Source: Escherichia phage arall
DNA length: 64,000 bases
Direction: 5' to 3' (one strand)
Sequence record: MN850584.1
Numbering within the stretch: the first letter of the stretch is position 1; each line of letters starts with the position of its first letter. Positions 1 to 64,000 of this stretch are shown here, piece by piece. The notes under the pieces were generated by a model. It was given only the letters and a program-made list of their open reading frames with translations, did no database searches and was not told the origin of the DNA. The translations under genes were made by a program, and so were the position numbers.

Positions 1-784
1 AGTACGGCAGCACAGGAGAACAGATAATAGGAAGACCCTTTGCACCTGCTTCCAAAATCTTCAAATTGCTTTTACAGTTGTTGAAGTCATTATCTACTAG
101 GGGAGCAATTGCAATACTGTGACCGTCATACACAGACATATACTCACCTAAATTTTTAATAGCTGGTTTATACTGTGCATTTGGAATTTTACGTTTTATT
201 TTAACCCACTCCGCAGTAGTTAGATACTGACTATTATTTCCAACAGGTGCAGAAGGATACACTTCATACCCTGCAATTGTCAATAGTGTATCATCAAATG
301 TATTAGCTACAAGAGATAAATCAGGCTCATGGCTTGCTCCTCCAGCCCAGATAATAGGTGTGTCAGAACTACGGTCTTTTGTCAAAGTAAATTGACCTTC
401 GTCGTAAGGTAGTGCGTTTCTAATAACGACAACATTACGATTTAAATGACGAATTTTGTAAGCTAGGTATTCTGTTGTTACAGTAACCACATCTGCTAAC
501 TTAATCATCTCTACAATAGTCTTTGAGTGATTAGTAAATACGCCAGCCATATAATGTTCAGGATTAAGCGAATAAAAATCATCTAAATCAACAATAATCT
601 TAACACCTTGTGCCTTCAGGCGTTTAACTTCGTCTGATCCACGAGAATACACTCTATTAAAAACTAAAACGTCTTTCTTAGGTTTAAACGTATTTCCAGC
701 AAATGGCATTACAATACGATGGTAATCACAACCACTGCCTAACTTATTATCACACTTAAGTACAGGAGTATTAGGATTTACCAT
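1..784 (-). CDS. Glycosyltransferase-like protein, N-terminal part (gene runs off window start)
   Basis: Open minus-strand frame from ATG at 784-782 to position 1, translated by eye; segment KILEAGAKGLPIICS resembles the GT-B family 1/4 EAxAxGxPVI motif. Not in ORF track because no stop lies in window. Confidence 0.4.
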   Translation of the reverse strand, partial: MVNPNTPVLKCDNKLGSGCDYHRIVMPFAGNTFKPKKDVLVFNRVYSRGSDEVKRLKAQGVKIIVDLDDFYSLNPEHYMAGVFTNHSKTIVEMIKLADVVTVTTEYLAYKIRHLNRNVVVIRNALPYDEGQFTLTKDRSSDTPIIWAGGASHEPDLSLVANTFDDTLLTIAGYEVYPSAPVGNNSQYLTTAEWVKIKRKIPNAQYKPAIKNLGEYMSVYDGHSIAIAPLVDNDFNNCKSNLKILEAGAKGLPIICSPVLPY

Positions 785-1457
785 ATTTTTGAGCCTCCTC
801 ATAAGAGATAAAAGTTTTACCATTGCGAAGATCCTCCAGTGATTGTTTATATTGTTCCCAGTTTACACCAATCCCCTGTTCTTTCTCTTCTTTTGACAGA
901 TTCGCAAAAGGTAAAGGATTATCTCCAAACACATCGTCAGGATGGATAAACGCCATAATTCGAATAGGACATGGTACACCGAGAATGCCTCGGTTCAAAC
1001 CTGCCAGTGGAACGCGCTGAATCCACTCTGCATCTTCATATCCATAACCGTGGGTGTATGAGCGGAAATAGCCAGCTTTCTCAATAACTGCACGGGAATA
1101 CATACCAAACTGGCACATACCTAGTTCCCAAATAACCACCTCCCCTTCAATACCTTTTACTTTATCTTTAAAGTATTCAGGCATACCAAAGAAATCCCAA
1201 CCATTTTCCTTTGCCTGTTTTACAAAATATGTTTCCCACCCTGGAACAACAGGATAGCAATCATCATCAAAAATAAACCAGTAGTCATACCCTTCATCAT
1301 AAAACTTTTTCATCAGTTCATTACGGGCATATGCAACACCTTTTCGTTCACGATCATACTGTACAACAAAAGTAGCATTAGGATCAGTCACAAGATAATC
1401 TTTAAGAGGACGCTTACCTACAGTAATAACACCAACACCAATTTTTGTATTTTCCAA
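771..1457 (-). CDS. GT-A fold glycosyltransferase-like protein
   Basis: 228 aa ORF; FIFDDDC (DxD) and YGYEDAEW motifs typical of GT-A enzymes; TTG start preceded by AAGGAG. Confidence 0.55.
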   Translation of the reverse strand: MENTKIGVGVITVGKRPLKDYLVTDPNATFVVQYDRERKGVAYARNELMKKFYDEGYDYWFIFDDDCYPVVPGWETYFVKQAKENGWDFFGMPEYFKDKVKGIEGEVVIWELGMCQFGMYSRAVIEKAGYFRSYTHGYGYEDAEWIQRVPLAGLNRGILGVPCPIRIMAFIHPDDVFGDNPLPFANLSKEEKEQGIGVNWEQYKQSLEDLRNGKTFISYEEAQKYGKS

Positions 1458-1466
1458 AATAACTCC

Positions 1467-2030
1467 TTAAATAATTTTATTCATGTCTTGACAATGTAAA
1501 AGGTGTGAAACAGCTTTTCTAGGATCATCATTACCTAAACGGTAGGTGTGAAATAAATATAACCCACGTAATAAACCTAGCCTTTTGTTGTTAGCATGTA
1601 ATGCTTTAGAGAAAATTATATCAAACTGTATTGATCTTTCCTCAAAAGGAATTTCATTCCACAGACTCTTACGAAAGAGAAGAAAGAATCCTGCTAAGAT
1701 AGCATCTGTAGGTACTTCCTCTATTGAGTTTCCCCATTCTAGATGTGCTCTTTTTGCAATCTCAATGTGGTGTAATATATTCGGATCTTCACTTCTTTCA
1801 TTATTAAATAATTGATATGTTGATCCCAATCTGTTACAAGATGCACCAAGAACATCAAAATCAGGATTTGAACGGACAATTGATTCCAGCCAAGCAGGTT
1901 GTTCTGGAAGAAGAAACATTGTATCAATGTCTCTTAGGCAAATCCAACTATCTTCTGGTAAGACACTTATTGTGTCATTGATACCTTTTCCAATATCTCC
2001 AGAAAGATAGGGAGTTATGTGAAATATCAT
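1467..2030 (-). CDS. Putative glycosyltransferase (GT-A-like)
   Basis: 187 aa ORF with CLRDID DxD-like motif; third consecutive glycosyltransferase-like gene. Confidence 0.4.
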   Translation of the reverse strand: MIFHITPYLSGDIGKGINDTISVLPEDSWICLRDIDTMFLLPEQPAWLESIVRSNPDFDVLGASCNRLGSTYQLFNNERSEDPNILHHIEIAKRAHLEWGNSIEEVPTDAILAGFFLLFRKSLWNEIPFEERSIQFDIIFSKALHANNKRLGLLRGLYLFHTYRLGNDDPRKAVSHLLHCQDMNKII

Positions 2031-2087
2031 ACTCCCTCCGTATTATTACTTTAGCATTTTTAGACTAAAAAGTCCAAATGGTTTTAC

Positions 2088-2282
2088 CTATTGATTACGT
2101 TTTGCGAGTTCCATTTGGATAGCTAAACTGTGATCTCGTGCTTCCATATACTCTTTATATGTTTCATTAAGATGATCACGACAAACATCACGCAGTTTAA
2201 TCAGTTTATCTGTAGGGATACCACTAAGATCATCCCAAGATTTTACAACTTCACCAGTATCATTGATCCCAATGGTTTTCAT
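2088..2282 (-). CDS. Hypothetical protein
   Basis: 64 aa ORF co-oriented in minus-strand block. Confidence 0.4.
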   Translation of the reverse strand: MKTIGINDTGEVVKSWDDLSGIPTDKLIKLRDVCRDHLNETYKEYMEARDHSLAIQMELAKRNQ

Positions 2283-2490
2283 CTACAACCTCCTTAATTG
2301 CTACAGCACAGTTTTTGCAGATACACTGCCCTTTACCTTTAGAAATCTGGATGTAAGGTTCATTTTCATTTTCGCCCTTACGTGAGTCATATATTACAGT
2401 ATTGAAGCACACAACGCAAATATTTTTTAAGATTGTATACTTATCAACTTTCTTTTTTGTTTTAAAGTTAACTTCAATAACATCAGCCAT
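2260..2490 (-). CDS. Small Cys-rich (zinc-ribbon-like) protein
   Basis: ATG at 2490 overlaps upstream stop (ATGA); CxxC...CxxC pattern (CVVC, CICKNC). Confidence 0.45.
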   Translation of the reverse strand: MADVIEVNFKTKKKVDKYTILKNICVVCFNTVIYDSRKGENENEPYIQISKGKGQCICKNCAVAIKEVVDENHWDQ

Positions 2491-2768
2491 CAGTGTAACA
2501 CTCCCAGTATGTTGTTTTGTGACATAACCATAGAACATTCAACATTATCGTGACTACGTGAAAAACGTTCCCAAACATCTTCATCGACTCGTAAAGCTAT
2601 ACAAGGATAGACGTTATCATTGATCATTTCAATTGAATAAACATCCACATTGTCTTCGTCTTCGATGAACATCATTGCAAACTGTTCTAAATGTTTCCTA
2701 ATGTAATGTACATCCTCTTCTGTAAGACCAATAACAAGATAACTTGCAACGATAACGCCATCTTTCAT
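2490..2768 (-). CDS. Hypothetical acidic protein
   Basis: 92 aa ORF in gene block. Confidence 0.5.
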   Translation of the reverse strand: MKDGVIVASYLVIGLTEEDVHYIRKHLEQFAMMFIEDEDNVDVYSIEMINDNVYPCIALRVDEDVWERFSRSHDNVECSMVMSQNNILGVLH

Positions 2769-2778
2769 CTATATCTCC

Positions 2779-3288
2779 TTAGCGATAGAATTGATGTTCT
2801 TTGTAGCGGTACACTAGAACCATATCTTTTTCCCAGTGTGCTCTTATTGTAGATTTTTTAAAGTATAATGCTCCTTTTGTAATATCTAATGCAATTCGTA
2901 ATTCTGGAAAATGGTTATCGAGATAAAGTAGACGTTCTGCTATAGCTTTAGCGTCTTTCCACTTATCGTGTTCCATAACGTTGAATGTCTTTGTGTAAGA
3001 GAATTGTCCTTTCTGAAACAAAACTTCTTTTATAGTATCAGGGAAATATGAATCTTTAGCCCTATTCAATACTACATTACCAACAGCAGACATACCGCGC
3101 TTTCCTTGATTACGACTTTCTGCATAGATTGCACAAGCTAATAGATTTTCTTTACTATCACGCTTTGTACACTTGTGAACTACTTTAGCAGTTTTTACGT
3201 TTGCAGCTTCGGCTTGCGCCACAACAGGTGTAAATGTAAAAGCAGTTAAGGATAGTAACGCAATTGCGACAAAGGTTTTTATTGACAA
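2779..3288 (-). CDS. Secreted SleB-like cell wall hydrolase
   Basis: N-terminal signal peptide (ALLSLTAFTFTPVVAQA); ACAIYAESRNQ...VGNVVLNRAKD...QKGQFS matches cell-wall hydrolase (Hydrolase_2/SleB) signature. Confidence 0.7.
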   Translation of the reverse strand: MSIKTFVAIALLSLTAFTFTPVVAQAEAANVKTAKVVHKCTKRDSKENLLACAIYAESRNQGKRGMSAVGNVVLNRAKDSYFPDTIKEVLFQKGQFSYTKTFNVMEHDKWKDAKAIAERLLYLDNHFPELRIALDITKGALYFKKSTIRAHWEKDMVLVYRYKEHQFYR

Positions 3289-3380
3289 ACTTGCCTCCTA
3301 TTTTGTTAAACGAACTTTTATTGTAACACAGAAGAGGCTATTTTGCAAGTGGAGGGGGACTATCCCCCTCTTACACTCTG

Positions 3381-3983
3381 TTAGATATTGTAAACCTTTG
3401 TATGAGTTACTACACCATCTTCTACAAAATCAATACGTTCTTGATCCGTGACTAGTGCAGACAACACTTTAAATTTAATTTTTACACGTTCAAAAGCTGG
3501 TTGACCATCTTTAAGATAATTATGTTCGGTTGTCACTGTCTTGTTTACAAAATCAACTTTTGCTTTACCGTTTTCGCGTAGGTGGAATGTTTTTCCTGCT
3601 TTATACACAATTTCAACATTACCTTCGAGAGTAATTCCTTCAAAAAGTTCACCCTCTTCTTCATTTTCTTCGCTTTTGAACAGACGACGAAACTCTTCCA
3701 TATCAAGATAAACAACATCTTCAGAATAACTATCAGTAAGGTATGTCTTACCATCCATTAACCCGAAATATTGCCAGATCGCAGAATAAACATCACTAGT
3801 TGATCCAAGGGTATCTCTGAGTTTAGTTCCACGGATTACTTCATAAACTTCAAAATTGAAACCAGACTGCAAAGCATCAAACAGCACATCACTAACTTCT
3901 AAAGCATAATCTTCATTGTTGTCAATATCTACAAGAAAATTGCCGCTACGAATAAGTTTTTGACCTTCTAAAGTAATACTCAT
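3381..3983 (-). CDS. Hypothetical protein
   Basis: 200 aa ORF in gene block. Confidence 0.55.
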   Translation of the reverse strand: MSITLEGQKLIRSGNFLVDIDNNEDYALEVSDVLFDALQSGFNFEVYEVIRGTKLRDTLGSTSDVYSAIWQYFGLMDGKTYLTDSYSEDVVYLDMEEFRRLFKSEENEEEGELFEGITLEGNVEIVYKAGKTFHLRENGKAKVDFVNKTVTTEHNYLKDGQPAFERVKIKFKVLSALVTDQERIDFVEDGVVTHTKVYNI

Positions 3984-4035
3984 TGTTTTCTCCTCTTCTA
4001 TTTAAAATATGCGCCCCGAAGGGCACTATGATTTA

Positions 4036-4632
4036 TTACTCGAACCAATCGTCGCCAGCGCCAAACGCTTTAACTACATCATAAATGTCAAGTCCAGCTT
4101 TACCTACACCATATGCTTTCAGTTTCCATTCACTATCTTCCCGCACCAGGGAGGCAACGTGGCAAATGGTATTACCTGCAAGTTCTGGAGCCAAGAAGTC
4201 AAAATCCAGCAGTTCAACGTTACGTTCATCATCGAAGATTTTAAGGAAACCTTCGGTAGCGTGACCAAGGCGTTTCTTACCCGTTTCGTCATCAATAGTA
4301 ATTACGAATGCAATTTCCTGTGCTTCAGCAGAGATATTATCCAGTGTAACATCAATCTGCTCCATTTGTCCTACACCGTCACGAACATCTTCACCTGCAA
4401 AAGTAGAACGTTCAGGGTCAAATTTCTGTGCGTAGCATACCAGGTGGCGAGGAGACAACAGTTCCGGCAGACCAGATGCATTGTGTCGGCAAATCAGAGC
4501 ACTAACATCCAGATCCAGTTTTTCGTTAGATTTCCAAGAGAATTCCAGACGAATGCGTTTCAGTGCTGGTGCAATCTTTTTCAGAGAAACTTTTTCGCTA
4601 GAACCTTTTTTCAGGGAAATTTTCTGAGTCAT
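4036..4632 (-). CDS. TerD-domain protein (tellurite resistance TerD/TerE/KlaB family)
   Basis: ISLKKG...VSLKK N-terminus, DLDVSA, AFVITIDD and SEWKLKAYGVGKAGL segments align by eye with E. coli TerD. Confidence 0.8.
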   Translation of the reverse strand: MTQKISLKKGSSEKVSLKKIAPALKRIRLEFSWKSNEKLDLDVSALICRHNASGLPELLSPRHLVCYAQKFDPERSTFAGEDVRDGVGQMEQIDVTLDNISAEAQEIAFVITIDDETGKKRLGHATEGFLKIFDDERNVELLDFDFLAPELAGNTICHVASLVREDSEWKLKAYGVGKAGLDIYDVVKAFGAGDDWFE

Positions 4633-4704
4633 AATTTATTATCTCCTTTGTTGTTAATTTACGTTATCTATTTTACTAATCTTTTCTACAAAGTCAAGCG
4701 TTTT

Positions 4705-5499
4705 TTACGCTTTTGCTCCGAATTTTTTAACCCACTCGCCAAACTCTTCGGATAGCAGTTTATCGTAAAGTTCTTCGTCAGACAAGGACAAATCTGCAAT
4801 ACCGATAAAGTCAACGTTATCGTATTCTTTTGCCAAGTCTTTCAGGAATTTAAAGTTTGCATTACCTACACCAACCATAAACCAGTAAACAGGAGTGTTG
4901 CGGTGTTTGTTCAGCAAACTACGTACTGCTGAAGTATCCATGTTCTCCCCGTCAGTTTGGAAGAAAATCATTGCAGGAGTACGATCAACTTGTGCATCAG
5001 TATCTACAACCTGTTCTACAACAGTACGTGTAACTTCTACAAGTTCTTTTTTACCAGTTAGTTTAGCAAGGAAACCCTTAGCCGGAACTTCTTCATACTC
5101 AACGACTTCGCGTGTAATATTTTTCATAGGTACACTACCGAAGTATGTATCATAGATCTCTTGCATTACTGGAGCATAAGCTGTACCACCATTGATGCAA
5201 ACGTTAGACATACAAGAGCCGACATAATCATCATATACATCAGCCGTAGCAGGAGGCAGTTCAAAAGAAGAACTATTGAAAGCCCACATGTCAATCTGTG
5301 CATTATCATCAAACTTCATACCAAACGGCAGCAGCTTACCTACAAAATCACTAACAGTGCCATCACGATACAGCTCACACATACTACCCGAAATATCTAA
5401 GGCGCTACCGACACGAAGAACAACATCGTTAATCTTTTTCTTACGCAGAGATACGGTAAGAGTTTCTTGACGTTTTTTAAGACTGATTTTATTGGACAT
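4705..5499 (-). CDS. vWA-domain protein (TerY/TerF-like)
   Basis: MIDAS-like LDISGSM motif; TerD-like ISLKK...VSLRKK leader; adjacent to TerD gene. Confidence 0.6.
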   Translation of the reverse strand: MSNKISLKKRQETLTVSLRKKKINDVVLRVGSALDISGSMCELYRDGTVSDFVGKLLPFGMKFDDNAQIDMWAFNSSSFELPPATADVYDDYVGSCMSNVCINGGTAYAPVMQEIYDTYFGSVPMKNITREVVEYEEVPAKGFLAKLTGKKELVEVTRTVVEQVVDTDAQVDRTPAMIFFQTDGENMDTSAVRSLLNKHRNTPVYWFMVGVGNANFKFLKDLAKEYDNVDFIGIADLSLSDEELYDKLLSEEFGEWVKKFGAKA

Positions 5500-5500
5500 A

Positions 5501-5770
5501 TTATTTCTCCTTTCTGAGTGTAATGTTAGTAACTTCTAAATCCACTTCTACCATTTCTGTATCATACGAAATACAGCTAAGTTGACCTCTTTGCGAACCG
5601 TTCAGACACATTGCTTGGTTTGTATTAACTTTAATAAACACTAAGTTTCTGAATGTATCTAAACCAGAATCTTGATAGGCAACATAATATACAAATGTAT
5701 CACCTGCGTCAAGTTCTCCAAAACATTTAGGTTCATCTGATTTGTCGTCTTTGATATTAAATTTAAGCAC
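5501..5770 (-). CDS. Hypothetical protein
   Basis: 89 aa ORF in block. Confidence 0.45.
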   Translation of the reverse strand: MLKFNIKDDKSDEPKCFGELDAGDTFVYYVAYQDSGLDTFRNLVFIKVNTNQAMCLNGSQRGQLSCISYDTEMVEVDLEVTNITLRKEK

Positions 5771-6326
5771 TGTCTTCTCCTTTACCTGCTCTCAAGCCTA
5801 AATAGAAAGCCTCTCTGGTGATCTTTTGCAACTCGTTTAAAGAGATAGTTACAACTAAATCATCTTCAATTTCTAGCTTTGAGTCTTCTTCTGTCTCAAT
5901 GCAAGTATTATGCACTTTGTGGTAAGGATTGTCAACACGTTTAAATTTATTATTTTCAGTGCTGAAGAAGCAATCTGGATCTTCTTCCCCATCACCCCAA
6001 CCCTGGTTAGGATCTTCTTCAGATCTTTCTGTTGGGATCTCGCCTGTAAAGTGCTCTTCTAATACCAGAGCAATCCCATCTCCAAGATCGGAAGAGAACA
6101 TCAAATTACAAACTTCTTCCCAAGGCATAGACCACTTAAATCTTTTACGATTGCCATGTTTATCTTCTTCGTTAGAGAAAACACTACCATAACTATCATA
6201 ATTCCCATACATCTCTTCGACAACCTTACCACCTTTCAAAAGAAATAGGTAGCAAGGAGAGCCATCGAAAGAGGTAGAAAGAGCAGCATTACCAGACTCT
6301 TTGCACAAGAAACTAAAACACCCCAT
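5763..6326 (-). CDS. Hypothetical acidic protein
   Basis: 187 aa ORF in block. Confidence 0.5.
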   Translation of the reverse strand: MGCFSFLCKESGNAALSTSFDGSPCYLFLLKGGKVVEEMYGNYDSYGSVFSNEEDKHGNRKRFKWSMPWEEVCNLMFSSDLGDGIALVLEEHFTGEIPTERSEEDPNQGWGDGEEDPDCFFSTENNKFKRVDNPYHKVHNTCIETEEDSKLEIEDDLVVTISLNELQKITREAFYLGLRAGKGEDSA

Positions 6327-6526
6327 TATACACCAGCCTTAAGATCAATTAAAGCCAAAGTTGTTTCAGAGTGTGTTTGCTCGTCTACAGGTGCAGTCAT
6401 ATGATAATACAAAAAATCTTCGGCATCATACCAATCTGATTCTTGACCTTGTTTCCAACCATCAATGAAAGCATCTTCCATAATGGTTTGCAATTCTTCA
6501 CGAGTTAAGTGAATATCTTTACTCAT
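6326..6526 (-). CDS. Hypothetical protein
   Basis: 66 aa ORF, start/stop overlap with neighbours. Confidence 0.4.
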   Translation of the reverse strand: MSKDIHLTREELQTIMEDAFIDGWKQGQESDWYDAEDFLYYHMTAPVDEQTHSETTLALIDLKAGV

Positions 6527-6759
6527 TACACATTCTCCTCTTTTACCAATTCCATCGTTGAATTGTCAAAACCATCTTTAGAAGAATAGGTATAGACAGA
6601 ACGTAGTTCTCGCAGGACAGTGAATACATTAGGATCATCTAACCAAGCATCCTGGAGGAGAACATAACGATCTTCATTGTCATACTGAACAGCAATCATA
6701 GAACCAGACAGTTTGTAAATTTTAATATTCATAATATATTTCTCCTTAAAGTAGACCAC
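6526..6759 (-). CDS. Hypothetical protein
   Basis: 77 aa ORF in block. Confidence 0.4.
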   Translation of the reverse strand: MVYFKEKYIMNIKIYKLSGSMIAVQYDNEDRYVLLQDAWLDDPNVFTVLRELRSVYTYSSKDGFDNSTMELVKEENV

Positions 6760-7849
6760 GTTTAACAGTTTGAATCATACCATCTTCAAGAGATTGCACT
6801 TCTTGAATGTAATCAATACGAGCAGCACGGGCTTCAGTGTTGATTCGGTTAGTTTCTTCCAACATTTTAACTAAGTTTTCTTGATCACGACGCAATGTTT
6901 CAATATCCAATACTTGACGATTAGCAAGTTGTGTAGCTTCAATCTGGTTTTGTGCAGCCAGATCACTACCCATTGCAATAGCAGCATTAAATTCATTCAG
7001 TACGTTGTTCTGTGTATCGGCTGCTTTCTTCTGGCGTAGACTTTCAATATACATAGAAAAGTTTGCAGAGTAAGCAGGAATAACATTATTCACAATATTA
7101 CGGGCTGATCGCATCAAACTTGCAGATACTTTCTGCATACTTTGTACACGTGGCCCCATCTGAACACATAGTAAGCGTAGGGCTTTCAGGTCTGCAATAC
7201 GAATTTCAAGCAGATCCATAGTATCACGAGTACGTTGACGCTCTTCTACCTCATTTTCAGGTAGTGTATTAAGGCGAATTTCTTCTTTTTCATAAGTAGC
7301 TGTTAGAAGCTCTATATCCCTGTTTAAGCTAAGGGCATATTTTGCAATAGCCTCTTCTAAACGTTGCAGATATCGTAAAGAATCTTCTTCTTTTTTCAAG
7401 TCTGTTTGGAGTGTCTTTACCAAACCTTCAATACGGTTATTGATGGTGTCAAATTCTCCAAACAAATCTTCTTTCATACCTAAAACTTTCTTAACTAGTT
7501 TACCTAAACCTTTAGATTGTTTAATAGAGTTAGGATCAAGTTGCTTTGCTTGCTTAATAAGTGCAGTTAAACGTTCACTCATTTCATCTCCCTGAGATGA
7601 ACGCTGGTGTTTAAGCACTTCAGCATTAAGGTTACGAAGAGTAAGTCCTGCATCAGCACCAACCTGTTCAATCTCTTCACGAGACATTGGAGGCAGCATT
7701 TGTACAGGGCGTGCAACAGCAGGGGCATATACAGGGCTTGCATCCATAGCACTTGGAGCAAACAAAGACTTACTTTTTTCTGTTGTTGCCGTGAATACAC
7801 TCATTTCAGACGGTTTGCTTTTTACGGCACTGATAAAAGGACTGGACAT
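6746..7849 (-). CDS. TelA/KlaA-like toxic-anion-resistance protein (tentative)
   Basis: 367 aa, strongly coiled-coil, size and context match TelA, which pairs with TerD-like KlaB in kilA-type operons; assignment is by context and composition. Confidence 0.4.
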   Translation of the reverse strand: MSSPFISAVKSKPSEMSVFTATTEKSKSLFAPSAMDASPVYAPAVARPVQMLPPMSREEIEQVGADAGLTLRNLNAEVLKHQRSSQGDEMSERLTALIKQAKQLDPNSIKQSKGLGKLVKKVLGMKEDLFGEFDTINNRIEGLVKTLQTDLKKEEDSLRYLQRLEEAIAKYALSLNRDIELLTATYEKEEIRLNTLPENEVEERQRTRDTMDLLEIRIADLKALRLLCVQMGPRVQSMQKVSASLMRSARNIVNNVIPAYSANFSMYIESLRQKKAADTQNNVLNEFNAAIAMGSDLAAQNQIEATQLANRQVLDIETLRRDQENLVKMLEETNRINTEARAARIDYIQEVQSLEDGMIQTVKRGLL

Positions 7850-7917
7850 TCAATTTCCTCCATATTCTTTAGTAGATGGTGATACCTCTGTACCACCATC
7901 ATAACACAAATTAAGTA

Positions 7918-8769
7918 TTAAACAAACATATCTAAATAATTTGTAGTAATAAATGCTCCATCTGCTTCCAGATTAACATAACCCGTGGTATTAGCAGTTA
8001 AGAAATCCAGATCGAAGGACTCTTTAACACCCCGTACCTCAACACGAGAGATATCGAATACAGGTAGTGTAACAGCCTCTTCGTGCAATACCGTACCTTT
8101 GTAGGTTGCCTTAATGATAAACTTGATATTACCTGTTCCAGCATCATATAAAACACTTTCAAACCCTTTGAGAGTATATTTATCACCAGAAGTGAAGTGC
8201 AAAGTTGCTTTGTTTACAGTACGTTTCTTACGAGGAGTTCCTTTCACACATTTATGATCACTACGTTTTTTGTATTTAGGAATGAATACAAACGATACAC
8301 TCTCAAGAAAGGTATCAACATCAAGGATTTTAATATCCTCTGTTGCAGCAAATTTTGAAGTCGTTGCATCAAAATGCTTTTCCCTGCGATCATACATAAA
8401 GATATCAAACCGATCTTCTAAATCAAACAAATTATGTATTTTAATTTCAGAATGCTTGCGCATTGCAGCAACCTTGAACTCTTCAAAACGTGGGTGTTCT
8501 ACAAGTTCTTCAAGTTTTACACCAAAGATAGTATATTGCTTCGAAGTCTTTTCTGGTGTTGGCATTACAGAAGCATAGTCCCCGATTGCGCTCTTAAAGC
8601 AAAATTGTTCTTGACCTGTATTTTTACCAACGAATTTACAGTATTCGTCATCGTGCATACTTTCCTTGGTAGTACCAACAAACTCAAAACCATCTTTATT
8701 CTTCTCAAGGATTTCTTGATTAAAGATCCAACCTTCCAGGCGATATACTTTACCAACTTCTAGTTTCAT
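7918..8769 (-). CDS. Hypothetical protein
   Basis: 283 aa ORF in block. Confidence 0.55.
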   Translation of the reverse strand: MKLEVGKVYRLEGWIFNQEILEKNKDGFEFVGTTKESMHDDEYCKFVGKNTGQEQFCFKSAIGDYASVMPTPEKTSKQYTIFGVKLEELVEHPRFEEFKVAAMRKHSEIKIHNLFDLEDRFDIFMYDRREKHFDATTSKFAATEDIKILDVDTFLESVSFVFIPKYKKRSDHKCVKGTPRKKRTVNKATLHFTSGDKYTLKGFESVLYDAGTGNIKFIIKATYKGTVLHEEAVTLPVFDISRVEVRGVKESFDLDFLTANTTGYVNLEADGAFITTNYLDMFV

Positions 8770-8804
8770 CTGTTTCTCCTTCTTATTTAATCTGTATTAA
8801 ATTA

Positions 8805-9395
8805 TTAACGACGACGTGAGCTACTAAAACTACGTTTCGACGAAGAATAACTTTTCGAAGACTTACTATAAGAGCTAATAGGGCTTGAGTAAGACTTACG
8901 AGCAGAGTAATCACTATTCACTTTTGTTGTTGACGGGCGTGAATACGTTTGTACACTTTGCTGCTTAATTGTGTTTTGTTTAGTGGTTGTATATGTATTT
9001 CCTTGTTTATCATAAAAACTATGCTTTTGTGTTGTATATGCTTTACTGTTAGTTGTAGGAGCAGCGTTGTTATTAATAATTGTTGTGCTGCTACCACCAT
9101 CTCTATAACCGCCACCGCCACTATTACCACTCAACATATGACCAAGAAGCATACCTGTAGCAAACTCACCTACACCAGACGAACCACTGCCGCCTCCTTG
9201 CACAACAACTGTTGAAGGTTGTGCAGGTGCTGCTTGAACAACTTGAGGTGCAGGCTGGTTTACATATTGTTCATCTACCATCTGATTTGGTGTTTGTTGG
9301 TAACGTTGATTTTGTACATTTTCAGAATCATCACAACCTACCAGCAATGCACTACCTAAAACAACTGCAACAATAAAAGATTTAATGTTTTTCAT
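8805..9395 (-). CDS. Lipoprotein with Gly/Ser/Tyr-rich low-complexity region
   Basis: ATG at 9395; signal peptide plus lipobox (LLVGC); glycine-zipper and S/T/Y-rich tail. Confidence 0.55.
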   Translation of the reverse strand: MKNIKSFIVAVVLGSALLVGCDDSENVQNQRYQQTPNQMVDEQYVNQPAPQVVQAAPAQPSTVVVQGGGSGSSGVGEFATGMLLGHMLSGNSGGGGYRDGGSSTTIINNNAAPTTNSKAYTTQKHSFYDKQGNTYTTTKQNTIKQQSVQTYSRPSTTKVNSDYSARKSYSSPISSYSKSSKSYSSSKRSFSSSRRR

Positions 9396-9588
9396 TTGTA
9401 ACCCTCTCATTTAAAGTCTCAACACAATTTTTAAAATCCCTAGAGAAACAATACATCTGTTCTCCGTTCCTGTTGATAGTAATTGTATGGTTATCAATAT
9501 ATGTTGTCAAGATAAAAATCAAACAAAACAACCCTAGAGCAAAACAAATATTTTCAAACAGAATCCAAAGAACACGTAAAACCACCAT
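9382..9588 (-). CDS. Small putative membrane protein
   Basis: 68 aa ORF with hydrophobic N-terminus; overlaps start of downstream gene. Confidence 0.3.
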   Translation of the reverse strand: MVVLRVLWILFENICFALGLFCLIFILTTYIDNHTITINRNGEQMYCFSRDFKNCVETLNERVTNEKH

Positions 9589-9628
9589 CAGATCACCTCA
9601 ACAAAGCCCCCCGAAGGGGCTTAATGAA

Positions 9629-10606
9629 TTAAGCAACAGTCTGGTCTTCTTTTTCAGGGAAGATTAAACTTGCAAGAACACCCAGCCCAAGAGTACCTAA
9701 CACAATATACATACTGATCGTCGGGTCAATGTGTGCTGGCAGGAAACTCATTTTTGCGTGCAGAGTTTCTGCAAACGGATGATACATCAGTTTTACACCA
9801 ACAAATACCAGGACTACGATAACTGCTTTCTCCAGATGAACCAAATACTTCAGTGCAACACTAAGAACAAAGAACAGAGCACGTAAACCTAAGATTGCAC
9901 AGAGCATCGAAGAGAACACCAGCAGAGGTTCTTGTGTCACTGCAATTACTGCTGGAACAGAGTCTACTGCAAAGATTACGTCAACCATTTCCATTACAAA
10001 CACACAAACCAGAGCCGGAGTTGCTACACGAACACCATTTTTTATTGTGAAGAACTTCTCACCATTCATCTGATCAGATACAGGGAACAGCTTACGAACA
10101 ATGCGAGTAGCCCAGTGTTTAGAGTAATCAACTTCTGCATCATCATCCCCAGCGAATACCATTTTAGCCGCACAGAAAAGGATGACAGCACCGAAGAAGA
10201 TATTAACATACCAGCCCAAACTCAACAAGTAAGTACCTACTGCTACAAACACACCTCGGAAGACAATCGCACCTGCAATACCCCAAAGTAGAATTTTGTG
10301 CTGCAAGTGTGTGCTTTTAATACCAAAACTTGCGAAGACTGCCACAAATACTACTAAGTTATCTACAGAAAGAGATTTCTCCAACACATACCCACTCAAG
10401 AACAAGCTCGCAAAATCAGCACCGTGTTGGAAGTATACAAAACCATAGTAGGCTAATGATACCCCAATCCAGAAAATTGACCAGCCAATTGCAGATTTAA
10501 ATGAAATTTCTTTGTTTTCTCTGTGTCCAAAGAAGTCAATACAAATCGACAAGACTAAAATACCCACTAAAACAACCACATCAATAATTGGGAAACCCAG
10601 TTGCAT
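9629..10606 (-). CDS. TerC-family integral membrane protein
   Basis: Multi-pass membrane protein with LSVDNLVVF TerC signature. Confidence 0.8.
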   Translation of the reverse strand: MQLGFPIIDVVVLVGILVLSICIDFFGHRENKEISFKSAIGWSIFWIGVSLAYYGFVYFQHGADFASLFLSGYVLEKSLSVDNLVVFVAVFASFGIKSTHLQHKILLWGIAGAIVFRGVFVAVGTYLLSLGWYVNIFFGAVILFCAAKMVFAGDDDAEVDYSKHWATRIVRKLFPVSDQMNGEKFFTIKNGVRVATPALVCVFVMEMVDVIFAVDSVPAVIAVTQEPLLVFSSMLCAILGLRALFFVLSVALKYLVHLEKAVIVVLVFVGVKLMYHPFAETLHAKMSFLPAHIDPTISMYIVLGTLGLGVLASLIFPEKEDQTVA

Positions 10607-10683
10607 TCTTTTCTCCTCTTTAATGCGGAGGACAATCCTCCGCTCTATGTCTTATACTATAAACTGTTTTTAAAGAAAGTCAA

Positions 10684-10932
10684 CTAGTTCAGTTCTGTAA
10701 TTTTAAGTTTATCTTCTTTGTTAATGATAGGGAAAGCTACAGCATCACCTACGTCATCAATAAAGCAAATAGCAAGACCACCTTCCACTTTGCTAATCTG
10801 ACCATTAAAGGCGTGATACGGGGCAGGAACTTGATCTCCATCTTCAAGGAGAATAGCCTCGTAAACCTTGCCGATAGTACAATCACGAGTGTTTCTAAAT
10901 TTTTCAAGCACTTCAACATTTACTTTACGCAT
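10684..10932 (-). CDS. Hypothetical protein
   Basis: 82 aa ORF in block. Confidence 0.45.
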   Translation of the reverse strand: MRKVNVEVLEKFRNTRDCTIGKVYEAILLEDGDQVPAPYHAFNGQISKVEGGLAICFIDDVGDAVAFPIINKEDKLKITELN

Positions 10933-10946
10933 ATAAAAATCCTCTC

Positions 10947-11153
10947 TTATTTGTTAGATTGAAAGATACCACGGAGTACCGCAAGAATGAACGTCACACA
11001 GACTACACTCCAAAACGTTACAGGAACATGATGCCAGTCTAAGCCGATAATGTCAATCATATAGTTGTATGCTAAAAGCAGTAGCCAACTAGGGATTAAC
11101 ACAATCAAAAACACAACAATAAAACAACCTAATACTGCTAAAACACCTGCCAT
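10947..11153 (-). CDS. Small membrane protein
   Basis: 68 aa, two hydrophobic segments. Confidence 0.45.
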   Translation of the reverse strand: MAGVLAVLGCFIVVFLIVLIPSWLLLLAYNYMIDIIGLDWHHVPVTFWSVVCVTFILAVLRGIFQSNK

Positions 11154-11162
11154 ACTTTCTCC

Positions 11163-11879
11163 TTATTTCAGTTTGTAAACAATTACATTTAAACCTTTGT
11201 TTACTAGAGTTTCTTCGATCATAAGTTTTACAATATTCCAAGAACCTCCAGCCAAACCACAACCAAGCATTGGTAAACCTACAATTTTACCGCCTGAAGA
11301 TACAACATCGTCTCCCATACTATCTAACGCATTGTAGATAGCTTCATAATTCAGGTCACGCTTACCTTCCTCACGACGACTATAACCATATTGTCCATAT
11401 AAATTATAAATTGTCAAATTGTTTTCTGTATACTTAGTAAACGTACCTAATTTTTTATAATCACCACGTTTAGTGGCACAATCTGCTTTAAACGCACCAG
11501 GCCACTTGCTTTTAATTTTTGGTGCAATACCACTACCCATAGTGCAAAAACAGTTACAGCAGTGTGCTATAGCGTCTATATCGCCTCTCTCGGCTGCTGC
11601 TAAAAGATCACCGTATACCTCAATGATACCTGCTAGATAACTTGTTACAATTTCATCTTCCCAGTACATTTGCTCTACACCACCGATCAGTGCAAAGTTT
11701 TGTGTAAGGCGATCATCAATATAGTTAAGACCTGAAACATACACAGCATATTCATCCTGTGCTGTAATACCTTGTACACGAATTCTTAAGACACCATCTT
11801 TATCTGTTGCTACACGCCCAAAATCTTTTTCTGTAATATTGGTGATAGGATCTCCGAAAGTCATTACTTTATTAGACAT
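11163..11879 (-). CDS. Macro-domain protein (putative ADP-ribose binding/hydrolase)
   Basis: ATG at 11879 overlapping upstream stop; GDIDAIAHCCNC...GSGIA...VGLPMLGCGLAGG follows macro-domain motif order. Confidence 0.5.
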   Translation of the reverse strand: MSNKVMTFGDPITNITEKDFGRVATDKDGVLRIRVQGITAQDEYAVYVSGLNYIDDRLTQNFALIGGVEQMYWEDEIVTSYLAGIIEVYGDLLAAAERGDIDAIAHCCNCFCTMGSGIAPKIKSKWPGAFKADCATKRGDYKKLGTFTKYTENNLTIYNLYGQYGYSRREEGKRDLNYEAIYNALDSMGDDVVSSGGKIVGLPMLGCGLAGGSWNIVKLMIEETLVNKGLNVIVYKLK

Positions 11880-12729
11880 AATAATCCCCTTTAACATTAG
11901 ATTTGTTGATAATGTTGCTTTCAAAAAATTGACGTAGGAAATCAAAGTTCTCTTTATATTTTTCAATGTTATTGTAGCCTTCTGCAAGGCAACCAAAGAA
12001 CAGTTGTTCTACATAATACAAAGGAAGCTGTGAAAGTGCAATTTTAAAATCAACTTCGCTTTGACTCATTAGATACTTAATAGGACGAACCAAACATTTA
12101 GCATCAGTTTCTTGCTTAATCATTTTAATAAAAGCTGCCAGGTTATTGATATAGTTGAAGTTAAGTGCAGCTTCGGTATTGGCTTCTGTACCTTCATACT
12201 TTGCAAAGTACAGGAAAAACGTATCGTTTTCAACACCTTCTTTGTCTAAAATTTCAATAAGTTTTTCTTCGTGCGTTCCTGTAATATTAACATCATCAAT
12301 GAAAATCAGAGTTTTATTACCCCAGAAATCACGATTGATAGAGAAAGTGTCACCATCGATCAAAGCCTTACGATCTTCTTTGCTAAGAAATCCATAATCA
12401 TTGATATAGCTCACTTTACGATGAACGATATCCCACTCCACTGCTTTACCTCCTTTGATAGAGATTAGGTAGTTGAGGTGATCTACAAAATGTTCAGATA
12501 ACACTGTAGCTGCATTTTTCACATAGTTATATGGAGATGGAATAACAACAAAACTTTCATTTACCAGTCGTTCTTCATACTTGGAAAAGAAACTTTCAGC
12601 CAGAATGCGTCCCATTCTTTTTGCTGCTTGGTTACTACCAAACTTTAGTTTGGAATAATCTGCAATGTTAAATTTTGCTTCCTTCAGGTTAGTAAAAGTA
12701 TTAGCAAAATGTTGAATTTGATTACGCAT
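11872..12729 (-). CDS. Type I phosphoribosyltransferase-fold protein
   Basis: KTLIFIDDVNITGTHEE matches the PRPP-binding loop of type I PRTases; unusual N- and C-terminal extensions. Confidence 0.55.
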   Translation of the reverse strand: MRNQIQHFANTFTNLKEAKFNIADYSKLKFGSNQAAKRMGRILAESFFSKYEERLVNESFVVIPSPYNYVKNAATVLSEHFVDHLNYLISIKGGKAVEWDIVHRKVSYINDYGFLSKEDRKALIDGDTFSINRDFWGNKTLIFIDDVNITGTHEEKLIEILDKEGVENDTFFLYFAKYEGTEANTEAALNFNYINNLAAFIKMIKQETDAKCLVRPIKYLMSQSEVDFKIALSQLPLYYVEQLFFGCLAEGYNNIEKYKENFDFLRQFFESNIINKSNVKGDYYV

Positions 12730-13378
12730 TAATAAGTTCCTCTTTTTTAAGTTTAGCCAACAAGTCTTCTGGATTAATAATATGACAGAACTTCATCCCT
12801 ATGTCAACAGCTTTTCCATCATAAATCAAACTATCCCCAACGTGTAAAATCTCCTCTGGTGCGAGATCAAACGTTACCATTTCATCAAAAGAGAGTTTAA
12901 AAAACCTAGGATCTGGTTTACACAAGCAAAACTCATCAGAAAAATGCATAAAGTCAAATGGTAATTTTGTCAAGCCAGAATATACAGCTAAGAAACTACC
13001 AGGTACAAAATTGGTATTGCTTTTAATACTCAAAGAATAGGTTGAACTTAGCTCTTCCAACTTCTTGCAAAGTTCAGGGTTTAATATTGGAGGATGTTTT
13101 ATAAACATTGCTAAACAGTCTCTTTTTAACCCATCTACTTTATCAAGATCAATGTTCAAATGAGCAGAAAGTGTTTCCCAAGCATTTCTAGATGTTCCAC
13201 AAATGCCTTTTTCTGCTCTTAAATCCAGGAGAGTTTTTACTTCTTTATATACGGTAGCTGCTTCTACCTCAGAACAAGAGGCATACTCGGCAATAACCTT
13301 GTTGCGTTCTTCTGCATACAAAGGATTAGCAGTAATAAGAGTATTCCATACATCAAAAGAAATATGCTTAACAGTCAT
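12722..13378 (-). CDS. HAD-superfamily hydrolase-like protein
   Basis: ISFDVWNTL (motif I-like), KPDP (motif III), HVGDSLIYDGKA (motif IV); ATG at 13378; overlaps downstream gene. Confidence 0.55.
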   Translation of the reverse strand: MTVKHISFDVWNTLITANPLYAEERNKVIAEYASCSEVEAATVYKEVKTLLDLRAEKGICGTSRNAWETLSAHLNIDLDKVDGLKRDCLAMFIKHPPILNPELCKKLEELSSTYSLSIKSNTNFVPGSFLAVYSGLTKLPFDFMHFSDEFCLCKPDPRFFKLSFDEMVTFDLAPEEILHVGDSLIYDGKAVDIGMKFCHIINPEDLLAKLKKEELINA

Positions 13379-13547
13379 TTTTAATCCTCCGTCCAAAAGA
13401 ATATCATCTGCTTAATTTTATTGATCTCTTGATGTAGTAACTTTCCAGCATGTGATTGATCTTTAATATTGACAGCAAGAATTTCAAGCTCCGTTAGTTT
13501 TTCTTGGATAGCTTTATATTCATCATCTGTAAGCATTTTCTTCCCCT

Positions 13548-13751
13548 TTAGAATGGTAATCTTTGTATGTCACTTATCCCCACACCAAGAAGTCTAGCAA
13601 TATCCTTATCTAAAAGCAACTCTTTTTGTTCTAAAATGTTAATCAGATCTCCTAATACTTCTTTAATGTCACGATCATTTTTAGCAACGTGACCACCTGC
13701 GGTATCAACTTTATCTTTAAAAACAAAATAATGATCCATAATACCCTCCAT
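13548..13751 (-). CDS. Hypothetical protein
   Basis: 67 aa ORF. Confidence 0.4.
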   Translation of the reverse strand: MEGIMDHYFVFKDKVDTAGGHVAKNDRDIKEVLGDLINILEQKELLLDKDIARLLGVGISDIQRLPF

Positions 13752-13785
13752 ATAAATAAAGGAGGCTTTCGCCTCCTTTTATCAC

Positions 13786-14946
13786 TTAGTAAGAACGACC
13801 ACCAAACACATACTCTGTGTAGTTTTTACGTTCTTTGTTTTTAATAACAACTTCAATGTTGTTACCTTTATCATCGGTGAACATAAAGTGATAGCCGTCA
13901 CCACCCATTGTACGAATGTGTTTTTCATCATACGTTAGCAAGATACGGTCTACACCCCAGTAGTAGTCACCTTCTTCATCTTTATCTTCTACGGTAACAA
14001 TCCCTTCCATTTCAGGAAGATGCTCTTCACCTAGTTTATGGTCTACAGCTACAACATAACGATTACCGCTAAACAAACCTTGTGCTGTCATACCGTCAAT
14101 ATCGGTATCTGACGAAACATCTCCTGTACGATCTACACCGTTAACTTTCAGAAGTTTAACCTCTTTTGCAGCATAGCGGTGTTCAGTAATACTGATACCC
14201 ATCAATGCAAGTGCATCAGAGAATTTGTCATTAGGGTAACGGTTAAGTTCTTCTACTAATGACTGAACAATATCAAAGTTCAAATCCACGGAGAGATTAT
14301 AAAGCGTTTCAAAATCTGGTAAGAAGGCTTTGTTCTCCAGATTTTTAGCCAGATAATCATCCATAGTAGCTTTAGGTAGTTTCTTATAGCTAAAACTGTA
14401 GAAAATACGGCTAGGACGATTACGCAAAAATTCTGATACATAACCATCATTTTTAGTCAATACAAACAGTTTGTCGTAGCCACCAACACCATCCAGCAGG
14501 GTAAGCAAACCATCTTGTGCATCTTTTTCAGCATACAGTTTATCAAATTCATCGATCATAATCATCACAGGTTGTGTGATTTTAGACATAAAATTGATAA
14601 AGCCTTCACCATTAAAAGCACTACCGATAGAAATAGTAGGAATACCCATTTCACGAAGAGCAGAAGACAGCATTTTAGCTTGCAAAGTTTTACCGCTACC
14701 TTTCGTACCTTCAAGGAGAACACCTGTGTTTTTACCTTTGCGGCTAAGGAACGTTTTGATAATACGTTCTGATTTATCATCAGTATCACCGTATGTTACT
14801 GAAGGGACTTCCATATCGTTTTTAGGATACAGGAAGAACTCACCACTTTGAGTAACACCTACACCAAAAGTTCCTGCTGGAATTTCTTCAATATCTGTAC
14901 CAGATTTCTGACGCAGAAAGATTTGATTGCCGAATACTGTAAACAT
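13786..14946 (-). CDS. AAA+/P-loop ATPase-like protein (paralog of 30965-32092)
   Basis: Walker A GTKGSGKT and Walker B MIMIDEFD; clearly alignable with the plus-strand ORF at 30965-32092. Confidence 0.6.
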   Translation of the reverse strand: MFTVFGNQIFLRQKSGTDIEEIPAGTFGVGVTQSGEFFLYPKNDMEVPSVTYGDTDDKSERIIKTFLSRKGKNTGVLLEGTKGSGKTLQAKMLSSALREMGIPTISIGSAFNGEGFINFMSKITQPVMIMIDEFDKLYAEKDAQDGLLTLLDGVGGYDKLFVLTKNDGYVSEFLRNRPSRIFYSFSYKKLPKATMDDYLAKNLENKAFLPDFETLYNLSVDLNFDIVQSLVEELNRYPNDKFSDALALMGISITEHRYAAKEVKLLKVNGVDRTGDVSSDTDIDGMTAQGLFSGNRYVVAVDHKLGEEHLPEMEGIVTVEDKDEEGDYYWGVDRILLTYDEKHIRTMGGDGYHFMFTDDKGNNIEVVIKNKERKNYTEYVFGGRSY

Positions 14947-14966
14947 AGTTTTCTCCTCTATTTAAT

Positions 14967-15437
14967 TTAGTCAGATTCCCAAATGTTGTCTTTCTTAACC
15001 CACATTCGTTGATTATCTGAACCTCTATAACGTTTCGTTGTTGGTTGATTCATATCATACTTACCATCTATCACTATGTCAACCAGTTTTTTAATTTTCT
15101 CTGGAATTTCTTCAAAAAGATATCCTGTATATAAGACAATATCTTTTTTGTTTCCAAAACAATCTCTTACCTTCTCAAGAACATACTCTACAGTGTCAAT
15201 GTTCTCTTTGTCAAGAGGTTCACCACCTAAAACTGTTAATCCTTTAATGAAAGGTCGAGATAAATCTTCCAAGATAAGATCTAATGTTTCAGCAGTGAAC
15301 TCTTGTCCGTAGTTATACGACCAGGCTTTCTGGTTAAAGCAGCCACGGCAACCGTGGCTACAACCGCTCACCCACAAAGAGCATCTTACACCGTCACCGT
15401 TGAGCATGTCAACAGGTTCATATCCGGCGTAATTCAA
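14967..15437 (-). CDS. nrdG: Anaerobic ribonucleotide reductase activating protein (radical SAM)
   Basis: CSHGCRGC cysteine motif, about 156 aa, immediately downstream of nrdD. Confidence 0.85.
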   Translation of the reverse strand: MNYAGYEPVDMLNGDGVRCSLWVSGCSHGCRGCFNQKAWSYNYGQEFTAETLDLILEDLSRPFIKGLTVLGGEPLDKENIDTVEYVLEKVRDCFGNKKDIVLYTGYLFEEIPEKIKKLVDIVIDGKYDMNQPTTKRYRGSDNQRMWVKKDNIWESD

Positions 15438-16375
15438 AAGTGTTTCTCCCTTTCTAGTACCTCTTGCATTTTACCTTTATTATAAGGGCGAGAGTTAGGG
15501 GCAGAAAGGTATCCTGACACTCTTCTGATCACAGATATGGATTCTTCTTCGTGATTACCGCAACTTGGACACTCGAAGCCTTTAGCTGTTGCCTTAAATT
15601 CACCATGAAAACCACATTTGAAACACTGATCTACAGGTTGGTTCACGCCAAAATAAGGGATTTTGTTGTAGGCATAATCTACAAGAGTTTCCAGTGCTTG
15701 CAAGTTATTTTTAAGGTTCGGTGTTTCTACATAACCTATGTTCCCACCATTACTAATTTGTGCAAAACCTTCCTCATAATCCCACTTTTGGAACGGGGTA
15801 GTGTGCATCCATACAGGTTGATGGAAAGAGTTTGTCAAGTAGTCACGATCAATAGAGCCAGGATAGCGATCATTTAACGCTTTGGCAAATTTATAGCACA
15901 AGGATTCTGCTGGTGTTCCATACAAACTAAAAGCTAAACCAGAACGTTCTTTAAATGTGCAACAGATATCCTTCATATATTGAAGGATGTTTTTACCCAT
16001 TGCTTTTGGATTGGTGTTACCTGGGTATAAAATCTCCATAGCTTCTGCTAAACCTACATAACCGATACTAATAGAGGCATAACCACCTTCGAATAGCTTA
16101 CCAATCTCTTCATTAGCTTCTAGTCGAGCTAAAGCCCCTTCCATAAACAATGTAGGGTTTTGAGATGCTTTGGTATGTCTAATACGGTTAACACGTAGCA
16201 TATGTGCCTTATACGCCATCTCCATATGTTGTTCCAACAGTTCAGTAAATAAGATGCCCTTTTCACGGGACTCTGCTGCAATGATAGGTAAGTTTAAAGA
16301 AACTACGCCTAAGTTGAAACGACCATCATATTTTTCACCTTGCTCTGTTGCATAGTATGACAAGAAACTTCTACA
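15434..16375 (-). CDS. nrdD: Anaerobic ribonucleoside-triphosphate reductase, exon 2
   Basis: Begins CRSFL..., contains C-terminal zinc-ribbon cysteines (CFKCG...CPSCG) and ends with the RVSGYL glycyl-radical-region motif; upstream part of the track ORF is intron sequence. Confidence 0.85.
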   Translation of the reverse strand, partial: CRSFLSYYATEQGEKYDGRFNLGVVSLNLPIIAAESREKGILFTELLEQHMEMAYKAHMLRVNRIRHTKASQNPTLFMEGALARLEANEEIGKLFEGGYASISIGYVGLAEAMEILYPGNTNPKAMGKNILQYMKDICCTFKERSGLAFSLYGTPAESLCYKFAKALNDRYPGSIDRDYLTNSFHQPVWMHTTPFQKWDYEEGFAQISNGGNIGYVETPNLKNNLQALETLVDYAYNKIPYFGVNQPVDQCFKCGFHGEFKATAKGFECPSCGNHEEESISVIRRVSGYLSAPNSRPYNKGKMQEVLEREKHF

Positions 16376-17144
16376 CATTATGTTCAAAGTGGCTCGCAAG
16401 GCCACTCCCGCACCATTACGTGCTGCTGCATGTCACCATGCAGATCAGACTATATCTTCATGCTTAAAGCATGTCTACCATTTGGGGTGTCATAGGCTTA
16501 CACCCTACGCTGCTACATTCATCACAGCTAGTCGTTAGGCATTTCGTAACAGAACTCATAATCATAATTATTTGGTGCTCCGCGCTTTAAGATTGCAGAT
16601 ATTCTTTTTCTGTCCAACCCTAAAGCGTCAGCACAACATCTCAGACTTTTAAAGTAAAAAACTTCACCAGTAGCCTTATGAGTAGCTTTTACACTGTGAC
16701 ACCTTGTGTAGAAAGCATAACAGTTATTATCGTAACCCTCTTGCGTGTTGTCTGGACAAGATCCCCACTCAAGATTGTATACACTGTTGTCTTTCCTATT
16801 GTCACCTTTATGCTTCACATAAGGTAAATTGTCTGGATTGGGTAAAAACGCTTCAGCTACAAGTCTGTGCACCCGAAAGCAAACAGTTTTCTTGTTTTTA
16901 CGTATTCTGACAAGTTGGTATCCTGTGTTTATTTCTTCCCACGAGCGAAGGATTCTTTCATCCTTATACCTGGTACAATAAACATTTCCAAGCTCGTCAA
17001 TTTCATACCCTTCAAAATCACGAATTTGTTTTCTCATACCAGTACCCCCTTCTTCTGTGTTGGGAGTTCTGTTACGTTTAGCACGGGATTGTCTCGTTGA
17101 GAGTTCCCCCGTTTAGGCAGATTTTACATGAGCAGTTATAGTTT
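16376..17144 (-). mobile_element. Group I intron interrupting nrdD, carrying an HNH endonuclease ORF
   Basis: Exon 1 frame stops 2 codons after ...VTSMG; exon 2 resumes CRSFL; intron has the group I core recalled from T4 td-type introns (CTAAACGGGG...GACAATCCCGTGCTAAA), exon ends in U, intron ends in G. Confidence 0.75.
16528..17037 (-). CDS. HNH homing endonuclease (intron-encoded)
   Basis: VHRLVAEAF...VKHKGDNRKDNSVYNLEW matches the HNH_3 motif; lies inside the nrdD intron. Confidence 0.8.
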   Translation of the reverse strand: MRKQIRDFEGYEIDELGNVYCTRYKDERILRSWEEINTGYQLVRIRKNKKTVCFRVHRLVAEAFLPNPDNLPYVKHKGDNRKDNSVYNLEWGSCPDNTQEGYDNNCYAFYTRCHSVKATHKATGEVFYFKSLRCCADALGLDRKRISAILKRGAPNNYDYEFCYEMPND

Positions 17145-18002
17145 ACCCATGCTTGTGACGCGACCATCTGAAGATCCTGTAACTTCTTTGTTTAAAGGTA
17201 CAGAGATAAAATCAGGATAAATGCGTTCAGCACAACACTCCATTGCCAGTTGCTTCAAATCATAGTTTGGATCGCCAGCTTTCATGTTAACACCATCTTC
17301 CAAGAAGAAGATAACTTTAGGAAACACAGGAGTTACCCTATCTTTTCCTAATCCTTGTTTGTGCACCATTAGGTAGTTTTTAGTGATCATTCTACCAAAA
17401 GCAGAGGTATCCAAACCTAAACTAATTGTTATAAAAGGTGACTGACCATTTACACTCATTAGAGTGTTCACCTGGTAGATTAAAGTTTGCATTGCATCAT
17501 AGACCTGTTTATCTACCATACGCATAGCAATATCATAATCGCCAACATCGGCATATATTTTATTAAAACTTGCTTTAACGTATTGACTAAGCCCAGTATC
17601 AACATGTGCACAAGTTTGTCCACCATATTGGCTAGAAGCTACTGCTTGAATAATTTGAGTTAGGACAGTAGTCGCTACACCGATAGATTTTGGTTTTTCA
17701 ATATGTGCATTACCAATACGGAAACCGTTCTCAAGCATATCTTGGTAATTTACCAGGCAACAATTAGTTAAAGGTGAGAGTAAATAATCTAAATCGTGAA
17801 TGTGACCATACCCACTTTTATGCCATTCTGCCAGATCTTCCGGTAAAATATGGGTCATTGCCATGTGCTTGCTTAGGATACCTGCTAGTAAGTCTCGGTG
17901 AGTATTAACAATCATTGCAGGTTTGTTTGCATTTTCACGAGTAAATTCTTCGGATGTTTGTTCGAGGAATCCGATTACATCCTCATATAGTTTTTGGGTC
18001 AT
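17145..18002 (-). CDS. nrdD: Anaerobic ribonucleoside-triphosphate reductase, exon 1
   Basis: 286 aa N-terminal NrdD portion ending ...EVTGSSDGRVTSMG; exon1+exon2 about 600 aa, typical NrdD size. Confidence 0.85.
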
Positions 18003-18091
18003 TAATCCTCCGTGGAAAATAAAAGCCAGCTTAATGCTGGCTTTAGGGTGGATCTTTATTTTAAATCTTTTTCGTAAGATTGTCCTTGATC

Positions 18092-19042
18092 TTAGTCAAG
18101 GTTTTTGGTAATACGTGTACAACCGTCAGAAGTCAAACCGTCAACTTGAGTTTCCCAAGTGCCATGAATATTTCGGAACAATGTTGTTACACCTTTTGGT
18201 TCATTAATAATGATTGCCATAACAAGTTTAGGATCGATAACAGACATAATCTTTTCCTCAATACCCTCTGTAATAACATTATTGCGCACAATATTAATTG
18301 CATCTTCTTGTACAGTAAGAGCACTTACATTCTTAAGAGTATATACCTGCTGTGTAGTGTAAATGATACGAACATAGCTTACAGAACGAGTAGGCACAGG
18401 TTTACGCGGTCGGCGAAAACGTGGTTTTGGTGAAGATTCAGTCTTACTTTCATTTTTTGAATAATACTCCTCAAACAGTTTAGTAAATGTTTTTACATCA
18501 ACTACAAACCGATCTTTCCTATATGGAGAATTCTTATGTGCACCATTAATACCACTGTTTTCATCGAAGAAAGTAATGTTTTCTTCAGTTGAATACATTA
18601 GATAATGATCTGCATTTTTCCAATGTGGTTGTGGACAACGAGGATTACAAACGGAAAGCAGATAACTAATATCTTCTTCCGTGGCATCAGTATCCAGGAA
18701 ACACGTATTATGCACAGTCAGTTGTACTTTTTCAGCCATATCTTTTTCTTTATCCTCTTTAGCAAGATATTCAGTACGAATAATCTCCAGAAAACCTTCA
18801 GGTGTTACTTCCATAAATTTATATTCAGGATGAAGCTCCATATATTCAAATCCACAACCATCTAATTGCTGTAGGAAGTTAGGGTAGAAGAACAAATCAT
18901 TAACACTGTGAATCAGATCATTGATTTCTGCTTCAGTTGTGTAACCAAAACTCTTGTGAATTGCTTCGTTAAGAATATGCAGGATACCCATCTCTTCTGC
19001 TGCTTTTTTAACTTCCAGTTTATTAGCGTAAAATGCAATCAT
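18092..19042 (-). CDS. Hypothetical protein
   Basis: 316 aa ORF. Confidence 0.55.
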   Translation of the reverse strand: MIAFYANKLEVKKAAEEMGILHILNEAIHKSFGYTTEAEINDLIHSVNDLFFYPNFLQQLDGCGFEYMELHPEYKFMEVTPEGFLEIIRTEYLAKEDKEKDMAEKVQLTVHNTCFLDTDATEEDISYLLSVCNPRCPQPHWKNADHYLMYSTEENITFFDENSGINGAHKNSPYRKDRFVVDVKTFTKLFEEYYSKNESKTESSPKPRFRRPRKPVPTRSVSYVRIIYTTQQVYTLKNVSALTVQEDAINIVRNNVITEGIEEKIMSVIDPKLVMAIIINEPKGVTTLFRNIHGTWETQVDGLTSDGCTRITKNLD

Positions 19043-19059
19043 TATGTTCTCCTTCTAAA

Positions 19060-19494
19060 TTAGTTTAAAATTTCTTTGGCAATGGTAGAAGCAAGTTTTC
19101 CATCATATTGATTAGGATACTCTGCTTTAAGGTGTTTCATCATATCTGGCATTTTCTTGCCTGTCAAGGCAAATTCTTCAGCAATCGCTCGAAGGTCATC
19201 TTCAGATAGCATTTCTGGTAAATATTTTTCCAGGGTGGTGATATCCCGCATAGCTCGCTCACATTTGCTAATGGAGGCATTAACTTTCTTAAGCGAGTCT
19301 AGTTCCTCTTTAGCGTGTGCAATACCAATCTTAACAATGTTAATCATAATATCATCTTCTGATTTATTCAGATTTGCCTTTTGAGTACGAGCAAGGTCAA
19401 ACTCACCAATAATATTAGTTAACAAAGCAAAAGCACCCTTATCGGTTGTACGTGCTAAGATACGATCTGCTTTCATTTGTGTCACAATAGACAT
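19060..19494 (-). CDS. GatB/YqeY-domain protein
   Basis: 144 aa; YLPEMLSEDDLRAIAEE...DGKLASTIAKEIL resembles YqeY-family C-terminus. Confidence 0.55.
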   Translation of the reverse strand: MSIVTQMKADRILARTTDKGAFALLTNIIGEFDLARTQKANLNKSEDDIMINIVKIGIAHAKEELDSLKKVNASISKCERAMRDITTLEKYLPEMLSEDDLRAIAEEFALTGKKMPDMMKHLKAEYPNQYDGKLASTIAKEILN

Positions 19495-19506
19495 TCTATT
19501 CTCCTC

Positions 19507-20079
19507 TTATTTGCCAATGCTTTGAATCTTATTTACAACACGGTTTATTGCCAGTGAAGCCCTAGGCTCCGCAATACCTGTTGCATAGATATAAGGATGA
19601 CCTTTTGGAGACTCCCTCATACCGAATGAACCTAATTCTAAACCATATTCATCCTCTACGTCAACCCCAATATTAGTGGGTACTAAATATGTTTTAACTC
19701 CATAATAAGTAGAGAAGAAACAGCGCATAGAGTTAGCATACTCTTCAATTGTAGCATCAGGGTAGAACTCAATCAACTCCAATTTCAAGAAAATATTAAA
19801 ATGGGTATCATCTAAATTTTCTTCTGTACGGTAACATGGCGTTAGTGCCATATACGGATTACCTGCTGCAAATTCAAAACCATCCTTCTCCATTTGCAGG
19901 AAAGATTGTTCTGCACTAGCTACATAGTATTTACCGTTAGGATGCCCTAATGGGCGATCCTCTTTATTTTCTGGTAGTGTGTACGCCAGTATATCAGCAT
20001 CCACGAGATATGGAACTTCTAACATTTGTGCAAATCGACCATAGTACTCAATAGCTTGAGCTATTACTGCAACATTCAT
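19507..20079 (-). CDS. Hypothetical protein
   Basis: 190 aa ORF. Confidence 0.55.
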   Translation of the reverse strand: MNVAVIAQAIEYYGRFAQMLEVPYLVDADILAYTLPENKEDRPLGHPNGKYYVASAEQSFLQMEKDGFEFAAGNPYMALTPCYRTEENLDDTHFNIFLKLELIEFYPDATIEEYANSMRCFFSTYYGVKTYLVPTNIGVDVEDEYGLELGSFGMRESPKGHPYIYATGIAEPRASLAINRVVNKIQSIGK

Positions 20080-20327
20080 GATCGACCTCCATTGCGGAAT
20101 GCACGTTTAGTAATGTTTGACATAGTGATCAAATCTTGAAGCGTCATATCAGGAAAATGCTGTTCAAGAACACCTTCAACAGCGCCTACAATATCTGATA
20201 ACTCAATAAGTTGCATCAGCTTGCAATCTTGATCAATAGCATCTTGAAGTTCATAAAGCTCTTCTTGAATCTTAGCAACAGAACCATATTCCTCTTTGCT
20301 AATCTCCTTCAAATGATACCCTGCCAC
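20076..20327 (-). CDS. Small acidic helical protein (possibly MazG-like NTP pyrophosphatase)
   Basis: 83 aa; EELYELQDA...ELSDIVGAVE resembles the EExxE...D pattern of all-alpha NTP-PPases; weak. Confidence 0.35.
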   Translation of the reverse strand: MAGYHLKEISKEEYGSVAKIQEELYELQDAIDQDCKLMQLIELSDIVGAVEGVLEQHFPDMTLQDLITMSNITKRAFRNGGRS

Positions 20328-20337
20328 TTTAACCCCC

Positions 20338-23112
20338 TTAGTTTACCAGTTTATTTATATCTGGTAAAAGATTTATTTCACCTAAGAAATCACCTTCACC
20401 TTCCTCTAGCCAACTCTCATATGCTTGTGCATGATTATAGTTACCATCAAAAGAATCTGCAACAAATTTTTCTACAGTTTTTCGAGATGTGCCAGCGCCA
20501 AATACACCAAGTTTAATACCATTGATCGGTAAAGTGGTGCTTGTGGGTACTTTCTCTGTTGCAACACGGTTGATATCTATAATCTCCTGTACGGTTGTAT
20601 TCCATTGTAAGCATTTAACACAACGGGTGTGCGCTACATACAGTAGGTTTCGCTCTGCCTCTTCCAGTCCTACCCATTCACCAGTCTTTTTATCATAGTT
20701 GGAAGGAAAATCATTAGCAACAATAACCTGATCCCACTCCAAACCTTTAGACTTGTGTGCTGTAGTAAGTGTGACTTTTGCTGTAGGAGAATTTCTATGC
20801 GTTCTAAGTGTATGTGCTATAGTGTTTGCCTTACCAGAAACTACGATGTTTAACAAGCGTTTAGCATCTGGATCAGCCTCTGCACACTCAACAAATTCAT
20901 CCCAGTCTGCGTAAGGTAATACAGTTTCATGTTTTACTTTCTCAATATCTCCTCTCCGAAGAGCATTAACACTATCTACCATAGAGATAAAATCCCTGGT
21001 ATCTACGTTAATAATAATTTCTTCCCCATCTGCAATACGATCCATTGCCTCCATAAGCAAGGTTAAATTCTTGCGAAAGATGATAGTGTAAGGTTTTGTA
21101 TAGTCTACAACATCTGATTTGTAGCTACCTACTACAGTATCAAAGCCTTTACCAACCAAAGGGTGACGCAAAGGTTCTTTATCGCTTAAAATCATATTGG
21201 CAATGTTTGCCACTTTGGGGCCAAAACGGAAGCAAGCAGTTAATGGAAGCTCTGCCCCATACTTAGCTGTTTCAATCATCATATTAGAGCTACCTCTAAA
21301 TTGATAAATGCAGTTGTGGCTAAGAATTTCATTGCCAAAGAAGTTAGCAGTATCCTCTACTTCAATATCATAATAGATACCCTCACTATCTACAATGTCC
21401 ACAATCTCTTCTGCCGTTACAGTATCACCATCTTTTACCAACACAGACATGCCTTTAAACAAACCCGCTGCCGGAATTAAGTTATATTTGGCACTGTTCA
21501 CAGAGGACATGCATTCTTTTAAAGATGCAAACGGAACTATTTCAAGGATCTTTTGTGCAAAACTCAATGCTTCACGATAAGAATTGAAATATTTACGTAC
21601 ACGGTAACGACCTTCCAATTTAGCAGCACTTACGCTTACACCTGCTTTAATCAGTGAAGAATAGATCGGCATTTCACTTTCTGTCCACTCAAAACTAACT
21701 TGTGTTCCTTTACAACTTTGTGCTCGCAAAGTCACTGTTAGCATTTTTCTTTCATCTACTGCACAATTGATGCTGTGCCAGTGTGGATAAGCAAAATGAT
21801 AATCTTTATCCTCTAAAAGTTTAAAACCATTTTGTCCGAATTGTTCAAAGATGTTATTGATCCTTTCTTGATTAATGCCGCGTGAACTTGCTTCAAATAC
21901 ACAAGTAGGAATGCCATATTGTAAACTGTATGCCATTTCTTTTTCCATAGCAGCTTCACGGTTTTCAACAATATCCAACACCCATAATTTCTGTGCTTTT
22001 TCAGAACGTGTACGTTGCCCCAGTTTAGAAAAACCTTCTTTATCATCGAATTTGTTAGTGATCCCTACTCGGAAACCTAAATCTTTCCTCCACATTAGGT
22101 ATACCACCATCTGATCATCTTTCAGAACATAGGATGAAGCCCAAATACGATGGTTATGTGTCATATCTAAAGTTTTACCTGTGGCAGTAATAATATTCCT
22201 ACCTTTTGTACGTGTAGATAAAGTCTTATTTGTTACTTTTCTAAATGTAACTTTACCATTAGAGTAAGACTCTACCTTATCACCGATTTGCAGGTCTTTC
22301 ATTGTAACCTGACCATTCTCGGTATTAAGTACCGTGTTTTCCGACACACATTGGAATTCATCGCCCACTACCACAATTTGTTTTGCAGATTTAGCATTTC
22401 GCAGAATAGACAAGAATGCAGGGTTAACATCCTGGAATTCATCACCAAAAATAATATCATAACCAAGATCAGCACCAGACAATTCAAACAATTTTACATA
22501 GGTGTCATGCGTCATCAAAGTATCTGTATTAGGATCAATGCGCTCTCGCCACAATTGTTTTGCATACTTAACTACTTCTGTAATTAGTTTGTGTTCGTTA
22601 ATACCTTTTCTTTTAATATCTGCAAGATGTACACTAGGAAAATGTTTACGGCTGATAAAAGGATCATCCGAAAATTCAAACTTACCTACGGTTTGTTTGA
22701 TCATTAAACCAATCATAGCACGAGTTAACAGTGTTTTCCCTCGTTTATCAATAAGATTATTAATCTTAAATTTCTTTGCTATCTCGCTACCTGTACCTGC
22801 AACGTTAACATACTGTCCTTCTGGTCGTGACAGTTTTGCACGTAAACGATGATCCAGGAATTGATAGCAAATAGAATGCAATGTACGGCATTCTACATTT
22901 AGTGGCATCTTACGTCGTGCTTCTTCTGCCATGCTTTTATTGAAAGCTAAGTAAAGAATGCGATCTTCTGTACTGTTAGCCAGCAAATAAAGTGTTGACG
23001 TTTTGCCTGATCCAGATTTAGCTTGGATAGTTAAAAAGCGATGGTCTGGAAAAGCCTCCTTAATAGCTGTTTGCTCTTCTGTTGGAGTGAAGCTCAACTC
23101 TTTCTTAGCCAT
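20338..23112 (-). CDS. UvrD/Rep-like SF1 DNA helicase interrupted by an intein
   Basis: Walker A AKSGSGKTS, motif II FGDEFQD, motif III VGDEFQ|CIYQFRG split by insert, motif VI TTAHKSKGLEWD; likely ATG start at 23112. Confidence 0.8.
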   Translation of the reverse strand: MAKKELSFTPTEEQTAIKEAFPDHRFLTIQAKSGSGKTSTLYLLANSTEDRILYLAFNKSMAEEARRKMPLNVECRTLHSICYQFLDHRLRAKLSRPEGQYVNVAGTGSEIAKKFKINNLIDKRGKTLLTRAMIGLMIKQTVGKFEFSDDPFISRKHFPSVHLADIKRKGINEHKLITEVVKYAKQLWRERIDPNTDTLMTHDTYVKLFELSGADLGYDIIFGDEFQDVNPAFLSILRNAKSAKQIVVVGDEFQCVSENTVLNTENGQVTMKDLQIGDKVESYSNGKVTFRKVTNKTLSTRTKGRNIITATGKTLDMTHNHRIWASSYVLKDDQMVVYLMWRKDLGFRVGITNKFDDKEGFSKLGQRTRSEKAQKLWVLDIVENREAAMEKEMAYSLQYGIPTCVFEASSRGINQERINNIFEQFGQNGFKLLEDKDYHFAYPHWHSINCAVDERKMLTVTLRAQSCKGTQVSFEWTESEMPIYSSLIKAGVSVSAAKLEGRYRVRKYFNSYREALSFAQKILEIVPFASLKECMSSVNSAKYNLIPAAGLFKGMSVLVKDGDTVTAEEIVDIVDSEGIYYDIEVEDTANFFGNEILSHNCIYQFRGSSNMMIETAKYGAELPLTACFRFGPKVANIANMILSDKEPLRHPLVGKGFDTVVGSYKSDVVDYTKPYTIIFRKNLTLLMEAMDRIADGEEIIINVDTRDFISMVDSVNALRRGDIEKVKHETVLPYADWDEFVECAEADPDAKRLLNIVVSGKANTIAHTLRTHRNSPTAKVTLTTAHKSKGLEWDQVIVANDFPSNYDKKTGEWVGLEEAERNLLYVAHTRCVKCLQWNTTVQEIIDINRVATEKVPTSTTLPINGIKLGVFGAGTSRKTVEKFVADSFDGNYNHAQAYESWLEEGEGDFLGEINLLPDINKLVN
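21313..22350 (-). mobile_element. Intein (about 346 aa) within helicase motif III
   Basis: Insert starts with Cys (CVSENTVL...), has block B TxxH (MTHNH) and ends ...FFGNEILSHN followed by Cys; flanks rejoin as GDEFQ-CIYQFRG. Confidence 0.7.
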
Positions 23113-23113
23113 T

Positions 23114-23590
23114 TCAACCTCTCTTAATTTGTTTAACAAGCATAGGAACAAAATCTCGTTTTAAAATTTGTTCAATAATATGATCAGGTAGCTGTTGGAA
23201 ATTATAATTAAAAGCTACTGTCTCACCTTTAGGTGTTTCTACCCGCACATATAACATGTTACGAAGTTTATCCACTTGTGCTGTGTATTCTAAACCATGT
23301 AATTGATGCATTGCAAACATCAAATCATCAGTTTCAGTTTGGAATCTATCATTTGCTTGCATTAAGGACAAGGTAAAAGGTAGATTTTCCCTAAGAGCCA
23401 CCTTCTTAGGAACTAGTGAAGGAAAATACTCACCAATAACTTCCTGTGTAAGCTGGATACACTCTTTTTCAAGTTGGTTTTGTTCCTTAAGTTCACAAAC
23501 ACTTTTTTGTAAAGTGTTAACCTCTTTTTGCAAAGCTGCTAGTTGAGCACTTAACTTTCTTTTTTGATTACGACCAAAACGTTTAGACAT
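23114..23590 (-). CDS. Hypothetical coiled-coil protein
   Basis: 158 aa ORF. Confidence 0.5.
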   Translation of the reverse strand: MSKRFGRNQKRKLSAQLAALQKEVNTLQKSVCELKEQNQLEKECIQLTQEVIGEYFPSLVPKKVALRENLPFTLSLMQANDRFQTETDDLMFAMHQLHGLEYTAQVDKLRNMLYVRVETPKGETVAFNYNFQQLPDHIIEQILKRDFVPMLVKQIKRG

Positions 23591-23598
23591 ATTTCCCC

Positions 23599-24114
23599 CT
23601 AGTAAAACCCTTTAACAATCTGTATTAACTCGGCACAACGGTTGACCAACTTTTCCTCATACAATACACGTTGTGGCATATGTTGTATAATATACTCCAT
23701 TTGCTCATGCCATGTCCACTTTTCTTTTTTGTCCGGGATAACATCACTAGCACGAGAATTATCTTTTAATGTTTGTATAATCCAATTGCTTGGAAAGTGC
23801 TCTCCACCTTTCTTAAATGGTTTATAGTGGCCTAGAGTGAATTGAGAATCCCCTGTTAGAGCACCCAATTTATTTAGATGGATAATCAAACTACGAAACA
23901 CATAGTATTCATAGATGTTATCCACCGTATAGCAAGCATAATATTTCAAGATGCCCTTATCTCGCGGATACTTACCAACATCCAGATTGCACCAGTTGAC
24001 ATTTTCTGGATCATAGTGGTGTTCCTTAAGCCATATTTCTCTTTCATCAAAGTCTGGATATATTACCGCTCTGCTTACAGAGTCAACAAGTGGAGATTGA
24101 GCATCAAAAAACAT
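23599..24114 (-). CDS. Hypothetical protein
   Basis: 171 aa ORF. Confidence 0.5.
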   Translation of the reverse strand: MFFDAQSPLVDSVSRAVIYPDFDEREIWLKEHHYDPENVNWCNLDVGKYPRDKGILKYYACYTVDNIYEYYVFRSLIIHLNKLGALTGDSQFTLGHYKPFKKGGEHFPSNWIIQTLKDNSRASDVIPDKKEKWTWHEQMEYIIQHMPQRVLYEEKLVNRCAELIQIVKGFY

Positions 24115-24135
24115 TATATTTTCCTTATTGGTTTG

Positions 24136-24501
24136 TTAAACGTTTTCTAAATCTTTTAAGGCATTACCCAACGTTAGAACAATAACATCGTTTGCTGCCT
24201 CTTCCCCATTGATATTGGTGAAATTTGGTGTGACAAAAGTAACCATATAAAACTCGTCCACCTGGAAGATAGCAATAACACCATCCATCTTAACATCTTG
24301 ACGAAAGGAAAAACCAAGCATCTTCTCTTGCAAAGGCATATCCCCTTCCTTCATTACTGCCAGGGAGTTTTCAGGAATGTTATATTTATCTGCTCCGATG
24401 TAGATGTACGTAATGTTATCTTTATCGTGATGATACAGGGTTGCTTTTTCCATATCTAAACCTGACAGATCAAATACGTTAATTTCTTGTGTAGTCTTCA
24501 T
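24136..24501 (-). CDS. Hypothetical protein
   Basis: Internal ATG (MKTTQEINVF) chosen to limit overlap with upstream gene. Confidence 0.45.
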   Translation of the reverse strand: MKTTQEINVFDLSGLDMEKATLYHHDKDNITYIYIGADKYNIPENSLAVMKEGDMPLQEKMLGFSFRQDVKMDGVIAIFQVDEFYMVTFVTPNFTNINGEEAANDVIVLTLGNALKDLENV

Positions 24502-24865
24502 AAATATCCTCCCAAATCCAATAATCATCTGTGTAAGTAGGATGCCTTTTATCCCACTCTGTTCTAGCCCAAGCAACCGCTGCTACCAACACATCACCAT
24601 GACAAGGTTGAGGTGCGCAGAAGCAAACTAAGTCTTTCCCTTCTAATTCTAACAAATCCTCAAGAGTGATTTTACCACAACGAATTTGTTCCCACAACCA
24701 CTCTTTATATCTTTGTATAGTTGATCCTCGTGGTTCATCATCCTTTAACTTAAAAGGATTTGCAAACTTTGAGGCTTTTAACCCCATATGAGGCATAGCT
24801 CTGCCAATGTAAACTGCACCTTCAGGTATTACTTTACCTAAGTGGTAAAAATTTAATACTTTCAT
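24479..24865 (-). CDS. DUF4326-like protein
   Basis: MKVLNFYHLGK...ANPF...CFCAPQPCHGDVL pattern; ATG at 24865. Confidence 0.5.
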   Translation of the reverse strand: MKVLNFYHLGKVIPEGAVYIGRAMPHMGLKASKFANPFKLKDDEPRGSTIQRYKEWLWEQIRCGKITLEDLLELEGKDLVCFCAPQPCHGDVLVAAVAWARTEWDKRHPTYTDDYWIWEDIYEDYTRN

Positions 24866-24866
24866 A

Positions 24867-25217
24867 TTAACCCAAACACATCTGTGCAATCAAGCCCTGT
24901 ATAAATTTATTAGCTTCTTTACTGTCGTAGTCAGTCTCTTCTGGATATCCATCTTCATCGTACACAACTGTACCTTCAATATACCCTGCCTCAATTAAGG
25001 CGCGGATCATATCAAATTGCCAGCATGAGTTACCAAATGGACGTTTACCATTAAAACACTCTTCTTCTCTCCATAACGTAGAGAGTAGTTGTCGGAAATA
25101 TTCCCGTACAGTGACAGTACCAAGATCTGAATCCTCAAACATAACATCCAGGGCATCAGGATTGCTTTTCTCTACATAAGGGATATATTTAACACCGTTA
25201 ATAGTTACATCAAGCAT
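24867..25217 (-). CDS. Hypothetical protein
   Basis: 116 aa ORF. Confidence 0.5.
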   Translation of the reverse strand: MLDVTINGVKYIPYVEKSNPDALDVMFEDSDLGTVTVREYFRQLLSTLWREEECFNGKRPFGNSCWQFDMIRALIEAGYIEGTVVYDEDGYPEETDYDSKEANKFIQGLIAQMCLG

Positions 25218-25580
25218 TTATTTCTCCTTATCATCATATTCTAAGAACATATCTGCACGATATGCTTTACGCTCTTCAAACTTAGCAGGATCTACAACAA
25301 TAAGCAATACAAGGTTAATATCTAAATACTTCTTAACAAATAGAAATAAATCTTTTCCACAGTTAAAACCTACACCAGTATAGGCATCCCCATATTGATC
25401 TACTGATTTAATCTTCTTACTAACCGTACACTCTATGCTATTCTTTTCTTCTTGGTATAAGGCTTTCCCACCCCAATATGTAAAGAATTTAGTACCGTCA
25501 GCACCAAGTTTAAAACCCTCTGTTGCATGTCCCGCAAATGAAAGTAAGCATAACCAAGTGATCATCAGGTACTTTAGCAT
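25218..25580 (-). CDS. Putative secreted protein
   Basis: ATG at 25580 gives N-terminal signal peptide (MLKYLMITWLCLLSFAGHA). Confidence 0.5.
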   Translation of the reverse strand: MLKYLMITWLCLLSFAGHATEGFKLGADGTKFFTYWGGKALYQEEKNSIECTVSKKIKSVDQYGDAYTGVGFNCGKDLFLFVKKYLDINLVLLIVVDPAKFEERKAYRADMFLEYDDKEK

Positions 25581-25581
25581 T

Positions 25582-26064
25582 TTAACCACCCAATTGCAAA
25601 TGTTTAGAAAGAACAATATCCCACTGATCACCACAACCGTTATCTATGCGGAACATAATGTACGTATCATCTTCTTCTACGACATATAATACCTCATAGG
25701 AATTACAACAGCCTTCCCAATTTTTAACAGCTTCTGGTGTATCATGTGTAAAAATTTCATTACCATCATATGACCAAAACAAAGGGGTAAGGTTTTCGAA
25801 GGTCAGTGAAGTAGGGTTTACTTCATCTTTAACTGCTTCCTCATATTCTTTATGCGTTTGTACTGCTTTAGTTAGTGTACTCATGTCTATCTCCTTTTCT
25901 CCTTCTTGACTATGGAGGATAGCAAACTCTCTAAACTCCACTTCACGCCATGTTTTCAGGTAGTGCTTTATAATTTTATCAACATCTGCCTGTTCAACAT
26001 TACTTTTCAAGCAATAGTAATCATGGTCTTCGCCCATTCTACCCCATATGCTATACATTGTCAT
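25582..26064 (-). CDS. Hypothetical protein
   Basis: 160 aa ORF. Confidence 0.5.
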   Translation of the reverse strand: MTMYSIWGRMGEDHDYYCLKSNVEQADVDKIIKHYLKTWREVEFREFAILHSQEGEKEIDMSTLTKAVQTHKEYEEAVKDEVNPTSLTFENLTPLFWSYDGNEIFTHDTPEAVKNWEGCCNSYEVLYVVEEDDTYIMFRIDNGCGDQWDIVLSKHLQLGG

Positions 26065-26332
26065 CTGATTGATCCTTTACATTGTTCTTGGCATACACAG
26101 GAATAACATCGTCGTGATCTTTATTACTTTCATCTGTTAAAGCCCAAAACAATTTACCTGCTGGATGTTTAAAGATGTAAGCAATAGGTTCCTCTTCCTG
26201 GGCTTCTTTGCTACGGATACCATCCCGCCAGGCAAGCCAAGTGTAGATCATCACTTCTTGACGTTCTTCTTCGTTAGGCCACATATGTGGTGGAAAGTTT
26301 TTATCAAACCATTGCTTAAATTCTTCAGTCAT
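26051..26332 (-). CDS. Hypothetical protein
   Basis: 93 aa ORF. Confidence 0.45.
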   Translation of the reverse strand: MTEEFKQWFDKNFPPHMWPNEEERQEVMIYTWLAWRDGIRSKEAQEEEPIAYIFKHPAGKLFWALTDESNKDHDDVIPVYAKNNVKDQSDDNV

Positions 26333-26342
26333 AGTCTACTCC

Positions 26343-26507
26343 TTAACGTACAAAGTTAACCTCTGCTTCTTTCAGCTTTGACACTTCTACATAACCACCA
26401 TGATCATCTTTAATCCATTCTTTTCCTTTACGGATGATAACAGGATATGTAGAGTGAGTAAGTTTAGGTACAGATCTTTTTGTTTTAGTGATAGAAATGT
26501 TTTGCAT
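26343..26507 (-). CDS. Small hypothetical protein (about 54 aa)
   Basis: ATG preceded by AAGGAG at 6 nt spacing; below ORF-track size cutoff; translated by eye. Confidence 0.35.
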   Translation of the reverse strand: MQNISITKTKRSVPKLTHSTYPVIIRKGKEWIKDDHGGYVEVSKLKEAEVNFVR

Positions 26508-26567
26508 AGTAGTCTCCTTAGTAAATTTTACAAAGAGTCTAGATTATTTAGTAGATAGAGTCAATAA

Positions 26568-26834
26568 CTAATTACTGTTAGATCTGTATTCTGTCTTCCA
26601 TTCACAATGGTAAACTTCAACAGGTTCTAACTTCCAATGTTCAGGAACTAATTCAGGACAATATCTACAAAAGAGAAATAGATAGATAACTAAGACAGGT
26701 ATTAAATAGTAAAATGGTATACGATCATAACCATACTTACGAGATAACATGTAGACGTATAGATAGGGTATAACAATTAATCCTATAACTATAAGTAAGA
26801 AGAGAAGTATAAACCTTAGTGTAGTAACATCCAT
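26568..26834 (-). CDS. Small membrane protein
   Basis: 88 aa, two hydrophobic helices. Confidence 0.45.
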   Translation of the reverse strand: MDVTTLRFILLFLLIVIGLIVIPYLYVYMLSRKYGYDRIPFYYLIPVLVIYLFLFCRYCPELVPEHWKLEPVEVYHCEWKTEYRSNSN

Positions 26835-26998
26835 AGTATTCTCCTATACAGTAATATACTCTGTTCCTGCCCCTCCATGAGTGACAGGAACAATATCTAT
26901 AGAGAATACTAACTCGCTTCGCTCGTCACCTTTCAGGTTTAGGGTAGCATGTTTTTCTGAAAAAGTCAATACTCTCCACAAAACTTTACAAAATACTT

Positions 26999-27271
26999 TT
27001 ACATAGGTACAACAGAGTCTGTTTTGAAGTCGTACATATGATTTACACCTGTGATTTTTGACATAGAGATTGCACGTTTAGCACCTGCAATTACCTGGTC
27101 TGTCTTCTTAATCTCTTCACGGAACTTACGTACAGTTAAAGAGAAGAAACGATGATCCATCCATTGACGATTCACACGATCACGCTTGAAGTGACGGAAA
27201 TCTTCAATCTGTTTATTGCGCAATCGGCGCAGTACATGCAATAGTTGATAGTAAGGGTGTTTATTTTTCAT
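26999..27271 (-). CDS. Hypothetical basic protein
   Basis: 90 aa ORF. Confidence 0.45.
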   Translation of the reverse strand: MKNKHPYYQLLHVLRRLRNKQIEDFRHFKRDRVNRQWMDHRFFSLTVRKFREEIKKTDQVIAGAKRAISMSKITGVNHMYDFKTDSVVPM

Positions 27272-27274
27272 AAA

Positions 27275-27703
27275 TTATTCTCCAAATCGAAAATCGTCAA
27301 TATCATCAAACCATACACAATGGCGAGTCCTTTCTTTTTCTGTTGCAGACATTGTTTCAACAGCTTTAGGACTAAGCACAACAGGAATGTAACGAACAGG
27401 TCGTTCATAATAGTAGCCATACTTTTCTGTATTAGCTGCCTCAAAGACTTTACGGCGTTCTTCAAGATCTTCTATGGTGAATCCTACCATATAACCATCA
27501 TGTTTGCTACCCCATCCTTCCTCACTTTCAACAATCGGGATATAAAAGCCGTTACGAGTCCCTGACACTGGTTTTTCTTGAGCCTGAAGGCAAGCCTCCC
27601 ATCCTGCTTTAAAGACGTTATAGAGCGATTTACGCACATTATGAGTGCCGCTTTCGCTTGCTGGATATAGTTCATTAAATTTGTCTTGAATTTGTTGTGT
27701 CAT
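27275..27703 (-). CDS. Hypothetical protein
   Basis: 142 aa ORF. Confidence 0.5.
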   Translation of the reverse strand: MTQQIQDKFNELYPASESGTHNVRKSLYNVFKAGWEACLQAQEKPVSGTRNGFYIPIVESEEGWGSKHDGYMVGFTIEDLEERRKVFEAANTEKYGYYYERPVRYIPVVLSPKAVETMSATEKERTRHCVWFDDIDDFRFGE

Positions 27704-27846
27704 ACTCGCCCCTTAGTGATTATTTGACCAGCTAAACAAATAGCTTGTAGTACAATAAAGAAGTAGCCTAATTTTACACTACCCAATACCCAAAATGCAA
27801 TGTTTGCAAACAAACAAAAAGCAATATTAAGTCTAAAGAATAACAT

Positions 27847-28047
27847 TTAATCCCCTTCATATTTAGGTAAAGGCATATATGCCACAATAGGAGGGTAATC
27901 AAAGTGAAAATGATGGTTCACCACAATAATCTTACCAGACATACTTTTATGCACTTCACAATACCCTTTTTCACCATCTTCCATTACCACCACATACTCA
28001 CCTAGTGGGATATCGTATGGATCTTCTACTTTTACCCATTCTGTCAT
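27847..28047 (-). CDS. Hypothetical protein
   Basis: 66 aa ORF. Confidence 0.4.
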   Translation of the reverse strand: MTEWVKVEDPYDIPLGEYVVVMEDGEKGYCEVHKSMSGKIIVVNHHFHFDYPPIVAYMPLPKYEGD

Positions 28048-28058
28048 TTTGGAAACAC

Positions 28059-28313
28059 CTATTGTCCATCTTCATGCATTTGTAGTAAAGTTTCACAGAT
28101 TTCATACACATCTTGGTATGTTACAACTGAGAGATCAGAGTCTTGATCTTCGACAAGCATAGCACAAAGAGCTTTAATATCAATACCTTTACAATGTTCC
28201 GTAGCTATACGGTACATTTCACCATCCTCCCAAACAATTGGTTGCGGAAGCAAAACGTCTGTACCATCTTCACAAGTTACAATGTAATCTGCAATATTAT
28301 CACGAATTTTCAT
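28059..28313 (-). CDS. Hypothetical acidic protein
   Basis: 84 aa ORF. Confidence 0.4.
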   Translation of the reverse strand: MKIRDNIADYIVTCEDGTDVLLPQPIVWEDGEMYRIATEHCKGIDIKALCAMLVEDQDSDLSVVTYQDVYEICETLLQMHEDGQ

Positions 28314-28567
28314 TGTACTACCCCCTTAAATCCAGATGTGCTGCCAGTTTTAACTTTTGCTTTAAGATGTTCCAACTCTACCATAGGTGTTGCTACTTGT
28401 ATAGGATTTTCCTCAACCTTATGAATATAATATTCATAATAAGCATACTTACCAATAGAGTGCAGATACTTAATTGCATGTTCAGGCGAATCTGCTTCGA
28501 CATACCCTAAATCTTTTGTGGTACGACCTTCGCAATCACCTTCGGTAGTTACATGATAAAGTGTCAT
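28310..28567 (-). CDS. Hypothetical protein
   Basis: 85 aa ORF. Confidence 0.4.
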   Translation of the reverse strand: MTLYHVTTEGDCEGRTTKDLGYVEADSPEHAIKYLHSIGKYAYYEYYIHKVEENPIQVATPMVELEHLKAKVKTGSTSGFKGVVQ

Positions 28568-28716
28568 AAAACCTCCTCATAGTAAGGTAAAGCCTTGATC
28601 AGTTGTTCTGAAGTGCCATTTTGCACCCACGTAACCCCGTTGTCAACAGAAACATACCCTTTTTTGTCAATAAATTTACGCAGACAGCCAGTGAACTTAT
28701 TTTTGTAGATAACCAT
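28564..28716 (-). CDS. Small hypothetical protein (about 50 aa)
   Basis: ATG with AAGGAG 5 nt upstream; stop overlaps next ATG (ATGA); translated by eye. Confidence 0.35.
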   Translation of the reverse strand: MVIYKNKFTGCLRKFIDKKGYVSVDNGVTWVQNGTSEQLIKALPYYEEVL

Positions 28717-28728
28717 GTTCACTCCTTG

Positions 28729-29082
28729 TTACATCCACAGATTATGAAAATACTTAGCAAACAAAATGCGACCTTCTAAACGATCTTGCCGCTGTTTTTC
28801 ATTAACCTCTTCTGGTGGAGTTGAGTCCTTAAAAGAAGACTCCATTTTTTCAAGAATTTCTAACCAGTGTTCTGCTGCTCGTTCTTCCATATAAGGTAGA
28901 TAGTCACCTTTAGCGTGTGGGTACATCCGACGAAGTAACCCACTAGGAATTTTAACATTGTTTGTGGCTATCACTTTTGCACGATATGCAGAAAGTGCAT
29001 TGTAGATCAGTTTACTTAGTGTCACATCTAGATCAAGAAGATCACTCTCTTCAAATTGAATTTCATCGTGTACAATTTTCAT
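28729..29082 (-). CDS. Hypothetical protein
   Basis: 117 aa ORF. Confidence 0.45.
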   Translation of the reverse strand: MKIVHDEIQFEESDLLDLDVTLSKLIYNALSAYRAKVIATNNVKIPSGLLRRMYPHAKGDYLPYMEERAAEHWLEILEKMESSFKDSTPPEEVNEKQRQDRLEGRILFAKYFHNLWM

Positions 29083-29093
29083 ATCACTCTCCT

Positions 29094-29384
29094 TTATAGT
29101 AAAACACGTTTTGCACTGCTTGGTGCATTGTCGAACATGTTTATCACTTTGTCAAGTTTGTGTATTAACTCGTTCGTAATGTTCCACTCTTTGTATGATC
29201 TCCATTGTTTCTTATTCTCACCTACCTGGTGTAAAACTTTGATGGGTGCATTCAAACGTACATTGCGTTCTTTGTCCTCTTCAAAAGAGGCTAACCATTT
29301 TTCGTTATGCCCATGAACAGCAATAATAATGCCAAAACCATCAAAAGTTTCTGTAATATTCTTAGTTGCTAGTGTGATGTTCAT
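29094..29384 (-). CDS. Hypothetical protein
   Basis: 96 aa ORF; first gene of the minus block at the strand-switch. Confidence 0.45.
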   Translation of the reverse strand: MNITLATKNITETFDGFGIIIAVHGHNEKWLASFEEDKERNVRLNAPIKVLHQVGENKKQWRSYKEWNITNELIHKLDKVINMFDNAPSSAKRVLL

Positions 29385-29443
29385 ATCTAACCTCTTTTGT
29401 TACGATGCACACAGAGTACCAGAAATTAATTTCAGATCAAGTA

Positions 29444-29471
29444 TTGACATACTGTTTTATTGTGCTAATCT
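29444..29471 (+). promoter_or_regulatory. Sigma70-like promoter (TTGACA-16-TAATCT) at the divergent strand-switch
   Basis: Read from sequence; drives plus-strand block starting 29504. Confidence 0.4.
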
Positions 29472-29503
29472 TAATGCATACACAAATGAGAGGAGATAAA
29501 CGA

Positions 29504-30055
29504 ATGCAAAACACCAATCTGACTTGGATAGAAGCCAAAGAAGCAATGTTAAAAGGCAAACGCGTTAAACATAAATACTTTTGCGAAGGAGAATGGTTTG
29601 AAATGCGTAACCGATCCCTTGTAGATGAAAAAGGGAATGACATGGAACAATGGTTCAAAAATGAAATTTGGCAGGGGACAGGTTGGTCTATAGTTGAAGA
29701 GCAGCCTAGCCCAAGCGCACTGTTTAGCCCTATTATGTATCGCGTTATCGGTGCTTTAGTTGTTGATCACGGAATTGCAGTGGAAAAAGAATGCTGGGAA
29801 AAGGTATCTTTTTTCAACCTGGCTTCTTATGCAAAAAGCCATATGCACTTGTTTGAAGAAGGGGATGAATTTGTTCTTCGTATGCGATATGGCAAAGAAT
29901 TCAGATTACCACTTGATAATGATGTAGACACTGTTGTAAAATGGTTAGCAGAGCATTACGCTTACGATGCAATTTGTGGTCGCAGCTTCGGCAACGAACG
30001 CTGGGACATGATTTGTGAAAAATATGATTTTGAGCCAGAGTACGGAGTTTTATAA
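29504..30055 (+). CDS. Hypothetical protein with possible N-terminal DUF2829 (Tad2-like) segment
   Basis: ATG at 29504 with GAGGAG upstream; LTWIEAKEAMLKGKRVKHKYFCEGEWF resembles the W-x-EA-x-K-G-K-x-V-R pattern of DUF2829; weak. Confidence 0.5.
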   Translation: MQNTNLTWIEAKEAMLKGKRVKHKYFCEGEWFEMRNRSLVDEKGNDMEQWFKNEIWQGTGWSIVEEQPSPSALFSPIMYRVIGALVVDHGIAVEKECWEKVSFFNLASYAKSHMHLFEEGDEFVLRMRYGKEFRLPLDNDVDTVVKWLAEHYAYDAICGRSFGNERWDMICEKYDFEPEYGVL

Positions 30056-30306
30056 TGTTAAGTATCAAACCTAAAATGATAACAGAAGACGAAGCAGACT
30101 TTATTTTCAAATGTGGACGTGTATGGAGAGAATTCACAAAAGGGAATGAAGTGGTTGTTGTTGTCGAACACAAGATATCTATCCAGGATCTGTTTGGACA
30201 ATATGTTGATGTTATTAAATTAGGTATTGACAAGGGTTTAGTTGAGGTGTTAACATTAGATCAAGTTGAAGCAGAGCACCTCGATAAAGTGGTGGTTGAA
30301 TTTTAA
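30055..30306 (+). CDS. Hypothetical protein
   Basis: 83 aa ORF. Confidence 0.45.
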   Translation: MLSIKPKMITEDEADFIFKCGRVWREFTKGNEVVVVVEHKISIQDLFGQYVDVIKLGIDKGLVEVLTLDQVEAEHLDKVVVEF

Positions 30307-30326
30307 AATACAGACGGGAGAAAGGT

Positions 30327-30500
30327 ATGAGTTTCTTTGTTACAGTATTTATGGCTATCTGGATTGTAGTCTCACTCGTTCTTTTCCTGGTGGGTTGTCT
30401 GGAAGAGATTAAGAAAGCGGTTATTTGCGGTTTCTTTGGCTTTATTATCTCTCCTGCCTGGATGTGGTTCTTCATTATGATTGGTTTCCTTAAAAGGTAA
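30327..30500 (+). CDS. Small membrane protein (57 aa)
   Basis: ATG after AGGT; two hydrophobic segments; below track cutoff. Confidence 0.35.
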   Translation: MSFFVTVFMAIWIVVSLVLFLVGCLEEIKKAVICGFFGFIISPAWMWFFIMIGFLKR

Positions 30501-30514
30501 GTGAGGAATAAAGA

Positions 30515-30952
30515 ATGAGTAAAACAAACGCAATCGCAGATAAAGCAACGGATGTACTTCTGAACATGGTTAACGTCACTATTCAAACAATGAGTGATGT
30601 TGTGGAGTTTGGAAAACAACAAATTCCAGAAGTAATCCATCAATTATTAGTGTGGAAAGCAGTATCCGCAGGTTTATGGCAACTTTTTAGTATTTGCTTT
30701 ATGTTTATTACTTTTATTGCTGTGCGGAACCTCGTAAAAGCAATTAAAGATAAAGAATGCCTGTGGTCACGAGATCGCTATGGTGAAGTATCTGCTTTAC
30801 CTATTGTTGGTCTTGTTGTCTGTGCTTTCTTTTTCTTTTTAGGATTTGTTATTTTCTTTTCGAATTTTGATTGGCTAAAAATTATTATTGCACCAAAAGT
30901 GTATCTGATTGAATTTGCTGCTGATTTAATTCGTTCATCTCAACAAAGATAA
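30515..30952 (+). CDS. Membrane protein
   Basis: 145 aa with two long hydrophobic helices. Confidence 0.5.
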   Translation: MSKTNAIADKATDVLLNMVNVTIQTMSDVVEFGKQQIPEVIHQLLVWKAVSAGLWQLFSICFMFITFIAVRNLVKAIKDKECLWSRDRYGEVSALPIVGLVVCAFFFFLGFVIFFSNFDWLKIIIAPKVYLIEFAADLIRSSQQR

Positions 30953-30964
30953 AAGGGGGTTAAA

Positions 30965-32092
30965 ATGAAATACACGATTTATGGTGATATTGTAAGTGTA
31001 AATAAAGATATGGGCGTGGAATCTAACTATCTTCCACCTGGATTCTATACTGTTAGTCGTGATCCCCTTGGCAATTACTTTTTAAGCCGTGGTAATCTAA
31101 CAGGTGTACCGGATGTTCTGTATGGTGAAACAGAAAAACGAGCAAATCACGTTATTCGTACATTCCATCGCCGGAGTGCACAAGGTAAAAATACAGGTTT
31201 GCTCCTGACAGGAACTAAGGGCAGTGGTAAAACTATGTTAGCCAAACTCATTAGTCGTGACCTTGTAGAAGAAGGTATTCCAACTATTATGGTTACTCAA
31301 GCCTACAGTGATGCTAATTTCATTGAACTTATTAGCAAGATCACAGACAAAGCAGTCATTATTTTTGACGAGTTTGATAAAGTATATGAGAAGAAACAAG
31401 ATCAAGAAGCACTTCTCACTTTGTTAGATGGTACTGGCAGTGGTAATAAACTGTTTATTCTGACTAAAAACAGTGGTTTTATCTCTGAATTCTTTTTAAA
31501 TCGTCCTAGTCGTGTGTTTTATAATTTTAATTATGATAAAATCTCACTAGAAACTATGATTGACTATTTAGATAAAAACCTGGATAACAAAGCACACTTT
31601 GATAATTTCCAAAGACTTTGGGATGTAAGTTTAGAGTTGTCCTTTGATGTGATCCAAGGTATAGTAGAAGAACTTAATTTCTATCCTGATTTATCCTTTA
31701 AAGAATGCATCTCTATGATGGGCGTTTCTTTGGGTGGTGGTAATAAATGGGATATCAGCAGCGTTGTTATTAATGGAAAACTTCAGAAAGTTAGCTGGGT
31801 ATCTAGTTGGCATAACTTCACACCTGCAATCTTTTTAGGTGGTTCGTGCACACTAGACGTGTACTTGTCATCTCCAAGTGATGCAGACTCTAAAGAAGCC
31901 CTTGCTAATAGCTCTTACGTGGTTTTTGATGATGAAGGCGATGCTCGAATTCCATTGAATGCGACAAAAATGAAAGCAGATCTTATTACAGGCGGTAAAA
32001 TCGTTGTGTTTAGTGATGATCCAGAAGATTCTTTCCGTATTGTTCTGGAACCAACTATCACCAATGGTGCAACTTTGGCAAGTGTGTTTTAA
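30965..32092 (+). CDS. AAA+/P-loop ATPase-like protein (paralog of 13786-14946)
   Basis: Walker A GTKGSGKT, Walker B IIFDEFD; collinear similarity to minus-strand paralog. Confidence 0.6.
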   Translation: MKYTIYGDIVSVNKDMGVESNYLPPGFYTVSRDPLGNYFLSRGNLTGVPDVLYGETEKRANHVIRTFHRRSAQGKNTGLLLTGTKGSGKTMLAKLISRDLVEEGIPTIMVTQAYSDANFIELISKITDKAVIIFDEFDKVYEKKQDQEALLTLLDGTGSGNKLFILTKNSGFISEFFLNRPSRVFYNFNYDKISLETMIDYLDKNLDNKAHFDNFQRLWDVSLELSFDVIQGIVEELNFYPDLSFKECISMMGVSLGGGNKWDISSVVINGKLQKVSWVSSWHNFTPAIFLGGSCTLDVYLSSPSDADSKEALANSSYVVFDDEGDARIPLNATKMKADLITGGKIVVFSDDPEDSFRIVLEPTITNGATLASVF

Positions 32093-32106
32093 GTAAGCCA
32101 GCAAAT

Positions 32107-32131
32107 AAAAACCCGCTTCGGCGGGTTTTCT
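32107..32131 (+). terminator. Rho-independent terminator
   Basis: AACCCGC-TTCG-GCGGGTT hairpin followed by TTTTCTTG; identical hairpin recurs at 57026. Confidence 0.6.
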
Positions 32132-32166
32132 TGCATTAATGCCAGATTTAATAAGAGGAGTAGTAG

Positions 32167-33360
32167 ATGGCAGCACCAAAATCATGGGAACAATATAAAG
32201 AAGAGTGTCAACCTATTGCGAATAATAAAGGGATTGAGATCCTAGGATATGTTGAACCGTTTATAGGTTGTGATACGAAAATGATTCTACGCTGTAGGCA
32301 GGAACATGAATGGAAGACTTGTAGTATTAGTAATTTCAAGCACGGTAACAGTTGTCCTATCTGTTCTGGTAAGAAGCCGTTAACATGGGAAACAGAATTG
32401 CCGATCTTGGAAGAGATAGCACAGAAGAAGGGGTATCAGGTGTTAGGGTACGTTGGAGAATGGAAAGGGAATAAAACAAAACTTGATTTGTTGTGCCATT
32501 GTGGGAATAGATGGCAAAGTACAGCAATTCATCAATTTAAAGGCGGTCGAGGTTGTCCACAATGTAGGGGGGAGAATACAAGGAAGGCACTAACAATGTC
32601 CGACGATCAACATATTGCAGATTTCTTTTCTACAGGGAAATTTAAGGAAGGCACTATCTTCACTAACACAGGAACACGGAGTAAAGGATGCAGGCATAGT
32701 ATCTGGATGGTTGAATGTCCTGTTTGCTCTCATGATGAATATGTTCAAGCAGGTGTTTGTGATGGTAAATTTTACTCTGAAGGAAATAACCTTAAACGAG
32801 GGTGCATTCCGTGTCGTTGTGGGAACTATCGGTATACAGAAGACCAGATCACCTATAGGGTAAAAAAGGAAGTAGAAGGGCAAGGGTATGTCTGGGTAGG
32901 TTGGATCGGTAAACCGTCTAGAAGTCACGGTAAGTTTAAATATCTTTGTCTTGTGCATGGGGAACAGACAGGGAGGGCTAATAACTTATTAAGCCTCGGT
33001 CAAGGTTGTCCACAGTGTGCTGGTCATAATCAACAGCAATTATATATTAATATTGTTAAAGATAATGATATTATAGTGGCTCTTAAGTTTGGTATAGCTA
33101 AAGATAGTGATAGGCGATTAAATAGTCAAAATAGTTGTAATATGTTTTTTATGGAGCGTATTTGTTTATATGATTTTAGCACAGTGAAACAATGTAAGGC
33201 TGCTGAAAGAGCTATAAAGAAAAAATTAAAAACTGGTATTTTAACGGAAAGAGAGTTGAAAGACGGTTATACAGAAACAGTAAGTGTTTCTGATTTGGAA
33301 AATCTTCAAGAAATTATTACACAACATGGTGGCAAATTAGTATATAATAAGGAGATGTAA
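32167..33360 (+). CDS. Zinc-ribbon repeat protein with C-terminal T5orf172/GIY-YIG-like domain (putative free-standing homing endonuclease)
   Basis: Four repeated modules each ending in a CPxC zinc ribbon (CPICSG, GCPQCRG, CPVCSH, GCPQCAG); C-terminal YINIVKDNDIIVALKFGIAKD...RR resembles T5orf172 domain. Confidence 0.45.
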   Translation: MAAPKSWEQYKEECQPIANNKGIEILGYVEPFIGCDTKMILRCRQEHEWKTCSISNFKHGNSCPICSGKKPLTWETELPILEEIAQKKGYQVLGYVGEWKGNKTKLDLLCHCGNRWQSTAIHQFKGGRGCPQCRGENTRKALTMSDDQHIADFFSTGKFKEGTIFTNTGTRSKGCRHSIWMVECPVCSHDEYVQAGVCDGKFYSEGNNLKRGCIPCRCGNYRYTEDQITYRVKKEVEGQGYVWVGWIGKPSRSHGKFKYLCLVHGEQTGRANNLLSLGQGCPQCAGHNQQQLYINIVKDNDIIVALKFGIAKDSDRRLNSQNSCNMFFMERICLYDFSTVKQCKAAERAIKKKLKTGILTERELKDGYTETVSVSDLENLQEIITQHGGKLVYNKEM

Positions 33361-33912
33361 ATGCGGATTACTGATAAGTATGTGTTCTTCTTTTCGGCAA
33401 AAGATGAATTTAGCAACTGGTATCTATCATCTTTTATTGAACCTTTAGCTCCCAAGTATAATAATTCTATCACAAGTTCTGTCGAATTTACTTGTGTGGA
33501 ACAATATATGATGTGGAGAAAAGCATGTTTGTTTTATGATTACAATATTGCATCTTCTATTTTAACCGGAGATCTAAGATATACAGGAGAAAAAGAACAA
33601 GCATATTATAAGCGACTAGGTAGATTAGTTAAAGATTATGATGAAGACACCTGGACTTCTTTACGGGAGAAGATTGTCAAACGTGGTTTGTATCTTAAAT
33701 ACACACAAAATGAAGATCTCAAAAATAAACTTATTGCTTACGCAGATAAGGAGTTCGTAGAGGCAAGCCCTTATGATTCTATTTATGGTATCAAAATGGG
33801 GATGTGGGATCGGGACGTGGAAAATAAGGATTGTTGGAAAGGACAAAATCTTTTAGGAAAATGGCATACAGACCTTGCTGTTTATCTAAAAACACAATCT
33901 GATATTTCCTGA
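33361..33912 (+). CDS. NADAR (DUF1768, YbiA-like) domain protein
   Basis: FFFS..DEFSNWY...EQYMMWRKA...EASPYDSIYGIKMG follows the NADAR pattern. Confidence 0.7.
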   Translation: MRITDKYVFFFSAKDEFSNWYLSSFIEPLAPKYNNSITSSVEFTCVEQYMMWRKACLFYDYNIASSILTGDLRYTGEKEQAYYKRLGRLVKDYDEDTWTSLREKIVKRGLYLKYTQNEDLKNKLIAYADKEFVEASPYDSIYGIKMGMWDRDVENKDCWKGQNLLGKWHTDLAVYLKTQSDIS

Positions 33913-34130
33913 TATTTTGAAAATTTTTATTTTTATAAAAAGGGGTGTGGTTTCATGTACGGAAATCCACCCTCTGAATAATATATCCAGAGTAAATATT
34001 ATTCTGTACTCTGTTAATAAAGTATTTAATTTGTTTGTTGGACTATGGTATCTGATCTTTAAAAGGTATACTATCTCTTAACTACTACTTATAACAGAAC
34101 AGTAAAATCATTTTTATAAAAAGGATAAAA

Positions 34131-34330
34131 TTATTTAAAGTTTTTACAGATTTTTGGATACAAATTTTGAAAATGAAAAGTTCAAGTTTGGTCAAAATTA
34201 TTTAAAGTTTTTGTACGTATTTCTATCCAGATTTTGAAAATGAAAACTTCAATTTTTTAAAAATTCCCCAGTTTATTTAAAGTTTTTTTGCCTTTTTCCG
34301 TAGAAAAATCAAAAATGAAAAGTTCAATTT
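34131..34330. repeat. Three iteron-like direct repeats (period about 66-75 bp)
   Basis: Each unit has TTATTTAAAGTTTTT followed by (A)TTTTGAAAATGAAAAGTTCAA-like motif (34164-34185, 34231-34252, 34308-34327). Confidence 0.6.
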
Positions 34331-34350
34331 CGTGTTTTTATGGGTGTGCG

Positions 34351-34412
34351 GATGATAATCATTCTCACTAAGAGAATGAGAATCATTAGCAAATGAGAAT
34401 TTTTCTCATTTA
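34351..34412. promoter_or_regulatory. Nested palindromes including two Fur-box-like sites
   Basis: GATGATAATCATTCTCAC and GAGAATGAGAATCATTAGC resemble the Fur consensus GATAATGATAATCATTATC; plus perfect palindrome AAATGAGAA-TTT-TTCTCATTT. Confidence 0.4.
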
Positions 34413-34429
34413 GAGAATAACGCGCAGGG

Positions 34430-34641
34430 GTGGTGTTTGTCTCGCGCTCCCGTGTCCCCTCGCCATACAATAAGAATAGCATAACCAACAACAAAAGCAA
34501 GCGATTATTTTTATCTTTACATTTCTTTACAAATTTATTTTAGACGAGCTACCGGCGATCAACCTTCCAACCAGTGCCCCCTGGTATGTTAGCCCCGCCT
34601 TTACGCCGTGGGGGTGGCGTTTCCTCTTCTGTATGTAAAAC
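34430..34641 (-). ncRNA. Candidate structured non-coding RNA downstream of a minus-strand promoter
   Basis: GC-rich segment in AT-rich context, no ORF, directly downstream of TTGACA-17-TATACT; speculative. Confidence 0.2.
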
Positions 34642-34670
34642 AGTATAAGCCCGATCCCTGGGCTTGTCAA
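34642..34670 (-). promoter_or_regulatory. Sigma70-like promoter (TTGACA-17-TATACT), minus strand
   Basis: Consensus -35 and near-consensus -10; spacer contains GC hairpin AAGCCC-AGGGATC-GGGCTT. Confidence 0.45.
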
Positions 34671-34672
34671 GA

Positions 34673-34939
34673 TTATTTTTTGTTTTCTTGCCAGGATAGG
34701 ACACCTAACCAAAAATACATGTCGCCCCGCGCCCCTGGCGGGATCTTGCTTTCCCCGCCGCCACTGCAAGCCCATAGATAACCATTTACGAACGTATCAA
34801 AGTGATCTATCTCTTCCACCTTATGATTGCCCAGGTTGAGAACGGTTTCAACCTTTAAGCCCGTTGCGCTTGCTACCTGGTGCACCGTGCCGCCTTGCCA
34901 GCCCAATGAGTGCATGAGGTGTAAAGTAGTATTTGTCAT
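34673..34939 (-). CDS. Hypothetical protein (88 aa) in GC-rich island
   Basis: ATG with AAAGGGCG SD-like sequence; own promoter and 5' hairpin upstream; local GC content higher than surroundings. Confidence 0.5.
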   Translation of the reverse strand: MTNTTLHLMHSLGWQGGTVHQVASATGLKVETVLNLGNHKVEEIDHFDTFVNGYLWACSGGGESKIPPGARGDMYFWLGVLSWQENKK

Positions 34940-34961
34940 GGTATCGCCCTTTCTTTGATGT

Positions 34962-34977
34962 GCGCCCTGGTTGGCGC
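34962..34977 (-). promoter_or_regulatory. 5'-UTR hairpin (GCGCC-AACCAG-GGCGC) of minus-strand gene
   Basis: Inverted repeat between promoter and start codon. Confidence 0.35.
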
Positions 34978-34986
34978 GGTAGAAAG

Positions 34987-35015
34987 ATAATAGCCCTTTC
35001 CTTTATAGATAGCAA
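34987..35015 (-). promoter_or_regulatory. Sigma70-like promoter (TTGCTA-17-TATTAT), minus strand
   Basis: Back-to-back with plus promoter at 35056; shared A-tract (35016-35050) could act as UP element for both. Confidence 0.45.
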
Positions 35016-35055
35016 GCAAAAAAAAAGAAATGAAAAAAAGATTAAAAAAAAGGGG

Positions 35056-35084
35056 TTGACGTTCCTCACCTGGTAGCGTATTAT
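35056..35084 (+). promoter_or_regulatory. Sigma70-like promoter (TTGACG-17-TATTAT), first plus-strand early promoter
   Basis: Preceded by long A-tract. Confidence 0.5.
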
Positions 35085-35211
35085 TCATCTTGTCGAGGGG
35101 GGCGAGGCACAACGACAATAAACAAAAGGAGGGCGCAATGTAGGACGGGCAAAGGTGAGGATCTCCATAATCCACCGTCACAATAACATTACTTATAAAA
35201 GGTTGATAACG

Positions 35212-35307
35212 ATGATCAAGAAAGAAAACAGCTTGACGGTTGGAACGATTAACGCTATCATTCTAGCCGTTCCATTTTGGGTTGTAGTAGCGGTTATTAT
35301 CTTTTAA
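35212..35307 (+). CDS. Small hydrophobic peptide (31 aa)
   Basis: ATG 9 nt after AAGG; single TM-like segment; low confidence. Confidence 0.25.
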   Translation: MIKKENSLTVGTINAIILAVPFWVVVAVIIF

Positions 35308-35315
35308 AAATATTC

Positions 35316-35343
35316 TTGACAACGTTTTTTAATCTGATAAGAT
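35316..35343 (+). promoter_or_regulatory. Sigma70-like promoter (TTGACA-16-TAAGAT)
   Basis: Upstream of hairpin and gene 35396. Confidence 0.45.
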
Positions 35344-35353
35344 GTATCACATA

Positions 35354-35373
35354 GGGCGGCAATAGTGCCGCTC
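35354..35373 (+). promoter_or_regulatory. Conserved 5'-UTR hairpin (family member 1)
   Basis: CATAGG-GCGGCA-ATAG-TGCCGC; 40-nt element identical to copy at 38448-38487. Confidence 0.6.
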
Positions 35374-35395
35374 ATAACAGAAGAGAGAAATAATC

Positions 35396-35668
35396 ATGGC
35401 ATCATATAGCGCATCAATGATCGTAATGGGTATCACTGGTAAACCTATGCGCGGTGGCGGATCTTTCGCTAACATCAATATTGATGGGCGTTTATCCCTG
35501 GATGCAGCGATCACCGTGGCACGGGAAACATTTAAAAAAGAATGTAATTTCAATAAACAAGATTATCTCGGTTTCGCTATTGAAAAAACCGCGCGCTTTG
35601 TTGATTATAAAAGCCCGAAAATGGTTGATACTACACTAAAAGCGCAAGATGTAGCATTTTTGCTTTAA
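35396..35668 (+). CDS. Hypothetical early protein
   Basis: 90 aa ORF, ATG start. Confidence 0.55.
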   Translation: MASYSASMIVMGITGKPMRGGGSFANINIDGRLSLDAAITVARETFKKECNFNKQDYLGFAIEKTARFVDYKSPKMVDTTLKAQDVAFLL

Positions 35669-35671
35669 GGC

Positions 35672-35701
35672 TTGACACTGAAAAATAATTTGGTAATATA
35701 T
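35672..35701 (+). promoter_or_regulatory. Sigma70-like promoter (TTGACA-17/18-AATATA)
   Basis: Upstream of hairpin and gene 35755. Confidence 0.45.
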
Positions 35702-35710
35702 ACTACATAG

Positions 35711-35732
35711 GGCGGGGAAATGGTTTCCCGCC
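35711..35732 (+). promoter_or_regulatory. Conserved 5'-UTR hairpin (family member 2)
   Basis: GGCGGGGAA-ATGG-TTTCCCGCC, 9-bp stem. Confidence 0.6.
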
Positions 35733-35754
35733 AAATCAAAGAAAGGGTAACACA

Positions 35755-36117
35755 ATGAGCAAGCAAATCAATACTATCATGTTAAACCTGGTATCTTTCC
35801 GCGACGACGTGAAAAATCTTCCACGTGATGCAGTGGATGCACGTATCGAAAGCTATCGCTCACAGATCGCAACGCTACCGCTAAAACGTGATCAACATGC
35901 CGCTAATATGATGCTTAATGCTATGCTTAAAAAGATGATTCAATGTGATCTTACCCTGGCTTATGAATATGCTGGCGATCTCTTTGTAACATATAGCAAG
36001 CCCGTACCAGGTATGAGCACAACCGAAGAATTGCATGCCTTAAATCTGCGACAAGATGCATGGGATAACATGCGCCGTGTTATGGTATGGGTAGAAAGCG
36101 GTAAAATTTACGAATAA
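35755..36117 (+). CDS. Hypothetical early protein
   Basis: 120 aa ORF. Confidence 0.55.
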   Translation: MSKQINTIMLNLVSFRDDVKNLPRDAVDARIESYRSQIATLPLKRDQHAANMMLNAMLKKMIQCDLTLAYEYAGDLFVTYSKPVPGMSTTEELHALNLRQDAWDNMRRVMVWVESGKIYE

Positions 36118-36123
36118 AAACGG

Positions 36124-36151
36124 TTGACATTGCACTAAAACCTGATAAGCT
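36124..36151 (+). promoter_or_regulatory. Sigma70-like promoter (TTGACA-16-TAAGCT)
   Basis: Upstream of hairpin 36158. Confidence 0.4.
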
Positions 36152-36157
36152 ATCTTA

Positions 36158-36178
36158 AAGCGGGAATAGTTCCCGCTT
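36158..36178 (+). promoter_or_regulatory. Conserved 5'-UTR hairpin (family member 3)
   Basis: AAGCGGGAA-TAG-TTCCCGCTT, 9-bp stem, 3-nt loop. Confidence 0.6.
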
Positions 36179-36195
36179 ACATAGGATAAAACTTT

Positions 36196-36342
36196 ATGAA
36201 ACAATATGTAATGAGTATTCACACCAAAAACGGCGCTACTGTTACGACTCCGGCACGGTTTGCACTTGTAAACCGTTGCAAGAGACTAAAACGAGAGCTA
36301 AAAAACAACCGTGCAACGGGCTTTAAACGCTGGGGAGGATAA
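36196..36342 (+). CDS. Small basic protein (48 aa)
   Basis: ATG downstream of hairpin; below track cutoff. Confidence 0.4.
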   Translation: MKQYVMSIHTKNGATVTTPARFALVNRCKRLKRELKNNRATGFKRWGG

Positions 36343-36344
36343 TC

Positions 36345-36605
36345 TTGTTTTTTCTAAAAGTTTTTGATAATGTGATCGCTTTTGAACATGCTGCAACGTT
36401 CAACCTGGCGAGATACGCTATCAGGTTTAAAGATAATGTTTATCCCCGTGCTGGTGGCGGTTACACTATCTTTAATCATCGTAACGCTCAATTAACGGAT
36501 ATAACGAATCCAGATCCTGGAGTGTATCGCATAGGTTGGCTACCGTCAAAAGACGCGGCAAGCATGTTTAAGGTATGTAAACTACTAACAGAAGAGGCAA
36601 ATTAG
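36345..36605 (+). CDS. Hypothetical protein (start uncertain, TTG or GTG)
   Basis: 86 aa ORF with no in-frame ATG near 5' end. Confidence 0.4.
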   Translation: MFFLKVFDNVIAFEHAATFNLARYAIRFKDNVYPRAGGGYTIFNHRNAQLTDITNPDPGVYRIGWLPSKDAASMFKVCKLLTEEAN

Positions 36606-36606
36606 C

Positions 36607-37161
36607 ATGGGGCGTGAGTATGTGATCCAGTCCTGGGTAAAGCATGACGCTAATGATCCGCGCATAATACCAGATGACATGATCGATCACATGGTAGGGT
36701 ATAGCGGGGAGCAGATAGGAAATCGAGCGGCAAAGAGCAACGGCAACACAAAGGCGCGATCCGTTCGCCCTGGTTGGCTGGCAAATGGTAACGCTGACAT
36801 TACAAGCGCCGCAGATCCAAGCGATGACGCTAAAAATAATCCCTTATACAGCATTGATCCGGCTTTTAAGGTGTTAGAAGAATATCCCGCTAAATTAGCC
36901 GCACTAGATAAAGCATACGAAGAAAAACGGGTGGCATGGACTGTATACAACACCGCTAAAATGGTGCTAGATGCAAAATTGATTAAAGCCCAGGAGAAGA
37001 TCAATAAACTTGTTACCATAGCGCAAGAGGAAGACCAGGACGACCAGGAGGAAGAGGAAGAAATCATGCCTATCCTGGAAGAGGAAGAGATCCAGCCATA
37101 CATGCCGACGGAAGAGGAAAAAAGACAAGCCTTAAAAAATTACGAAAATTGTATTGTGTAA
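36607..37161 (+). CDS. Hypothetical protein with acidic C-terminal tail
   Basis: 184 aa ORF. Confidence 0.55.
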   Translation: MGREYVIQSWVKHDANDPRIIPDDMIDHMVGYSGEQIGNRAAKSNGNTKARSVRPGWLANGNADITSAADPSDDAKNNPLYSIDPAFKVLEEYPAKLAALDKAYEEKRVAWTVYNTAKMVLDAKLIKAQEKINKLVTIAQEEDQDDQEEEEEIMPILEEEEIQPYMPTEEEKRQALKNYENCIV

Positions 37162-37164
37162 GGC

Positions 37165-37193
37165 TTGACATATGCAAACAAGCCCCGTAATAT
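37165..37193 (+). promoter_or_regulatory. Sigma70-like promoter (TTGACA-17-TAATAT), first of tandem pair
   Basis: Followed by hairpin but no ORF before second promoter. Confidence 0.4.
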
Positions 37194-37207
37194 GTACCAC
37201 ATAAAGC

Positions 37208-37220
37208 GGGGCAACGCCCC
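37208..37220 (+). promoter_or_regulatory. 5'-UTR-type hairpin (family member 4)
   Basis: GGGGC-AAC-GCCCC. Confidence 0.4.
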
Positions 37221-37242
37221 ATAAGGTGAAATAAAAAATCAC

Positions 37243-37270
37243 TTGACACCTGAAATCAGTAAGCTATAAT
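37243..37270 (+). promoter_or_regulatory. Consensus sigma70 promoter (TTGACA-16-TATAAT)
   Basis: Perfect -35 and -10 hexamers. Confidence 0.6.
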
Positions 37271-37307
37271 GCTTATATAAATTAAAGCGTTACTAAGGAA
37301 TAAAATC

Positions 37308-37673
37308 ATGGCTAAAAATATCAATGTTTCTGCTTATGCTACCCTGGCTAACACTGCTAAAATTGAACTATCCAGCATTGAAGCGGTACATATTAGCGCC
37401 CGTCGCTGGTTTCAAAAGTCTTATGGTAATACTTATTTCTCTTTGATGGTTGACGTTGAGATCGGCGGTAAATTGGTCGAAGTGGTTAACGTTCCGTTTC
37501 AATATGGTTATGGTGATCATTTTGATACCGTCGCCCTGGAAGAGTTTAGCAAGGTTATCAACCTGGAAGGTAAAGACTTTTCAAATTATGCTTACCTTTC
37601 CCGTTTTTGCCGTGACAATGGGATCGCTGTATACAGTCATGCAAGCGATGTTAAACGTAAAAAAGATTTATAA
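37308..37673 (+). CDS. Hypothetical early protein
   Basis: 121 aa ORF. Confidence 0.55.
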   Translation: MAKNINVSAYATLANTAKIELSSIEAVHISARRWFQKSYGNTYFSLMVDVEIGGKLVEVVNVPFQYGYGDHFDTVALEEFSKVINLEGKDFSNYAYLSRFCRDNGIAVYSHASDVKRKKDL

Positions 37674-37679
37674 AAAGCA

Positions 37680-37707
37680 TTGACAGCACGAATAAAAAGC
37701 ATATAAT
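37680..37707 (+). promoter_or_regulatory. Consensus sigma70 promoter (TTGACA-16-TATAAT)
   Basis: Perfect hexamers. Confidence 0.6.
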
Positions 37708-37720
37708 ACTTATATCGAGA

Positions 37721-37737
37721 GCGGGAATAGTTCCCGC
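37721..37737 (+). promoter_or_regulatory. Conserved 5'-UTR hairpin (family member 5)
   Basis: GCGGGAA-TAG-TTCCCGC. Confidence 0.6.
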
Positions 37738-37761
37738 CTCACTGAAAAAGAGATTAACATC

Positions 37762-38001
37762 ATGGCTAAATCTAAAATGTACAACGGTCACAAAAATAAA
37801 ACTCATTGGAATGTAAGCCTTTGGATCAACAACGATGAAGGTTTTTATAATCTTGCGCGTGAATTTATCGCAGCTAACACCAATAAGAATGACGCAGCGC
37901 GTGATATGATGTTATTTCTTGAAAGTATGGATCAAGATAAAACGCCAGACGGATTCAAGTTCAGTAAAACCGCGATCCGTGCCGCTATGGTTGGAATGTA
38001 A
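37762..38001 (+). CDS. Hypothetical early protein
   Basis: 79 aa ORF. Confidence 0.5.
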   Translation: MAKSKMYNGHKNKTHWNVSLWINNDEGFYNLAREFIAANTNKNDAARDMMLFLESMDQDKTPDGFKFSKTAIRAAMVGM

Positions 38002-38014
38002 AGGAGACATAAAA

Positions 38015-38095
38015 ATGAAACATCGTTCGACCTATCTCACAAAACGTTTTAGCTTAGATCATAAATTGGGCTACTACGGAAGAAATAGAAAATAA
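38015..38095 (+). CDS. Small basic peptide (26 aa)
   Basis: AAGGAG 8 nt upstream of ATG; very short. Confidence 0.25.
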   Translation: MKHRSTYLTKRFSLDHKLGYYGRNRK

Positions 38096-38096
38096 T

Positions 38097-38124
38097 TTGA
38101 CAACGTTTTAAATTAGTGTAAGAT
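38097..38124 (+). promoter_or_regulatory. Sigma70-like promoter (TTGACA-16-TAAGAT)
   Basis: Upstream of hairpin 38136. Confidence 0.45.
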
Positions 38125-38135
38125 ATATCACATAA

Positions 38136-38156
38136 GGCGGGAAATGGTTTCCCGCC
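38136..38156 (+). promoter_or_regulatory. Conserved 5'-UTR hairpin (family member 6)
   Basis: GGCGGGAA-ATGG-TTTCCCGCC; near-identical to member 2. Confidence 0.6.
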
Positions 38157-38178
38157 AAATCAAAGAAAGGTTATAATT

Positions 38179-38406
38179 ATGGCTATCGTTATTGTTCGCG
38201 TATCCGGTACGGTTGGAAGCTCCCAGGTAGTAGCAGTTATCACAGAGAAGAAAGGGGATGATCTTCACTCTTCCTTGAATAGCTGGGCGGTCGCTAATTT
38301 TGGTCAGTGGTCGAGCGTCGAGTATATCGAATCCTACCAGGTGCCAACGATTAGCCTGACCGATCTCAACGTTGATCGTCTGTTATGCCTGGATGAATTA
38401 ATCTGA
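38179..38406 (+). CDS. Hypothetical early protein
   Basis: 75 aa ORF. Confidence 0.5.
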   Translation: MAIVIVRVSGTVGSSQVVAVITEKKGDDLHSSLNSWAVANFGQWSSVEYIESYQVPTISLTDLNVDRLLCLDELI

Positions 38407-38415
38407 AAAAGATTG

Positions 38416-38443
38416 TTGACACGGGAAAGAAAAAGAGTAAACT
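38416..38443 (+). promoter_or_regulatory. Sigma70-like promoter (TTGACA-16-TAAACT)
   Basis: Upstream of hairpin 38454. Confidence 0.4.
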
Positions 38444-38453
38444 GTATTACATA

Positions 38454-38473
38454 GGGCGGCAATAGTGCCGCTC
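38454..38473 (+). promoter_or_regulatory. Conserved 5'-UTR hairpin (family member 7)
   Basis: Identical to member 1. Confidence 0.6.
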
Positions 38474-38496
38474 ATAACAGAAGAGAGATTATCACG

Positions 38497-38712
38497 ATGG
38501 CTAATATCCGCACACTGTTAAAAAATGCAAAGCAAGTTTTATTTTCAGATGACGAATATTTTAATAAAGATATCACAGGCGTGAAAAATCTTAAAGATGT
38601 GAAAGATGTGATAGGTATTCGCGGATCTTTACGTAAAGGTGACACATACGGTAACAAGGTGCAATATAAGTTAGATCAGTTTTATGATTTTACTTTGACA
38701 ATTATTTCATAA
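38497..38712 (+). CDS. Hypothetical early protein
   Basis: 71 aa ORF. Confidence 0.5.
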   Translation: MANIRTLLKNAKQVLFSDDEYFNKDITGVKNLKDVKDVIGIRGSLRKGDTYGNKVQYKLDQFYDFTLTIIS

Positions 38713-38718
38713 AACCGC

Positions 38719-38746
38719 TTGCAATCTTAATAAAATAAAGTAAACT
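38719..38746 (+). promoter_or_regulatory. Sigma70-like promoter (TTGCAA-16-TAAACT)
   Basis: Upstream of hairpin 38757. Confidence 0.35.
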
Positions 38747-38756
38747 AAATTCATCA

Positions 38757-38780
38757 AGGCGGTGGAATAGCCCACCGCCT
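38757..38780 (+). promoter_or_regulatory. Conserved 5'-UTR hairpin (family member 8)
   Basis: AGGCGGTGG-AATAGC-CCACCGCCT, 9-10 bp stem, different stem sequence. Confidence 0.55.
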
Positions 38781-38803
38781 AACAAAGAGAAGAGGAAAAT
38801 ATC

Positions 38804-38974
38804 ATGATCACTTTCGCCACCCGTGAAGCCGCTCGCAACGTTGCACGTAAAGTTAACGCCGCCAACCTGGGCGCTACGCTTAAAGCCCCGGTGAAAGATG
38901 AATCAGGTAAATGGATCTTCCCTGGTCTGCGTCACGCTGATAAGCTGGGAACGTTAACGCTAAAAAATAAATAA
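38804..38974 (+). CDS. Small hypothetical protein (56 aa)
   Basis: ATG after AGAGGAAAA; below track cutoff. Confidence 0.45.
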   Translation: MITFATREAARNVARKVNAANLGATLKAPVKDESGKWIFPGLRHADKLGTLTLKNK

Positions 38975-38981
38975 GATCCGC

Positions 38982-39010
38982 TTGACAGTAGCATCATTTA
39001 TAAGTAAAGT
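38982..39010 (+). promoter_or_regulatory. Sigma70-like promoter (TTGACA-17-TAAAGT)
   Basis: Upstream of hairpin 39020. Confidence 0.4.
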
Positions 39011-39019
39011 AACAACAAC

Positions 39020-39040
39020 GGCGGGAAATGGTTTCCCGCC
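39020..39040 (+). promoter_or_regulatory. Conserved 5'-UTR hairpin (family member 9)
   Basis: GGCGGGAAA-TGG-TTTCCCGCC. Confidence 0.6.
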
Positions 39041-39060
39041 ATCAATAAAGAGATAAAATC

Positions 39061-39420
39061 ATGAAATCAGTAAAAGCAATTAAAACCTACATTGTGTCGG
39101 CTATTTCTTTTGAAGGTACTACAACAGAAAAAGAAAAGATCACCGAACTGATGCGCCGTTTTAACTCTGAATACTGGTATCCCGATAATCAAAAACGTTA
39201 CAATTATAACGTGATCAAGGCGATAGCCTCATGGTTACAAGGTTTACCGTCAGACATTAACATCGCCTTTGATTATAACGAGATTGATCATTTATTAATT
39301 GAATGGAAGTACATAAAAGAAACAAGCAAAGAAACAACCGTTACCCGTGAGCGGGAAAATTATTGGTTATATATTGCAAGCATGATCGTAATCCTGGCAA
39401 AACAGCATAACGTGGCGTAA
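39061..39420 (+). CDS. Hypothetical early protein
   Basis: 119 aa ORF. Confidence 0.55.
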   Translation: MKSVKAIKTYIVSAISFEGTTTEKEKITELMRRFNSEYWYPDNQKRYNYNVIKAIASWLQGLPSDINIAFDYNEIDHLLIEWKYIKETSKETTVTRERENYWLYIASMIVILAKQHNVA

Positions 39421-39435
39421 TTAAGAGGAAGAAAC

Positions 39436-39573
39436 ATGAACGCATCACAGCAGATCGAAAAATTCAACCGCAGCAAGGCGCGTAAAGATTGGAACGAAGA
39501 GATCACCAAAAAAGGCGACAAGCGGAACAAAACAAAGAGAGATCGCAGCACAAAAAGATACTGGAACGAATAA
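39436..39573 (+). CDS. Small highly basic protein (45 aa)
   Basis: AAGAGGA SD; Lys/Arg-rich; followed by terminator. Confidence 0.4.
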   Translation: MNASQQIEKFNRSKARKDWNEEITKKGDKRNKTKRDRSTKRYWNE

Positions 39574-39574
39574 C

Positions 39575-39602
39575 AAAAAAGGGCGCAATAAGCGCCCTTT
39601 TA
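39575..39602 (+). terminator. Rho-independent terminator
   Basis: AAAAAAGGGCGC-AATAA-GCGCCCTTTT. Confidence 0.65.
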
Positions 39603-39612
39603 GCTTATATAG

Positions 39613-39654
39613 AGGCTTGTTACCCATAGGCAATGGTAACGCCAGGATAAGCCT
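39613..39654 (+). promoter_or_regulatory. Nested inverted repeats upstream of gene 39693
   Basis: AGGCTT-GTTACC-cataggcaat-GGTAAC-gccaggata-AGCCT. Confidence 0.3.
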
Positions 39655-39692
39655 ATAAATCAACGTTAAACGGCTTTACAGGAGCTTTAAAA

Positions 39693-39875
39693 ATGAAATT
39701 AGACGAAATAAGCAAGGCACTAGCCCAGGGGCAAAGGTTATGCGCCCGATATCGTGATCAATATGGCTTCATAACTAGCGGCGTGATCCTGGGGATTGAA
39801 GGCAATAAGATTTTTATTGACACGTTGAAAAACGTTGTATATAGTGACAATATAATCTCAATAAAACATATATGA
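39693..39875 (+). CDS. Hypothetical protein
   Basis: 60 aa ORF, GGAG SD. Confidence 0.45.
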   Translation: MKLDEISKALAQGQRLCARYRDQYGFITSGVILGIEGNKIFIDTLKNVVYSDNIISIKHI

Positions 39876-39883
39876 GGCAAGAA

Positions 39884-40285
39884 ATGAAAAAATTATTGAT
39901 CGCTGGTTTAATCTCTTTTGGCATGGTTGGAACATCTAGCGCGGCGATATCCTCCACAGTAGCAGAATTAAGCGCCGTTGATGCAATGGAAAACGTCATG
40001 CTTATTAATAATGCGATCCCCGATGAAATCATGGAGGATTCACACATGATCGCTTATGGTGCTGTTACACAACTAACGGCAAAAATAGATAAATCTATTG
40101 TTAACGGCTTAAATGAAGATGTGCCATGTGAAATTATTACCAGTGTGCTGACTACTCAAAATTTTACGCCGTGGTTAAAAAGTATTCAAAAAGTACACAG
40201 TACAGCCGCAGATCGTAGCAATGAAAAACTAGTGTCAGCACTTGCAACGTATACCCTAGCAAAATGCACCGAGATAAAAGATTGA
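39884..40285 (+). CDS. Putative secreted/periplasmic protein
   Basis: Signal peptide MKKLLIAGLISFGMVGTSSA; ATG at 39884 (alternative 39872 overlaps upstream stop). Confidence 0.55.
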   Translation: MKKLLIAGLISFGMVGTSSAAISSTVAELSAVDAMENVMLINNAIPDEIMEDSHMIAYGAVTQLTAKIDKSIVNGLNEDVPCEIITSVLTTQNFTPWLKSIQKVHSTAADRSNEKLVSALATYTLAKCTEIKD

Positions 40286-40310
40286 CAACATAGAAAGCAC
40301 GTTATAAGAT
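40282..40310 (+). promoter_or_regulatory. Sigma70-like promoter (TTGACA-17-TAAGAT)
   Basis: No hairpin in this 5' UTR. Confidence 0.45.
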
Positions 40311-40332
40311 ACACACAACAAAGGAGAACTAC

Positions 40333-40635
40333 ATGAACGGCATAGCTAAAACGTTTTTTCTTTTTTCTGGTGTAAATGATCCATCAATAAAAGTCGATAG
40401 TGTAAAAGAAAACAATACTATCACCGCTAAATTGTTTCAAGATGAAACAAATAACGTGCTAATCATTAATCTTAAAGAAATAACGAAAGGTTATTATACT
40501 ATTGCTTACCATGCGATCTATCATGCGGGTACTAGTGAGGAAGTGCAAACAAGCAACAACGAAAGCGCGGCGCTACCTGGTGATCTGGTGCTGGGCGTTA
40601 TCAGTTTAATTGTCAATGATTTTTTTAAGGAGTAA
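40333..40635 (+). CDS. Hypothetical protein
   Basis: 100 aa ORF, AAGGAG SD. Confidence 0.5.
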   Translation: MNGIAKTFFLFSGVNDPSIKVDSVKENNTITAKLFQDETNNVLIINLKEITKGYYTIAYHAIYHAGTSEEVQTSNNESAALPGDLVLGVISLIVNDFFKE

Positions 40636-40639
40636 AACC

Positions 40640-40735
40640 ATGCCCTATTTACATTTATTTTTCGGTATCTTATTGACAGGATCTTTTTTCTTCTGTATGC
40701 TTGTTTCTATTGTAAACCACGTTTTAAGACATTAA
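40640..40735 (+). CDS. Small hydrophobic peptide (31 aa)
   Basis: AAGGAG 7 nt upstream. Confidence 0.3.
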   Translation: MPYLHLFFGILLTGSFFFCMLVSIVNHVLRH

Positions 40736-40744
40736 GGAAACAGC

Positions 40745-40864
40745 ATGAAAATTATTCCCGTACAGTATAGCGTAATAAATCCAGCATATGAGGAAGGAAG
40801 GAAAACAAGCATGGCTTTATGTTGTATTGCTACTATAGCCATGTTGTTATATATTGTGTTTTAA
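40745..40864 (+). CDS. Small hydrophobic peptide (39 aa)
   Basis: AAGGAA upstream; C-terminal TM segment. Confidence 0.3.
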   Translation: MKIIPVQYSVINPAYEEGRKTSMALCCIATIAMLLYIVF

Positions 40865-40964
40865 TAGGTTTTATAGTTGTACGCTTTAAAGGCTTGACAA
40901 TTTTTTGTTATGCTTTAAAATATATCTTGAAAACGGCAAAGGCCGCAAACAAAAGGGTAAAATT

Positions 40965-41288
40965 ATGAAATCTGTGATCGGTGTTTATTTGGATAACTCT
41001 GATTTTTTCTATCATCGCGCTCGTTTCCTTGATGCGATTGAAATGATAGAATCAGGCTTTAAAGAGTATCGCCTTGCACATGATGACCTAGAAGCATTAC
41101 AGGGCAATAGTGTTTTTACATTGCAAGCGAAAGCACTATGCAAAAGCCGGATCGACATTGCGAGCAAAAAGATAGAACGCGGCATGTCCTGGTTACGCAC
41201 CGCAGAAATCAACATGGGGCAATGGTACGGCGAAAACTTAGAAAATAAACGCACTTTTGTAAATGTAGAAAATCTTAAAGATTATTGA
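40965..41288 (+). CDS. Hypothetical protein
   Basis: ATG at 40965 (track start 40905 is inside the promoter). Confidence 0.5.
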   Translation: MKSVIGVYLDNSDFFYHRARFLDAIEMIESGFKEYRLAHDDLEALQGNSVFTLQAKALCKSRIDIASKKIERGMSWLRTAEINMGQWYGENLENKRTFVNVENLKDY

Positions 41289-41317
41289 TTGACAGCACAC
41301 CTAACAGATAGTATATT
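41289..41317 (+). promoter_or_regulatory. Sigma70-like promoter (TTGACA-17-TATATT)
   Basis: Upstream of hairpin 41330. Confidence 0.5.
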
Positions 41318-41329
41318 GTATCTCATAGA

Positions 41330-41350
41330 GCGGGGAAATGGTTTCCCCGC
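41330..41350 (+). promoter_or_regulatory. Conserved 5'-UTR hairpin (family member 10)
   Basis: GCGGGGAAA-TGG-TTTCCCCGC. Confidence 0.6.
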
Positions 41351-41370
41351 CTTAACAGAAGAGATAAGCT

Positions 41371-41655
41371 ATGAAGATCACAAAAGCACTTTCCAACTAT
41401 GCAGCACGTCGCGGATTATGTTTAACCGTTGAAAATTTAGGGAAAGAAGATTTTTTGTGCTTTTGGGAGCTTGAGAATGATAATGAGTGGATCTTCTCTT
41501 ATTCTATCTGCGAAGATCAAAACGGTTGTTTATTAACCTGGCGCGGTAATATCTATCTACCGGAAGAAATCAAAGAAGAATTACCAGGCACGATCATGAC
41601 TGAGAAACAGCTTAAGGAAGTGATCAATTTTGTAGGGCAAAACATTAAAAAATAA
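41371..41655 (+). CDS. Hypothetical early protein
   Basis: 94 aa ORF. Confidence 0.5.
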   Translation: MKITKALSNYAARRGLCLTVENLGKEDFLCFWELENDNEWIFSYSICEDQNGCLLTWRGNIYLPEEIKEELPGTIMTEKQLKEVINFVGQNIKK

Positions 41656-41656
41656 T

Positions 41657-41685
41657 TTGACACTAGGCAAACAACGTAGTAAAGT
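41657..41685 (+). promoter_or_regulatory. Sigma70-like promoter (TTGACA-17-TAAAGT)
   Basis: Upstream of hairpin 41696. Confidence 0.45.
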
Positions 41686-41695
41686 TTATCACATA

Positions 41696-41718
41696 GGGCG
41701 GGAAATGGTTTCCCGCTC
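41696..41718 (+). promoter_or_regulatory. Conserved 5'-UTR hairpin (family member 11)
   Basis: GCGGGAAA-TGG-TTTCCCGC. Confidence 0.6.
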
Positions 41719-41739
41719 ACAACAGAAGAGAAACAAATC

Positions 41740-41910
41740 ATGATCCCAACTATGTTTTATGTATCGCGCAAAGGTCACAATATTTTTTGGTCTGAAGATT
41801 TAAATGAAGCCATGACGTTTGCCCGTGATCGTGTTGCTATCGGTGGCGTTAACATTACTGTAACCGATGAAAACGGCATTGAATACTATAACGGCGACGA
41901 TGAAGAGTAA
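41740..41910 (+). CDS. Small hypothetical protein (56 aa)
   Basis: ATG after hairpin; below track cutoff. Confidence 0.45.
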   Translation: MIPTMFYVSRKGHNIFWSEDLNEAMTFARDRVAIGGVNITVTDENGIEYYNGDDEE

Positions 41911-41917
41911 TTAATGA

Positions 41918-41939
41918 GGCGGGGGGAGTATTCCCCGCC
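41918..41939 (+). promoter_or_regulatory. Hairpin (family member 12) between co-transcribed genes
   Basis: GGCGGGGGG-AGTA-TTCCCCGCC directly after stop codon, no promoter of its own. Confidence 0.5.
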
Positions 41940-41958
41940 GTCAATAAAGAGGTAAATC

Positions 41959-42228
41959 ATGAAAATATCATTGGACGTTGCAATCAAGGCCATCGAATCC
42001 GGTTACACCCTGGTAAAAGATGATAAGGCTAAAATAGTGCATCATGTTAACAAGGAAACAGGCGAAAGCATGATCACATATAAAGCCGCCTACTTTCTCC
42101 AATCAGTAGCAGATCCGCGCGTACAACGCCAGGTTACAGCGGCTATTGCTAAAAAATTATGTGCTTTACAGGGCACAAGTTTTAACGAGATCGCCCCGTG
42201 TTTTGACTGGTCGAGCTTGAAAAAATAG
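41959..42228 (+). CDS. Hypothetical early protein
   Basis: 89 aa ORF. Confidence 0.5.
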   Translation: MKISLDVAIKAIESGYTLVKDDKAKIVHHVNKETGESMITYKAAYFLQSVADPRVQRQVTAAIAKKLCALQGTSFNEIAPCFDWSSLKK

Positions 42229-42229
42229 T

Positions 42230-42257
42230 TTGATAATATGCTGTTATCTGGTAAAGT
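42230..42257 (+). promoter_or_regulatory. Sigma70-like promoter (TTGATA-16-TAAAGT)
   Basis: Upstream of hairpin 42268. Confidence 0.35.
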
Positions 42258-42267
42258 GTACGACATA

Positions 42268-42291
42268 GGGCGAGGCAATAAGGCAACGCCC
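42268..42291 (+). promoter_or_regulatory. 5'-UTR hairpin variant (family member 13, large loop)
   Basis: GGGCG-(14 nt)-CGCCC. Confidence 0.35.
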
Positions 42292-42310
42292 ATTAATGAG
42301 GGGTAGAATC

Positions 42311-42415
42311 ATGTTAGAGAAAATTTTCACGGTTGTAATAGTGGGCCTGGCGTTATCGGTTGGATTGGTTGCAACTATGGCTAACATGATCCTATCTTCC
42401 CACGGTATCGGCTAA
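42311..42415 (+). CDS. Small membrane peptide (34 aa)
   Basis: Single hydrophobic helix. Confidence 0.3.
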   Translation: MLEKIFTVVIVGLALSVGLVATMANMILSSHGIG

Positions 42416-42429
42416 AAGAGAAACACAAC

Positions 42430-42594
42430 ATGAAAACAGAAATCATTATTGAAATCATCAACGGTTATAAAGAAGCCTTTATTTTTGCCGAACCAGCGAC
42501 GGATAACAATGGGGAATATATTGAGAATCTAGACGATTATGATTTTTCTCCTAGCGCCCTGAAATATACACTACTAACACCGCCAACCGTTTAA
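42430..42594 (+). CDS. Small acidic protein (54 aa)
   Basis: ATG after AAGAG; below track cutoff. Confidence 0.35.
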   Translation: MKTEIIIEIINGYKEAFIFAEPATDNNGEYIENLDDYDFSPSALKYTLLTPPTV

Positions 42595-42671
42595 CTGATG
42601 CAGCTAAATTAATGCCATCGGTGCATGCTTACATTGGTGAAGATAATTTGATTTATATTGAATAAAAAGTA

Positions 42672-42699
42672 TTGACACCGATCCCCAATATGTTATTAT
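42672..42699 (+). promoter_or_regulatory. Sigma70-like promoter (TTGACA-16-TATTAT)
   Basis: Upstream of hairpin 42710. Confidence 0.5.
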
Positions 42700-42709
42700 T
42701 TACCACGTA

Positions 42710-42730
42710 AGCGGGAAATGGTTTCCCGCT
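42710..42730 (+). promoter_or_regulatory. Conserved 5'-UTR hairpin (family member 14)
   Basis: AGCGGGAAA-TGG-TTTCCCGCT. Confidence 0.6.
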
Positions 42731-42753
42731 AGGTAATCAAAAAGGTAAATACT

Positions 42754-43143
42754 ATGCGCAACCTGGTTTCTGTTTCTAACGTTGAAAAATTCCAATCTTT
42801 ACATGGTATCGTTAACAACGTGGCGCCTTTTTTAGTAAACGGCTTGATTGCAAAGATGAAAAATAAACATCATGCGGCATGGTCTGCTTACTGCTTTGAT
42901 AATGATGAAAAAGCGGCTGAAATGATGTTAAATATGCTGTTAGACAGTGTAGAATCATCTTTACCGGAAAACATCGCAGAAGAGATCACCTATCGTTATA
43001 ATATGGCGATCACTTACCAGGAGGTTGCGCAATTCAATATGATGGACGATGACGAACAACAGGATCAGGAAATGTTTTGGGAGTATGCAGATCGTAAATC
43101 GGCTTTTGATGAAAAGTTAGCGATGTATTATAACGAATATTAA
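42754..43143 (+). CDS. Hypothetical early protein
   Basis: 129 aa ORF. Confidence 0.55.
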   Translation: MRNLVSVSNVEKFQSLHGIVNNVAPFLVNGLIAKMKNKHHAAWSAYCFDNDEKAAEMMLNMLLDSVESSLPENIAEEITYRYNMAITYQEVAQFNMMDDDEQQDQEMFWEYADRKSAFDEKLAMYYNEY

Positions 43144-43156
43144 TACACGGTAAAAG

Positions 43157-43184
43157 AAAGGGGCGCACTAAGCGCCCTTTTTTG
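43157..43184 (+). terminator. Rho-independent terminator
   Basis: AAAGGGGCGC-ACTA-AGCGCCCTTTTTT. Confidence 0.65.
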
Positions 43185-43528
43185 TATTCTTTTTTCACAA
43201 TGGAAGCGACACGTAAAGAATAGGCGTAAAGGTGGCGTAAAACCATCTAAAACCGACTGTAACCGCTTAAACAAGGTAGGAATGATTAATCACCTTACCA
43301 GGATGAAAAAGCTGTTATAAAGCTATCTAGGGCGTTTAAAGCACATAGGAAATAATTTGCTTTTTATCTTGCCTTTTATCCTGCTTTTGATTATTATTAT
43401 GGAACGGGCGGCACCTGGGGACAGGGGAAGATAATCACCGGAAGATCCCGCTATATATTAATAGCTAATACCTATTAAACAACAAAACATCAAAGGTATA
43501 AACTATCAAATCTTTACAATTCTACCTA

Positions 43529-43557
43529 TTGACACCGGATCACGCTTACACTATTAT
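43529..43557 (+). promoter_or_regulatory. Sigma70-like promoter (TTGACA-17-TATTAT)
   Basis: No hairpin here. Confidence 0.5.
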
Positions 43558-43603
43558 TTATCACGTAGGGCAAATCATTTTAAACGGTAAACGAGGAATC
43601 ACC

Positions 43604-43987
43604 ATGAGCAATATCATCAACCTGGCAGCGACTGTAAACGGTAAAGATTTTAACGGCGCTGTAGATCGTGATCCTATGTGGTGCTTATCAGTGTTTAAAG
43701 GCGATCTGGTTGAAGTTAGAACAACCGAAGGTTATAGCGACGATTATAAATGCGAGATCCATTTACATAACTGGTACACGGGTAAAACTTATGCGCTGAA
43801 TCATGCGTTTATCGGGAAAATTGAATATCGCGAGATGATCGACGAAGAAACCGGGCAAGATTTTAGCGAAAACGTTTATATTCGTTCAGAAACATTAGCC
43901 GAACGTTTGATCGAGAAAATGAAAGCAAAAAATAAAATTAATTTAACTCATTGGATTGATATAACAAACGATCCAGCTTATCAGTAA
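43604..43987 (+). CDS. Hypothetical protein
   Basis: ATG at 43604 (track start 43529 is the TTG of the -35 hexamer). Confidence 0.55.
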   Translation: MSNIINLAATVNGKDFNGAVDRDPMWCLSVFKGDLVEVRTTEGYSDDYKCEIHLHNWYTGKTYALNHAFIGKIEYREMIDEETGQDFSENVYIRSETLAERLIEKMKAKNKINLTHWIDITNDPAYQ

Positions 43988-44001
43988 ATAACATTCCATA
44001 C

Positions 44002-44029
44002 AAGGGCGCACAAAGCGCCCTTTCTTTTT
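44002..44029 (+). terminator. Rho-independent terminator
   Basis: AAGGGCGC-ACAAA-GCGCCCTTTCTTTTT. Confidence 0.65.
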
Positions 44030-44233
44030 ACCTCAATAAAGATGATAGCTTTTACCTATCAAAAACGTTCACCGAAAAAAGTGAATAGATCGCGGTATCG
44101 AGCTAATCAAGGAGCAGATGAATAACCATACCATGAAGATCATAAGGCGCTTACAACGTGTTTTAGACCGCTTATTTTTAATTTCTTCATGCAACTATCT
44201 GGCAAAAACAGCCTTTTTCTTGTCTTTCCTCTT

Positions 44234-44250
44234 AAATGATAATCATTCTT
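44234..44250. promoter_or_regulatory. Fur-box-like site
   Basis: AAATGATAATCATTCTT; core AATGATAATCATT matches Fur consensus. Confidence 0.35.
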
Positions 44251-44290
44251 ATTTATAGCTGATTATTTATGCAATAAACTGCATAATTCA

Positions 44291-44308
44291 ATAATGATAA
44301 TCATTCTT
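44291..44308. promoter_or_regulatory. Fur-box-like site
   Basis: ATAATGATAATCATTCTT. Confidence 0.35.
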
Positions 44309-44329
44309 AACTTATGACCATCTAACCTA

Positions 44330-44640
44330 TAAAATAATAAGTTATCTAACTAAATTAAAACTAATTATCTTACTTTTATTTATAACTTACTGTTACTATC
44401 TCATTGATAACCTTATATTAAACAACAATAACTAATATAAATCATTACTAAGCTAACTATAATCTATCTAACCCTTAAAACTACAACTATAATCTATCGA
44501 ATTGTTGCACAAAGTAACTATTAAATTGTTAGTAACATTGCTAAATAATTAATATCCTATCTATTTATGATCTAATCTTTACCTTCCTATTTATTACCTA
44601 ACTAATCATTTCATACAGTAATCATTGCATACAGTAACTA
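44330..44640. repeat. G-depleted AT-rich repeat tract
   Basis: Plus strand almost lacks G; repeated CTAACT/AACTATAATCTATC (44454-44467, 44486-44499) and AATCATT-CATACAGTAA (44605-44640) motifs. Confidence 0.5.
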
Positions 44641-44676
44641 TGACAAGAAATATAATTCGCAAGCGTATCATTAGCA

Positions 44677-44845
44677 GCCTATGCCGGACACATAGGCGGC
44701 TAATATTAACGCAACTACACACCCCACATAATAACCATCGGTGATGGTTATTATTTGTGTTTATGTAGCTTGCAACAATTGCAAGCGCAACAATATACAT
44801 GGTATATTGTATTCCCTTACATTGTTGCGGTGCGTTAATATTAGC
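44677..44845. repeat. Cluster of perfect palindromes flanked by an 18-bp inverted repeat
   Basis: Hairpin GCCTATG-ccggaca-CATAGGC (44677-44697); flanking IR GGCTAATATTAACGCAAC / GTTGCG(gtgc)GTTAATATTAGC; internal palindromes ATAACCATC-ggt-GATGGTTAT (44731-44751), CTTGCAA-caa-TTGCAAG (44769-44785), CAATATAC-atg-GTATATTG (44791-44809). Confidence 0.6.
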
Positions 44846-45112
44846 TAATGTTTAGAACATTGGCTATAATATAAGCTGCATATAATAAGCTATACAATAA
44901 TAAACATGGTGAATAATGACCCTGATGATCATAATGCGCCACCCTCCAGGGGGCGCTATGTGTACACAAAAAATCTTTCTTGTCAAGAAAATATTAACAC
45001 TATTGCGCAAAATTATTTACAACTGAATAGATGATTTTTCATACTATTGCCCCTATAACATACCTCATTTGTTGAGCCTACTTTCTTAAAAGCGCAATAA
45101 ATCAGAATTATC

Positions 45113-45141
45113 TTGATTTTTAGGGCGTTTTATAGTATAGA
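45113..45141 (+). promoter_or_regulatory. Candidate promoter (TTGATT-17-TATAGA) with Fur box at predicted start site
   Basis: Weak hexamers; Fur-like 19-mer immediately downstream. Confidence 0.25.
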
Positions 45142-45147
45142 AAATAT

Positions 45148-45166
45148 GCAAATGATAATCATTATC
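45148..45166. promoter_or_regulatory. Fur-box-like operator (best match)
   Basis: GCAAATGATAATCATTATC vs Fur consensus GATAATGATAATCATTATC, 17/19. Confidence 0.45.
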
Positions 45167-45330
45167 AGCTATCTTCCACGGGTGGCACTATTTCACGCCA
45201 GATCATTTCATTTGGCAAGGTGTATATAGATGTTTAGACTTGCCAAGCCATTGATTTACTTAGAATTTATCTGTTTTGTTGTGAGTAGTACCTTTCTTGC
45301 TTAGAAAATAATCAAAAGTCTTATAAGTCA

Positions 45331-45365
45331 TTGAATGATAATGCAAATGATAATTATTCTCATTG
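45331..45365 (+). promoter_or_regulatory. Candidate promoter overlapped by tandem GATAAT Fur-like repeats
   Basis: TTGAATGATAATGCAAATGATAATTATTCTCATTG; -35-like TTGAAT, AT-rich -10 region. Confidence 0.35.
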
Positions 45366-45445
45366 ATATTTGAGGGGGACGGTCGGCAGAAATCGGGGGG
45401 CGCTGAAAATCGCGTTAAGCACCTCTCGCAAGCGAGCAGTGTTTT
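45366..45445 (+). ncRNA. Candidate small RNA (about 80 nt) between Fur-like operator and terminator-like hairpin
   Basis: GC-rich segment with no ORF, ending in CACCTCTCGC-AA-GCGAGCAGTG hairpin followed by TTTT (45420-45445); speculative. Confidence 0.25.
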
Positions 45446-45809
45446 GCGGCAAGTTATTGATATTATTGACTTTACGCTTATGAAAAGGGGGTGTGTCGAA
45501 ATAAATCGGGTATACCGGAAAATTTTTGTGGCATAGATATTTATTTGTCTATATTATGTACAAAGGGGTGTATTAAAAATAATAGGTATATATAGAATAA
45601 TTGATAGGGAAATCCTATACTAAATCCTTCATTAATGATGTTCCTATGTTGCTGTTCTTGTAACAGATGAAAAGACGCTATATGATGTGTGGCATGAGAC
45701 GTAAATTTATAAGATGCAAATAATGCTTGCATTGAATAGAAATGTCTATACACTGTGTTTCATAAGATATGCAATATCGCGCATAACAAACTACTAATGA
45801 GAGGTGTAA

Positions 45810-46127
45810 ATGAGAACCTTAGCTTTGTATATTGATCCTCACTCCATTCGAGAAATGCGAGATGTACAACAGGATTACGAATTCTACCCAGAAATTTGTG
45901 AACGCTATGAAACTATTCTTAGTTCTGTAGAAGATCCAGATACTAGTGAAACAGGTGCTTCCCACTTACTGTGGATGTTGAATGAAATTCAGGATGTGTG
46001 TAATGGTATGTCTGAAACCAAACACCATCGTTGGCTAGGCTATATTCAGGGTGTTATGGTTATGAAAAACCTTATTACAGTGAACGATGAACGTAATGCT
46101 ACACGCCCCGTCTTTAATGGAGCATAA
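45810..46127 (+). CDS. Hypothetical protein
   Basis: 105 aa ORF, ATG with GAGAGG SD. Confidence 0.55.
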   Translation: MRTLALYIDPHSIREMRDVQQDYEFYPEICERYETILSSVEDPDTSETGASHLLWMLNEIQDVCNGMSETKHHRWLGYIQGVMVMKNLITVNDERNATRPVFNGA

Positions 46128-46128
46128 C

Positions 46129-46344
46129 ATGAAAAGCATTCAGGTGTGTATTGAAAATAATTGTGGTTATCTGGGATTGACACACGTTGCTTTCCCTCTT
46201 ATGTTAGATGCCGATATCGCTTACAGCGGAGTTGCTTATGTGTCATTCAAGACAATGAGCCAAGTACCTGGCTGGAAGTGGGGAGTAGTTGATGTTGTTG
46301 AAGGAGAAGATTATGTTTTCCTTCCACACGAATATACTGTTTAA
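46129..46344 (+). CDS. Hypothetical protein
   Basis: ATG at 46129 with GGAG upstream. Confidence 0.5.
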   Translation: MKSIQVCIENNCGYLGLTHVAFPLMLDADIAYSGVAYVSFKTMSQVPGWKWGVVDVVEGEDYVFLPHEYTV

Positions 46345-46359
46345 AGAGAGGAAAAGAAG

Positions 46360-46530
46360 ATGGATAAACAAACTACTGTGTACTTAGTAACAAAGAATAC
46401 CCCAGGCTGGAGCCAATGCAGCACTGTCCCTTACAAGATCTGTGCAACACTAGCACAACGTGCAGAAGCAGAAGTGAATGCCATGCAATACAGCTATGGT
46501 GAGATCATTCCTTTTACTCTTGAACAATAA
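46360..46530 (+). CDS. Small hypothetical protein (56 aa)
   Basis: ATG after GAGAGGAAAAG; below track cutoff. Confidence 0.4.
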   Translation: MDKQTTVYLVTKNTPGWSQCSTVPYKICATLAQRAEAEVNAMQYSYGEIIPFTLEQ

Positions 46531-46541
46531 GGAGTTGTGTA

Positions 46542-46994
46542 ATGTTTGAAATTGGTAAAGTGTATCGTTTTAAGAACGCATCTTATATCCGTAAGTTTGC
46601 TAATGTGTCTGAGTGCAATAGCAGGATTGCTTCTTTCTTAGGTGATTCCTATTTTCGTGTATTAGATGTGGATGACTGGTATGGTGTCACTGCTTTGCAA
46701 TCCTTAGCAGGAGAACAAGAAATTATCGCTCAAAATGAAGGAGACTTTCTTCAGTGTTACACGTTACTTGCAAAAAGTGAGTTTGAGTATTTTGTAGAAG
46801 TCTTAGAGGAAGCACCAAAAAGTAAACACGAAGAGAAATACCTGCTTGTAGTGGATGGAGTTCCGATCATGGAAACCATCTCCCGTGAGGAAGTTGAAAA
46901 AGAGGCAAAACGTTACAAGCTGGATCGTACACAGAGTGTAGTTGAAGTCTATTCTCTTGTTGGTGTTGCAGATATTAATGTGACCATTGTATAA
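46542..46994 (+). CDS. Hypothetical protein
   Basis: 150 aa ORF. Confidence 0.55.
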   Translation: MFEIGKVYRFKNASYIRKFANVSECNSRIASFLGDSYFRVLDVDDWYGVTALQSLAGEQEIIAQNEGDFLQCYTLLAKSEFEYFVEVLEEAPKSKHEEKYLLVVDGVPIMETISREEVEKEAKRYKLDRTQSVVEVYSLVGVADINVTIV

Positions 46995-46997
46995 TAT

Positions 46998-47210
46998 ATG
47001 TGTAATGACAGATACATTCTTCGTGTATCTGATAAGTCTCCTATGTTTGACTGGCGGGGCTGGTGGCTACTAGCTCCGATGCAAGGTCTGACAGACGTGG
47101 AAAAGGAGGCTTATGTGTATACAAAAGAAGAGATAGAAGATAACCTTTATTTGACAGATAACATTAAGAATGGTATCTTTGAGTGTAAATTGAAAGGAGA
47201 GGAAGAATGA
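46998..47210 (+). CDS. Hypothetical protein
   Basis: 70 aa ORF. Confidence 0.45.
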   Translation: MCNDRYILRVSDKSPMFDWRGWWLLAPMQGLTDVEKEAYVYTKEEIEDNLYLTDNIKNGIFECKLKGEEE

Positions 47211-47506
47211 CTATTACAGAAAAACTGCGCTGTATTGCAAAGCAAAGTGGAGAAGGTTTATGGTTTCCTATTGAGGAAATTATTCAGGACTGTTATGATC
47301 AGGCTAAGACTGGCAAATACTCCAAAGCATTTAAACCATCTGTTTTCGGTTTGGATGATTATCCAAAAAATAAACAAGCAAAGAAACGCCAAGTTGATTT
47401 GATTGATCTTGCTATGGAAGCACTACGAGAGCGTGGACTTAGTAAGGTGTATGCTTTAAACACCAAAGAGGGTTTTGTAGATTCAGTGATCGTAGATTGG
47501 CATTAA
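47207..47506 (+). CDS. Hypothetical protein
   Basis: 99 aa ORF, ATGA overlap with upstream. Confidence 0.5.
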   Translation: MTITEKLRCIAKQSGEGLWFPIEEIIQDCYDQAKTGKYSKAFKPSVFGLDDYPKNKQAKKRQVDLIDLAMEALRERGLSKVYALNTKEGFVDSVIVDWH

Positions 47507-47515
47507 GGAGAAACC

Positions 47516-47884
47516 ATGCAAGAGAATAGTAAAGTGTGTAGCATGAAAAGCAGCCCCTATTTGCTACAATTTTATGAGTGGTGGTTAGAACAAGAAGATA
47601 CAAACTTTAGCAAAAAGCATTATGGTCTTTGCACGTGTCTTGTAGACTTTTTGTACAATATTGCTTGGATAAAAGATGTTGAGAATGTATCAAAGCTCCA
47701 ATCCTCTGTACGAGAGGAAATGAAGGAACAATTTAAGAAAGCGGGTTTGAACCATTTACATCCGTTTAATACGGATTTCTCGCACTACTTTACGGAAACA
47801 GAACTAGGCATTGCACACCTTAATAAAGAACGTGTACAATGGGTGATTGATCGTATTCGTGATATGGAGGAATACAATGGTTAA
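47516..47884 (+). CDS. Hypothetical protein (paralog of 48794-49378)
   Basis: Shared LLQFY...HPFN...HLN..R..WV..R pattern with 48794 ORF. Confidence 0.55.
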   Translation: MQENSKVCSMKSSPYLLQFYEWWLEQEDTNFSKKHYGLCTCLVDFLYNIAWIKDVENVSKLQSSVREEMKEQFKKAGLNHLHPFNTDFSHYFTETELGIAHLNKERVQWVIDRIRDMEEYNG

Positions 47885-48086
47885 GTTTAAAACTTTCTGT
47901 GCAATCACTGTTTGTCTTATTCTTGCATACGTGTTATTCTCTAGTATCATTCGTTTAGGTGAGTATATGGCAAGAGAAGCTCGTGAAAGTGAAGCTAAAA
48001 AAGAACAGTGCATCGTGTTAAAGCACCAAAGGGATGCTGAAAAATTTCTTGAACAGGATTGTGGGCGCTATGTGAATTATAATTAG
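47877..48086 (+). CDS. Small membrane-anchored protein (paralog of 52875-53099)
   Basis: ATG at 47877 with GGAGG SD; N-terminal TM; shared KE(K/Q)CI(I/V)LKH...AE.FL...C..Y(I/V).Y with 52875 ORF. Confidence 0.5.
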   Translation: MVKFKTFCAITVCLILAYVLFSSIIRLGEYMAREARESEAKKEQCIVLKHQRDAEKFLEQDCGRYVNYN

Positions 48087-48095
48087 GAGGGAAGT

Positions 48096-48344
48096 ATGTT
48101 AGATATTTTTACCTTTGATCGTGTTGGTACACCGATTACCGAAGAAGAACGTACCAAAATTGAACAAGAATTGGATGCTTTACGTGCGTCTCTTACAGAC
48201 ACAGCCTCACTACAACGTGAAGCTGCACATCTCACAGAGATCACTGGTATTCAGTGGAGCACGGAGTGGGTTGTAATTACAATTGAAGCGGATATTTGGG
48301 GACATGAAGAGACGCTACGTACCGGAGTAGTAACGGTTTGGTGA
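48096..48344 (+). CDS. Hypothetical protein
   Basis: 82 aa ORF. Confidence 0.5.
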   Translation: MLDIFTFDRVGTPITEEERTKIEQELDALRASLTDTASLQREAAHLTEITGIQWSTEWVVITIEADIWGHEETLRTGVVTVW

Positions 48345-48390
48345 TAGATGTTATTCTTTTGTGTTTCTTGATATATAAATAGGAGGGTTT

Positions 48391-48615
48391 ATGGTAAAAC
48401 GTCTGGAATGGGATGCGTGTACTGCTCACGCTTGCCACTGTGATATTGTTGAAGATCCTAATGGAGAGATGGTGTATTATGAAGATTACGAAGCATTGCA
48501 CAATGCTGTGATTGCTTTACTGGATGATATTAGCTCACGCTATCCAGGACAACAATTCACGTGTCCACATATCCAACTATTAGCCGAACTTACGGAGTAT
48601 CCAAGTGTTCCATAA
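48391..48615 (+). CDS. Hypothetical protein
   Basis: 74 aa ORF. Confidence 0.5.
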   Translation: MVKRLEWDACTAHACHCDIVEDPNGEMVYYEDYEALHNAVIALLDDISSRYPGQQFTCPHIQLLAELTEYPSVP

Positions 48616-48793
48616 TATGGGTGTCCCTGAACAACTGCTCTTTATTGTAGGATTAGTAGGCTTATTGGCGGCTGGCGCTAAAGCCGCTTCTCACACGCAT
48701 CACATAATGTTAAGATTTCTGTTCCTACTCCCTTCTATCCTTGTATTATTAGTCATATTGATTGATAACATTTTTCACAATTAAGGAGAGGTT

Positions 48794-49378
48794 ATGAATA
48801 AAATTATACCAAGCAGTTATGAATTATTGCAGTTTTATGTATATTACTTAGACTGGGTTAATAGATCGAATGTTAAAGACAATGCGATGTTTAGTAAAAA
48901 CATCTGTTTAACAGAAAGTATCTTCCGTTATTGGCACACAGGTAGAAAGTGTACACACAGTGAAGCTATGCGCATTGTAGGAGAATATCTGGAGCAATTG
49001 CAAAAAGCAGAGCTACCTGTCCTTCACCCATTCAATGAATCTAAAGAAGAATTAGAACAAGAGTGTAGAGAAGGTAAGTGCCATTTGAATGAAAAACGTA
49101 TCGAATGGGTGAGGCAACGTTTAGCCGATGCAGGAAAGCCTCCTAGTGACTCTGACTATACGTGGTATGATGTAGAGGGTTTAGTTCAAGGTTTTGAGGC
49201 TTGTGCTATAGATAATACCAACTTTGCCAAAGTTTTATGTGAGGCTTATGATCTGGCAGATAAAATCCGAAATCACGGATGGAAACAAGAGCATAAAGAA
49301 TCATATGAACGCCTTGACAAGATTTTCAAACAGATCTATTCTAACCACAAGAAGATGTTCCAAATGGAGGATGTGTAA
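48794..49378 (+). CDS. Hypothetical protein (paralog of 47516-47884)
   Basis: 194 aa ORF. Confidence 0.55.
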   Translation: MNKIIPSSYELLQFYVYYLDWVNRSNVKDNAMFSKNICLTESIFRYWHTGRKCTHSEAMRIVGEYLEQLQKAELPVLHPFNESKEELEQECREGKCHLNEKRIEWVRQRLADAGKPPSDSDYTWYDVEGLVQGFEACAIDNTNFAKVLCEAYDLADKIRNHGWKQEHKESYERLDKIFKQIYSNHKKMFQMEDV

Positions 49379-50064
49379 TGAAAGAGATTATGTTTGAAGG
49401 GCATTGTTACGAAGTTCCAGACAATGCAAATTTCATGGCTCGTGATATCACTGGAGATGTGTTCTGGTTTGAAGATGAACCTATGTTTTCTTCGAACAAA
49501 CACTGGTTTTCACAACAATCTTCTTCGGAAAATATGACTTTTGGCTACGTAGAGCCTAAAGTGCGCTGCAAAGCAGCTTCTTCTTTGGTAAAAATTTCCC
49601 AAGATGATCAAGAAAATACTCAAGATGTTGTTAGTGCGCTACTGAAGTACATTGCAGAACTTGAGAAGAAAATTAAAGAAGCAGAAACTAAGGTGAAAGC
49701 ACGATCAGCAATCATCGAAGCCATGTCTGAACGTATTTTAGAACTAGAAGATTTGTGTGGAGAGGCTTATCAAGTGGTTGGTGCGCTGGCTTGTGAAGCA
49801 CAAATGTTTGAAACTTCAGAACAAGTTTCACATATGTTAGATAATTTGAGTGAATGTAAAATGATTCATGATGATGTATTGCCATTTTGTTGCAATGTTA
49901 ACAAAACAGAGCAAACACAAGATTCAGAAACAGTTTATGTTCCGCTAATGTGTGTTCCAGATCATCTAAAAGGTGTATTCTCTTGTAAATGGTCGCTGTT
50001 GAGCGTTACTAATTGTGGTGAAAACTATTCTGCCAACATTGAATTGCTAAAACACGTTAAATAA
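49378..50064 (+). CDS. Hypothetical protein
   Basis: 228 aa ORF, ATG overlapping upstream stop. Confidence 0.55.
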   Translation: MKEIMFEGHCYEVPDNANFMARDITGDVFWFEDEPMFSSNKHWFSQQSSSENMTFGYVEPKVRCKAASSLVKISQDDQENTQDVVSALLKYIAELEKKIKEAETKVKARSAIIEAMSERILELEDLCGEAYQVVGALACEAQMFETSEQVSHMLDNLSECKMIHDDVLPFCCNVNKTEQTQDSETVYVPLMCVPDHLKGVFSCKWSLLSVTNCGENYSANIELLKHVK

Positions 50065-50074
50065 GGAGAGTAAT

Positions 50075-50479
50075 ATGTGGTCTGTTAAAATCAAATATAA
50101 TGCGCAGTATTATGGTGGAAAGCCTTACGAAGTTGTTATTTGTGACTGTATCTCTAAAGAAGTTGCACAGCTTTGTGGCGCTGGTGTTAGTGAAGCTATG
50201 AACAAAATGCATAACTCTACTGTGCGTTACCTGGATCAAGATATTCCAGAAGATGTAAATGACTATGCTTACGAAATTATTTACAGTGAAGGTAAAAAGC
50301 TCTCTATTGAAGATGCACTTAAAGCACTACCTGCTATGTGCAACCCGACACCAGAAGCAGTTAAAGAGATTTTACCAGAATCCAACCCCGATGAATATGC
50401 CTCTATGGTTGCTTCAGATATGTGGAATCTCTGTCGAGAAACTATGATTAAAAATCTGGTGGAAATGGCGCATGAGTAA
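50075..50479 (+). CDS. Hypothetical protein
   Basis: 134 aa ORF. Confidence 0.55.
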   Translation: MWSVKIKYNAQYYGGKPYEVVICDCISKEVAQLCGAGVSEAMNKMHNSTVRYLDQDIPEDVNDYAYEIIYSEGKKLSIEDALKALPAMCNPTPEAVKEILPESNPDEYASMVASDMWNLCRETMIKNLVEMAHE

Positions 50480-50690
50480 AACGCACTTTATACATCCGTT
50501 TGATCCAAAGAACAAGGCGGTTATACACCGCCGTTGGACTGAAACGCGCATTACAAAATGTCCTGTGCCAGCAGCACAGGAATATAACAAAACATATAAA
50601 GCAGAATTTGTGGAGTACACCTTTGTAAATAACAAAGGGAAGGAGGTTTATGTTCCAGAATACTGCCTTTGGATAAAATGGGAGGAATAA
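50472..50690 (+). CDS. Hypothetical protein
   Basis: 72 aa ORF. Confidence 0.45.
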   Translation: MSKTHFIHPFDPKNKAVIHRRWTETRITKCPVPAAQEYNKTYKAEFVEYTFVNNKGKEVYVPEYCLWIKWEE

Positions 50691-50857
50691 TGCAAACATT
50701 TTTTATCGACAAGTTTAATAAAAATATGAACACGTGGATGGCAACATTCACTATGCAATTTGCGTCATTTAAAGAGGCTCAAGAATGGTGCGATCAGCAC
50801 AAGGATTTTGATTTTTACTATCAAATTAATACAAATCTTTCTCCAGAGGATAAATAA
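50690..50857 (+). CDS. Small hypothetical protein
   Basis: ATG at 50690 with GGGAGG SD, overlapping upstream stop. Confidence 0.45.
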   Translation: MQTFFIDKFNKNMNTWMATFTMQFASFKEAQEWCDQHKDFDFYYQINTNLSPEDK

Positions 50858-50858
50858 T

Positions 50859-51203
50859 ATGTTGGCTGATATTGAAATCCTTATGTACCGCCAAGGTATG
50901 ATCAAAATGTGGCTGGATTCTTTTAGCAACATATACTGCACAGTGCGATCAGCAGAGGAGCGTAAAACGCTTATTTTATCTGCTATTGTTGATAAACAAC
51001 GTTTCTTCAAAGAAGTTTTGCAAACAGGCTTCTCCGATGCAGGAGTAGAGATTGCAACTCTTAGTCTTGGGGTGCTGTCTTACTTGGAATCCGTTGTTTT
51101 ATATGTCTTCTCTTTAGAAGAACACTTGCAATTTGAAGCATTAAAACTTATCTTAGACGCTGCAATTGACATAGAACAAAATCGAATTGATTCTTTTGAA
51201 TAA
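50859..51203 (+). CDS. Hypothetical protein
   Basis: ATG at 50859 just after upstream stop. Confidence 0.5.
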   Translation: MLADIEILMYRQGMIKMWLDSFSNIYCTVRSAEERKTLILSAIVDKQRFFKEVLQTGFSDAGVEIATLSLGVLSYLESVVLYVFSLEEHLQFEALKLILDAAIDIEQNRIDSFE

Positions 51204-51219
51204 AAATAAGGAGAAAACC

Positions 51220-51678
51220 ATGCAAGAGGTTAAACATTATCCACATGGTCGTAGTTTTGTAGCTGTATGGCATGTTCCTGCTCGTAATGAACTGTTTTGT
51301 GCATCTTTTCATTACAAAGATGGACAATATTTCACCTATGACGAGACGATGGATGATTTTATCCCAGAGTGCGATCATGGGTATACACCAATGTTCTTTA
51401 AACGTATGAAAGCTCGTTTCTTCGTTACAGATGTTGATGGTGAACCTACTTGGCACATCGAAGAAGATTGGCAAGATTCTGTGGATATTAAAGAAGCCCC
51501 AGAATGGGCTACACTACTGGTACACGTGAAAACCCCTACCCTTGACATTATGGCGTGGGTTAATCATGATGATACCCATTACCAATACATAAACAGTAGC
51601 ACAGAGATTTCTGGTGAGATTATTGGTCGTTGGAAGCCTACGAATCAGGTTGCTATTGTCGGATATAAGACAGTATAA
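51220..51678 (+). CDS. Hypothetical protein
   Basis: ATG at 51220 with AAGGAG SD. Confidence 0.55.
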   Translation: MQEVKHYPHGRSFVAVWHVPARNELFCASFHYKDGQYFTYDETMDDFIPECDHGYTPMFFKRMKARFFVTDVDGEPTWHIEEDWQDSVDIKEAPEWATLLVHVKTPTLDIMAWVNHDDTHYQYINSSTEISGEIIGRWKPTNQVAIVGYKTV

Positions 51679-51679
51679 T

Positions 51680-51874
51680 ATGAAAAGTAGCGTAGATTGG
51701 GATGATTTATCCGCTTTTGAAAAATGGTTCTTAGGTAGTGGTTGTTATGCAGATGGGGATCTCGAAAGAGATCCTTCTGGAAACTACATTATGCCATTAA
51801 CCCAAGGTTTTTATGAGTGCTGGTGCGCAGCACAAAACAACGTACTGAATAAGGAGACAACACAATGCAATTAA
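51680..51874 (+). CDS. Small hypothetical protein
   Basis: ATG at 51680. Confidence 0.45.
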   Translation: MKSSVDWDDLSAFEKWFLGSGCYADGDLERDPSGNYIMPLTQGFYECWCAAQNNVLNKETTQCN

Positions 51875-52104
51875 ACATCGGACAACCAATTTTTGATGCA
51901 GATACTGGTCAATATGCAGTGATTGTTGCTCGTATGAGCGGTGATGACTTTATTGTTTCAGAACTACTGGAATCAGATCCGCAACTGCGTGTGGTTTGTG
52001 ACCTATATCTTCGAGACGAAAGTGATCGCATTGCACTGAAAGAAGATGGTATGCTTTACTACACCTGGACTAGAGATCCTGGTGTAAAGGAGGTAGAGGT
52101 ATAA
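51865..52104 (+). CDS. Hypothetical protein
   Basis: 79 aa ORF. Confidence 0.5.
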   Translation: MQLNIGQPIFDADTGQYAVIVARMSGDDFIVSELLESDPQLRVVCDLYLRDESDRIALKEDGMLYYTWTRDPGVKEVEV

Positions 52105-52403
52105 TGGTAAGGAATAGGGGTTTACATAAAAGAAGACACCTTACTTACTGGCATCGCAAAGTACATGAACCTGTATCAAAGAAAGAATGGCAATACCTTC
52201 CTTATGGAAAGGAGCGAAGGAAGTATTTGTTAGCTCATTTAAGGGTACATGGTTCGCTTCCTGTTAACAGTAAGTGGCAATTGCAAACAGCTTATGACGA
52301 AGATATGAAATATCTGTTAAAGAGAGGCATTATTTGCCTTGTTAAGATAGGACGATGGAAATCTCGTCAATCTTATATCGTACTTAAACAGGAGAAACGA
52401 TGA
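52104..52403 (+). CDS. Basic protein (possible nucleic-acid binding)
   Basis: 99 aa, Arg/Lys/His-rich. Confidence 0.5.
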   Translation: MVRNRGLHKRRHLTYWHRKVHEPVSKKEWQYLPYGKERRKYLLAHLRVHGSLPVNSKWQLQTAYDEDMKYLLKRGIICLVKIGRWKSRQSYIVLKQEKR

Positions 52404-52651
52404 ATATCAAAGATGTTGTAGCATACGTAGAAGATGAAGTTAAAAACCATACAAGTTTACTGAAAGTAATGGTTGTGGTTAAAGATGGTATTGGACAAGT
52501 AAACGTACAACATGTCTTATCTGACACTGTATATAATGTGTTTGAATGTAAAGAAACACCTCATGGAGTACGTGTGGTTTATATTGATAACAATTTCAAA
52601 GAATGTGTGAGACATACCTTAGAAAATGAACTAAGGATCACAATCTTATGA
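52400..52651 (+). CDS. Hypothetical protein
   Basis: 83 aa ORF. Confidence 0.5.
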   Translation: MNIKDVVAYVEDEVKNHTSLLKVMVVVKDGIGQVNVQHVLSDTVYNVFECKETPHGVRVVYIDNNFKECVRHTLENELRITIL

Positions 52652-52821
52652 GTTATTATGTTGTACCTTATGCCAATAAGTGGAGAGTAAGAGAAACTTG
52701 TTTTCTGTTCTCCTGGTGGGCTACATTCGGAGATGGCTGTGGAAATGATACAGGGAAGCCTGTAGAGTATGACACAAAAGAAGAATGTGAACAGTGGATA
52801 AAATTAACACAAAGATGTTGA
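52648..52821 (+). CDS. Small hypothetical protein (57 aa)
   Basis: ATGA overlap with upstream gene. Confidence 0.35.
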   Translation: MSYYVVPYANKWRVRETCFLFSWWATFGDGCGNDTGKPVEYDTKEECEQWIKLTQRC

Positions 52822-52846
52822 CACGATCTTAACTTCTTGTTAGTAT
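52818..52846 (+). promoter_or_regulatory. Sigma70-like promoter (TTGACA-17-TAGTAT)
   Basis: Upstream of gene 52875. Confidence 0.45.
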
Positions 52847-52874
52847 CAATGTGTACTAACGATAAGGAGGGTTT

Positions 52875-53099
52875 ATGAAGTCTGTAAACAAGTTGCAACA
52901 ATTTTTGTTATCAACAGCAATCTTTTTGCTTTTGTTAATTGGTATTCTGTATGGTGCATCTAACTTATACAATCTACATAATGATGTAGAACAGAATAAA
53001 GAGAAGTGCATCATTCTAAAACACAAGAAACAAGCAGAAGATTTCTTAAAGAATAAGTGTTACAACTACATTGATTATGAGGAGACAAACAATGATTAA
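52875..53099 (+). CDS. Small membrane-anchored protein (paralog of 47877-48086)
   Basis: N-terminal TM; conserved C-terminal motif. Confidence 0.5.
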   Translation: MKSVNKLQQFLLSTAIFLLLLIGILYGASNLYNLHNDVEQNKEKCIILKHKKQAEDFLKNKCYNYIDYEETNND

Positions 53100-53334
53100 A
53101 GAATTAGGTATGCGAGTATACAGTGAGTGGACTCCAAGCAATGGCCCAGGAGTTGTTGCAGCTAAATGTATCAATGGTCGTATTGAGTACCTGGAAGGGT
53201 ATGAAGATAATGAAGAATTAGTAGATTATGCTAAATCTTTTATTGAAGATGATACAGACTTTATTGTATTATATGATACAGGAGAGTTAGAGTATGGATA
53301 TGATGGAGATGGGGATATCTTTGAACTTCAATAA
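53092..53334 (+). CDS. Hypothetical acidic protein
   Basis: ATG at 53092 with GAGGAG SD. Confidence 0.5.
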   Translation: MIKELGMRVYSEWTPSNGPGVVAAKCINGRIEYLEGYEDNEELVDYAKSFIEDDTDFIVLYDTGELEYGYDGDGDIFELQ

Positions 53335-53352
53335 GAGTAGTAAGTAAGGTAT

Positions 53353-53416
53353 AAAGAGTATATAGTTAGTTATAGAGTTAGTAACATTACATATACTCTT
53401 TCCATGTATAACATGG
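53353..53416. repeat. Inverted repeat plus near-palindrome in intergenic gap
   Basis: AAGAGTATAT...ATATACTCTT (10-bp arms) followed by CCATGTATAACATGG. Confidence 0.4.
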
Positions 53417-53541
53417 AATATTCTCTACCTCGCTATCGCTCGGTATATAAGATTAGGGTAGCATGTTTTTTACGAAAAGTAAAACTGTTTATACCGATTG
53501 ATAGCAGGTTTTTAATAGATTCTATCTGTGAGGAGTAGAAA

Positions 53542-53760
53542 GTGTACAAATTATATAAAGGAAAAGATAAGTTTACGGGTAATACATCTGGTTTCTATGT
53601 AACACCACGCGGCGTTGCCGTATTTGATTGGATTCCTGGTACTCCAGATCGTGAAATGATCTCTCTTGTAAAACTGTCGGAACAAGAGTACACTTACGGT
53701 GACATTACAACATTCTATTCTCGTGCAGAAAATCCAAAACTGATTGCGGAGTGGGAATAA
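53542..53760 (+). CDS. Hypothetical protein (GTG start)
   Basis: GAGGAG SD upstream of GTG. Confidence 0.45.
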   Translation: MYKLYKGKDKFTGNTSGFYVTPRGVAVFDWIPGTPDREMISLVKLSEQEYTYGDITTFYSRAENPKLIAEWE

Positions 53761-54023
53761 TGGTTACACGATATGATTTAGAGGTGTACAGCCAAGGTGC
53801 TGCTGGTCAATGTGATATTGTACCAGATCCAGAAGGAGACTATGTTCTTCTTGCTGATTACAACAAGCTAGAAGAAAGACTTCTGGCTGTGTATGCTAAA
53901 GAGAACAAAACAATCTGTCCTTATTGCAATGGAATGGGTTGGGTGGTTGCAGATGTTGGACAAATGTATGAGTGTGTACCTTGTAAAACCACAGGCTTTA
54001 TTGAAAAGGATACTGACAAATGA
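53760..54023 (+). CDS. Cys-containing hypothetical protein
   Basis: ATG at 53760; CPYCNG...CVPC motif suggests zinc ribbon. Confidence 0.5.
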   Translation: MVTRYDLEVYSQGAAGQCDIVPDPEGDYVLLADYNKLEERLLAVYAKENKTICPYCNGMGWVVADVGQMYECVPCKTTGFIEKDTDK

Positions 54024-54268
54024 CTGTAGCAGATAAAATGAGAGAACTGGCAGAAAACGCAGAACTTAACAAAGCAAAGGAGAGTTTACAAAACATCTAC
54101 GCGTATATTGAAAGAGCAGCTAAAGATGGAGACAGAGAAGCCGCTATATACACGCTTTATCCAACTTTTGTAAAAGTTAGTTTGGATGCTGAAGGTTTTT
54201 CAACTTTTATTGATACAGAAACATCTCATTACGATGAAAACTTTACTCGAATAGTTATTCGATGGTAA
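54020..54268 (+). CDS. Hypothetical protein
   Basis: 82 aa ORF. Confidence 0.5.
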   Translation: MTVADKMRELAENAELNKAKESLQNIYAYIERAAKDGDREAAIYTLYPTFVKVSLDAEGFSTFIDTETSHYDENFTRIVIRW

Positions 54269-54373
54269 ATTTCTGATATTTATGCGCCCTGGCTACCTGG
54301 GCGTAATAAATTCAGCTTATATTTGATCCGCGCCTTCGGCGCTTAGGCAAAGCCACGCCACATAGGAGAGTTT

Positions 54374-54784
54374 ATGTTCAAATGGTTAAAAGAGTTTCTA
54401 ACATCTTTGGCAGAACCTAAGCAAGATGTTATTAAAAGCTCTATCACAGGAAAACCGCTTGTTATAGTTACAGGCGTCTTTGGTCATGGGTTTTCTCTTA
54501 AACAAACAGACATAGGTTTACAGGGATGTTTGATTAGTTTTAGAATCACTCAATTAGGAGATAATAGACAAACAATCTTAGACCTTTTCAATGGGGAGTT
54601 TGATGATTATTTATCTAAGAGTGGTAAAGAACGTCTGATCGAACATATAAAACACCGCTATGAGCATGGTGGTTACTACTTAGATACAAAACGTAATGCA
54701 CAAGGTGATCTTGACATAGTTCGTATAGCGTGGGATAATGAATTTAAAACTAAACTTGGTAAACTTCTGGAGGAGTTGTGGTAA
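54374..54784 (+). CDS. Hypothetical protein
   Basis: 136 aa ORF. Confidence 0.55.
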   Translation: MFKWLKEFLTSLAEPKQDVIKSSITGKPLVIVTGVFGHGFSLKQTDIGLQGCLISFRITQLGDNRQTILDLFNGEFDDYLSKSGKERLIEHIKHRYEHGGYYLDTKRNAQGDLDIVRIAWDNEFKTKLGKLLEELW

Positions 54785-54960
54785 ATATTAAAACAGGTGA
54801 TATTGTACGTCTTGCCAGTGAAGAAATGTTAATGACTGTAATGGTATCTACCTATGATACTTGCGAAGTGGTATGGTTTGATGTTAATGAACAACTACAG
54901 AAAGCTACATTTGATAAACGTATGCTTCGTAAAGTTGAAGAAGTGAAGGAGGAAGAATAA
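54778..54960 (+). CDS. Small hypothetical protein (GTG start)
   Basis: 60 aa ORF. Confidence 0.4.
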   Translation: MVNIKTGDIVRLASEEMLMTVMVSTYDTCEVVWFDVNEQLQKATFDKRMLRKVEEVKEEE

Positions 54961-54961
54961 T

Positions 54962-55174
54962 ATGACAATGTTGCTTCGTATGTTTGTGTTTCTTATGTTC
55001 TGGATTATCGTTGGTAACGGTATTGTGTTTTTGATTTTTCCTGAAGTAATGACAGGTAATGAAAATAAGGCAGTGCCTTACATTATGCTTATCGGTTACG
55101 GTATTGGTACACTCGGATTACTGTTTGCTGACTGGTTAGTCAATACTTTGTTCTCTAAGTACAGGAACAACTAA
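54962..55174 (+). CDS. Small membrane protein
   Basis: 70 aa, two TM helices. Confidence 0.45.
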   Translation: MTMLLRMFVFLMFWIIVGNGIVFLIFPEVMTGNENKAVPYIMLIGYGIGTLGLLFADWLVNTLFSKYRNN

Positions 55175-55175
55175 T

Positions 55176-55448
55176 ATGTCGGAAAAATTACCTAATGTTT
55201 TCTTTTGTTTTGTAGATTGTGTTACACAAGAAATTATAGTTGACGAAGAAGGTATGTTTACTTATTTTGCATCTGAAGAAGAGGCAAAACTGTCAGCTAT
55301 GAAATGTATAAGCCAATTGTCAGTACCTGCTGTCAACAGGTTCGGTATTGCACAGGTGTATAAAACAGTAACAGAGTTTACACCAGATCGAAAACTAACT
55401 TTTCTTAACGTTCACTTTGTTTGTAAGTTTAGTGAACTACGACATTAA
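55176..55448 (+). CDS. Hypothetical protein
   Basis: 90 aa ORF. Confidence 0.5.
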   Translation: MSEKLPNVFFCFVDCVTQEIIVDEEGMFTYFASEEEAKLSAMKCISQLSVPAVNRFGIAQVYKTVTEFTPDRKLTFLNVHFVCKFSELRH

Positions 55449-55461
55449 ATCAGGAGTGAAA

Positions 55462-56061
55462 ATGAAAGAATATTGGAGTGGTGAGAAGGGCTTACTAAAG
55501 CCAGGAATGCTTTTGCGAGTAAAGAACATGTTGATCACACAGGATTACATAATGCCTAATCCTGGGGCATTAGTAGAATTCCTTACTGCACGAGATCAAC
55601 CTGGGGTTGGTGAAATGTGGATTGTAACGTGGATATCTCTTGATGGTAAGTTGCGCGTTGCTCCTATCGACCCAAAACATTTGGAATCTCCTTACGCCAG
55701 CATTGATTCTCGGATCATAGATTTGGCTAGAGTTTATAAGGCTAGGACTGGTGTAGAATTAGATGTAGAAATTTTAAATCAATGTATTGACTTCTTACCT
55801 GAAAAAGTGCATAATGCACAACAAGAAGATAGCGGTTTAGAAGTTATTCTTCTGAATGATGGGATGTTCTCTGGTTTGGCATCTGTAGATTTTCCAATAA
55901 CATTAAGATTGTTACCTGGGGAATACGTACTGGATGAAACAACTATTGCTATATCCTCTAAAATTTTAGAACTCATTCCAGGTGCAAGGTGTGTTGGTGA
56001 TACCTCTTCCTTGCTGTTTACTCTGAATGAAGAAGCCATTATAGTTAAAAAGGAGAAGTAA
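55462..56061 (+). CDS. Hypothetical protein
   Basis: ATG at 55462 with AGGAG SD. Confidence 0.55.
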   Translation: MKEYWSGEKGLLKPGMLLRVKNMLITQDYIMPNPGALVEFLTARDQPGVGEMWIVTWISLDGKLRVAPIDPKHLESPYASIDSRIIDLARVYKARTGVELDVEILNQCIDFLPEKVHNAQQEDSGLEVILLNDGMFSGLASVDFPITLRLLPGEYVLDETTIAISSKILELIPGARCVGDTSSLLFTLNEEAIIVKKEK

Positions 56062-56166
56062 ATGATGACGTTTATTGTTGGTGTTGTTGTTGGTTATTTT
56101 GGTCACAAGTACCAGGATGTTATCATCGCTAAAGTTGACGAAGTAATCGAAAAATTTAAACACTAA
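56062..56166 (+). CDS. Small peptide (34 aa)
   Basis: ATG immediately after upstream stop; hydrophobic N-terminus. Confidence 0.3.
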   Translation: MMTFIVGVVVGYFGHKYQDVIIAKVDEVIEKFKH

Positions 56167-56176
56167 TTTTCTAAAA

Positions 56177-56196
56177 GGCTGTACTATTGTGCAGCC
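56177..56196 (+). terminator. Possible terminator hairpin
   Basis: GGCTGTAC-TATT-GTGCAGCC followed by TATCTTT; weak U-tract. Confidence 0.3.
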
Positions 56197-56217
56197 TATC
56201 TTTCAAAGGAGAGTAAA

Positions 56218-56391
56218 ATGTTCAAAGATACCAATTATAAATGTGTACATTGTGGTAAATCTTTTGGTGATCACCAAGCTAAAACATTCAATTGTCCACG
56301 AAAAGGGCGAGGTAGCTTTAAAGGTTTTAATCCATCCCACGTTTATTCTCCCAACTACGAGAAACCAGAAGAAGAAAAATTTGTAATCTGA
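56218..56391 (+). CDS. Small zinc-ribbon-like protein (57 aa)
   Basis: AAGGAGAG SD; CVHCG...CPRKG cysteine pairs. Confidence 0.4.
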   Translation: MFKDTNYKCVHCGKSFGDHQAKTFNCPRKGRGSFKGFNPSHVYSPNYEKPEEEKFVI

Positions 56392-56400
56392 GGAGGCAAT

Positions 56401-56688
56401 ATGGAACTAGTACAAGAAGTTTATGAAAAACTAAAAGAAGAGAATCTTGATTGGCCTGAACATGCTCTTATTGTCGTCAAAGATACTAATGGTGAAATAA
56501 AATTCTCAAGTGTAAGTGAAGACGATGTTGTTTTAAGTCCTACAGGATATTATATGAGAGGTGTTACGTGCCTATTCAACACCAAAGTGTATCCTGAAGT
56601 TAAACTTAGTTACGGTGAACCTGATCATCCAGAAATCGTTACACGTAATGAATATGAAAATTATTATTTTGCTCGTGAAAGCAAATAA
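56401..56688 (+). CDS. Hypothetical protein
   Basis: 95 aa ORF. Confidence 0.5.
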   Translation: MELVQEVYEKLKEENLDWPEHALIVVKDTNGEIKFSSVSEDDVVLSPTGYYMRGVTCLFNTKVYPEVKLSYGEPDHPEIVTRNEYENYYFARESK

Positions 56689-56696
56689 GGAAAGCT

Positions 56697-57020
56697 ATGC
56701 AAAAAATAAACACTGGTTCTCGTCCTAAACAGAAGCAAACAAAAGCAAGGGTATCTTATGTTGACAACTCTTGTTATAATTTCAAAAATGTTAAAGAAGT
56801 TATCATTGATGAAAAAGAAGGTTTGATTCACATTTCATCTGAACGTTTGAAAGGTAGTGTTACTCTTCGTGAGAATGTATCTATACCTATGAAAGTTGTG
56901 GCTACACTCTGTGTTGATAAACCAGATGTTGTTAACTACTATGTGTTCCGTGATAGTTGTATTTCATTACATAATAAGATTTTTAAATCTTCGCACGTTA
57001 AAACAAAACACATTGTATAA
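56697..57020 (+). CDS. Hypothetical protein
   Basis: 107 aa ORF. Confidence 0.5.
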   Translation: MQKINTGSRPKQKQTKARVSYVDNSCYNFKNVKEVIIDEKEGLIHISSERLKGSVTLRENVSIPMKVVATLCVDKPDVVNYYVFRDSCISLHNKIFKSSHVKTKHIV

Positions 57021-57025
57021 CACAT

Positions 57026-57047
57026 AAACCCGCTTCGGCGGGTTTTC
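57026..57047 (+). terminator. Rho-independent terminator
   Basis: AAACCCGC-TTCG-GCGGGTTTTCTTG; same hairpin as 32107. Confidence 0.6.
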
Positions 57048-57094
57048 TTGTATGTGTGTTTTTATTTGTCTTAGCATAAACAATAGGAGGTATT

Positions 57095-57316
57095 ATGTCT
57101 GTAGTTGTAGAAGGTAGTATTGGTTTCTTAGTAGATAACCCTCACCCTTTCGTGGTTAAGGTTCATATTCAAGAAAAGGTAAGCAACAATACGTGGTTGT
57201 GCTTGTTAGATAGTAAGATACACTCTTATACAGAGGTTTATCTTCACACTTGGCAAATTGGTACGATAACAGCAGAGGATGAATTGATAATTGAACTATA
57301 TGAACGAGATCTGTAG
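57095..57316 (+). CDS. Hypothetical protein
   Basis: 73 aa ORF; last gene of plus block. Confidence 0.5.
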   Translation: MSVVVEGSIGFLVDNPHPFVVKVHIQEKVSNNTWLCLLDSKIHSYTEVYLHTWQIGTITAEDELIIELYERDL

Positions 57317-57397
57317 ATGACTTTATTAGAGAGTATCGTAGTGTTAATCATCTTTATCATTGTTGTCATAGGATATTTTACAGAAGACTAAAATAAA

Positions 57398-57430
57398 GCC
57401 CCTAGAATCGCTTCTAGGGGCTTTTGTTTG
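57398..57430. terminator. Bidirectional rho-independent terminator at convergence point
   Basis: 11-bp perfect stem AGCCCCTAGAA-tcgc-TTCTAGGGGCT with T-runs on both strands. Confidence 0.6.
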
Positions 57431-57491
57431 CATTAGATAGGGAAACGTATTACTAAAATAAAAAGTGCGTTAGAATGCGTTACAGGAGGTT

Positions 57492-57749
57492 TTAAGAATG
57501 CATAAAATCTTCTTCAGGGCAGGTTGAGAGATAAGAGATGCACGTTGGGACAACAACAACATTATCTTTAAGGTTTGCAACCAAGCCTTTTGTGATTCCA
57601 GCCACTGCCCCGTTAATATCTGCTTGACGGATACCAAAACCTTGTTGTGCGGATAGATAACAAAATCCCTCACCTTTCTGTTGATTATTATTGAAGTAAT
57701 AAACGTAGTGCATCATAAAATGGTCTTTAACGATTTGTTCTGTGGTCAT
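57492..57749 (-). CDS. Hypothetical protein
   Basis: 85 aa ORF. Confidence 0.45.
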   Translation of the reverse strand: MTTEQIVKDHFMMHYVYYFNNNQQKGEGFCYLSAQQGFGIRQADINGAVAGITKGLVANLKDNVVVVPTCISYLSTCPEEDFMHS

Positions 57750-57792
57750 AATATTCTCCTATAAGAAAAGGGGCTTTCGCCCCTTGGTCAAG

Positions 57793-58605
57793 TTACTTAG
57801 TCAAATGATCTTCTATCATTTTTATGAAAGCAGGATTGCTAAAAGCATCTGCTGCCTTTTCTCTGTAAACAAAGACTCCTCTATCTTCGTAAAGAAGAGT
57901 TTCTTCGTAATTAATTCCTGGGTTAACAACAATCATTTTTGTACCCATATTAAGTGCAGGGAATAATTCCCAATTAAAATTGATAACTTGGTTTGAACAT
58001 CCTACTACAACAACCAAATCTTGCATGGTCAAAGTATCAAACAAGTGAGCCATATCTGCATACAAAGGTGCAGCCTCACCAAAAAATACAACATTAGGCT
58101 TCACCCAGTTATAATCATCTATGTTTATACTATTGTAACCAATATCTACCAGTGTTTTGTAATCTCCAGGATGCATACGGTAAACTACTTCAGGAAGATA
58201 CCCGTGCACGTGAATAACAGAATCCCTGTCCACACCTGCTCGCTCTAGTAGATCATCAACGTTTGTTGTCAAGTTTACTACTTGGTTAGGATATTCCTTA
58301 AACCACTTTGCTATTTGAATATGTGCAGCATTAGGTTGTACATCTTTAAGCTCAACACGTCTTTTGTTATAAAATTCGTGTGTTTTGGCATACAAGTCCA
58401 TACCGTTCTCGTCTACACCACCGACCACTGGAAGATCTGGAGATGTTCTCACACGATAACCTGCTTGGAAAGCTCCAATATCGCAGACCTCTTCTAAGTC
58501 ATATTCTTCCCATAAGGCACGACCACTATCTGTGTCTGTTCGGAACGTTCGAATCCCACTGTCTGCACTTAAACCTGCGCCACTAACAAAAATTACTCTT
58601 CGCAT
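57793..58605 (-). CDS. Sir2-family (sirtuin-like) protein lacking the zinc-binding module
   Basis: GAGLSADSGIRTFR, TTNVDDLLERAG, VHG, KPNVVFFGE and VVGCS motifs in sirtuin order; no CxxC...CxxC. Confidence 0.75.
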   Translation of the reverse strand: MRRVIFVSGAGLSADSGIRTFRTDTDSGRALWEEYDLEEVCDIGAFQAGYRVRTSPDLPVVGGVDENGMDLYAKTHEFYNKRRVELKDVQPNAAHIQIAKWFKEYPNQVVNLTTNVDDLLERAGVDRDSVIHVHGYLPEVVYRMHPGDYKTLVDIGYNSINIDDYNWVKPNVVFFGEAAPLYADMAHLFDTLTMQDLVVVVGCSNQVINFNWELFPALNMGTKMIVVNPGINYEETLLYEDRGVFVYREKAADAFSNPAFIKMIEDHLTK

Positions 58606-58616
58606 TCAATATCCTC

Positions 58617-59147
58617 TTAGTAATCATCATCCCAAGAAGATGCGTCGTAACGCTCTTCCTCTTCGAAATCCCAATTAATTTCTACTCCAAAATCTAAAAA
58701 CAATTTAACAATGTTTTCTGTAGAGTAGTATTTATCATAAGCATTAGCTAGTTCCCAATACTTGTCACTCAATTTTTTATATTTAGGATCATTATAGTCA
58801 TAATCTACTTTATAACCATAATCATACATCTCTTGTTTAGCTTTAAGCATAGCTTCTGGTGTAAGAAGATTAGGGAACGGACGATTTCTTTCTTTTAACT
58901 TAGAAGCAATCCAGTTTGCAACATTCGCCACTTCACCATCTCGATTATCACCTAAACAACTTGCATAATCTCCATCTTCGTAAGTGCCTAAATCCCCACA
59001 GACCACATGTACAATACTTGAATACGATCCACACGTTTCACAATCTGAAAAAGTGTCTACTGTTGTAATATCAATAGATAAAACTGGTAAAGCCATAGCT
59101 TCTTTCACACAAGCCTCCTCATATAATAACATATCATCAAAACCCAT
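58617..59147 (-). CDS. Hypothetical acidic protein
   Basis: ATG at 59147 with GGAGG upstream (track start is TTG). Confidence 0.5.
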   Translation of the reverse strand: MGFDDMLLYEEACVKEAMALPVLSIDITTVDTFSDCETCGSYSSIVHVVCGDLGTYEDGDYASCLGDNRDGEVANVANWIASKLKERNRPFPNLLTPEAMLKAKQEMYDYGYKVDYDYNDPKYKKLSDKYWELANAYDKYYSTENIVKLFLDFGVEINWDFEEEERYDASSWDDDY

Positions 59148-59201
59148 ATATCCTCCACACAAATAAAGCCCCTGATTGGGGCTTTGGTTAAGTTTTATGG
59201 A

Positions 59202-59813
59202 TTATACCAGACTTTTAAGGTACTTGTCAAGGGCTTCTTGATCACCTTGACAAACATAGCAACGGAAGTCTTGAGCAGAAGGTTCTTTGTCCTCGTCCCA
59301 ATCCCAATAAACAGTACCTTTATAACGTGAACCTGGGAACTCGAAATATGCCACATGAGTAATATGGTGTGGGCCACCCCAAAATTCTGTAAAAGTAAAT
59401 TGAGGATACGCTGCTTTAACTGTATTCTCAAACCAAGTTTTACGATCTAATGCTTCGTTTATAAAATAAGCATGGCGTTCCATTTCATCCCAATCTTTCC
59501 AAACGCATTTTTCATCCAGAGAAAAAACAAAATCTTCACTGTTAAAATCGTCTGTATCTGATTCCAAAATATCATAATCATGTGCACTAGGTATCCACCA
59601 TCCAGCTTCTAATAGTGCTTTTGCAGGTACAAAACCTTTTTCAGCATATTGATCAAATTCTTTTACTCTACGTACAGTGCAGTATTCATCTTCACCACCA
59701 ATGTCCAGCAGACAAGCACCTTTGCGTCTTGCTGCAAGACCATGTGTATCAAAAACTACAACACTACCTTCACCATCTTCACGATCTACTTGATATGCAA
59801 CTTTTTGAGTCAT
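59202..59813 (-). CDS. Hypothetical protein
   Basis: 203 aa ORF. Confidence 0.5.
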   Translation of the reverse strand: MTQKVAYQVDREDGEGSVVVFDTHGLAARRKGACLLDIGGEDEYCTVRRVKEFDQYAEKGFVPAKALLEAGWWIPSAHDYDILESDTDDFNSEDFVFSLDEKCVWKDWDEMERHAYFINEALDRKTWFENTVKAAYPQFTFTEFWGGPHHITHVAYFEFPGSRYKGTVYWDWDEDKEPSAQDFRCYVCQGDQEALDKYLKSLV

Positions 59814-59936
59814 ATTACCCCCAATGTATATGGGAAATTAACCAAAAGATAAATTCCCAAAAACACCAACCAAGAAAAGTTAATGGAATTATAAAAGCTA
59901 TCAGAGCAGTCTTCCAGCCTTTCCACAATGTTTCCA

Positions 59937-60926
59937 CTATTCCTCCATACATTTAAGAATATGTGCAATGACAGGTATAGTCCAACCGTTGCCTAACATC
60001 TTATATGCTTGTGTGTTACTACTCACTTTAAAGTAATCATCTGGAACACCTTGTAAGCGGCAACACTCTTTAACCGTTAACTTTCTGTAATGTACGCCTT
60101 CACTCAATTTTTCAAAGGCATCTAGATATCTTCCAGGTGGAATGTAAGCTAATAGTACGTCTTTCGGCACAGTCGTGAGGCAACGAGTTTTTTCACTGTC
60201 CTGAACTTCCAAACAATGTACCAAACGATCAGTTTTAGATGTACTACGTTTGCCATTCTCATTAATTCTACGCCCATATATTGCTGCCGGATAAAAAACC
60301 AGTTGTCTGCGACTCTTTTCAAAATACTGTTCTATATTACCACCTTTGGCATAATTTGCATCTATGCAATAAGCCTTATCTCTGTCTACAATACTATCAT
60401 CTTCAATAATATCTTGCAACACTTCATTGGTAATCTCCCAGGGTTTTATTTCCCAGTTGCACCAGTATAAACGTTGTCTATTCTGTGCCGTGAAATCTGC
60501 GGAGTTAATGAATACGGGATCAACACCTAAGTAACTTGTGATCACGTTTTCCCACTCCACTTTCATCTTAACGTTTTCAAGCATGAACTTAACATTAGGA
60601 TTAAACTTTTTAATATGTTCAAGAATTTCAACATATTCGAAGAATAGCTTAGATCGCGGATCTTGAAAGTTCAAACCCTTACCAGAAGAAGAGAAGCCTT
60701 GACACGGACTACCACCTAACAAAAGATCAATTTCTCCCCACGGGATATCCCATTCTCTCCATTTTGTAACATCACCTAACTGAATAATATCTGGAAAATT
60801 TGCTTGGCTTTCAGCTATGGCAAATTTGTCTAATTCTGAAGCATAATATGTATCTACTTCAATACCTGCACTTTTTAGCGCAAGCATTCCTCCTGACATA
60901 CCATCAAAAAGACTTAAAACTTTCAT
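59937..60926 (-). CDS. DNA (cytosine-5)-methyltransferase
   Basis: Motif I LSLFDGMSGG, motif IV GGSPCQGFS, motif VI ENV, motif X GNGWTIPV. Confidence 0.85.
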   Translation of the reverse strand: MKVLSLFDGMSGGMLALKSAGIEVDTYYASELDKFAIAESQANFPDIIQLGDVTKWREWDIPWGEIDLLLGGSPCQGFSSSGKGLNFQDPRSKLFFEYVEILEHIKKFNPNVKFMLENVKMKVEWENVITSYLGVDPVFINSADFTAQNRQRLYWCNWEIKPWEITNEVLQDIIEDDSIVDRDKAYCIDANYAKGGNIEQYFEKSRRQLVFYPAAIYGRRINENGKRSTSKTDRLVHCLEVQDSEKTRCLTTVPKDVLLAYIPPGRYLDAFEKLSEGVHYRKLTVKECCRLQGVPDDYFKVSSNTQAYKMLGNGWTIPVIAHILKCMEE

Positions 60927-60928
60927 TA

Positions 60929-61339
60929 TTACTTCTTCTCCTTAACACTAGCTGGTAATTCTGCCTTGAGGCAGAAGTTTAAACGGTAAGCCTCATTCTC
61001 ATTTAAAAGTACAGATTCACACGATAACCAGAACAAGAGATCCTCAATACCAGGGCTGTTAAGCCAACAGTGCAGAAGAGAATGTTGTTCTATATCAATG
61101 TAATTTAGTAACAAGGCTTGTAAGGCGTAACTAGTTCCTGTCGTTTTTGCTTTTTCAAGGATGATATTGTGTTTACTAACAACTTTCTTCTTAAGACCAA
61201 ACCATTTATTAACAACAACAGTCTCTTCTTGTAGTTGTTTTCTTATTTTCTCACATTCTTTAACTACAATCTGCATCTTATCCACTGCTGATTGAAGTTG
61301 TTCTTTTGTTGGGTTTACAAAATAGTCACTATAGTACAT
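60929..61339 (-). CDS. Hypothetical protein
   Basis: 136 aa ORF. Confidence 0.5.
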   Translation of the reverse strand: MYYSDYFVNPTKEQLQSAVDKMQIVVKECEKIRKQLQEETVVVNKWFGLKKKVVSKHNIILEKAKTTGTSYALQALLLNYIDIEQHSLLHCWLNSPGIEDLLFWLSCESVLLNENEAYRLNFCLKAELPASVKEKK

Positions 61340-61398
61340 GCTAATCTTCTCCTCTTCTGTTTTTCTGTAGTTTATTCGAAAAAACTGGTGTTGTCAAC

Positions 61399-61421
61399 AA
61401 AAAACCCGCCGAAGCGGGTTT
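61399..61421 (-). terminator. Rho-independent terminator (minus strand)
   Basis: On minus strand AACCCGC-TTCG-GCGGGTTTTTTG; same stem as plus-strand terminators at 32107 and 57026. Confidence 0.55.
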
Positions 61422-61424
61422 ATA

Positions 61425-61682
61425 TTATTCTACAGGAACTTCTTCACCAAGAGAAACTTCTAAACGGAATGCTTTACTTTCAATACACTCACTACCTTTT
61501 AGAAAATCAAATTGCACTATAGACTGACTTAATAGGATAGATAGAATCACATCACAATCTTCACTAGGAGCTAGATGTTTGTATTCTTCCTTCAAGGTAA
61601 CATCATAAAAACATAAATCCCCTACTCCTAGTTCATCCCATCCTTCCCACGCATCTACAAAGTTAAACTCTAAACCTTTCAT
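61425..61682 (-). CDS. Hypothetical protein
   Basis: 85 aa ORF. Confidence 0.45.
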   Translation of the reverse strand: MKGLEFNFVDAWEGWDELGVGDLCFYDVTLKEEYKHLAPSEDCDVILSILLSQSIVQFDFLKGSECIESKAFRLEVSLGEEVPVE

Positions 61683-62203
61683 ACAACCTCCTCGTAGTTG
61701 TTATTGTGTTTTACTGTCTCAACATACAATAAAGATTCCATCTGTAATACATTACCAGAAATAATAAACCCGTAAGCCATTTCAGATGTGTCTATATCAT
61801 ATGCCCCGTCTTCCGGTTTAGCAAAGTGTAAAACTATTTCATCTGGGTTTTCTTCATCCCATAGTTTAGAAATTTTCCGAACCAGAATGTTAGCTAAAAT
61901 AGTTGACATTCGGGATAAAGCTGTATCCTCGTATCTTTTAAAACCTAACCAATAGAGGTTAAGAATTTCTACTTCTTCTTGTGTTAAGTTTTTGTCTAAA
62001 GTAATCAGATCTGTAGGATACATCGTTTTTGTTGAACCTACTGTTACAAAACCTGGAGTGTTATGAAAAACAATCTTAACTTTATCACGTATAAAGTTTA
62101 AACCTTGTGCCTCAACTATATATTGTATTGTAGGTACAATATCGTTTGTTACATCAATAAAACTATCTTTAATGACGCTTATATTATTTCTGGACAAGAC
62201 CAT
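61679..62203 (-). CDS. Hypothetical protein
   Basis: 174 aa ORF. Confidence 0.5.
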   Translation of the reverse strand: MVLSRNNISVIKDSFIDVTNDIVPTIQYIVEAQGLNFIRDKVKIVFHNTPGFVTVGSTKTMYPTDLITLDKNLTQEEVEILNLYWLGFKRYEDTALSRMSTILANILVRKISKLWDEENPDEIVLHFAKPEDGAYDIDTSEMAYGFIISGNVLQMESLLYVETVKHNNNYEEVV

Positions 62204-62762
62204 TCTCCTCTAAAATAGGCTTAATAAATTCGAAAATTTGTTTTTTACTTTTATCTCGAATATTAAAACAAGGAACATTAAACTTTTTAGCCAACATCCA
62301 AGCTGTTCTTGTACCACCTAAAGGATCTCCATTTTTATCTGTATTTGCACAAGCTAAAAGAAAACAAGATGGTTTTGGATTCTCAAGATCTCTTCCAAGA
62401 ACTTGGTGGATATTTCTTTGATGTAATTTTTTAGCACCTTGAGATAATCTGTCCCAAGCTGGATGCAATTCTTTTGCATATTGCAAGGTTAGAGCATAGT
62501 TTACACTATCTGGTCTGTCAAGAACAATAACCTCTCCCTCTATTTCATTACCTTTAAACGAGAGCCAAGGGATGTATATTTCTTTCTTTGTATTGTTCCC
62601 ACTATCATATACCCCGCATTCAAATGCGGAATCTGCACCTTCTGCTTTACCAGATCGCAAAATGAACCATGTAGATAACCATTTTGCAACAGATACCATA
62701 GTATCCCATTCTTCGTCTGTAATATCTCTGCTACCAACACCTGTGTAGAATAAATCGCTCAT
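62184..62762 (-). CDS. SLOG-superfamily (DprA/Smf-like) Rossmann-fold protein (tentative)
   Basis: ATG at 62762; YTGVGSRDIT...SGKAEGADSAFE resembles the GSR...G.A.G.D pattern of DprA/SLOG domains; weak. Confidence 0.35.
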   Translation of the reverse strand: MSDLFYTGVGSRDITDEEWDTMVSVAKWLSTWFILRSGKAEGADSAFECGVYDSGNNTKKEIYIPWLSFKGNEIEGEVIVLDRPDSVNYALTLQYAKELHPAWDRLSQGAKKLHQRNIHQVLGRDLENPKPSCFLLACANTDKNGDPLGGTRTAWMLAKKFNVPCFNIRDKSKKQIFEFIKPILEENGLVQK

Positions 62763-62772
62763 GGTTTTCTCC

Positions 62773-63093
62773 TTAACAAGTAATATTGGGAGTAACAATT
62801 GGATTAACAATTGGAGTAATAGGGTACGTAAACCAAGGGCTTCCAATTTCCCAAGGATAATAAGGTCTACGAGGATCGTATGGAGGAGTTACTTCAGGCT
62901 TTTTCCAAATCTCCGCTAATTGTTTCTTCCATTTATCCCTTGCTGTCTCATTATCTTCATCCAACTGTTCATCATTATCTTTTATTTCTGGTTTTGGAAA
63001 TAAAAGCTCTTTGACTAATTCAACATCTTCCGTCTCAATAGTAGTTTCTTTCGTAAGTTCTCCTACTGTTTCTTTAATTGTGATTTTATACAT
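62773..63093 (-). CDS. Pro-rich hypothetical protein
   Basis: 106 aa ORF. Confidence 0.4.
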   Translation of the reverse strand: MYKITIKETVGELTKETTIETEDVELVKELLFPKPEIKDNDEQLDEDNETARDKWKKQLAEIWKKPEVTPPYDPRRPYYPWEIGSPWFTYPITPIVNPIVTPNITC

Positions 63094-63836
63094 TAGTCCT
63101 CCTCTAAAGTAGAATAAAATTGTAACGTATTTGAATCATCAAAATATGCAAAGGTTAAATTACCATTGAAGCAAGATCCTGTGTCCATATATACCCTATT
63201 ACTGCTAATCACAGGTTTAGGAACATAAGAATGCCCGTGAAATACATAATCTACTCCTGAAACCCTAGGAAGAAGAATCCCTTCAAGTGCGCAATCTATC
63301 ATATCACGATCCCACATTAAAGATTCTGTGAATTGAGAAACTTGCTCTTTATTCATATTCAAACAAAATGGCAAAACTTCTGTCACTGGTAAATGTTCCA
63401 AAACTGAAGGATACCCACCGTGAATAAAGCCTAGTTTCATATTACGATAATTGACAACAAGTACAACAGGTAAATCTTCTAGCATCAAAGCAAGAGCAGT
63501 TGCACCCTCTTCTCCACACTCGTCTAGAACTGTATGGCCTCCGTTCTGAAACCAACATTCGTAATATCGTCTATCACCTTCTAACAACCCTTTAATCATC
63601 ATATCTTCATGATTTCCACGAATACCATAACGATTTAGCTTTCTGGTGAATTCAACAACACAACGAAAATTCTGCTTGCCGCGATCTGTAAGATCTCCTA
63701 AAGATACAACAACATCTTGATCTCGGATACCTAAAGTATTAACACCTTTCTGGTACAAATCAAAGCAACCATGTAAATCACCAATAATAAACAGGTCTTG
63801 ATCATCTTTTACACTAATTTCTTGATATACTAACAT
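63093..63836 (-). CDS. PPP-family metallophosphatase (Ser/Thr protein phosphatase-like)
   Basis: GDLHGC, GDLTDRG and GNHE motifs in canonical order; ATG at 63836. Confidence 0.8.
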   Translation of the reverse strand: MLVYQEISVKDDQDLFIIGDLHGCFDLYQKGVNTLGIRDQDVVVSLGDLTDRGKQNFRCVVEFTRKLNRYGIRGNHEDMMIKGLLEGDRRYYECWFQNGGHTVLDECGEEGATALALMLEDLPVVLVVNYRNMKLGFIHGGYPSVLEHLPVTEVLPFCLNMNKEQVSQFTESLMWDRDMIDCALEGILLPRVSGVDYVFHGHSYVPKPVISSNRVYMDTGSCFNGNLTFAYFDDSNTLQFYSTLEED

Positions 63837-64000
63837 CAACTCTCCTCAAAATCCATAAGTATAAAGATATTAACTTTACCTTCTATATTATGTTCTACAA
63901 CAAGATCTGCAAATTCTTTGTAGGCTTTTTCTTCTATTTGTTCAATGTGAGACGCTACATCTTTGTATATAGCGTCACCATCTACTTTAACAAGGAGGAA
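63836..64000 (-). CDS. Hypothetical protein, C-terminal fragment (gene starts beyond window end)
   Basis: Open minus-strand frame ending at TGA overlapping downstream ATG (ATGA). Confidence 0.35.
   Translation of the reverse strand, partial: FLLVKVDGDAIYKDVASHIEQIEEKAYKEFADLVVEHNIEGKVNIFILMDFEES

What the first reader, a model, noticed from the sequence alone, without database searches (positions are those of the whole stretch)
35126..35143. Minimal start-stop ORF behind a strong Shine-Dalgarno
AAGGAGG is followed at proper spacing by ATG-TAG. Start-stop elements can occupy ribosomes or couple translation to downstream genes, but this may be coincidental.
Basis: seen in the sequence. Interest (0 to 1): 0.2.

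Follow-up and report, generated by a model that had tools for sequence, protein, structure and literature searches.

The report
Orphan ribosome site in phage leader
The strong ribosome-binding site followed by ATG-TAG is real and probably binds ribosomes, but close relatives freely swap the stop codon, lose the binding site or lack the whole leader, so the start-stop looks like a leftover gene start rather than a selected regulatory device.

Summary
The motif is exactly as described: AAGGAGG (35126-35132), 5 nt, ATG (35138-35140), TAG (35141-35143). The window is a phi92-like E. coli myovirus (Stephanstirmvirinae). The motif lies about 47 nt into an early transcript from a sigma70-type promoter (35056-35084). 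That is 54 nt after the -10 box, the distance (51-56 nt) at which the first gene starts in this phage's repeated promoter/stem-loop cassettes.

The Shine-Dalgarno (SD) pairing is much stronger than for neighbouring real genes (-12.1 versus -3.6 to -5.0 kcal/mol), and the site is mostly unpaired, so ribosome binding is plausible.

The start-stop state is not conserved. Among 57 phage records with this leader:
- 29 have TAG.
- 17 have CAG with the SD intact, giving a 6-codon ORF (MQDGQR*).
- 11 have a crippled SD (AGGCGGG) plus CAG or CAA.

Both T and C occur on three leader backgrounds in two genera. Diversity across SD to stop (pi 0.116) is at least that of synonymous sites next door (0.088). 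About 84 further records share the promoter but lack this leader. No RNA structure, Rfam family or terminator is involved, and the next real start codon (31-aa membrane ORF) begins 68 nt after the stop.

Verdict: an orphan or vestigial gene start. Any effect on mRNA protection is unproven. Low interest.

The parts
34673..34939 (-). Divergently transcribed 88-aa gene of unknown function (phrog_19316). It travels together with the promoter region.
   Evidence: ORF list; PHROG hit at 4.7e-58; annotated as a CDS in relatives. Diversity by codon position is 0.037, 0.008 and 0.088, which indicates a coding sequence.
35056..35084 (+). Sigma70-type early promoter, TTGACG-17-TATTAT. The inferred transcription start is near 35091.
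   Evidence: Promoter scan, 10 of 12 matches. The promoter region 34860-35095 that contains it matches 141 phage records, 131 of them over at least 80% of its length. The transcription start is inferred, not mapped.
35091..35179 (+). The 'long leader' segment. It starts with a G-rich 5' end containing a poly-G tract (35096-35101, 5-7 G in relatives), followed by an A-rich spacer, the SD-ATG, and a near-invariant 3' part. It ends at CCACCGTC (35172-35179), which is a mosaic junction.
   Evidence: Alignments. Present in 57 phage records and replaced by a short hairpin leader in UAB_1, nieznany and EcG1. No significant fold, z = +1.1. No covarying base pairs. No Rfam match.
35126..35132 (+). Shine-Dalgarno sequence AAGGAGG.
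   Evidence: Duplex with the 16S rRNA 3' end is -12.1 kcal/mol, and the site is 73% unpaired. It reads AGGCGGG in 11 of 57 relatives.
35138..35140 (+). ATG start codon, 54 nt after the -10 box.
   Evidence: Invariant in all fetched leader sequences: 27 loci plus two metagenome contigs. The spacing matches other cassettes at 51-56 nt.
35141..35143 (+). TAG stop codon. This is the polymorphic codon 2, which reads CAG or CAA in 28 of 57 relatives.
35156..35158 (+). TGA that ends the 6-codon ORF (ATG CAG GAC GGG CAA AGG TGA) in relatives carrying CAG or CAA. It overlaps GTG 35155-35157.
   Evidence: Read directly from the sequences. GTG 35155 opens the 50-aa frame listed.
35212..35307 (+). A 31-aa hydrophobic ORF (MIKKENSLTVGTINAIILAVPFWVVVAVIIF). 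It is the first conserved gene of this transcript.
   Evidence: Mostly synonymous or conservative substitutions across 14 distinct alleles. Annotated in the BASEL phages and nieznany. In nieznany it sits behind a generic hairpin leader.
35316..35372 (+). The next promoter (TTGACA-16-TAAGAT) with the generic 5' stem-loop GGGCGGCA-ATAG-TGCCGCTC. This is the short leader type that replaces the long leader in other phages.
   Evidence: (families D1, D2, D7).

Best explanation
The SD-ATG at 35126-35140 is an orphan translation-initiation site. It sits at the canonical first-gene position of an early-promoter cassette in a phi92-like phage. The reading frame behind it is vestigial: one codon here (ATG-TAG) and six codons (MQDGQR*) in relatives. 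Inferred mechanism: host RNA polymerase starts transcription near 35091. Ribosomes bind the strong, accessible SD and place fMet-tRNA on the AUG. UAG then sits in the A site, RF1 releases fMet, and the ribosome is recycled without making a product. The start-stop state is a C/T polymorphism at the first base of codon 2. It is effectively neutral rather than a selected device. Any consequence, such as some shielding of a long 5' leader that lacks the usual 5' hairpin, would be a side effect of ribosome binding and would not depend on the adjacent stop. Shown here: the sequence, the promoter context, the spacing, the SD strength, the polymorphism and the facultative presence of the leader. Inferred only: transcription, ribosome binding, and the relic origin.
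For: - **Motif and promoter:**
- **Position:** the ATG lies 54 nt after the -10 box, against 51-56 nt for the first genes of the hairpin-leader cassettes, namely 53, 55, 54, 51 and 55 from the table, plus 56 and 55 for the promoters at 35672 and 38097, worked out by hand from the ORF starts.
- **SD strength:** the SD duplex is -12.1 kcal/mol, against -3.6 to -5.0 for the neighbouring genes, and the SD is 73% unpaired.
- **SD usage:** AGGAGG in this phage mostly marks true gene starts.
- **Polymorphism:** of 57 records with the leader, 29 have TAG, 17 have CAG with an intact SD, and 11 have AGGCGGG with CAG or CAA. This was deduced from mismatch counts against both alleles plus the fetched sequences.
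- **Recurrence:** both T and C occur on each of three leader backgrounds (AAAAGG, AACAGG, AAGAGG) in Justusliebigvirus and Phapecoctavirus. The change is therefore recurrent or recombining and is tolerated.
- **Diversity:** nucleotide diversity at 35123-35143 is 0.116, against 0.088 at third codon positions of the adjacent 88-aa gene.
- **Facultative leader:** 141 records share the promoter region but only 57 carry the long leader. UAB_1, nieznany and EcG1 have a roughly 27-nt hairpin leader feeding directly into the next gene.
- **No longer ORF:** no relative has a longer ORF from this ATG.
- **No RNA element:** there is no RNA structure, Rfam family or terminator.
Against: - The ATG is invariant in every fetched copy, and AGGAGG is retained in 46 of 57 records across two genera. 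This could reflect selection for ribosome loading rather than mere relic status.
- No ancestral full-length gene was found. The 59-nt leader matches only these 57 records, and otherwise only phages of the same clade in IMG/VR and metagenomes, plus one chance 23-mer in a Planctomycetaceae MAG. The relic origin therefore rests on position, not homology.
- The 3' part of the leader (35144-35179) is unusually invariant, with pi 0.015. Part of this is ascertainment, but it remains unexplained.
- The transcription start site and ribosome binding are inferred, not measured.
Confidence: 0.55

Rival explanations
1. The site is a functional ribosome-loading site that protects the mRNA. The strong upstream ribosome-binding site is maintained to keep a ribosome near the 5' end of a long leader that has lost the usual 5' GC stem-loop. 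This would shield the leader from RNase E or Rho. The length of the mini-ORF (1 or 6 codons) would not matter.
For: - The ATG is invariant and AGGAGG is kept in 46 of 57 records across two genera.
- The SD is far stronger than those of neighbouring genes and is accessible.
- Phages with the short leader have an 8-bp GC hairpin at the 5' end instead. The long leader keeps only the left arm of that hairpin. The two leader types may therefore carry alternative 5' protective elements.
- Ribosome-occupied upstream ribosome-binding sites that yield no detectable product are documented in bacteria (PMC13285730).
Against: - 11 of 57 records have AGGCGGG, with a duplex of only -6.8 kcal/mol.
- The SD-to-stop stretch is the most variable part of the leader.
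- 84 of 141 phage records do without the whole segment.
- No measurement of RNA stability exists.
Confidence: 0.22
2. The start-stop (or the 6-codon ORF) drives termination-reinitiation. Ribosomes that terminate at TAG (35141-35143) or at TGA (35156-35158) would restart at GTG 35155. This would produce a 50-aa, N-terminally extended form of the 31-aa membrane protein.
For: - GTG 35155 begins 11 nt after the TAG.
- In CAG or CAA alleles GTG 35155 overlaps the TGA as GTGA.
- GTG 35155 is in frame with the 31-aa ORF (sequences).
- One annotation (phage cardinal) calls the gene from this GTG.
Against: - In Phapecoctavirus the same leader precedes a different 65-aa gene that is out of frame with the GTG (sequences).
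- In nieznany the 31-aa gene sits behind a different leader and starts at the ATG.
- The only two variable sites between the GTG and the ATG are non-synonymous second-position changes, I/T and L/S.
- The GTG has no SD of its own.
Confidence: 0.06
3. Pure coincidence. An SD-like heptamer, an ATG and a TAG happen to lie together in non-coding DNA, and the site has no special relation to translation.
For: With relaxed SD definitions about one such motif is expected per 64-kb window. Other AGGAGG sites followed by very short ORFs exist, for example at 50641 and 57484. The stop codon is clearly not conserved.
Against: - The exact heptamer pattern is expected only 0.02-0.05 times per window.
- The site lies in a promoter-proximal leader at the canonical 54-nt distance from the -10 box.
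- Its SD is the strongest in the neighbourhood.
- The ATG is invariant.
Confidence: 0.15

Closest known systems
Bacterial 'start-stop' sites (Meydan et al., Ribo-RET; bioRxiv 10.1101/520783, read): 14 sites in E. coli, with yecJ and hslR validated
   Same: An SD-like sequence, an AUG directly followed by a stop codon, and no possible product. Ribosome binding was shown there by toeprinting, with a small (about 16%) effect on the host gene. That paper also proposes that an immediate stop may simply neutralise an accidental initiation site, which fits the present case.
   Different: Those sites lie inside genes, out of frame. This one is in a 5' leader of a phage early transcript, and its stop begins 68 nt before the next real start codon. 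No occupancy data exist here. The stop is polymorphic among near-identical relatives.
Upstream ribosome-binding sites and uORFs in bacterial leaders (Sinorhizobium meliloti study, PMC13285730)
   Same: A predicted SD plus start codon in an mRNA leader. Some such sites are ribosome-occupied yet give no detectable product.
   Different: The mechanisms proposed there need the upstream site within about 3-25 nt of the main start codon (occlusion) or an overlapping stop/start (coupling). Here the two start codons are 74 nt apart.
Phage lambda bar minigenes (two-codon AUG-AUA-stop ORFs that are toxic in peptidyl-tRNA-hydrolase-defective hosts). This comparison is from my own knowledge. Related literature on minigene toxicity was listed (for example PMC2490762) but was not read.
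   Same: A phage-encoded, SD-driven ORF too short to make a protein. Its only possible action is on the translation machinery.
   Different: Bar toxicity depends on drop-off of a peptidyl-tRNA carrying a sense codon. A one-codon ORF releases fMet through a release factor and sequesters no elongator tRNA. The 6-codon allele in relatives would be the closer analogue. Toxicity was not tested.
PeSL cassettes of T4-type phages (promoter-early stem-loops that mediate modular shuffling; PMC2839356; PMC4122927)
   Same: The window carries about ten repeats of a strong sigma70-type promoter plus a GC stem-loop in a region of small unknown genes. Gene content between them differs among relatives, with junctions at these elements. 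The long leader is one such variable segment.
   Different: This is a different phage subfamily (Stephanstirmvirinae). Here the stem-loop lies downstream of the promoter at the 5' end of the transcript and has no T-run. Terminator function and recombination were not tested.

Membership tests
Bacterial start-stop element (Meydan et al. 2019) | [quoted passage not shown] | tested here: met
   ATG 35138-35140 and TAG 35141-35143.
Bacterial start-stop element (Meydan et al. 2019) | An SD-like sequence at functional spacing, in a transcribed region. | tested here: met
   AAGGAGG with a 5-nt spacer, a duplex of -12.1 kcal/mol and 73% unpaired. It lies downstream of a sigma70-type promoter. Transcription is inferred only.
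Bacterial start-stop element (Meydan et al. 2019) | Ribosome occupancy at the start codon (Ribo-RET or toeprint). | not testable with these tools
   No profiling or toeprinting data for these phages were found in the literature searches.
Bacterial start-stop element (as a selected regulatory device) | The start-stop arrangement is maintained in relatives. | tested here: not met
   29 of 57 records have TAG, 17 have CAG, and 11 have lost the SD and carry CAG or CAA. Diversity across SD to stop (0.116) is at least the synonymous-site diversity (0.088).
Translational coupling by a uORF (stop/start overlap or close proximity) | The uORF stop overlaps, or lies within a few nt of, the main ORF's start codon or ribosome-binding site. 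| tested here: not met
   68 nt separate the TAG from ATG 35212. The GTGA overlap at 35155-35158 exists only in CAG or CAA alleles, and the frame it opens is not conserved across genera.
Leader-peptide attenuator or riboswitch-like leader | Alternative RNA structures or a terminator coupled to uORF translation, or a conserved structured RNA. | tested here: not met
   Fold z-score of +1.1. 0 of 16 predicted pairs show compensatory changes. No terminator in the leader. No Rfam hit.
Lambda bar-type toxic minigene | SD, AUG, one or a few sense codons and a stop, with toxicity through peptidyl-tRNA drop-off. | tested here: not met
   There is no sense codon after the AUG in this window. The 6-codon form exists only in relatives. 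Toxicity cannot be tested here.
PeSL-like promoter/stem-loop cassette | A strong sigma70-type promoter with an adjacent GC stem-loop, repeated in the genome and marking junctions between variable genes. | tested here: inconclusive
   The promoter is present. The long leader keeps only the G-rich left arm, whereas relatives with the short leader have the full hairpin. The repeats and junctions are documented. Similarity of the SD-ATG region to the generic hairpin is not above chance, p = 0.16-0.28.

The most novel reading that the evidence does not exclude
The long leader is a functional alternative to the usual 5' stem-loop of this phage's early cassettes. In this reading a very strong, productless ribosome-binding site (a start-stop or a 6-codon mini-ORF) parks a ribosome near the 5' end to stabilise or tune the early transcript. 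The recurrent TAG/CAG switch, seen on three leader backgrounds in two genera, would then be a maintained polymorphism that adjusts ribosome dwell time or reinitiation in different hosts. One possible case is hosts with an amber (TAG) suppressor that inserts glutamine.
Probability: 0.12. Interest if true: 0.4.

Novelty: new member of a known kind. Interest (0 to 1): 0.12.

Why it matters
If ribosomes do occupy this site, it would be a phage example of a productless upstream initiation site in an early leader. It would also come with a ready-made natural allelic series (start-stop, 6-codon ORF, weakened SD, leader absent). That series could be used to measure what a parked ribosome does to a 5' UTR. 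As it stands, the comparative data say the start-stop itself is not under selection, so the finding mainly illustrates how cassette shuffling in phage early regions leaves orphan gene starts. It does not open a new question.

Tried and rejected
- **Structured RNA or riboswitch in the leader:** the fold z-score is +1.1, there is no covariation and no Rfam match. Rejected.
- **Repeat of the leader elsewhere in the window:** only the downstream generic leader (35343-35388, matching 38443-38488) is repeated, not the start-stop leader.
- **SD-ATG region as a decayed copy of the generic hairpin (AGGGCGGCAAT):** the local alignment is not better than shuffles, p = 0.16-0.28. Not supported.
- **Relic of a gene found intact in distant relatives:** two IMG/VR loci (L018, L019) with a 41-58% identical homologue of the 88-aa gene have AAGGAG...ATGCAG/ATGCAA opening a real gene at the syntenic position. 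Similarity does not extend beyond the first two codons. This is suggestive only.
- **Hidden ORF in another frame:** one annotation (KMB37) calls a 31-aa CDS there. It depends on a 5-G variant of the poly-G tract and has no start codon in the window. By my own reading of the variable sites, synonymous-looking changes are equally frequent in two frames. Rejected.
- **Minus-strand ORFs over the leader:** these appear in annotations of VivaForever, ZYD, DE16, PsgM04F and Antha, but with different coordinates in different records. The window's own antisense ORFs (34936-35181 and 35347-35553) do not match the VivaForever call. They are treated as gene-caller artefacts.
- **Suppressor tRNA or TAG recoding (TAG and CAG both read as Gln):** no tRNA genes lie in the window. 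The rest of the genome was not examined, so this remains only a speculation.
- **Wider searches:** E. coli genomes gave no match. The genome-contig scan gave one chance 23-mer in a Planctomycetaceae MAG. The metagenome scan gave two further phages of the same clade, both with TAG.

Full report
**1. Observation**

The sequence at 35126-35143 reads AAGGAGG GCGCA ATG TAG. The exact pattern occurs once in the window, against 0.02 expected from dinucleotide shuffles. Allowing any stop codon gives 0.05 expected. With a relaxed 5-mer SD, about one hit per 64 kb is expected. The motif is therefore real, but on its own only mildly improbable.

**2. Where it sits**

The window matches phi92-like E. coli myoviruses at 97-98% identity. 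These belong to Stephanstirmvirinae: Justusliebigvirus, with Phapecoctavirus as the sister genus (taxonomy). There is no match in E. coli genomes.

The site lies in a divergent intergenic region.
- On the minus strand is an 88-aa gene (34673-34939, phrog_19316, unknown function).
- On the plus strand is a 10/12 sigma70-type promoter, TTGACG-17-TATTAT, at 35056-35084. This implies a transcription start near 35091, so the ATG would be at about +47.
- Downstream come a 31-aa hydrophobic ORF (ATG 35212 to 35307), then a second promoter (35316-35343) with a GC stem-loop, then a 90-aa ORF (35396-35668).

The 31-aa ORF looks like a real gene. Across 14 distinct alleles it shows mainly synonymous or conservative changes, and several records annotate it.

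**3. The SD-ATG looks like a genuine gene start**

The window carries about ten repeats of an early cassette: a TTGACA-16/17-TAnnnT promoter, a 5' GC stem-loop, an SD and a small ORF. In the cassettes with the hairpin leader, the first-gene ATG lies 51-56 nt after the -10 box. The values are 53, 55, 54, 51 and 55 from the table. For the promoters at 35672 and 38097 they are 56 and 55, worked out by hand from the ORF starts at 35755 and 38179.

The start-stop ATG lies 54 nt after its own -10 box. Its SD:anti-SD duplex is -12.1 kcal/mol, against -3.6 to -5.0 for the 31-aa, 90-aa and 88-aa genes. The SD is 73% unpaired in the predicted ensemble. Of the 30 AGGAGG sites in the window, about 18 precede long ORFs. 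Ribosome binding is thus plausible, although it is inferred.

**4. The start-stop is not conserved**

A 59-nt query around the site finds 57 phage records. I compared mismatch counts against the window allele and the phi92 allele, and read the fetched sequences: 27 leader-bearing loci and two metagenome contigs. The result is:

| State | Records |
|---|---|
| TAG | 29 |
| CAG with AGGAGG intact (ATG CAG GAC GGG CAA AGG TGA = MQDGQR*) | 17 |
| AGGCGGG (duplex only -6.8 kcal/mol) with CAG or CAA | 11 |

Both T and C at 35141 occur on each of three leader backgrounds (AAAAGG, AACAGG, AAGAGG), spanning both genera. All four combinations with the nearby T/C site at 35168 also exist. The change has therefore recurred or recombined, and it is tolerated.

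Nucleotide diversity, from 21 distinct sequences:

| Region | pi |
|---|---|
| 35123-35143 (SD to stop) | 0.116 |
| Third codon positions of the adjacent 88-aa gene | 0.088 |
| 5' part of the leader | 0.028 |
| 3' part of the leader (35144-35179) | 0.015 |

The low value for the 3' part is inflated by my use of that stretch as a search anchor. The ATG is invariant in every fetched copy.

**5. The whole leader is facultative**

The promoter region (34860-35095) is shared by 141 phage records, 131 of them at 80% coverage or more. Only 57 carry this leader. In UAB_1, nieznany and EcG1 the same promoter is followed by the generic short leader, GGGCGGCAAT(A/G)GTGCCGCTC, running straight into the next gene.

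In Phapecoctavirus phages that do have the long leader, it ends at CCACCGTC and is followed by a different 65-aa gene (phrog_23268) instead of the 31-aa ORF. In nieznany the 31-aa gene sits elsewhere, behind a generic hairpin leader.

The long leader is thus a segment of about 85-110 nt that travels with the promoter. It is bounded by cassette junctions of the kind described for T4-type PeSLs (PMC2839356).

**6. What it is not**

- It is not a structured RNA. The fold z-score is +1.1, 0 of 16 consensus pairs show compensatory changes, and there is no Rfam hit.
- The leader contains no terminator.
- It is not a coupling device for the 31-aa gene. The next start codon begins 68 nt after the stop, and the ribosome footprint would not reach that gene's ribosome-binding site.
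- The GTG at 35155 begins 11 nt after the TAG. In CAG or CAA alleles it overlaps the TGA as GTGA, and it opens a 50-aa frame in phase with the 31-aa ORF. One annotation uses this start. However, the frame is not conserved in Phapecoctavirus. The two variable sites within it are non-synonymous. The 31-aa gene also starts at its ATG behind a different leader in nieznany.
- Similarity of the SD-ATG stretch to the generic hairpin is not above chance.
- No longer ORF from this ATG exists in any relative, and the leader occurs nowhere outside this phage group. The only other hit is one chance 23-mer in a Planctomycetaceae MAG.

**7. Interpretation**

The best-supported reading is an orphan or vestigial gene start. 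It is a cassette-type translation-initiation region at the canonical distance from its promoter, and its reading frame has collapsed to one or six codons.

In this phage a bound ribosome would meet UAG in the A site and be released by RF1 without making a product. The stop codon is a neutral C/T polymorphism.

One rival cannot be excluded (about 0.2). In that view the strong ribosome-binding site is kept because a parked ribosome protects a leader that lacks the usual 5' hairpin. The invariant ATG and the 81% retention of AGGAGG point that way. Against it stand the 11 records with a weakened SD and the 84 records without the leader.

Reinitiation at GTG 35155 and pure coincidence are less likely.

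**8. Comparison with known systems**

Start-stops with SD-like sequences were defined in E. coli by Ribo-RET. There are 14 sites, and yecJ and hslR were validated by toeprinting, with a roughly 16% effect on the host gene (10.1101/520783). That paper also suggests an immediate stop may simply neutralise an accidental start site.

The present site meets the sequence criteria. It fails the conservation test, and its ribosome occupancy cannot be tested here.

Upstream ribosome-binding sites that act by occlusion or coupling need close spacing to the main start (PMC13285730), which is not the case here.

Lambda bar minigenes (from my own knowledge) need a sense codon, so the one-codon form is not of that type.

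**9. Verdict**

This is an ordinary by-product of cassette shuffling in a phage early region. Its only modest value is as a natural allelic series for testing what a productless ribosome-binding site does in a 5' leader.

Interest 0.12. Novelty: new member of a known kind.

Noticed in passing
window 35316-35372, 35672-35730, 37680-37740, 38097-38155, 38416-38488, 38982-39039, 41289-41348, 41657-41716, 42230-42276, 42672-42729: About ten repeats of a cassette made of a strong sigma70-type promoter (TTGACA-16/17-TAAGAT-like) followed at the transcript 5' end by a GC stem-loop (GGGCGGCAATAGTGCCGCTC or GGCGGGAAATGGTTTCCCGCC). An SD and a small ORF of unknown function follow, 51-56 nt after the -10 box. 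This resembles the PeSL cassettes of T4-type phages, but in Stephanstirmvirinae.
   Followed up: partly
window 35091-35179 versus L039 (UAB_1), L040 (nieznany), L041 (EcG1): There is a long/short leader dimorphism behind one and the same promoter. 57 records have the long leader of about 85-110 nt, and about 84 have a short hairpin leader of about 27 nt. The junctions lie at the G-rich left arm (GAGGGG) and at CCACCGTC.
   Followed up: yes
window 35096-35101: The poly-G tract at the 5' end of the leader varies between 5, 6 and 7 G among near-identical phages. This shifts the frames and creates spurious annotated CDSs, for example the KMB37 31-aa CDS.
   Followed up: partly
window 35144-35179: The 3' part of the long leader (GACGGGCAAAGGTGAGGATCTCCAYAATCCACCGTC) has only one variable site in 21 distinct sequences from two genera, with pi 0.015. 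Part of this is ascertainment. There is no supporting RNA structure and no explanation.
   Followed up: partly
window 34127-34331: Three tandem A/T-rich repeats of about 63-75 nt (AAAATTATTTAAAGTTTTT...GAAAATGAAAAGTTCAA). They lie in the gap between the plus-strand gene block ending near 34081 and the minus-strand small ORFs. They might be an origin, iterons or a binding array. Their function is unknown (family D3).
   Followed up: no
window 39571-39601, 43151-43181, 43994-44024: A repeated terminator-like hairpin, AAGGGCGC-N4-GCGCCCTTTT, lies among the small early genes (family D6).
   Followed up: no
window 35233-35261: A 10/12 promoter-like match (TTGACG-17-TATCAT) lies inside the 31-aa ORF. 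It may be fortuitous.
   Followed up: no
window 35212-35307; L024 (phi92), L028 (cardinal), L005 (PD06): The 31-aa hydrophobic ORF (MIKKENSLTVGTINAI...) is conserved with mostly synonymous or conservative changes. In phi92, cardinal and PD06 the C-terminus differs and the frame runs on beyond 31 codons. It has no Pfam or PHROG family.
   Followed up: partly
window 50641 and 57484 (+ strand); 9198 and 60894 (- strand): Other AGGAGG sites are followed at SD spacing by a start codon that opens only 2-9 codons. Their genic context was not examined.
   Followed up: no
phage database hits: Near-identical sequences are deposited under the names Campylobacter, Pseudomonas, Acinetobacter, Serratia, Klebsiella and Salmonella phages. 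These host labels for what are phi92/phAPEC8-like coliphage genomes look doubtful or reflect contamination. One record (ZYD) is filed under Vequintavirus.
   Followed up: no
window 44916-45377: Three copies of a 37-nt element (ATGCAAATGATAATCATTATC...) are spaced about 200 nt apart (family D5). A similar 'GAGAATGATTCTCATT' palindromic motif was seen upstream in the distant locus L015.
   Followed up: no

What the first reader, a model, noticed from the sequence alone, without database searches (positions are those of the whole stretch)
35300..42760. Family of structure-conserved 5'-UTR hairpins on about 14 early transcripts
Between each sigma70-like promoter and the Shine-Dalgarno/ATG sits a GC hairpin (7-10 bp stem, 3-5 nt loop) flanked by CATAGG upstream and A(A/C)AGAAGAG downstream. 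Stem sequences differ between copies (GGCGGGAAA/TTTCCCGCC, GCGGCA/TGCCGC, GGCGGTGG/CCACCGCC, GGGGC/GCCCC) while pairing is kept, which is compensatory variation that argues for an RNA-structure function. Position at the predicted transcript 5' end suggests mRNA stabilisation, a processing site, or an operator for an RNA-binding regulator. A less likely alternative is a DNA-hairpin promoter element of the kind used by virion RNA polymerases.
Basis: seen in the sequence. Interest (0 to 1): 0.75.

Follow-up and report, generated by a model that had tools for sequence, protein, structure and literature searches.

The report
Hairpin-tagged early promoter cassettes in phage
A phi92-like E. coli phage drives about 14 small early genes from copies of one repeated promoter cassette whose transcript should begin with a GC hairpin kept by selection, most likely a shield for the mRNA 5' end; this is real and undescribed for these phages, but it is a variant of known designs.

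Summary
Between 35.3 and 42.8 kb there are 13 sigma70 promoter + GC hairpin units, one promoterless hairpin and one weak copy. One more family member lies at 10.6 kb on the minus strand.

Each unit is a copy of a roughly 85-bp cassette: A-rich tract, TTGACA, N16-17, TAnnnT, 6 nt, C(A/G)TAG box, hairpin, about 20 nt of unstructured purine-rich RBS, ATG. Hairpins after promoters far exceed chance (8/15 by strict criteria against 0.26 in shuffles). About half of strong promoters in Stephanstirmvirinae early regions carry one, fewer in Vequintavirus FV3, and about 1% in 76 unrelated phage loci.

Pairing is under selection:
- 94% of cells are paired.
- Orthologues show a compensatory A-T/G-C swap.
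- An A-U/G.U/G-C series has G.U as the commonest state.
- Loops vary freely while inner stem pairs do not.

None has a T-run, and GCGG..CCGC spacing varies from 8 to 13 nt, which argues against terminators and against rigid DNA operators. The predicted start (A/G of the C(A/G)TAG box) leaves 3-4 unpaired nt.

Best reading: 5'-terminal protective stem-loops inside modular, recombination-prone early cassettes. These resemble the PeSLs of T4-like phages but have a different geometry. Function is inferred, not shown.

The parts
35316..35398 (+). Cassette: -35 at 35316-35321, -10 TAAGAT at 35338-35343, CATAGG box, hairpin 35354-35373 (GGGCGGCA AUAG UGCCGCUC with a G.U pair), AACAGAAGAGAG, ATG at 35396.
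   Evidence: dG -14.4, z -3.96; CM E 7e-6.
35672..35757 (+). Cassette: TTGACA-16-TAATAT, CATAGG, hairpin 35711-35732 (GGCGGGGAAA/UUUCCCGCC, one bulged G), ATG at 35755.
   Evidence: dG -15.5, z -3.0; CM E 3e-11.
36124..36198 (+). Cassette with a weaker -10 (TAAGCT at 36146-36151). Hairpin 36158-36178 starts 6 nt after the -10. CATAGG lies after the hairpin. ATG at 36196.
   Evidence: z -4.3; CM E 9e-9. The loop is flipped (TAG to CTA) in the ESCO8 orthologue.
37165..37221 (+). Orphan unit: TTGACA-17-TAATAT, CATAAA, 5-bp hairpin 37208-37220 (GGGGC AAC GCCCC). No ORF follows. A second promoter at 37243-37270 drives ATG 37308.
   Evidence: weak: dG -8, z -0.96; CM E 0.67. The same arrangement is present in phage Paula.
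37680..37764 (+). Cassette: consensus TTGACA-16-TATAAT, hairpin 37721-37737 (GCGGGAA UAG UUCCCGC, extendable to 37717-37741), ATG at 37762.
   Evidence: z -3.5; CM E 1e-12. The loop varies (TAG/TAC/CAC) among orthologues while the stem is intact.
38097..38181 (+). Cassette: TTGACA-16-TAAGAT, CATAAG, hairpin 38136-38156 (GGCGGGAAA UGG UUUCCCGCC), ATG at 38179.
   Evidence: z -3.6; best CM hit, E 3e-16. Phapecoctavirus orthologues carry a different hairpin, GGGGCG ACAAG CGCCCC.
38416..38499 (+). Cassette: TTGACA-16-TAAACT, CATAGG, hairpin 38454-38473 (same type as the copy at 35354), ATG at 38497.
   Evidence: z -3.35. Orthologues show G.U, G-C and shortened variants. The orthologous copy of this hairpin in phAPEC8 is annotated 'promoter (PHIRE)'.
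38719..38806 (+). Cassette with a weaker promoter (TTGCAA-16-TAAACT). Hairpin 38757-38780 (AGGCGGUGG AAUAGC CCACCGCCU), ATG at 38804.
   Evidence: dG -18.7, z -5.2; CM E 0.07 because of its different geometry.
38982..39063 (+). Cassette: TTGACA-17-TAAAGT, no CATAGG box, hairpin 39020-39040, ATG at 39061.
   Evidence: z -3.65; CM E 5e-13. The phi92 orthologue has an A-to-G change that gives a G.U pair.
40894..40967 (+). Weak or degenerate copy: TTGACA-16-TAAAAT, then only a 4-bp CGGC AAAG GCCG hairpin at 40934-40945, ATG at 40965.
   Evidence: dG -6. Not detected by the CM.
41289..41373 (+). Cassette: TTGACA-17-TATATT, CATAGA, hairpin 41330-41350 (GCGGGGAAA UGG UUUCCCCGC), ATG at 41371.
   Evidence: z -3.0; CM E 4e-14.
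41657..41742 (+). Cassette: TTGACA-17-TAAAGT, CATAGG, hairpin 41696-41718 (with a G.U pair at its base), ATG at 41740.
   Evidence: z -4.1; CM E 1e-14. The ESCO8 orthologue carries the other hairpin type, GGGCGGCA...
41918..41961 (+). Promoterless intercistronic hairpin 41918-41939 (GGCGGGG..CCCCGCC). It starts 8 nt after the stop codon of the upstream gene. AAUAAAGAGG, ATG at 41959.
   Evidence: dG -18.7, z -3.3; CM E 0.055. Conserved in ESCO8 and Paula with a loop indel.
42230..42313 (+). Cassette: TTGATA-16-TAAAGT, CATAGG, irregular hairpin 42268-42291 (GGGCG/CGCCC with an internal loop), ATG at 42311.
   Evidence: z -3.3; CM E 0.09. The upstream AAAAAATAGTTTGA repeat is an indel junction against Paula and ESCO8.
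42672..42756 (+). Cassette: TTGACA-16-TATTAT, CGTAAG, hairpin 42710-42730 (AGCGGGAAA UGG UUUCCCGCU), ATG at 42754.
   Evidence: z -3.5; CM E 5e-13. The outer pair is A-U here and G-C in ESCO8 and Paula, with identical flanks: a compensatory double change.
10604..10683 (-). It lies upstream of the 325-aa TerC-family ORF.
   Evidence: E 5e-12; this copy was in the training set; z -4.7.
43529..43607 (+). Promoter with the CGTAGGGC start box but no hairpin. It is a hybrid left by a deletion whose junction (17-nt overlap at 43555-43571) lies in the start box and 5' arm, relative to two successive cassettes in Paula.
39577..39601 (.). True bidirectional intrinsic terminator (AAAAGGGCGC..GCGCCCTTTT). 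It closes the first multi-promoter block. Listed here for contrast with the 5' hairpins.
43155..43183 (+). True intrinsic terminator with a T-run. It closes the second multi-promoter block.

Best explanation
The window comes from a phi92-like (Justusliebigvirus) E. coli myophage. The interval is a hyperplastic array of small ORFan genes.

Most of these genes are expressed from a copy of one repeated cassette, in this order:
- an A-rich upstream tract;
- TTGACA, N16-17, TAnnnT;
- a 6-nt discriminator;
- a C(A/G)TAG start box;
- a GC hairpin of 6-10 bp;
- about 20 nt of unstructured purine-rich leader with a modest Shine-Dalgarno;
- the ATG.

Host sigma70 RNA polymerase should start at the A/G of the start box. 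Each primary transcript then begins with 3-4 unpaired nt followed directly by the hairpin.

I propose that the hairpin acts in the mRNA as a sequence-independent 5'-terminal stem-loop. It would hinder 5'-end-dependent decay (pyrophosphate removal by RppH and 5'-end sensing by RNase E). It would also give every cassette the same context-independent 5' end, while leaving the ribosome-binding site free. In read-through transcripts from upstream promoters, the same hairpin would cap the 5' end created by cleavage in the AU-rich promoter sequence.

Secondarily, because the cassettes are near-identical repeats, short-homology recombination between them gains, loses and swaps genes and hairpin types.

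Shown: the anatomy, the excess over chance, lineage specificity, selection on pairing, the lack of terminator features, and junctions at cassettes. Inferred: the start site, the early timing and the stabilising function.
For: Identity and context:
- The interval is about 96% identical to Justusliebigvirus genomes over 99% of its length, and all genes under it are small hypothetical proteins.
- In phi92 the block lies next to the right terminal repeat.

Register:
- In 49 unique cassettes from the window and 8 related phage loci, the stem starts 10-11 nt after the -10 in 26, and 8-12 nt after it in 40.
- The stem ends 16-25 nt before the ATG in 42 of the 49.
- With the usual E. coli start rule (purine 7-8 nt after the -10, preceded by a pyrimidine), the 5' overhang is 3-4 nt in 35 of 54 cassettes and 1-5 nt in 48 of 54. 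The start context is CATAG or CGTAG in 31 of 54.

Folding:
- The hairpin is the dominant predicted structure in the leaders, and it never pairs with the SD or the AUG; 3 of the 15 also show a weak second stem near the RBS.

Selection on pairing:
- 92.9% of cells are paired against 75.8% in shuffles and 36-62% when the partner is slid.
- The figure is 94.3% over 56 distinct copies.
- There is a compensatory A-U to G-C change at an orthologous site with identical flanks.
- Among near-neighbour variants there are 22 loop changes. In the stems there are 3 WC/G.U switches, 3 double WC/WC changes, and 4 pair-breaking changes (three at the outermost, seventh counted pair and one at the sixth).

Sense-strand signal:
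- An A-U/G.U/G-C series exists in which G.U is the commonest state (29 copies).
- A-to-G changes opposite U occur in phi92, nieznany and SF1-1.
- Sense RNA folds are more stable than antisense in 36 of 44 unique elements (Wilcoxon p = 2e-4), and G.U pairs number 16 on the sense strand against 8 on the antisense.

Not a terminator: no copy has a T-run after the stem, while the genuine terminators of the same region do.

Not a generic promoter property:
- 24 of 48 strong promoters carry a hairpin in 3 Stephanstirmvirinae contigs.
- Only 3 of roughly 250 do in 76 unrelated phage loci that encode a homologue of the same gene.

Precedent: a 5' hairpin stabilises E. coli mRNA and impedes RppH (review PMC3997798).

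Recombination: three window-versus-Paula indel junctions lie in cassette boxes, namely ATGGCTA at the start codons, AAAAAATAGTTTGA at the UP/-35 region, and CGTAGGGC at the start box.
Against: - No transcript 5' end, half-life or expression timing is known for this phage or any close relative. I found no paper that addresses it.
- A 3-4 nt overhang sits at the upper limit of what is recalled to protect in E. coli (about 2-4 nt), and RppH accepts 2-3 unpaired nt. Protection could therefore be partial.
- One copy has no promoter (41918), and one unit drives no ORF (37165-37221).
- The sense-strand G.U excess rests largely on one recurrent motif (GGGCGG..CCGCUC), so the number of independent events is small (about 5 against 1).
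- The hairpin apex often reads AAU(A/G)G across different stem types, which could instead mark a protein-binding site.
- Several strong promoters in the same block work without any hairpin (37243, 39817, 40282).
Confidence: 0.45

Rival explanations
1. PeSL-type cassette in the strict sense. Here the stem-loop acts as an attenuator or insulator that damps transcription arriving from upstream cassettes. It also serves, or is targeted, as the recombination site for modular gene shuffling. It would have no role at the 5' end of its own mRNA.
For: - The setting matches that of PeSLs: near-consensus sigma70 promoters with GC stem-loops, repeated in a hyperplastic ORFan region (PMC2839356 and PMC4122927).
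- Indel junctions lie at cassette boxes.
- Orthologous genes carry swapped hairpin types.
- One junction lies in the 5' arm of a hairpin.
- There are no terminators between 10 successive promoters, so some damping of read-through would make sense.
Against: - No copy has a U-tract; the tails are A-rich with 0-3 T in 8 nt. The phage's real terminators are of the AAAGCCCC..GGGGCTTT(T) form.
- The hairpin sits downstream of its own start site in a fixed register. As a terminator it would therefore attenuate its own gene.
- In PeSLs the stem-loop lies upstream of or across the promoter.
- Two of the three junctions are outside the hairpin.
Confidence: 0.15
2. Operator for an RNA-binding regulator. 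A phage early or middle protein, or a host factor, recognises the hairpin with its flanks on all early mRNAs. This would coordinately shut off, destabilise, process or translationally tune them, in the manner of T4 RegA or RegB.
For: - The motif is shared by about 14 co-regulated transcripts at a fixed position.
- The apex reads AAU(A/G)G in several stem types, and there is a conserved AUAG 5' flank and a purine-rich (ARN-like) 3' flank.
- The promoterless intercistronic copy would still be a valid target.
Against: - Loops change freely between orthologues (TAG, TAC, CAC, TTG, TGT, AAC) and can flip.
- Stem length (5-10 bp) and sequence vary.
- The Vequintavirus copies share neither apex nor flanks.
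- There is no Rfam match.
- No candidate RNA-binding protein was identified. The neighbouring ORFs have no Pfam domains.
Confidence: 0.15
3. No adaptive function. Under this reading the palindromes hitch-hike as part of a selfish or simply duplicated cassette. They persist because gene conversion between cassettes homogenises them.
For: - Few hairpin types are shared by many cassettes, and type swapping and a loop flip are typical of palindrome dynamics.
- Some promoters function without hairpins.
- Degenerate copies exist (40934, 37208, 42268).
Against: - Inner stem pairs essentially never vary singly, while loops and flanks do.
- Compensatory and wobble changes keep pairing.
- The architecture, with unrelated stem sequences, is kept across two subfamilies.
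- The register relative to the -10 and the ATG is narrow.
Confidence: 0.1
4. Nascent-RNA element that modifies RNA polymerase (nut/boxB-boxA-like or put-like processive antitermination), so that transcripts started at these promoters read through the terminators at 39577 and 43155.
For: - The position immediately downstream of early promoters is the same as for lambda nut, HK022 put and the rrn leader.
- A subset of copies has CGCTCATA, against lambda boxA CGCTCTTA (recalled sequence), next to AACA.
- Terminators do bound the blocks.
Against: - The boxA-like string occurs in only one hairpin type and lies inside the 3' arm, where it is paired.
- The loops are not GNRA-like pentaloops.
- A single 6-10 bp hairpin of variable sequence is unlike the two-stem put RNA.
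- 14 or more copies is far more than an antitermination system needs.
- No N-like gene was recognised.
Confidence: 0.05
5. DNA-level element. This could be a phage-specific promoter (as annotated with PHIRE in phAPEC8), an N4-type hairpin promoter for a phage RNA polymerase, or a palindromic operator for a dimeric DNA-binding repressor sitting at +4 to +25.
For: - GenBank record NC_020079 labels these 20-mers 'putative promoter determined with PHIRE'.
- 3-nt loops and 7-9 bp stems superficially resemble N4 promoter hairpins (recalled).
- A palindrome centred near +14 is a classic roadblock position (lacO1, recalled).
Against: - 13 of 14 copies sit in fixed register behind a near-consensus sigma70 promoter, which makes a second promoter superfluous.
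- The spacing between the conserved GCGG and CCGC half-sites varies from 8 to 13 nt, and the stems differ in sequence. That is incompatible with one rigid dimer.
- The commonest state at one pair is G.T, which is a mismatch in duplex-symmetric terms.
- The window has no large polymerase-like ORF. Its only ORF over 450 aa is a UvrD-like helicase. The rV5 genome paper argues for host RNA polymerase throughout.
Confidence: 0.05

Closest known systems
PeSL (promoter-early stem-loop) cassettes of T4-like phages RB49/phi1, PST and nt-1 (Arbiol et al. 2010, PMC2839356; Comeau et al. 2014, PMC4122927)
   Same: - Both are repeated intergenic cassettes that combine a near-consensus sigma70 early promoter, an AT-rich upstream tract, a GC-rich stem-loop (often G-run/C-run), an SD and an ATG.
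- Both are concentrated in hyperplastic regions full of ORFans.
- In both, indels between close relatives have junctions inside the cassettes.
   Different: - The phage lineage is different (Stephanstirmvirinae and Vequintavirinae, not T4-like).
- The stem-loop here is always downstream of the -10 and of the predicted start, in a narrow register, so it is transcribed at the 5' end of its own mRNA. PeSL stem-loops lie upstream of, or overlap, the promoter.
- PeSL stem-loops were shown to terminate transcription. These have no U-tract.
- Mini-circles were not tested here.
5'-terminal stabilising stem-loops of E. coli mRNAs (ompA and papA 5' UTRs; hairpins appended to bla; Emory, Bouvet and Belasco 1992, as reviewed in PMC3997798)
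   Same: - Both are simple hairpins at or very near the 5' end, with no required sequence, followed by an accessible RBS.
- The mechanism proposed here (hindering RppH and 5'-end-dependent RNase E) is the one established for those cases.
   Different: - Those are single genes with measured half-lives. Here the element is a family of about 14 copies per genome built into a mobile promoter cassette, and there are no decay data.
- The predicted overhang of 3-4 nt is at the limit of the protective range (recalled figures).
Intrinsic (Rho-independent) terminators
   Same: Both have a GC-rich stem of 6-10 bp and a short loop. Automated annotation of phage Paula calls several of these elements terminators on the opposite strand.
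   Different: There is no T-run on either strand. The elements lie between a promoter and its gene. The genuine terminators of the same phage have A-run and T-run flanks and UUCG/GAAA-type loops.
Lambda nut (boxA-boxB) and HK022 put antitermination RNAs
   Same: All are cis-acting hairpins in the first tens of nucleotides of phage early transcripts.
   Different: There are no GNRA-like pentaloops. The boxA-like string occurs in only a subset of copies and is paired. The copy number is far too high. There is one hairpin rather than two.

Membership tests
PeSL cassettes (T4-like phages) | Repeated intergenic cassette with a near-consensus sigma70 early promoter, an AT-rich upstream tract, an SD and an ATG. 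| tested here: met
   The consensus of 43 unique 16-nt-spacer cassettes is A.AAAAa-N3-TTGACA-N16-TAaaaT-gTAtca-CATAGGG. Promoter scan.
PeSL cassettes (T4-like phages) | Stem-loop placed upstream of or overlapping the promoter, just before the start site at the latest, and acting as a terminator or attenuator of upstream transcription. | tested here: not met
   The stem starts 8-12 nt after the -10 in 40 of 49 unique copies, which is downstream of the predicted +1. There is no T-run after any copy. Terminator activity itself is not testable here.
PeSL cassettes (T4-like phages) | Enriched in hyperplastic regions next to ORFans, with indel junctions between close relatives inside the cassettes. 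| tested here: met
   All flanking genes are small hypothetical proteins without Pfam domains. Three junctions against Paula and ESCO8 lie in the ATG, UP/-35 and start boxes. The sample is small.
PeSL cassettes (T4-like phages) | Formation of excised mini-circles by recombination between cassettes. | not testable with these tools
   This needs inverse PCR on infected cells or virion DNA.
5'-terminal stabilising stem-loop (ompA/papA type) | Stem-loop within a few (recalled: no more than 2-4) unpaired nucleotides of the transcript 5' end. | tested here: inconclusive
   The predicted overhang is 3-4 nt in 35 of 54 unique cassettes and 1-5 nt in 48 of 54, if the start is the purine 7-8 nt after the -10. 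No start site has been mapped.
5'-terminal stabilising stem-loop (ompA/papA type) | Acts through structure, not sequence; pairing is what matters. | tested here: met
   Several unrelated stem sequences exist with 93-94% of cells paired. There are compensatory and wobble changes, and loops vary freely.
5'-terminal stabilising stem-loop (ompA/papA type) | Lengthens mRNA half-life by blocking RppH and 5'-end-dependent RNase E. | not testable with these tools
   This needs rifampicin-chase half-lives of wild-type, disrupted and compensatory stems in wild-type, rppH and rne backgrounds.
Intrinsic terminator | GC hairpin followed immediately by a U-rich tract. | tested here: not met
   None of the family copies passes the T-run test on the sense strand. 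The tails are A-rich. The one antisense call, at 39044-39016, is a G.T-extended reading.
N4-type hairpin promoters / phage-specific (PHIRE) promoters | Recognised by a phage-encoded RNA polymerase and independent of a sigma70 promoter. | tested here: inconclusive
   A sigma70 promoter precedes 13 of 14 copies in fixed register. The window has no polymerase-sized ORF, but only 64 kb of a roughly 148-kb genome was examined.
Lambda nut boxB/boxA | BoxB with a GNRA-like pentaloop, plus an accessible boxA (CGCUCUUA). | tested here: not met
   The loops are UGG, UAG, AUAG, AUGG and AAUAGC. The boxA-like CGCUCAUA occurs in only one hairpin type and lies within the paired 3' arm.
Any curated RNA family (Rfam 15) | Covariance-model match. 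| tested here: not met
   The only hit in 33-46 kb is a sub-threshold STnc320 match at the 39577 terminator (E 0.43, 25 bits against a gathering score of 50).

The most novel reading that the evidence does not exclude
The hairpin, with its AUAG 5' flank and AAURG apex, is a 'self' tag on early phage mRNAs. It would be read by a dedicated factor. One form: it exempts early phage transcripts from a phage-induced, RNase E-dependent purge of host mRNA, as caused by T4 Srd (a homologue is reported in rV5). The converse form: it marks the whole early class for coordinated destruction or translational shut-off at the early-to-middle switch. Either way it would be a structure-based post-transcriptional regulon built into a mobile promoter cassette.
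Probability: 0.15. Interest if true: 0.75.

Novelty: new variant of a known kind. Interest (0 to 1): 0.5.

Why it matters
If the hairpins are 5'-end shields, these phages have solved early-gene expression with a compact plug-and-play unit. The unit combines a strong host promoter, a stabilising 5' hairpin and an unstructured RBS, and it can be placed in front of any newly acquired ORFan. The same unit also serves as the homology that shuffles those genes.

That would extend the PeSL idea beyond T4-like phages and give it a second, RNA-level function.

It would also correct database annotation. In GenBank the same elements are called 'phage promoters' in phAPEC8 and 'terminators' in Paula.

Finally, it would provide natural, sequence-diverse 5' stabiliser parts for E. 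coli expression design.

The family has about 14 copies per genome across some 130-240 sequenced phages. That makes it an unusually good natural data set for testing how 5'-terminal structure controls mRNA decay during infection.

Tried and rejected
- **Rfam.** A scan of 33-46 kb at E <= 1 gave nothing relevant.
- **Literature.** I searched for these elements in rV5-, phi92-, phAPEC8- and PVP-SE1-like phages. No description was found. The PVP-SE1 genome paper is not held. One search was swamped by generic terms.
- **Degenerate pattern scan of IMG/VR** (promoter + start box).
- **Terminator reading.** Rejected because there are no T-runs.
- **RNase III site.** Rejected on stem length: 6-10 bp against the roughly 20 bp needed (established knowledge).
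- **Rigid DNA operator.** Rejected because half-site spacing varies from 8 to 13 nt.
- **boxA/nut idea.** Rejected because the motif is in a subset only and is paired.
- **CsrA-type GGA loops.** Absent.
- **T4 Srd homologue in the window.** None found (tblastn E 3.1). Its presence elsewhere in the genome was not checked.
- **Strand-asymmetry test by outward extension**. It gave only 11 G.U against 5 A.C, mostly one motif, so it is weak on its own.
- **SD strength.** Hairpin cassettes have slightly weaker SDs than hairpin-less promoters (-4.6 against -5.5 kcal/mol, p = 0.015). The control set is contaminated by false promoter/ATG pairs, so I draw no conclusion.
- **First near-neighbour variant network with 11-nt arms**. 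It was too sparse and was repeated with inner stems only.

Full report
**What the region is.**
The interval matches Justusliebigvirus (phi92-like, Stephanstirmvirinae) E. coli myophages at about 96% identity over 99% of its length. The best match is vB_EcoM_ESCO8. Everything annotated under it in relatives is a small hypothetical protein, and eight ORFs I tested have no significant Pfam domain. In phi92 the block lies just inside the right terminal repeat. All genes read on the plus strand. Nearly every one has its own sigma70-like promoter directly after the previous stop codon. The only T-run terminators are at 39577-39601, 43155-43183 and 44002-44022. The interval is therefore two multi-promoter blocks of ORFans, which is a hyperplastic early-type region. 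The early timing is an inference from promoter type and gene content.

**Checking the observation.**
Reading and folding the 5' leaders gives the following in 35300-42760:
- 13 promoter + hairpin units, one of them an orphan with no ORF at 37165-37221;
- one hairpin without a promoter, at 41918-41939;
- one degenerate 4-bp copy, at 40934-40945.

Promoters at 37243, 39817 and 40282 have no hairpin.

Energies are -13 to -19 kcal/mol, with z-scores of -3.0 to -5.2 against dinucleotide shuffles for 14 of the 15 leaders folded. These are 13 of the units above, the promoterless hairpin and the copy at 10.6 kb. In 12 of the 15 the rest of the leader, including the SD and AUG, is predicted unpaired; in the 36196, 42311 and 42754 leaders a second weak stem forms next to the RBS.

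Under deliberately strict criteria, 8 of 15 promoters are followed within 40 nt by a perfect GC-rich stem. Shuffles give 0.26 +/- 0.52, and the background rate is 1.7%, so binomial p is about 3e-11.

A covariance model built from 25 copies finds 11 plus-strand hits with E < 1e-5, all in the interval. It also finds a member on the minus strand at 10614-10650, in front of a TerC-family gene.

Details are in the observation check.

**Anatomy: a repeated cassette, not a free-standing hairpin.**
I anchored 43 unique copies with a 16-nt spacer on the -10. The consensus is A.AAAAa-N3-TTGACA-N16-TAaaaT-gTAtca-CATAGGG, followed by the stem.

Across 49 unique hairpins from the window and eight related loci (ESCO8, Paula, phAPEC8, ECO340P2, nieznany, phi92, a Klebsiella phage, and the Vequintavirus FV3):
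- the stem starts 10-11 nt after the -10 in 26 and 8-12 nt after it in 40;
- it ends 16-25 nt before the ATG in 42.

The E. coli start-site rule is a purine 7-8 nt after the -10 preceded by a pyrimidine, with the classical 'CAT' start. This is established knowledge. By that rule transcription should begin at the A/G of C(A/G)TAG. That leaves 3-4 unpaired nt in 35 of 54 cassettes and 1-5 nt in 48 of 54. The hairpin is thus predicted to be the first structure of each primary transcript. Its 3' end sits at about the upstream edge of a 30S footprint.

**Is it lineage-specific?**
Yes. A single 86-nt cassette finds 513 places in 132 phage records, almost all Stephanstirmvirinae. FV3 keeps the same architecture with unrelated stems, for example GGGGCAA ACGUC UUGCCCC and GGGGAG ACA CUCCCC.

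As a control I fetched 79 IMG/VR loci that encode a homologue of the 121-aa ORF at 37308:
- in three Stephanstirmvirinae contigs, 24 of 48 strong promoters carry the hairpin;
- in 76 unrelated phage loci, 3 of roughly 250 do.

**Selection on pairing, and on which strand.**
- On the anchored alignment, 92.9% of cells pair. Shuffles give 75.8% and slid partners give 36-62%. Seven of nine pairs change on both sides.
- On 56 distinct model hits, 94.3% of cells pair.

Part of this covariation is a symmetric gain or loss of an A-T pair, and part is the coexistence of a few hairpin types. I therefore looked at orthologues, grouped by the downstream gene:
- The outer pair of 42710-42730 is A-U in the window and G-C in ESCO8 and Paula, with identical flanks. 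This is a true compensatory change.
- AGCGGCA..UGCCGCU, GGCGGCA..UGCCGCU and GGCGGCA..UGCCGCC form an A-U/G.U/G-C series. The G.U state is the commonest, with 29 copies.
- A-to-G changes opposite U occur in phi92, nieznany and SF1-1.
- Loops drift (UAG, UAC, CAC, UUG, UGU, AAC) and once flip (UAG to CUA).

Among near-neighbour variants there are 22 loop changes. In the stems there are 3 WC/G.U switches, 3 double WC/WC changes and 4 pair-breaking changes. Three of the four are at the outermost, seventh counted pair and one is at the sixth.

Sense RNA folds are more stable than antisense folds in 36 of 44 unique elements (p = 2e-4), and G.U pairs number 16 against 8.

These results favour a structure formed by the sense strand, that is the mRNA. 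The number of independent wobble events is small, because most G.U pairs belong to one recurrent motif.

**What it is not.**
- *Terminators.* No copy has a T-run, and the tails are A-rich. The phage's real terminators look different, with an AAAGCCCC..GGGGCTTT(T) form and UUCG/GAAA loops. The minus-strand 'terminator' features in the Paula record and the 'promoter (PHIRE)' features in the phAPEC8 record are these same hairpins. I regard both labels as artefacts of automated motif finding.
- *A rigid DNA operator.* The conserved GCGG and CCGC half-sites are 8 to 13 nt apart, and the stems differ.
- *RNase III sites.* The stems are too short.
- *nut-like elements.* The loops are not GNRA-like. 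The boxA-like CGCUCAUA occurs in one hairpin type only and is paired.
- *N4-type promoters.* These are unlikely because a sigma70 promoter precedes 13 of 14 copies in fixed register. The window holds no polymerase-sized ORF. Only 64 kb of the genome was examined, so this last point is incomplete.

**Most likely mechanism.**
A 5'-terminal hairpin is the textbook way to slow 5'-end-dependent decay in E. coli. A 5' hairpin stabilises bla mRNA and impedes RppH (review PMC3997798; original work by Emory, Bouvet and Belasco 1992). The following fit that design:
- a fixed start-to-stem distance;
- sequence-independent pairing;
- narrow stability;
- a free RBS.

In read-through transcripts the AU-rich promoter sequences are plausible RNase E sites. 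The hairpin would then cap the new 5'-monophosphate end. That could also explain the promoterless intercistronic copy.

A link to phage-induced RNase E activation is attractive. T4 Srd stimulates RNase E on host mRNA (PMC4980113), and the rV5 paper reports an Srd homologue. This link is unverified here, and no Srd homologue lies in the window.

I put this explanation at 0.45. The start site, the timing and the effect on decay are inferred.

**Second role, shared with PeSLs.**
Three indels between the window and Paula or ESCO8 have their junctions in cassette boxes:
- a gene-plus-cassette unit lost between two ATGGCTA start codons, at 37308-37314;
- a unit bounded by the direct repeat AAAAAATAGTTTGA (UP/-35), at 42220-42236;
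- a deletion joining two cassettes within CGTAGGGC, at 43555-43571, which leaves a promoter with a start box but no hairpin.

Orthologous genes also carry different hairpin types. For example, window 38136 has GGCGGGAAAUGGUUUCCCGCC where Phapecoctavirus has GGGGCGACAAGCGCCCC.

This is the modular shuffling described for PeSL cassettes of T4-like phages (PMC2839356 and PMC4122927). The key geometric feature differs, however. PeSL stem-loops lie upstream of or across the promoter and terminate transcription. These lie inside the transcript and lack terminator tails. I therefore do not file them as PeSLs, but as a new variant of that kind in another phage lineage.

**Verdict.**
The feature is real, strongly non-random, under selection for pairing, lineage-specific and, as far as the searchable literature shows, undescribed. 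Its parts and its probable mechanism are both known kinds. Interest 0.5. Novelty: new variant of a known kind.

Noticed in passing
window 20338-23151 (-): This is the only ORF over 450 aa in the window. It is a 937-aa UvrD-like helicase whose motor domain is interrupted by an intein/Hint domain (Pfam Intein_splicing and Hint, residues about 267-613).
   Followed up: partly
window 9629-10683 (-): A TerC-family integral membrane protein gene (Pfam E 1e-38) is driven by a cassette of the same family (CATAGA + GCGGAGGA UUG UCCUCCGC). The cassette is therefore not restricted to ORFans or to the early block.
   Followed up: partly
window 44023-45800; hairpin 44677-44697: This is a gene-poor stretch of about 1.7 kb with no ORF over 70 aa and no tRNA. 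It matches the 'non-coding' box drawn for rV5. Inside it a different hairpin shows clean covariation between relatives: GCCTATG/CATAGGC, CGCTATG/CATAGCG and CGCTACG/CGTAGCG. It could be an ncRNA or an origin element.
   Followed up: no
window 59165-59233 (-): A perfect TTGACA-18-TATAAT promoter is followed after 15 nt by a terminator-shaped hairpin, AAAGCCCCAATCAGGGGCTTT plus ATTT. Then come GGAGG and the ATG of a 176-aa ORF. A promoter followed by an apparent terminator could be an attenuator.
   Followed up: no
window 3352-3370 (-): GAGGGGGATAGTCCCCCTC matches the hairpin model (E 1e-5), but it lies upstream of a TTGCAA-17-TACAAT promoter. This is the PeSL-like order, terminator or stem-loop first and promoter second.
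   Followed up: no
window 36158-36178 vs L001 (ESCO8): The loop of the orthologous hairpin is reverse-complemented (TAG in the window and Paula, CTA in ESCO8) while the stem and flanks are identical. This is the signature of palindrome-mediated inversion or template switching.
   Followed up: partly
window 42430-42594: This 54-aa ORF is a truncated version of a 387-bp gene in ESCO8 and Paula. The window lacks about 150 bp inside it (blast breakpoints 42548/42555).
   Followed up: no
window 35365-35385, 38465-38485, 41710-41730: One hairpin type carries CGCTCATA or CGCTCACA followed by AACAG. This resembles lambda boxA (CGCTCTTA) and rrn boxA (..GCTCTTTAACAA). It overlaps the paired 3' arm and is absent from the other types.
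   Followed up: partly
L003 (phAPEC8 NC_020079) and L002 (Paula LR865361): Public records annotate the same hairpins as 'putative promoter determined with PHIRE' in phAPEC8 and as minus-strand 'terminator' in Paula. Both labels look wrong.
   Followed up: yes
L162 (IMGVR_UViG_3300015262_000003, 103 kb) 5944-6000 and 7980-8030: An otherwise unrelated phage contig has two sigma70 promoter + 11 nt + hairpin + RBS units (GAGGCGAACAAGCCTC and GGAAGCAAACCAGCTTCC). The architecture may have arisen in other lineages as well.
   Followed up: no
window 35213-35307: A 31-aa hydrophobic mini-ORF (MIKKENSLTVGTINAIILAVPFWVVVAVIIF) contains a promoter-like site at 35233-35261. Its Phapecoctavirus counterpart follows a hairpin cassette.
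   Followed up: no
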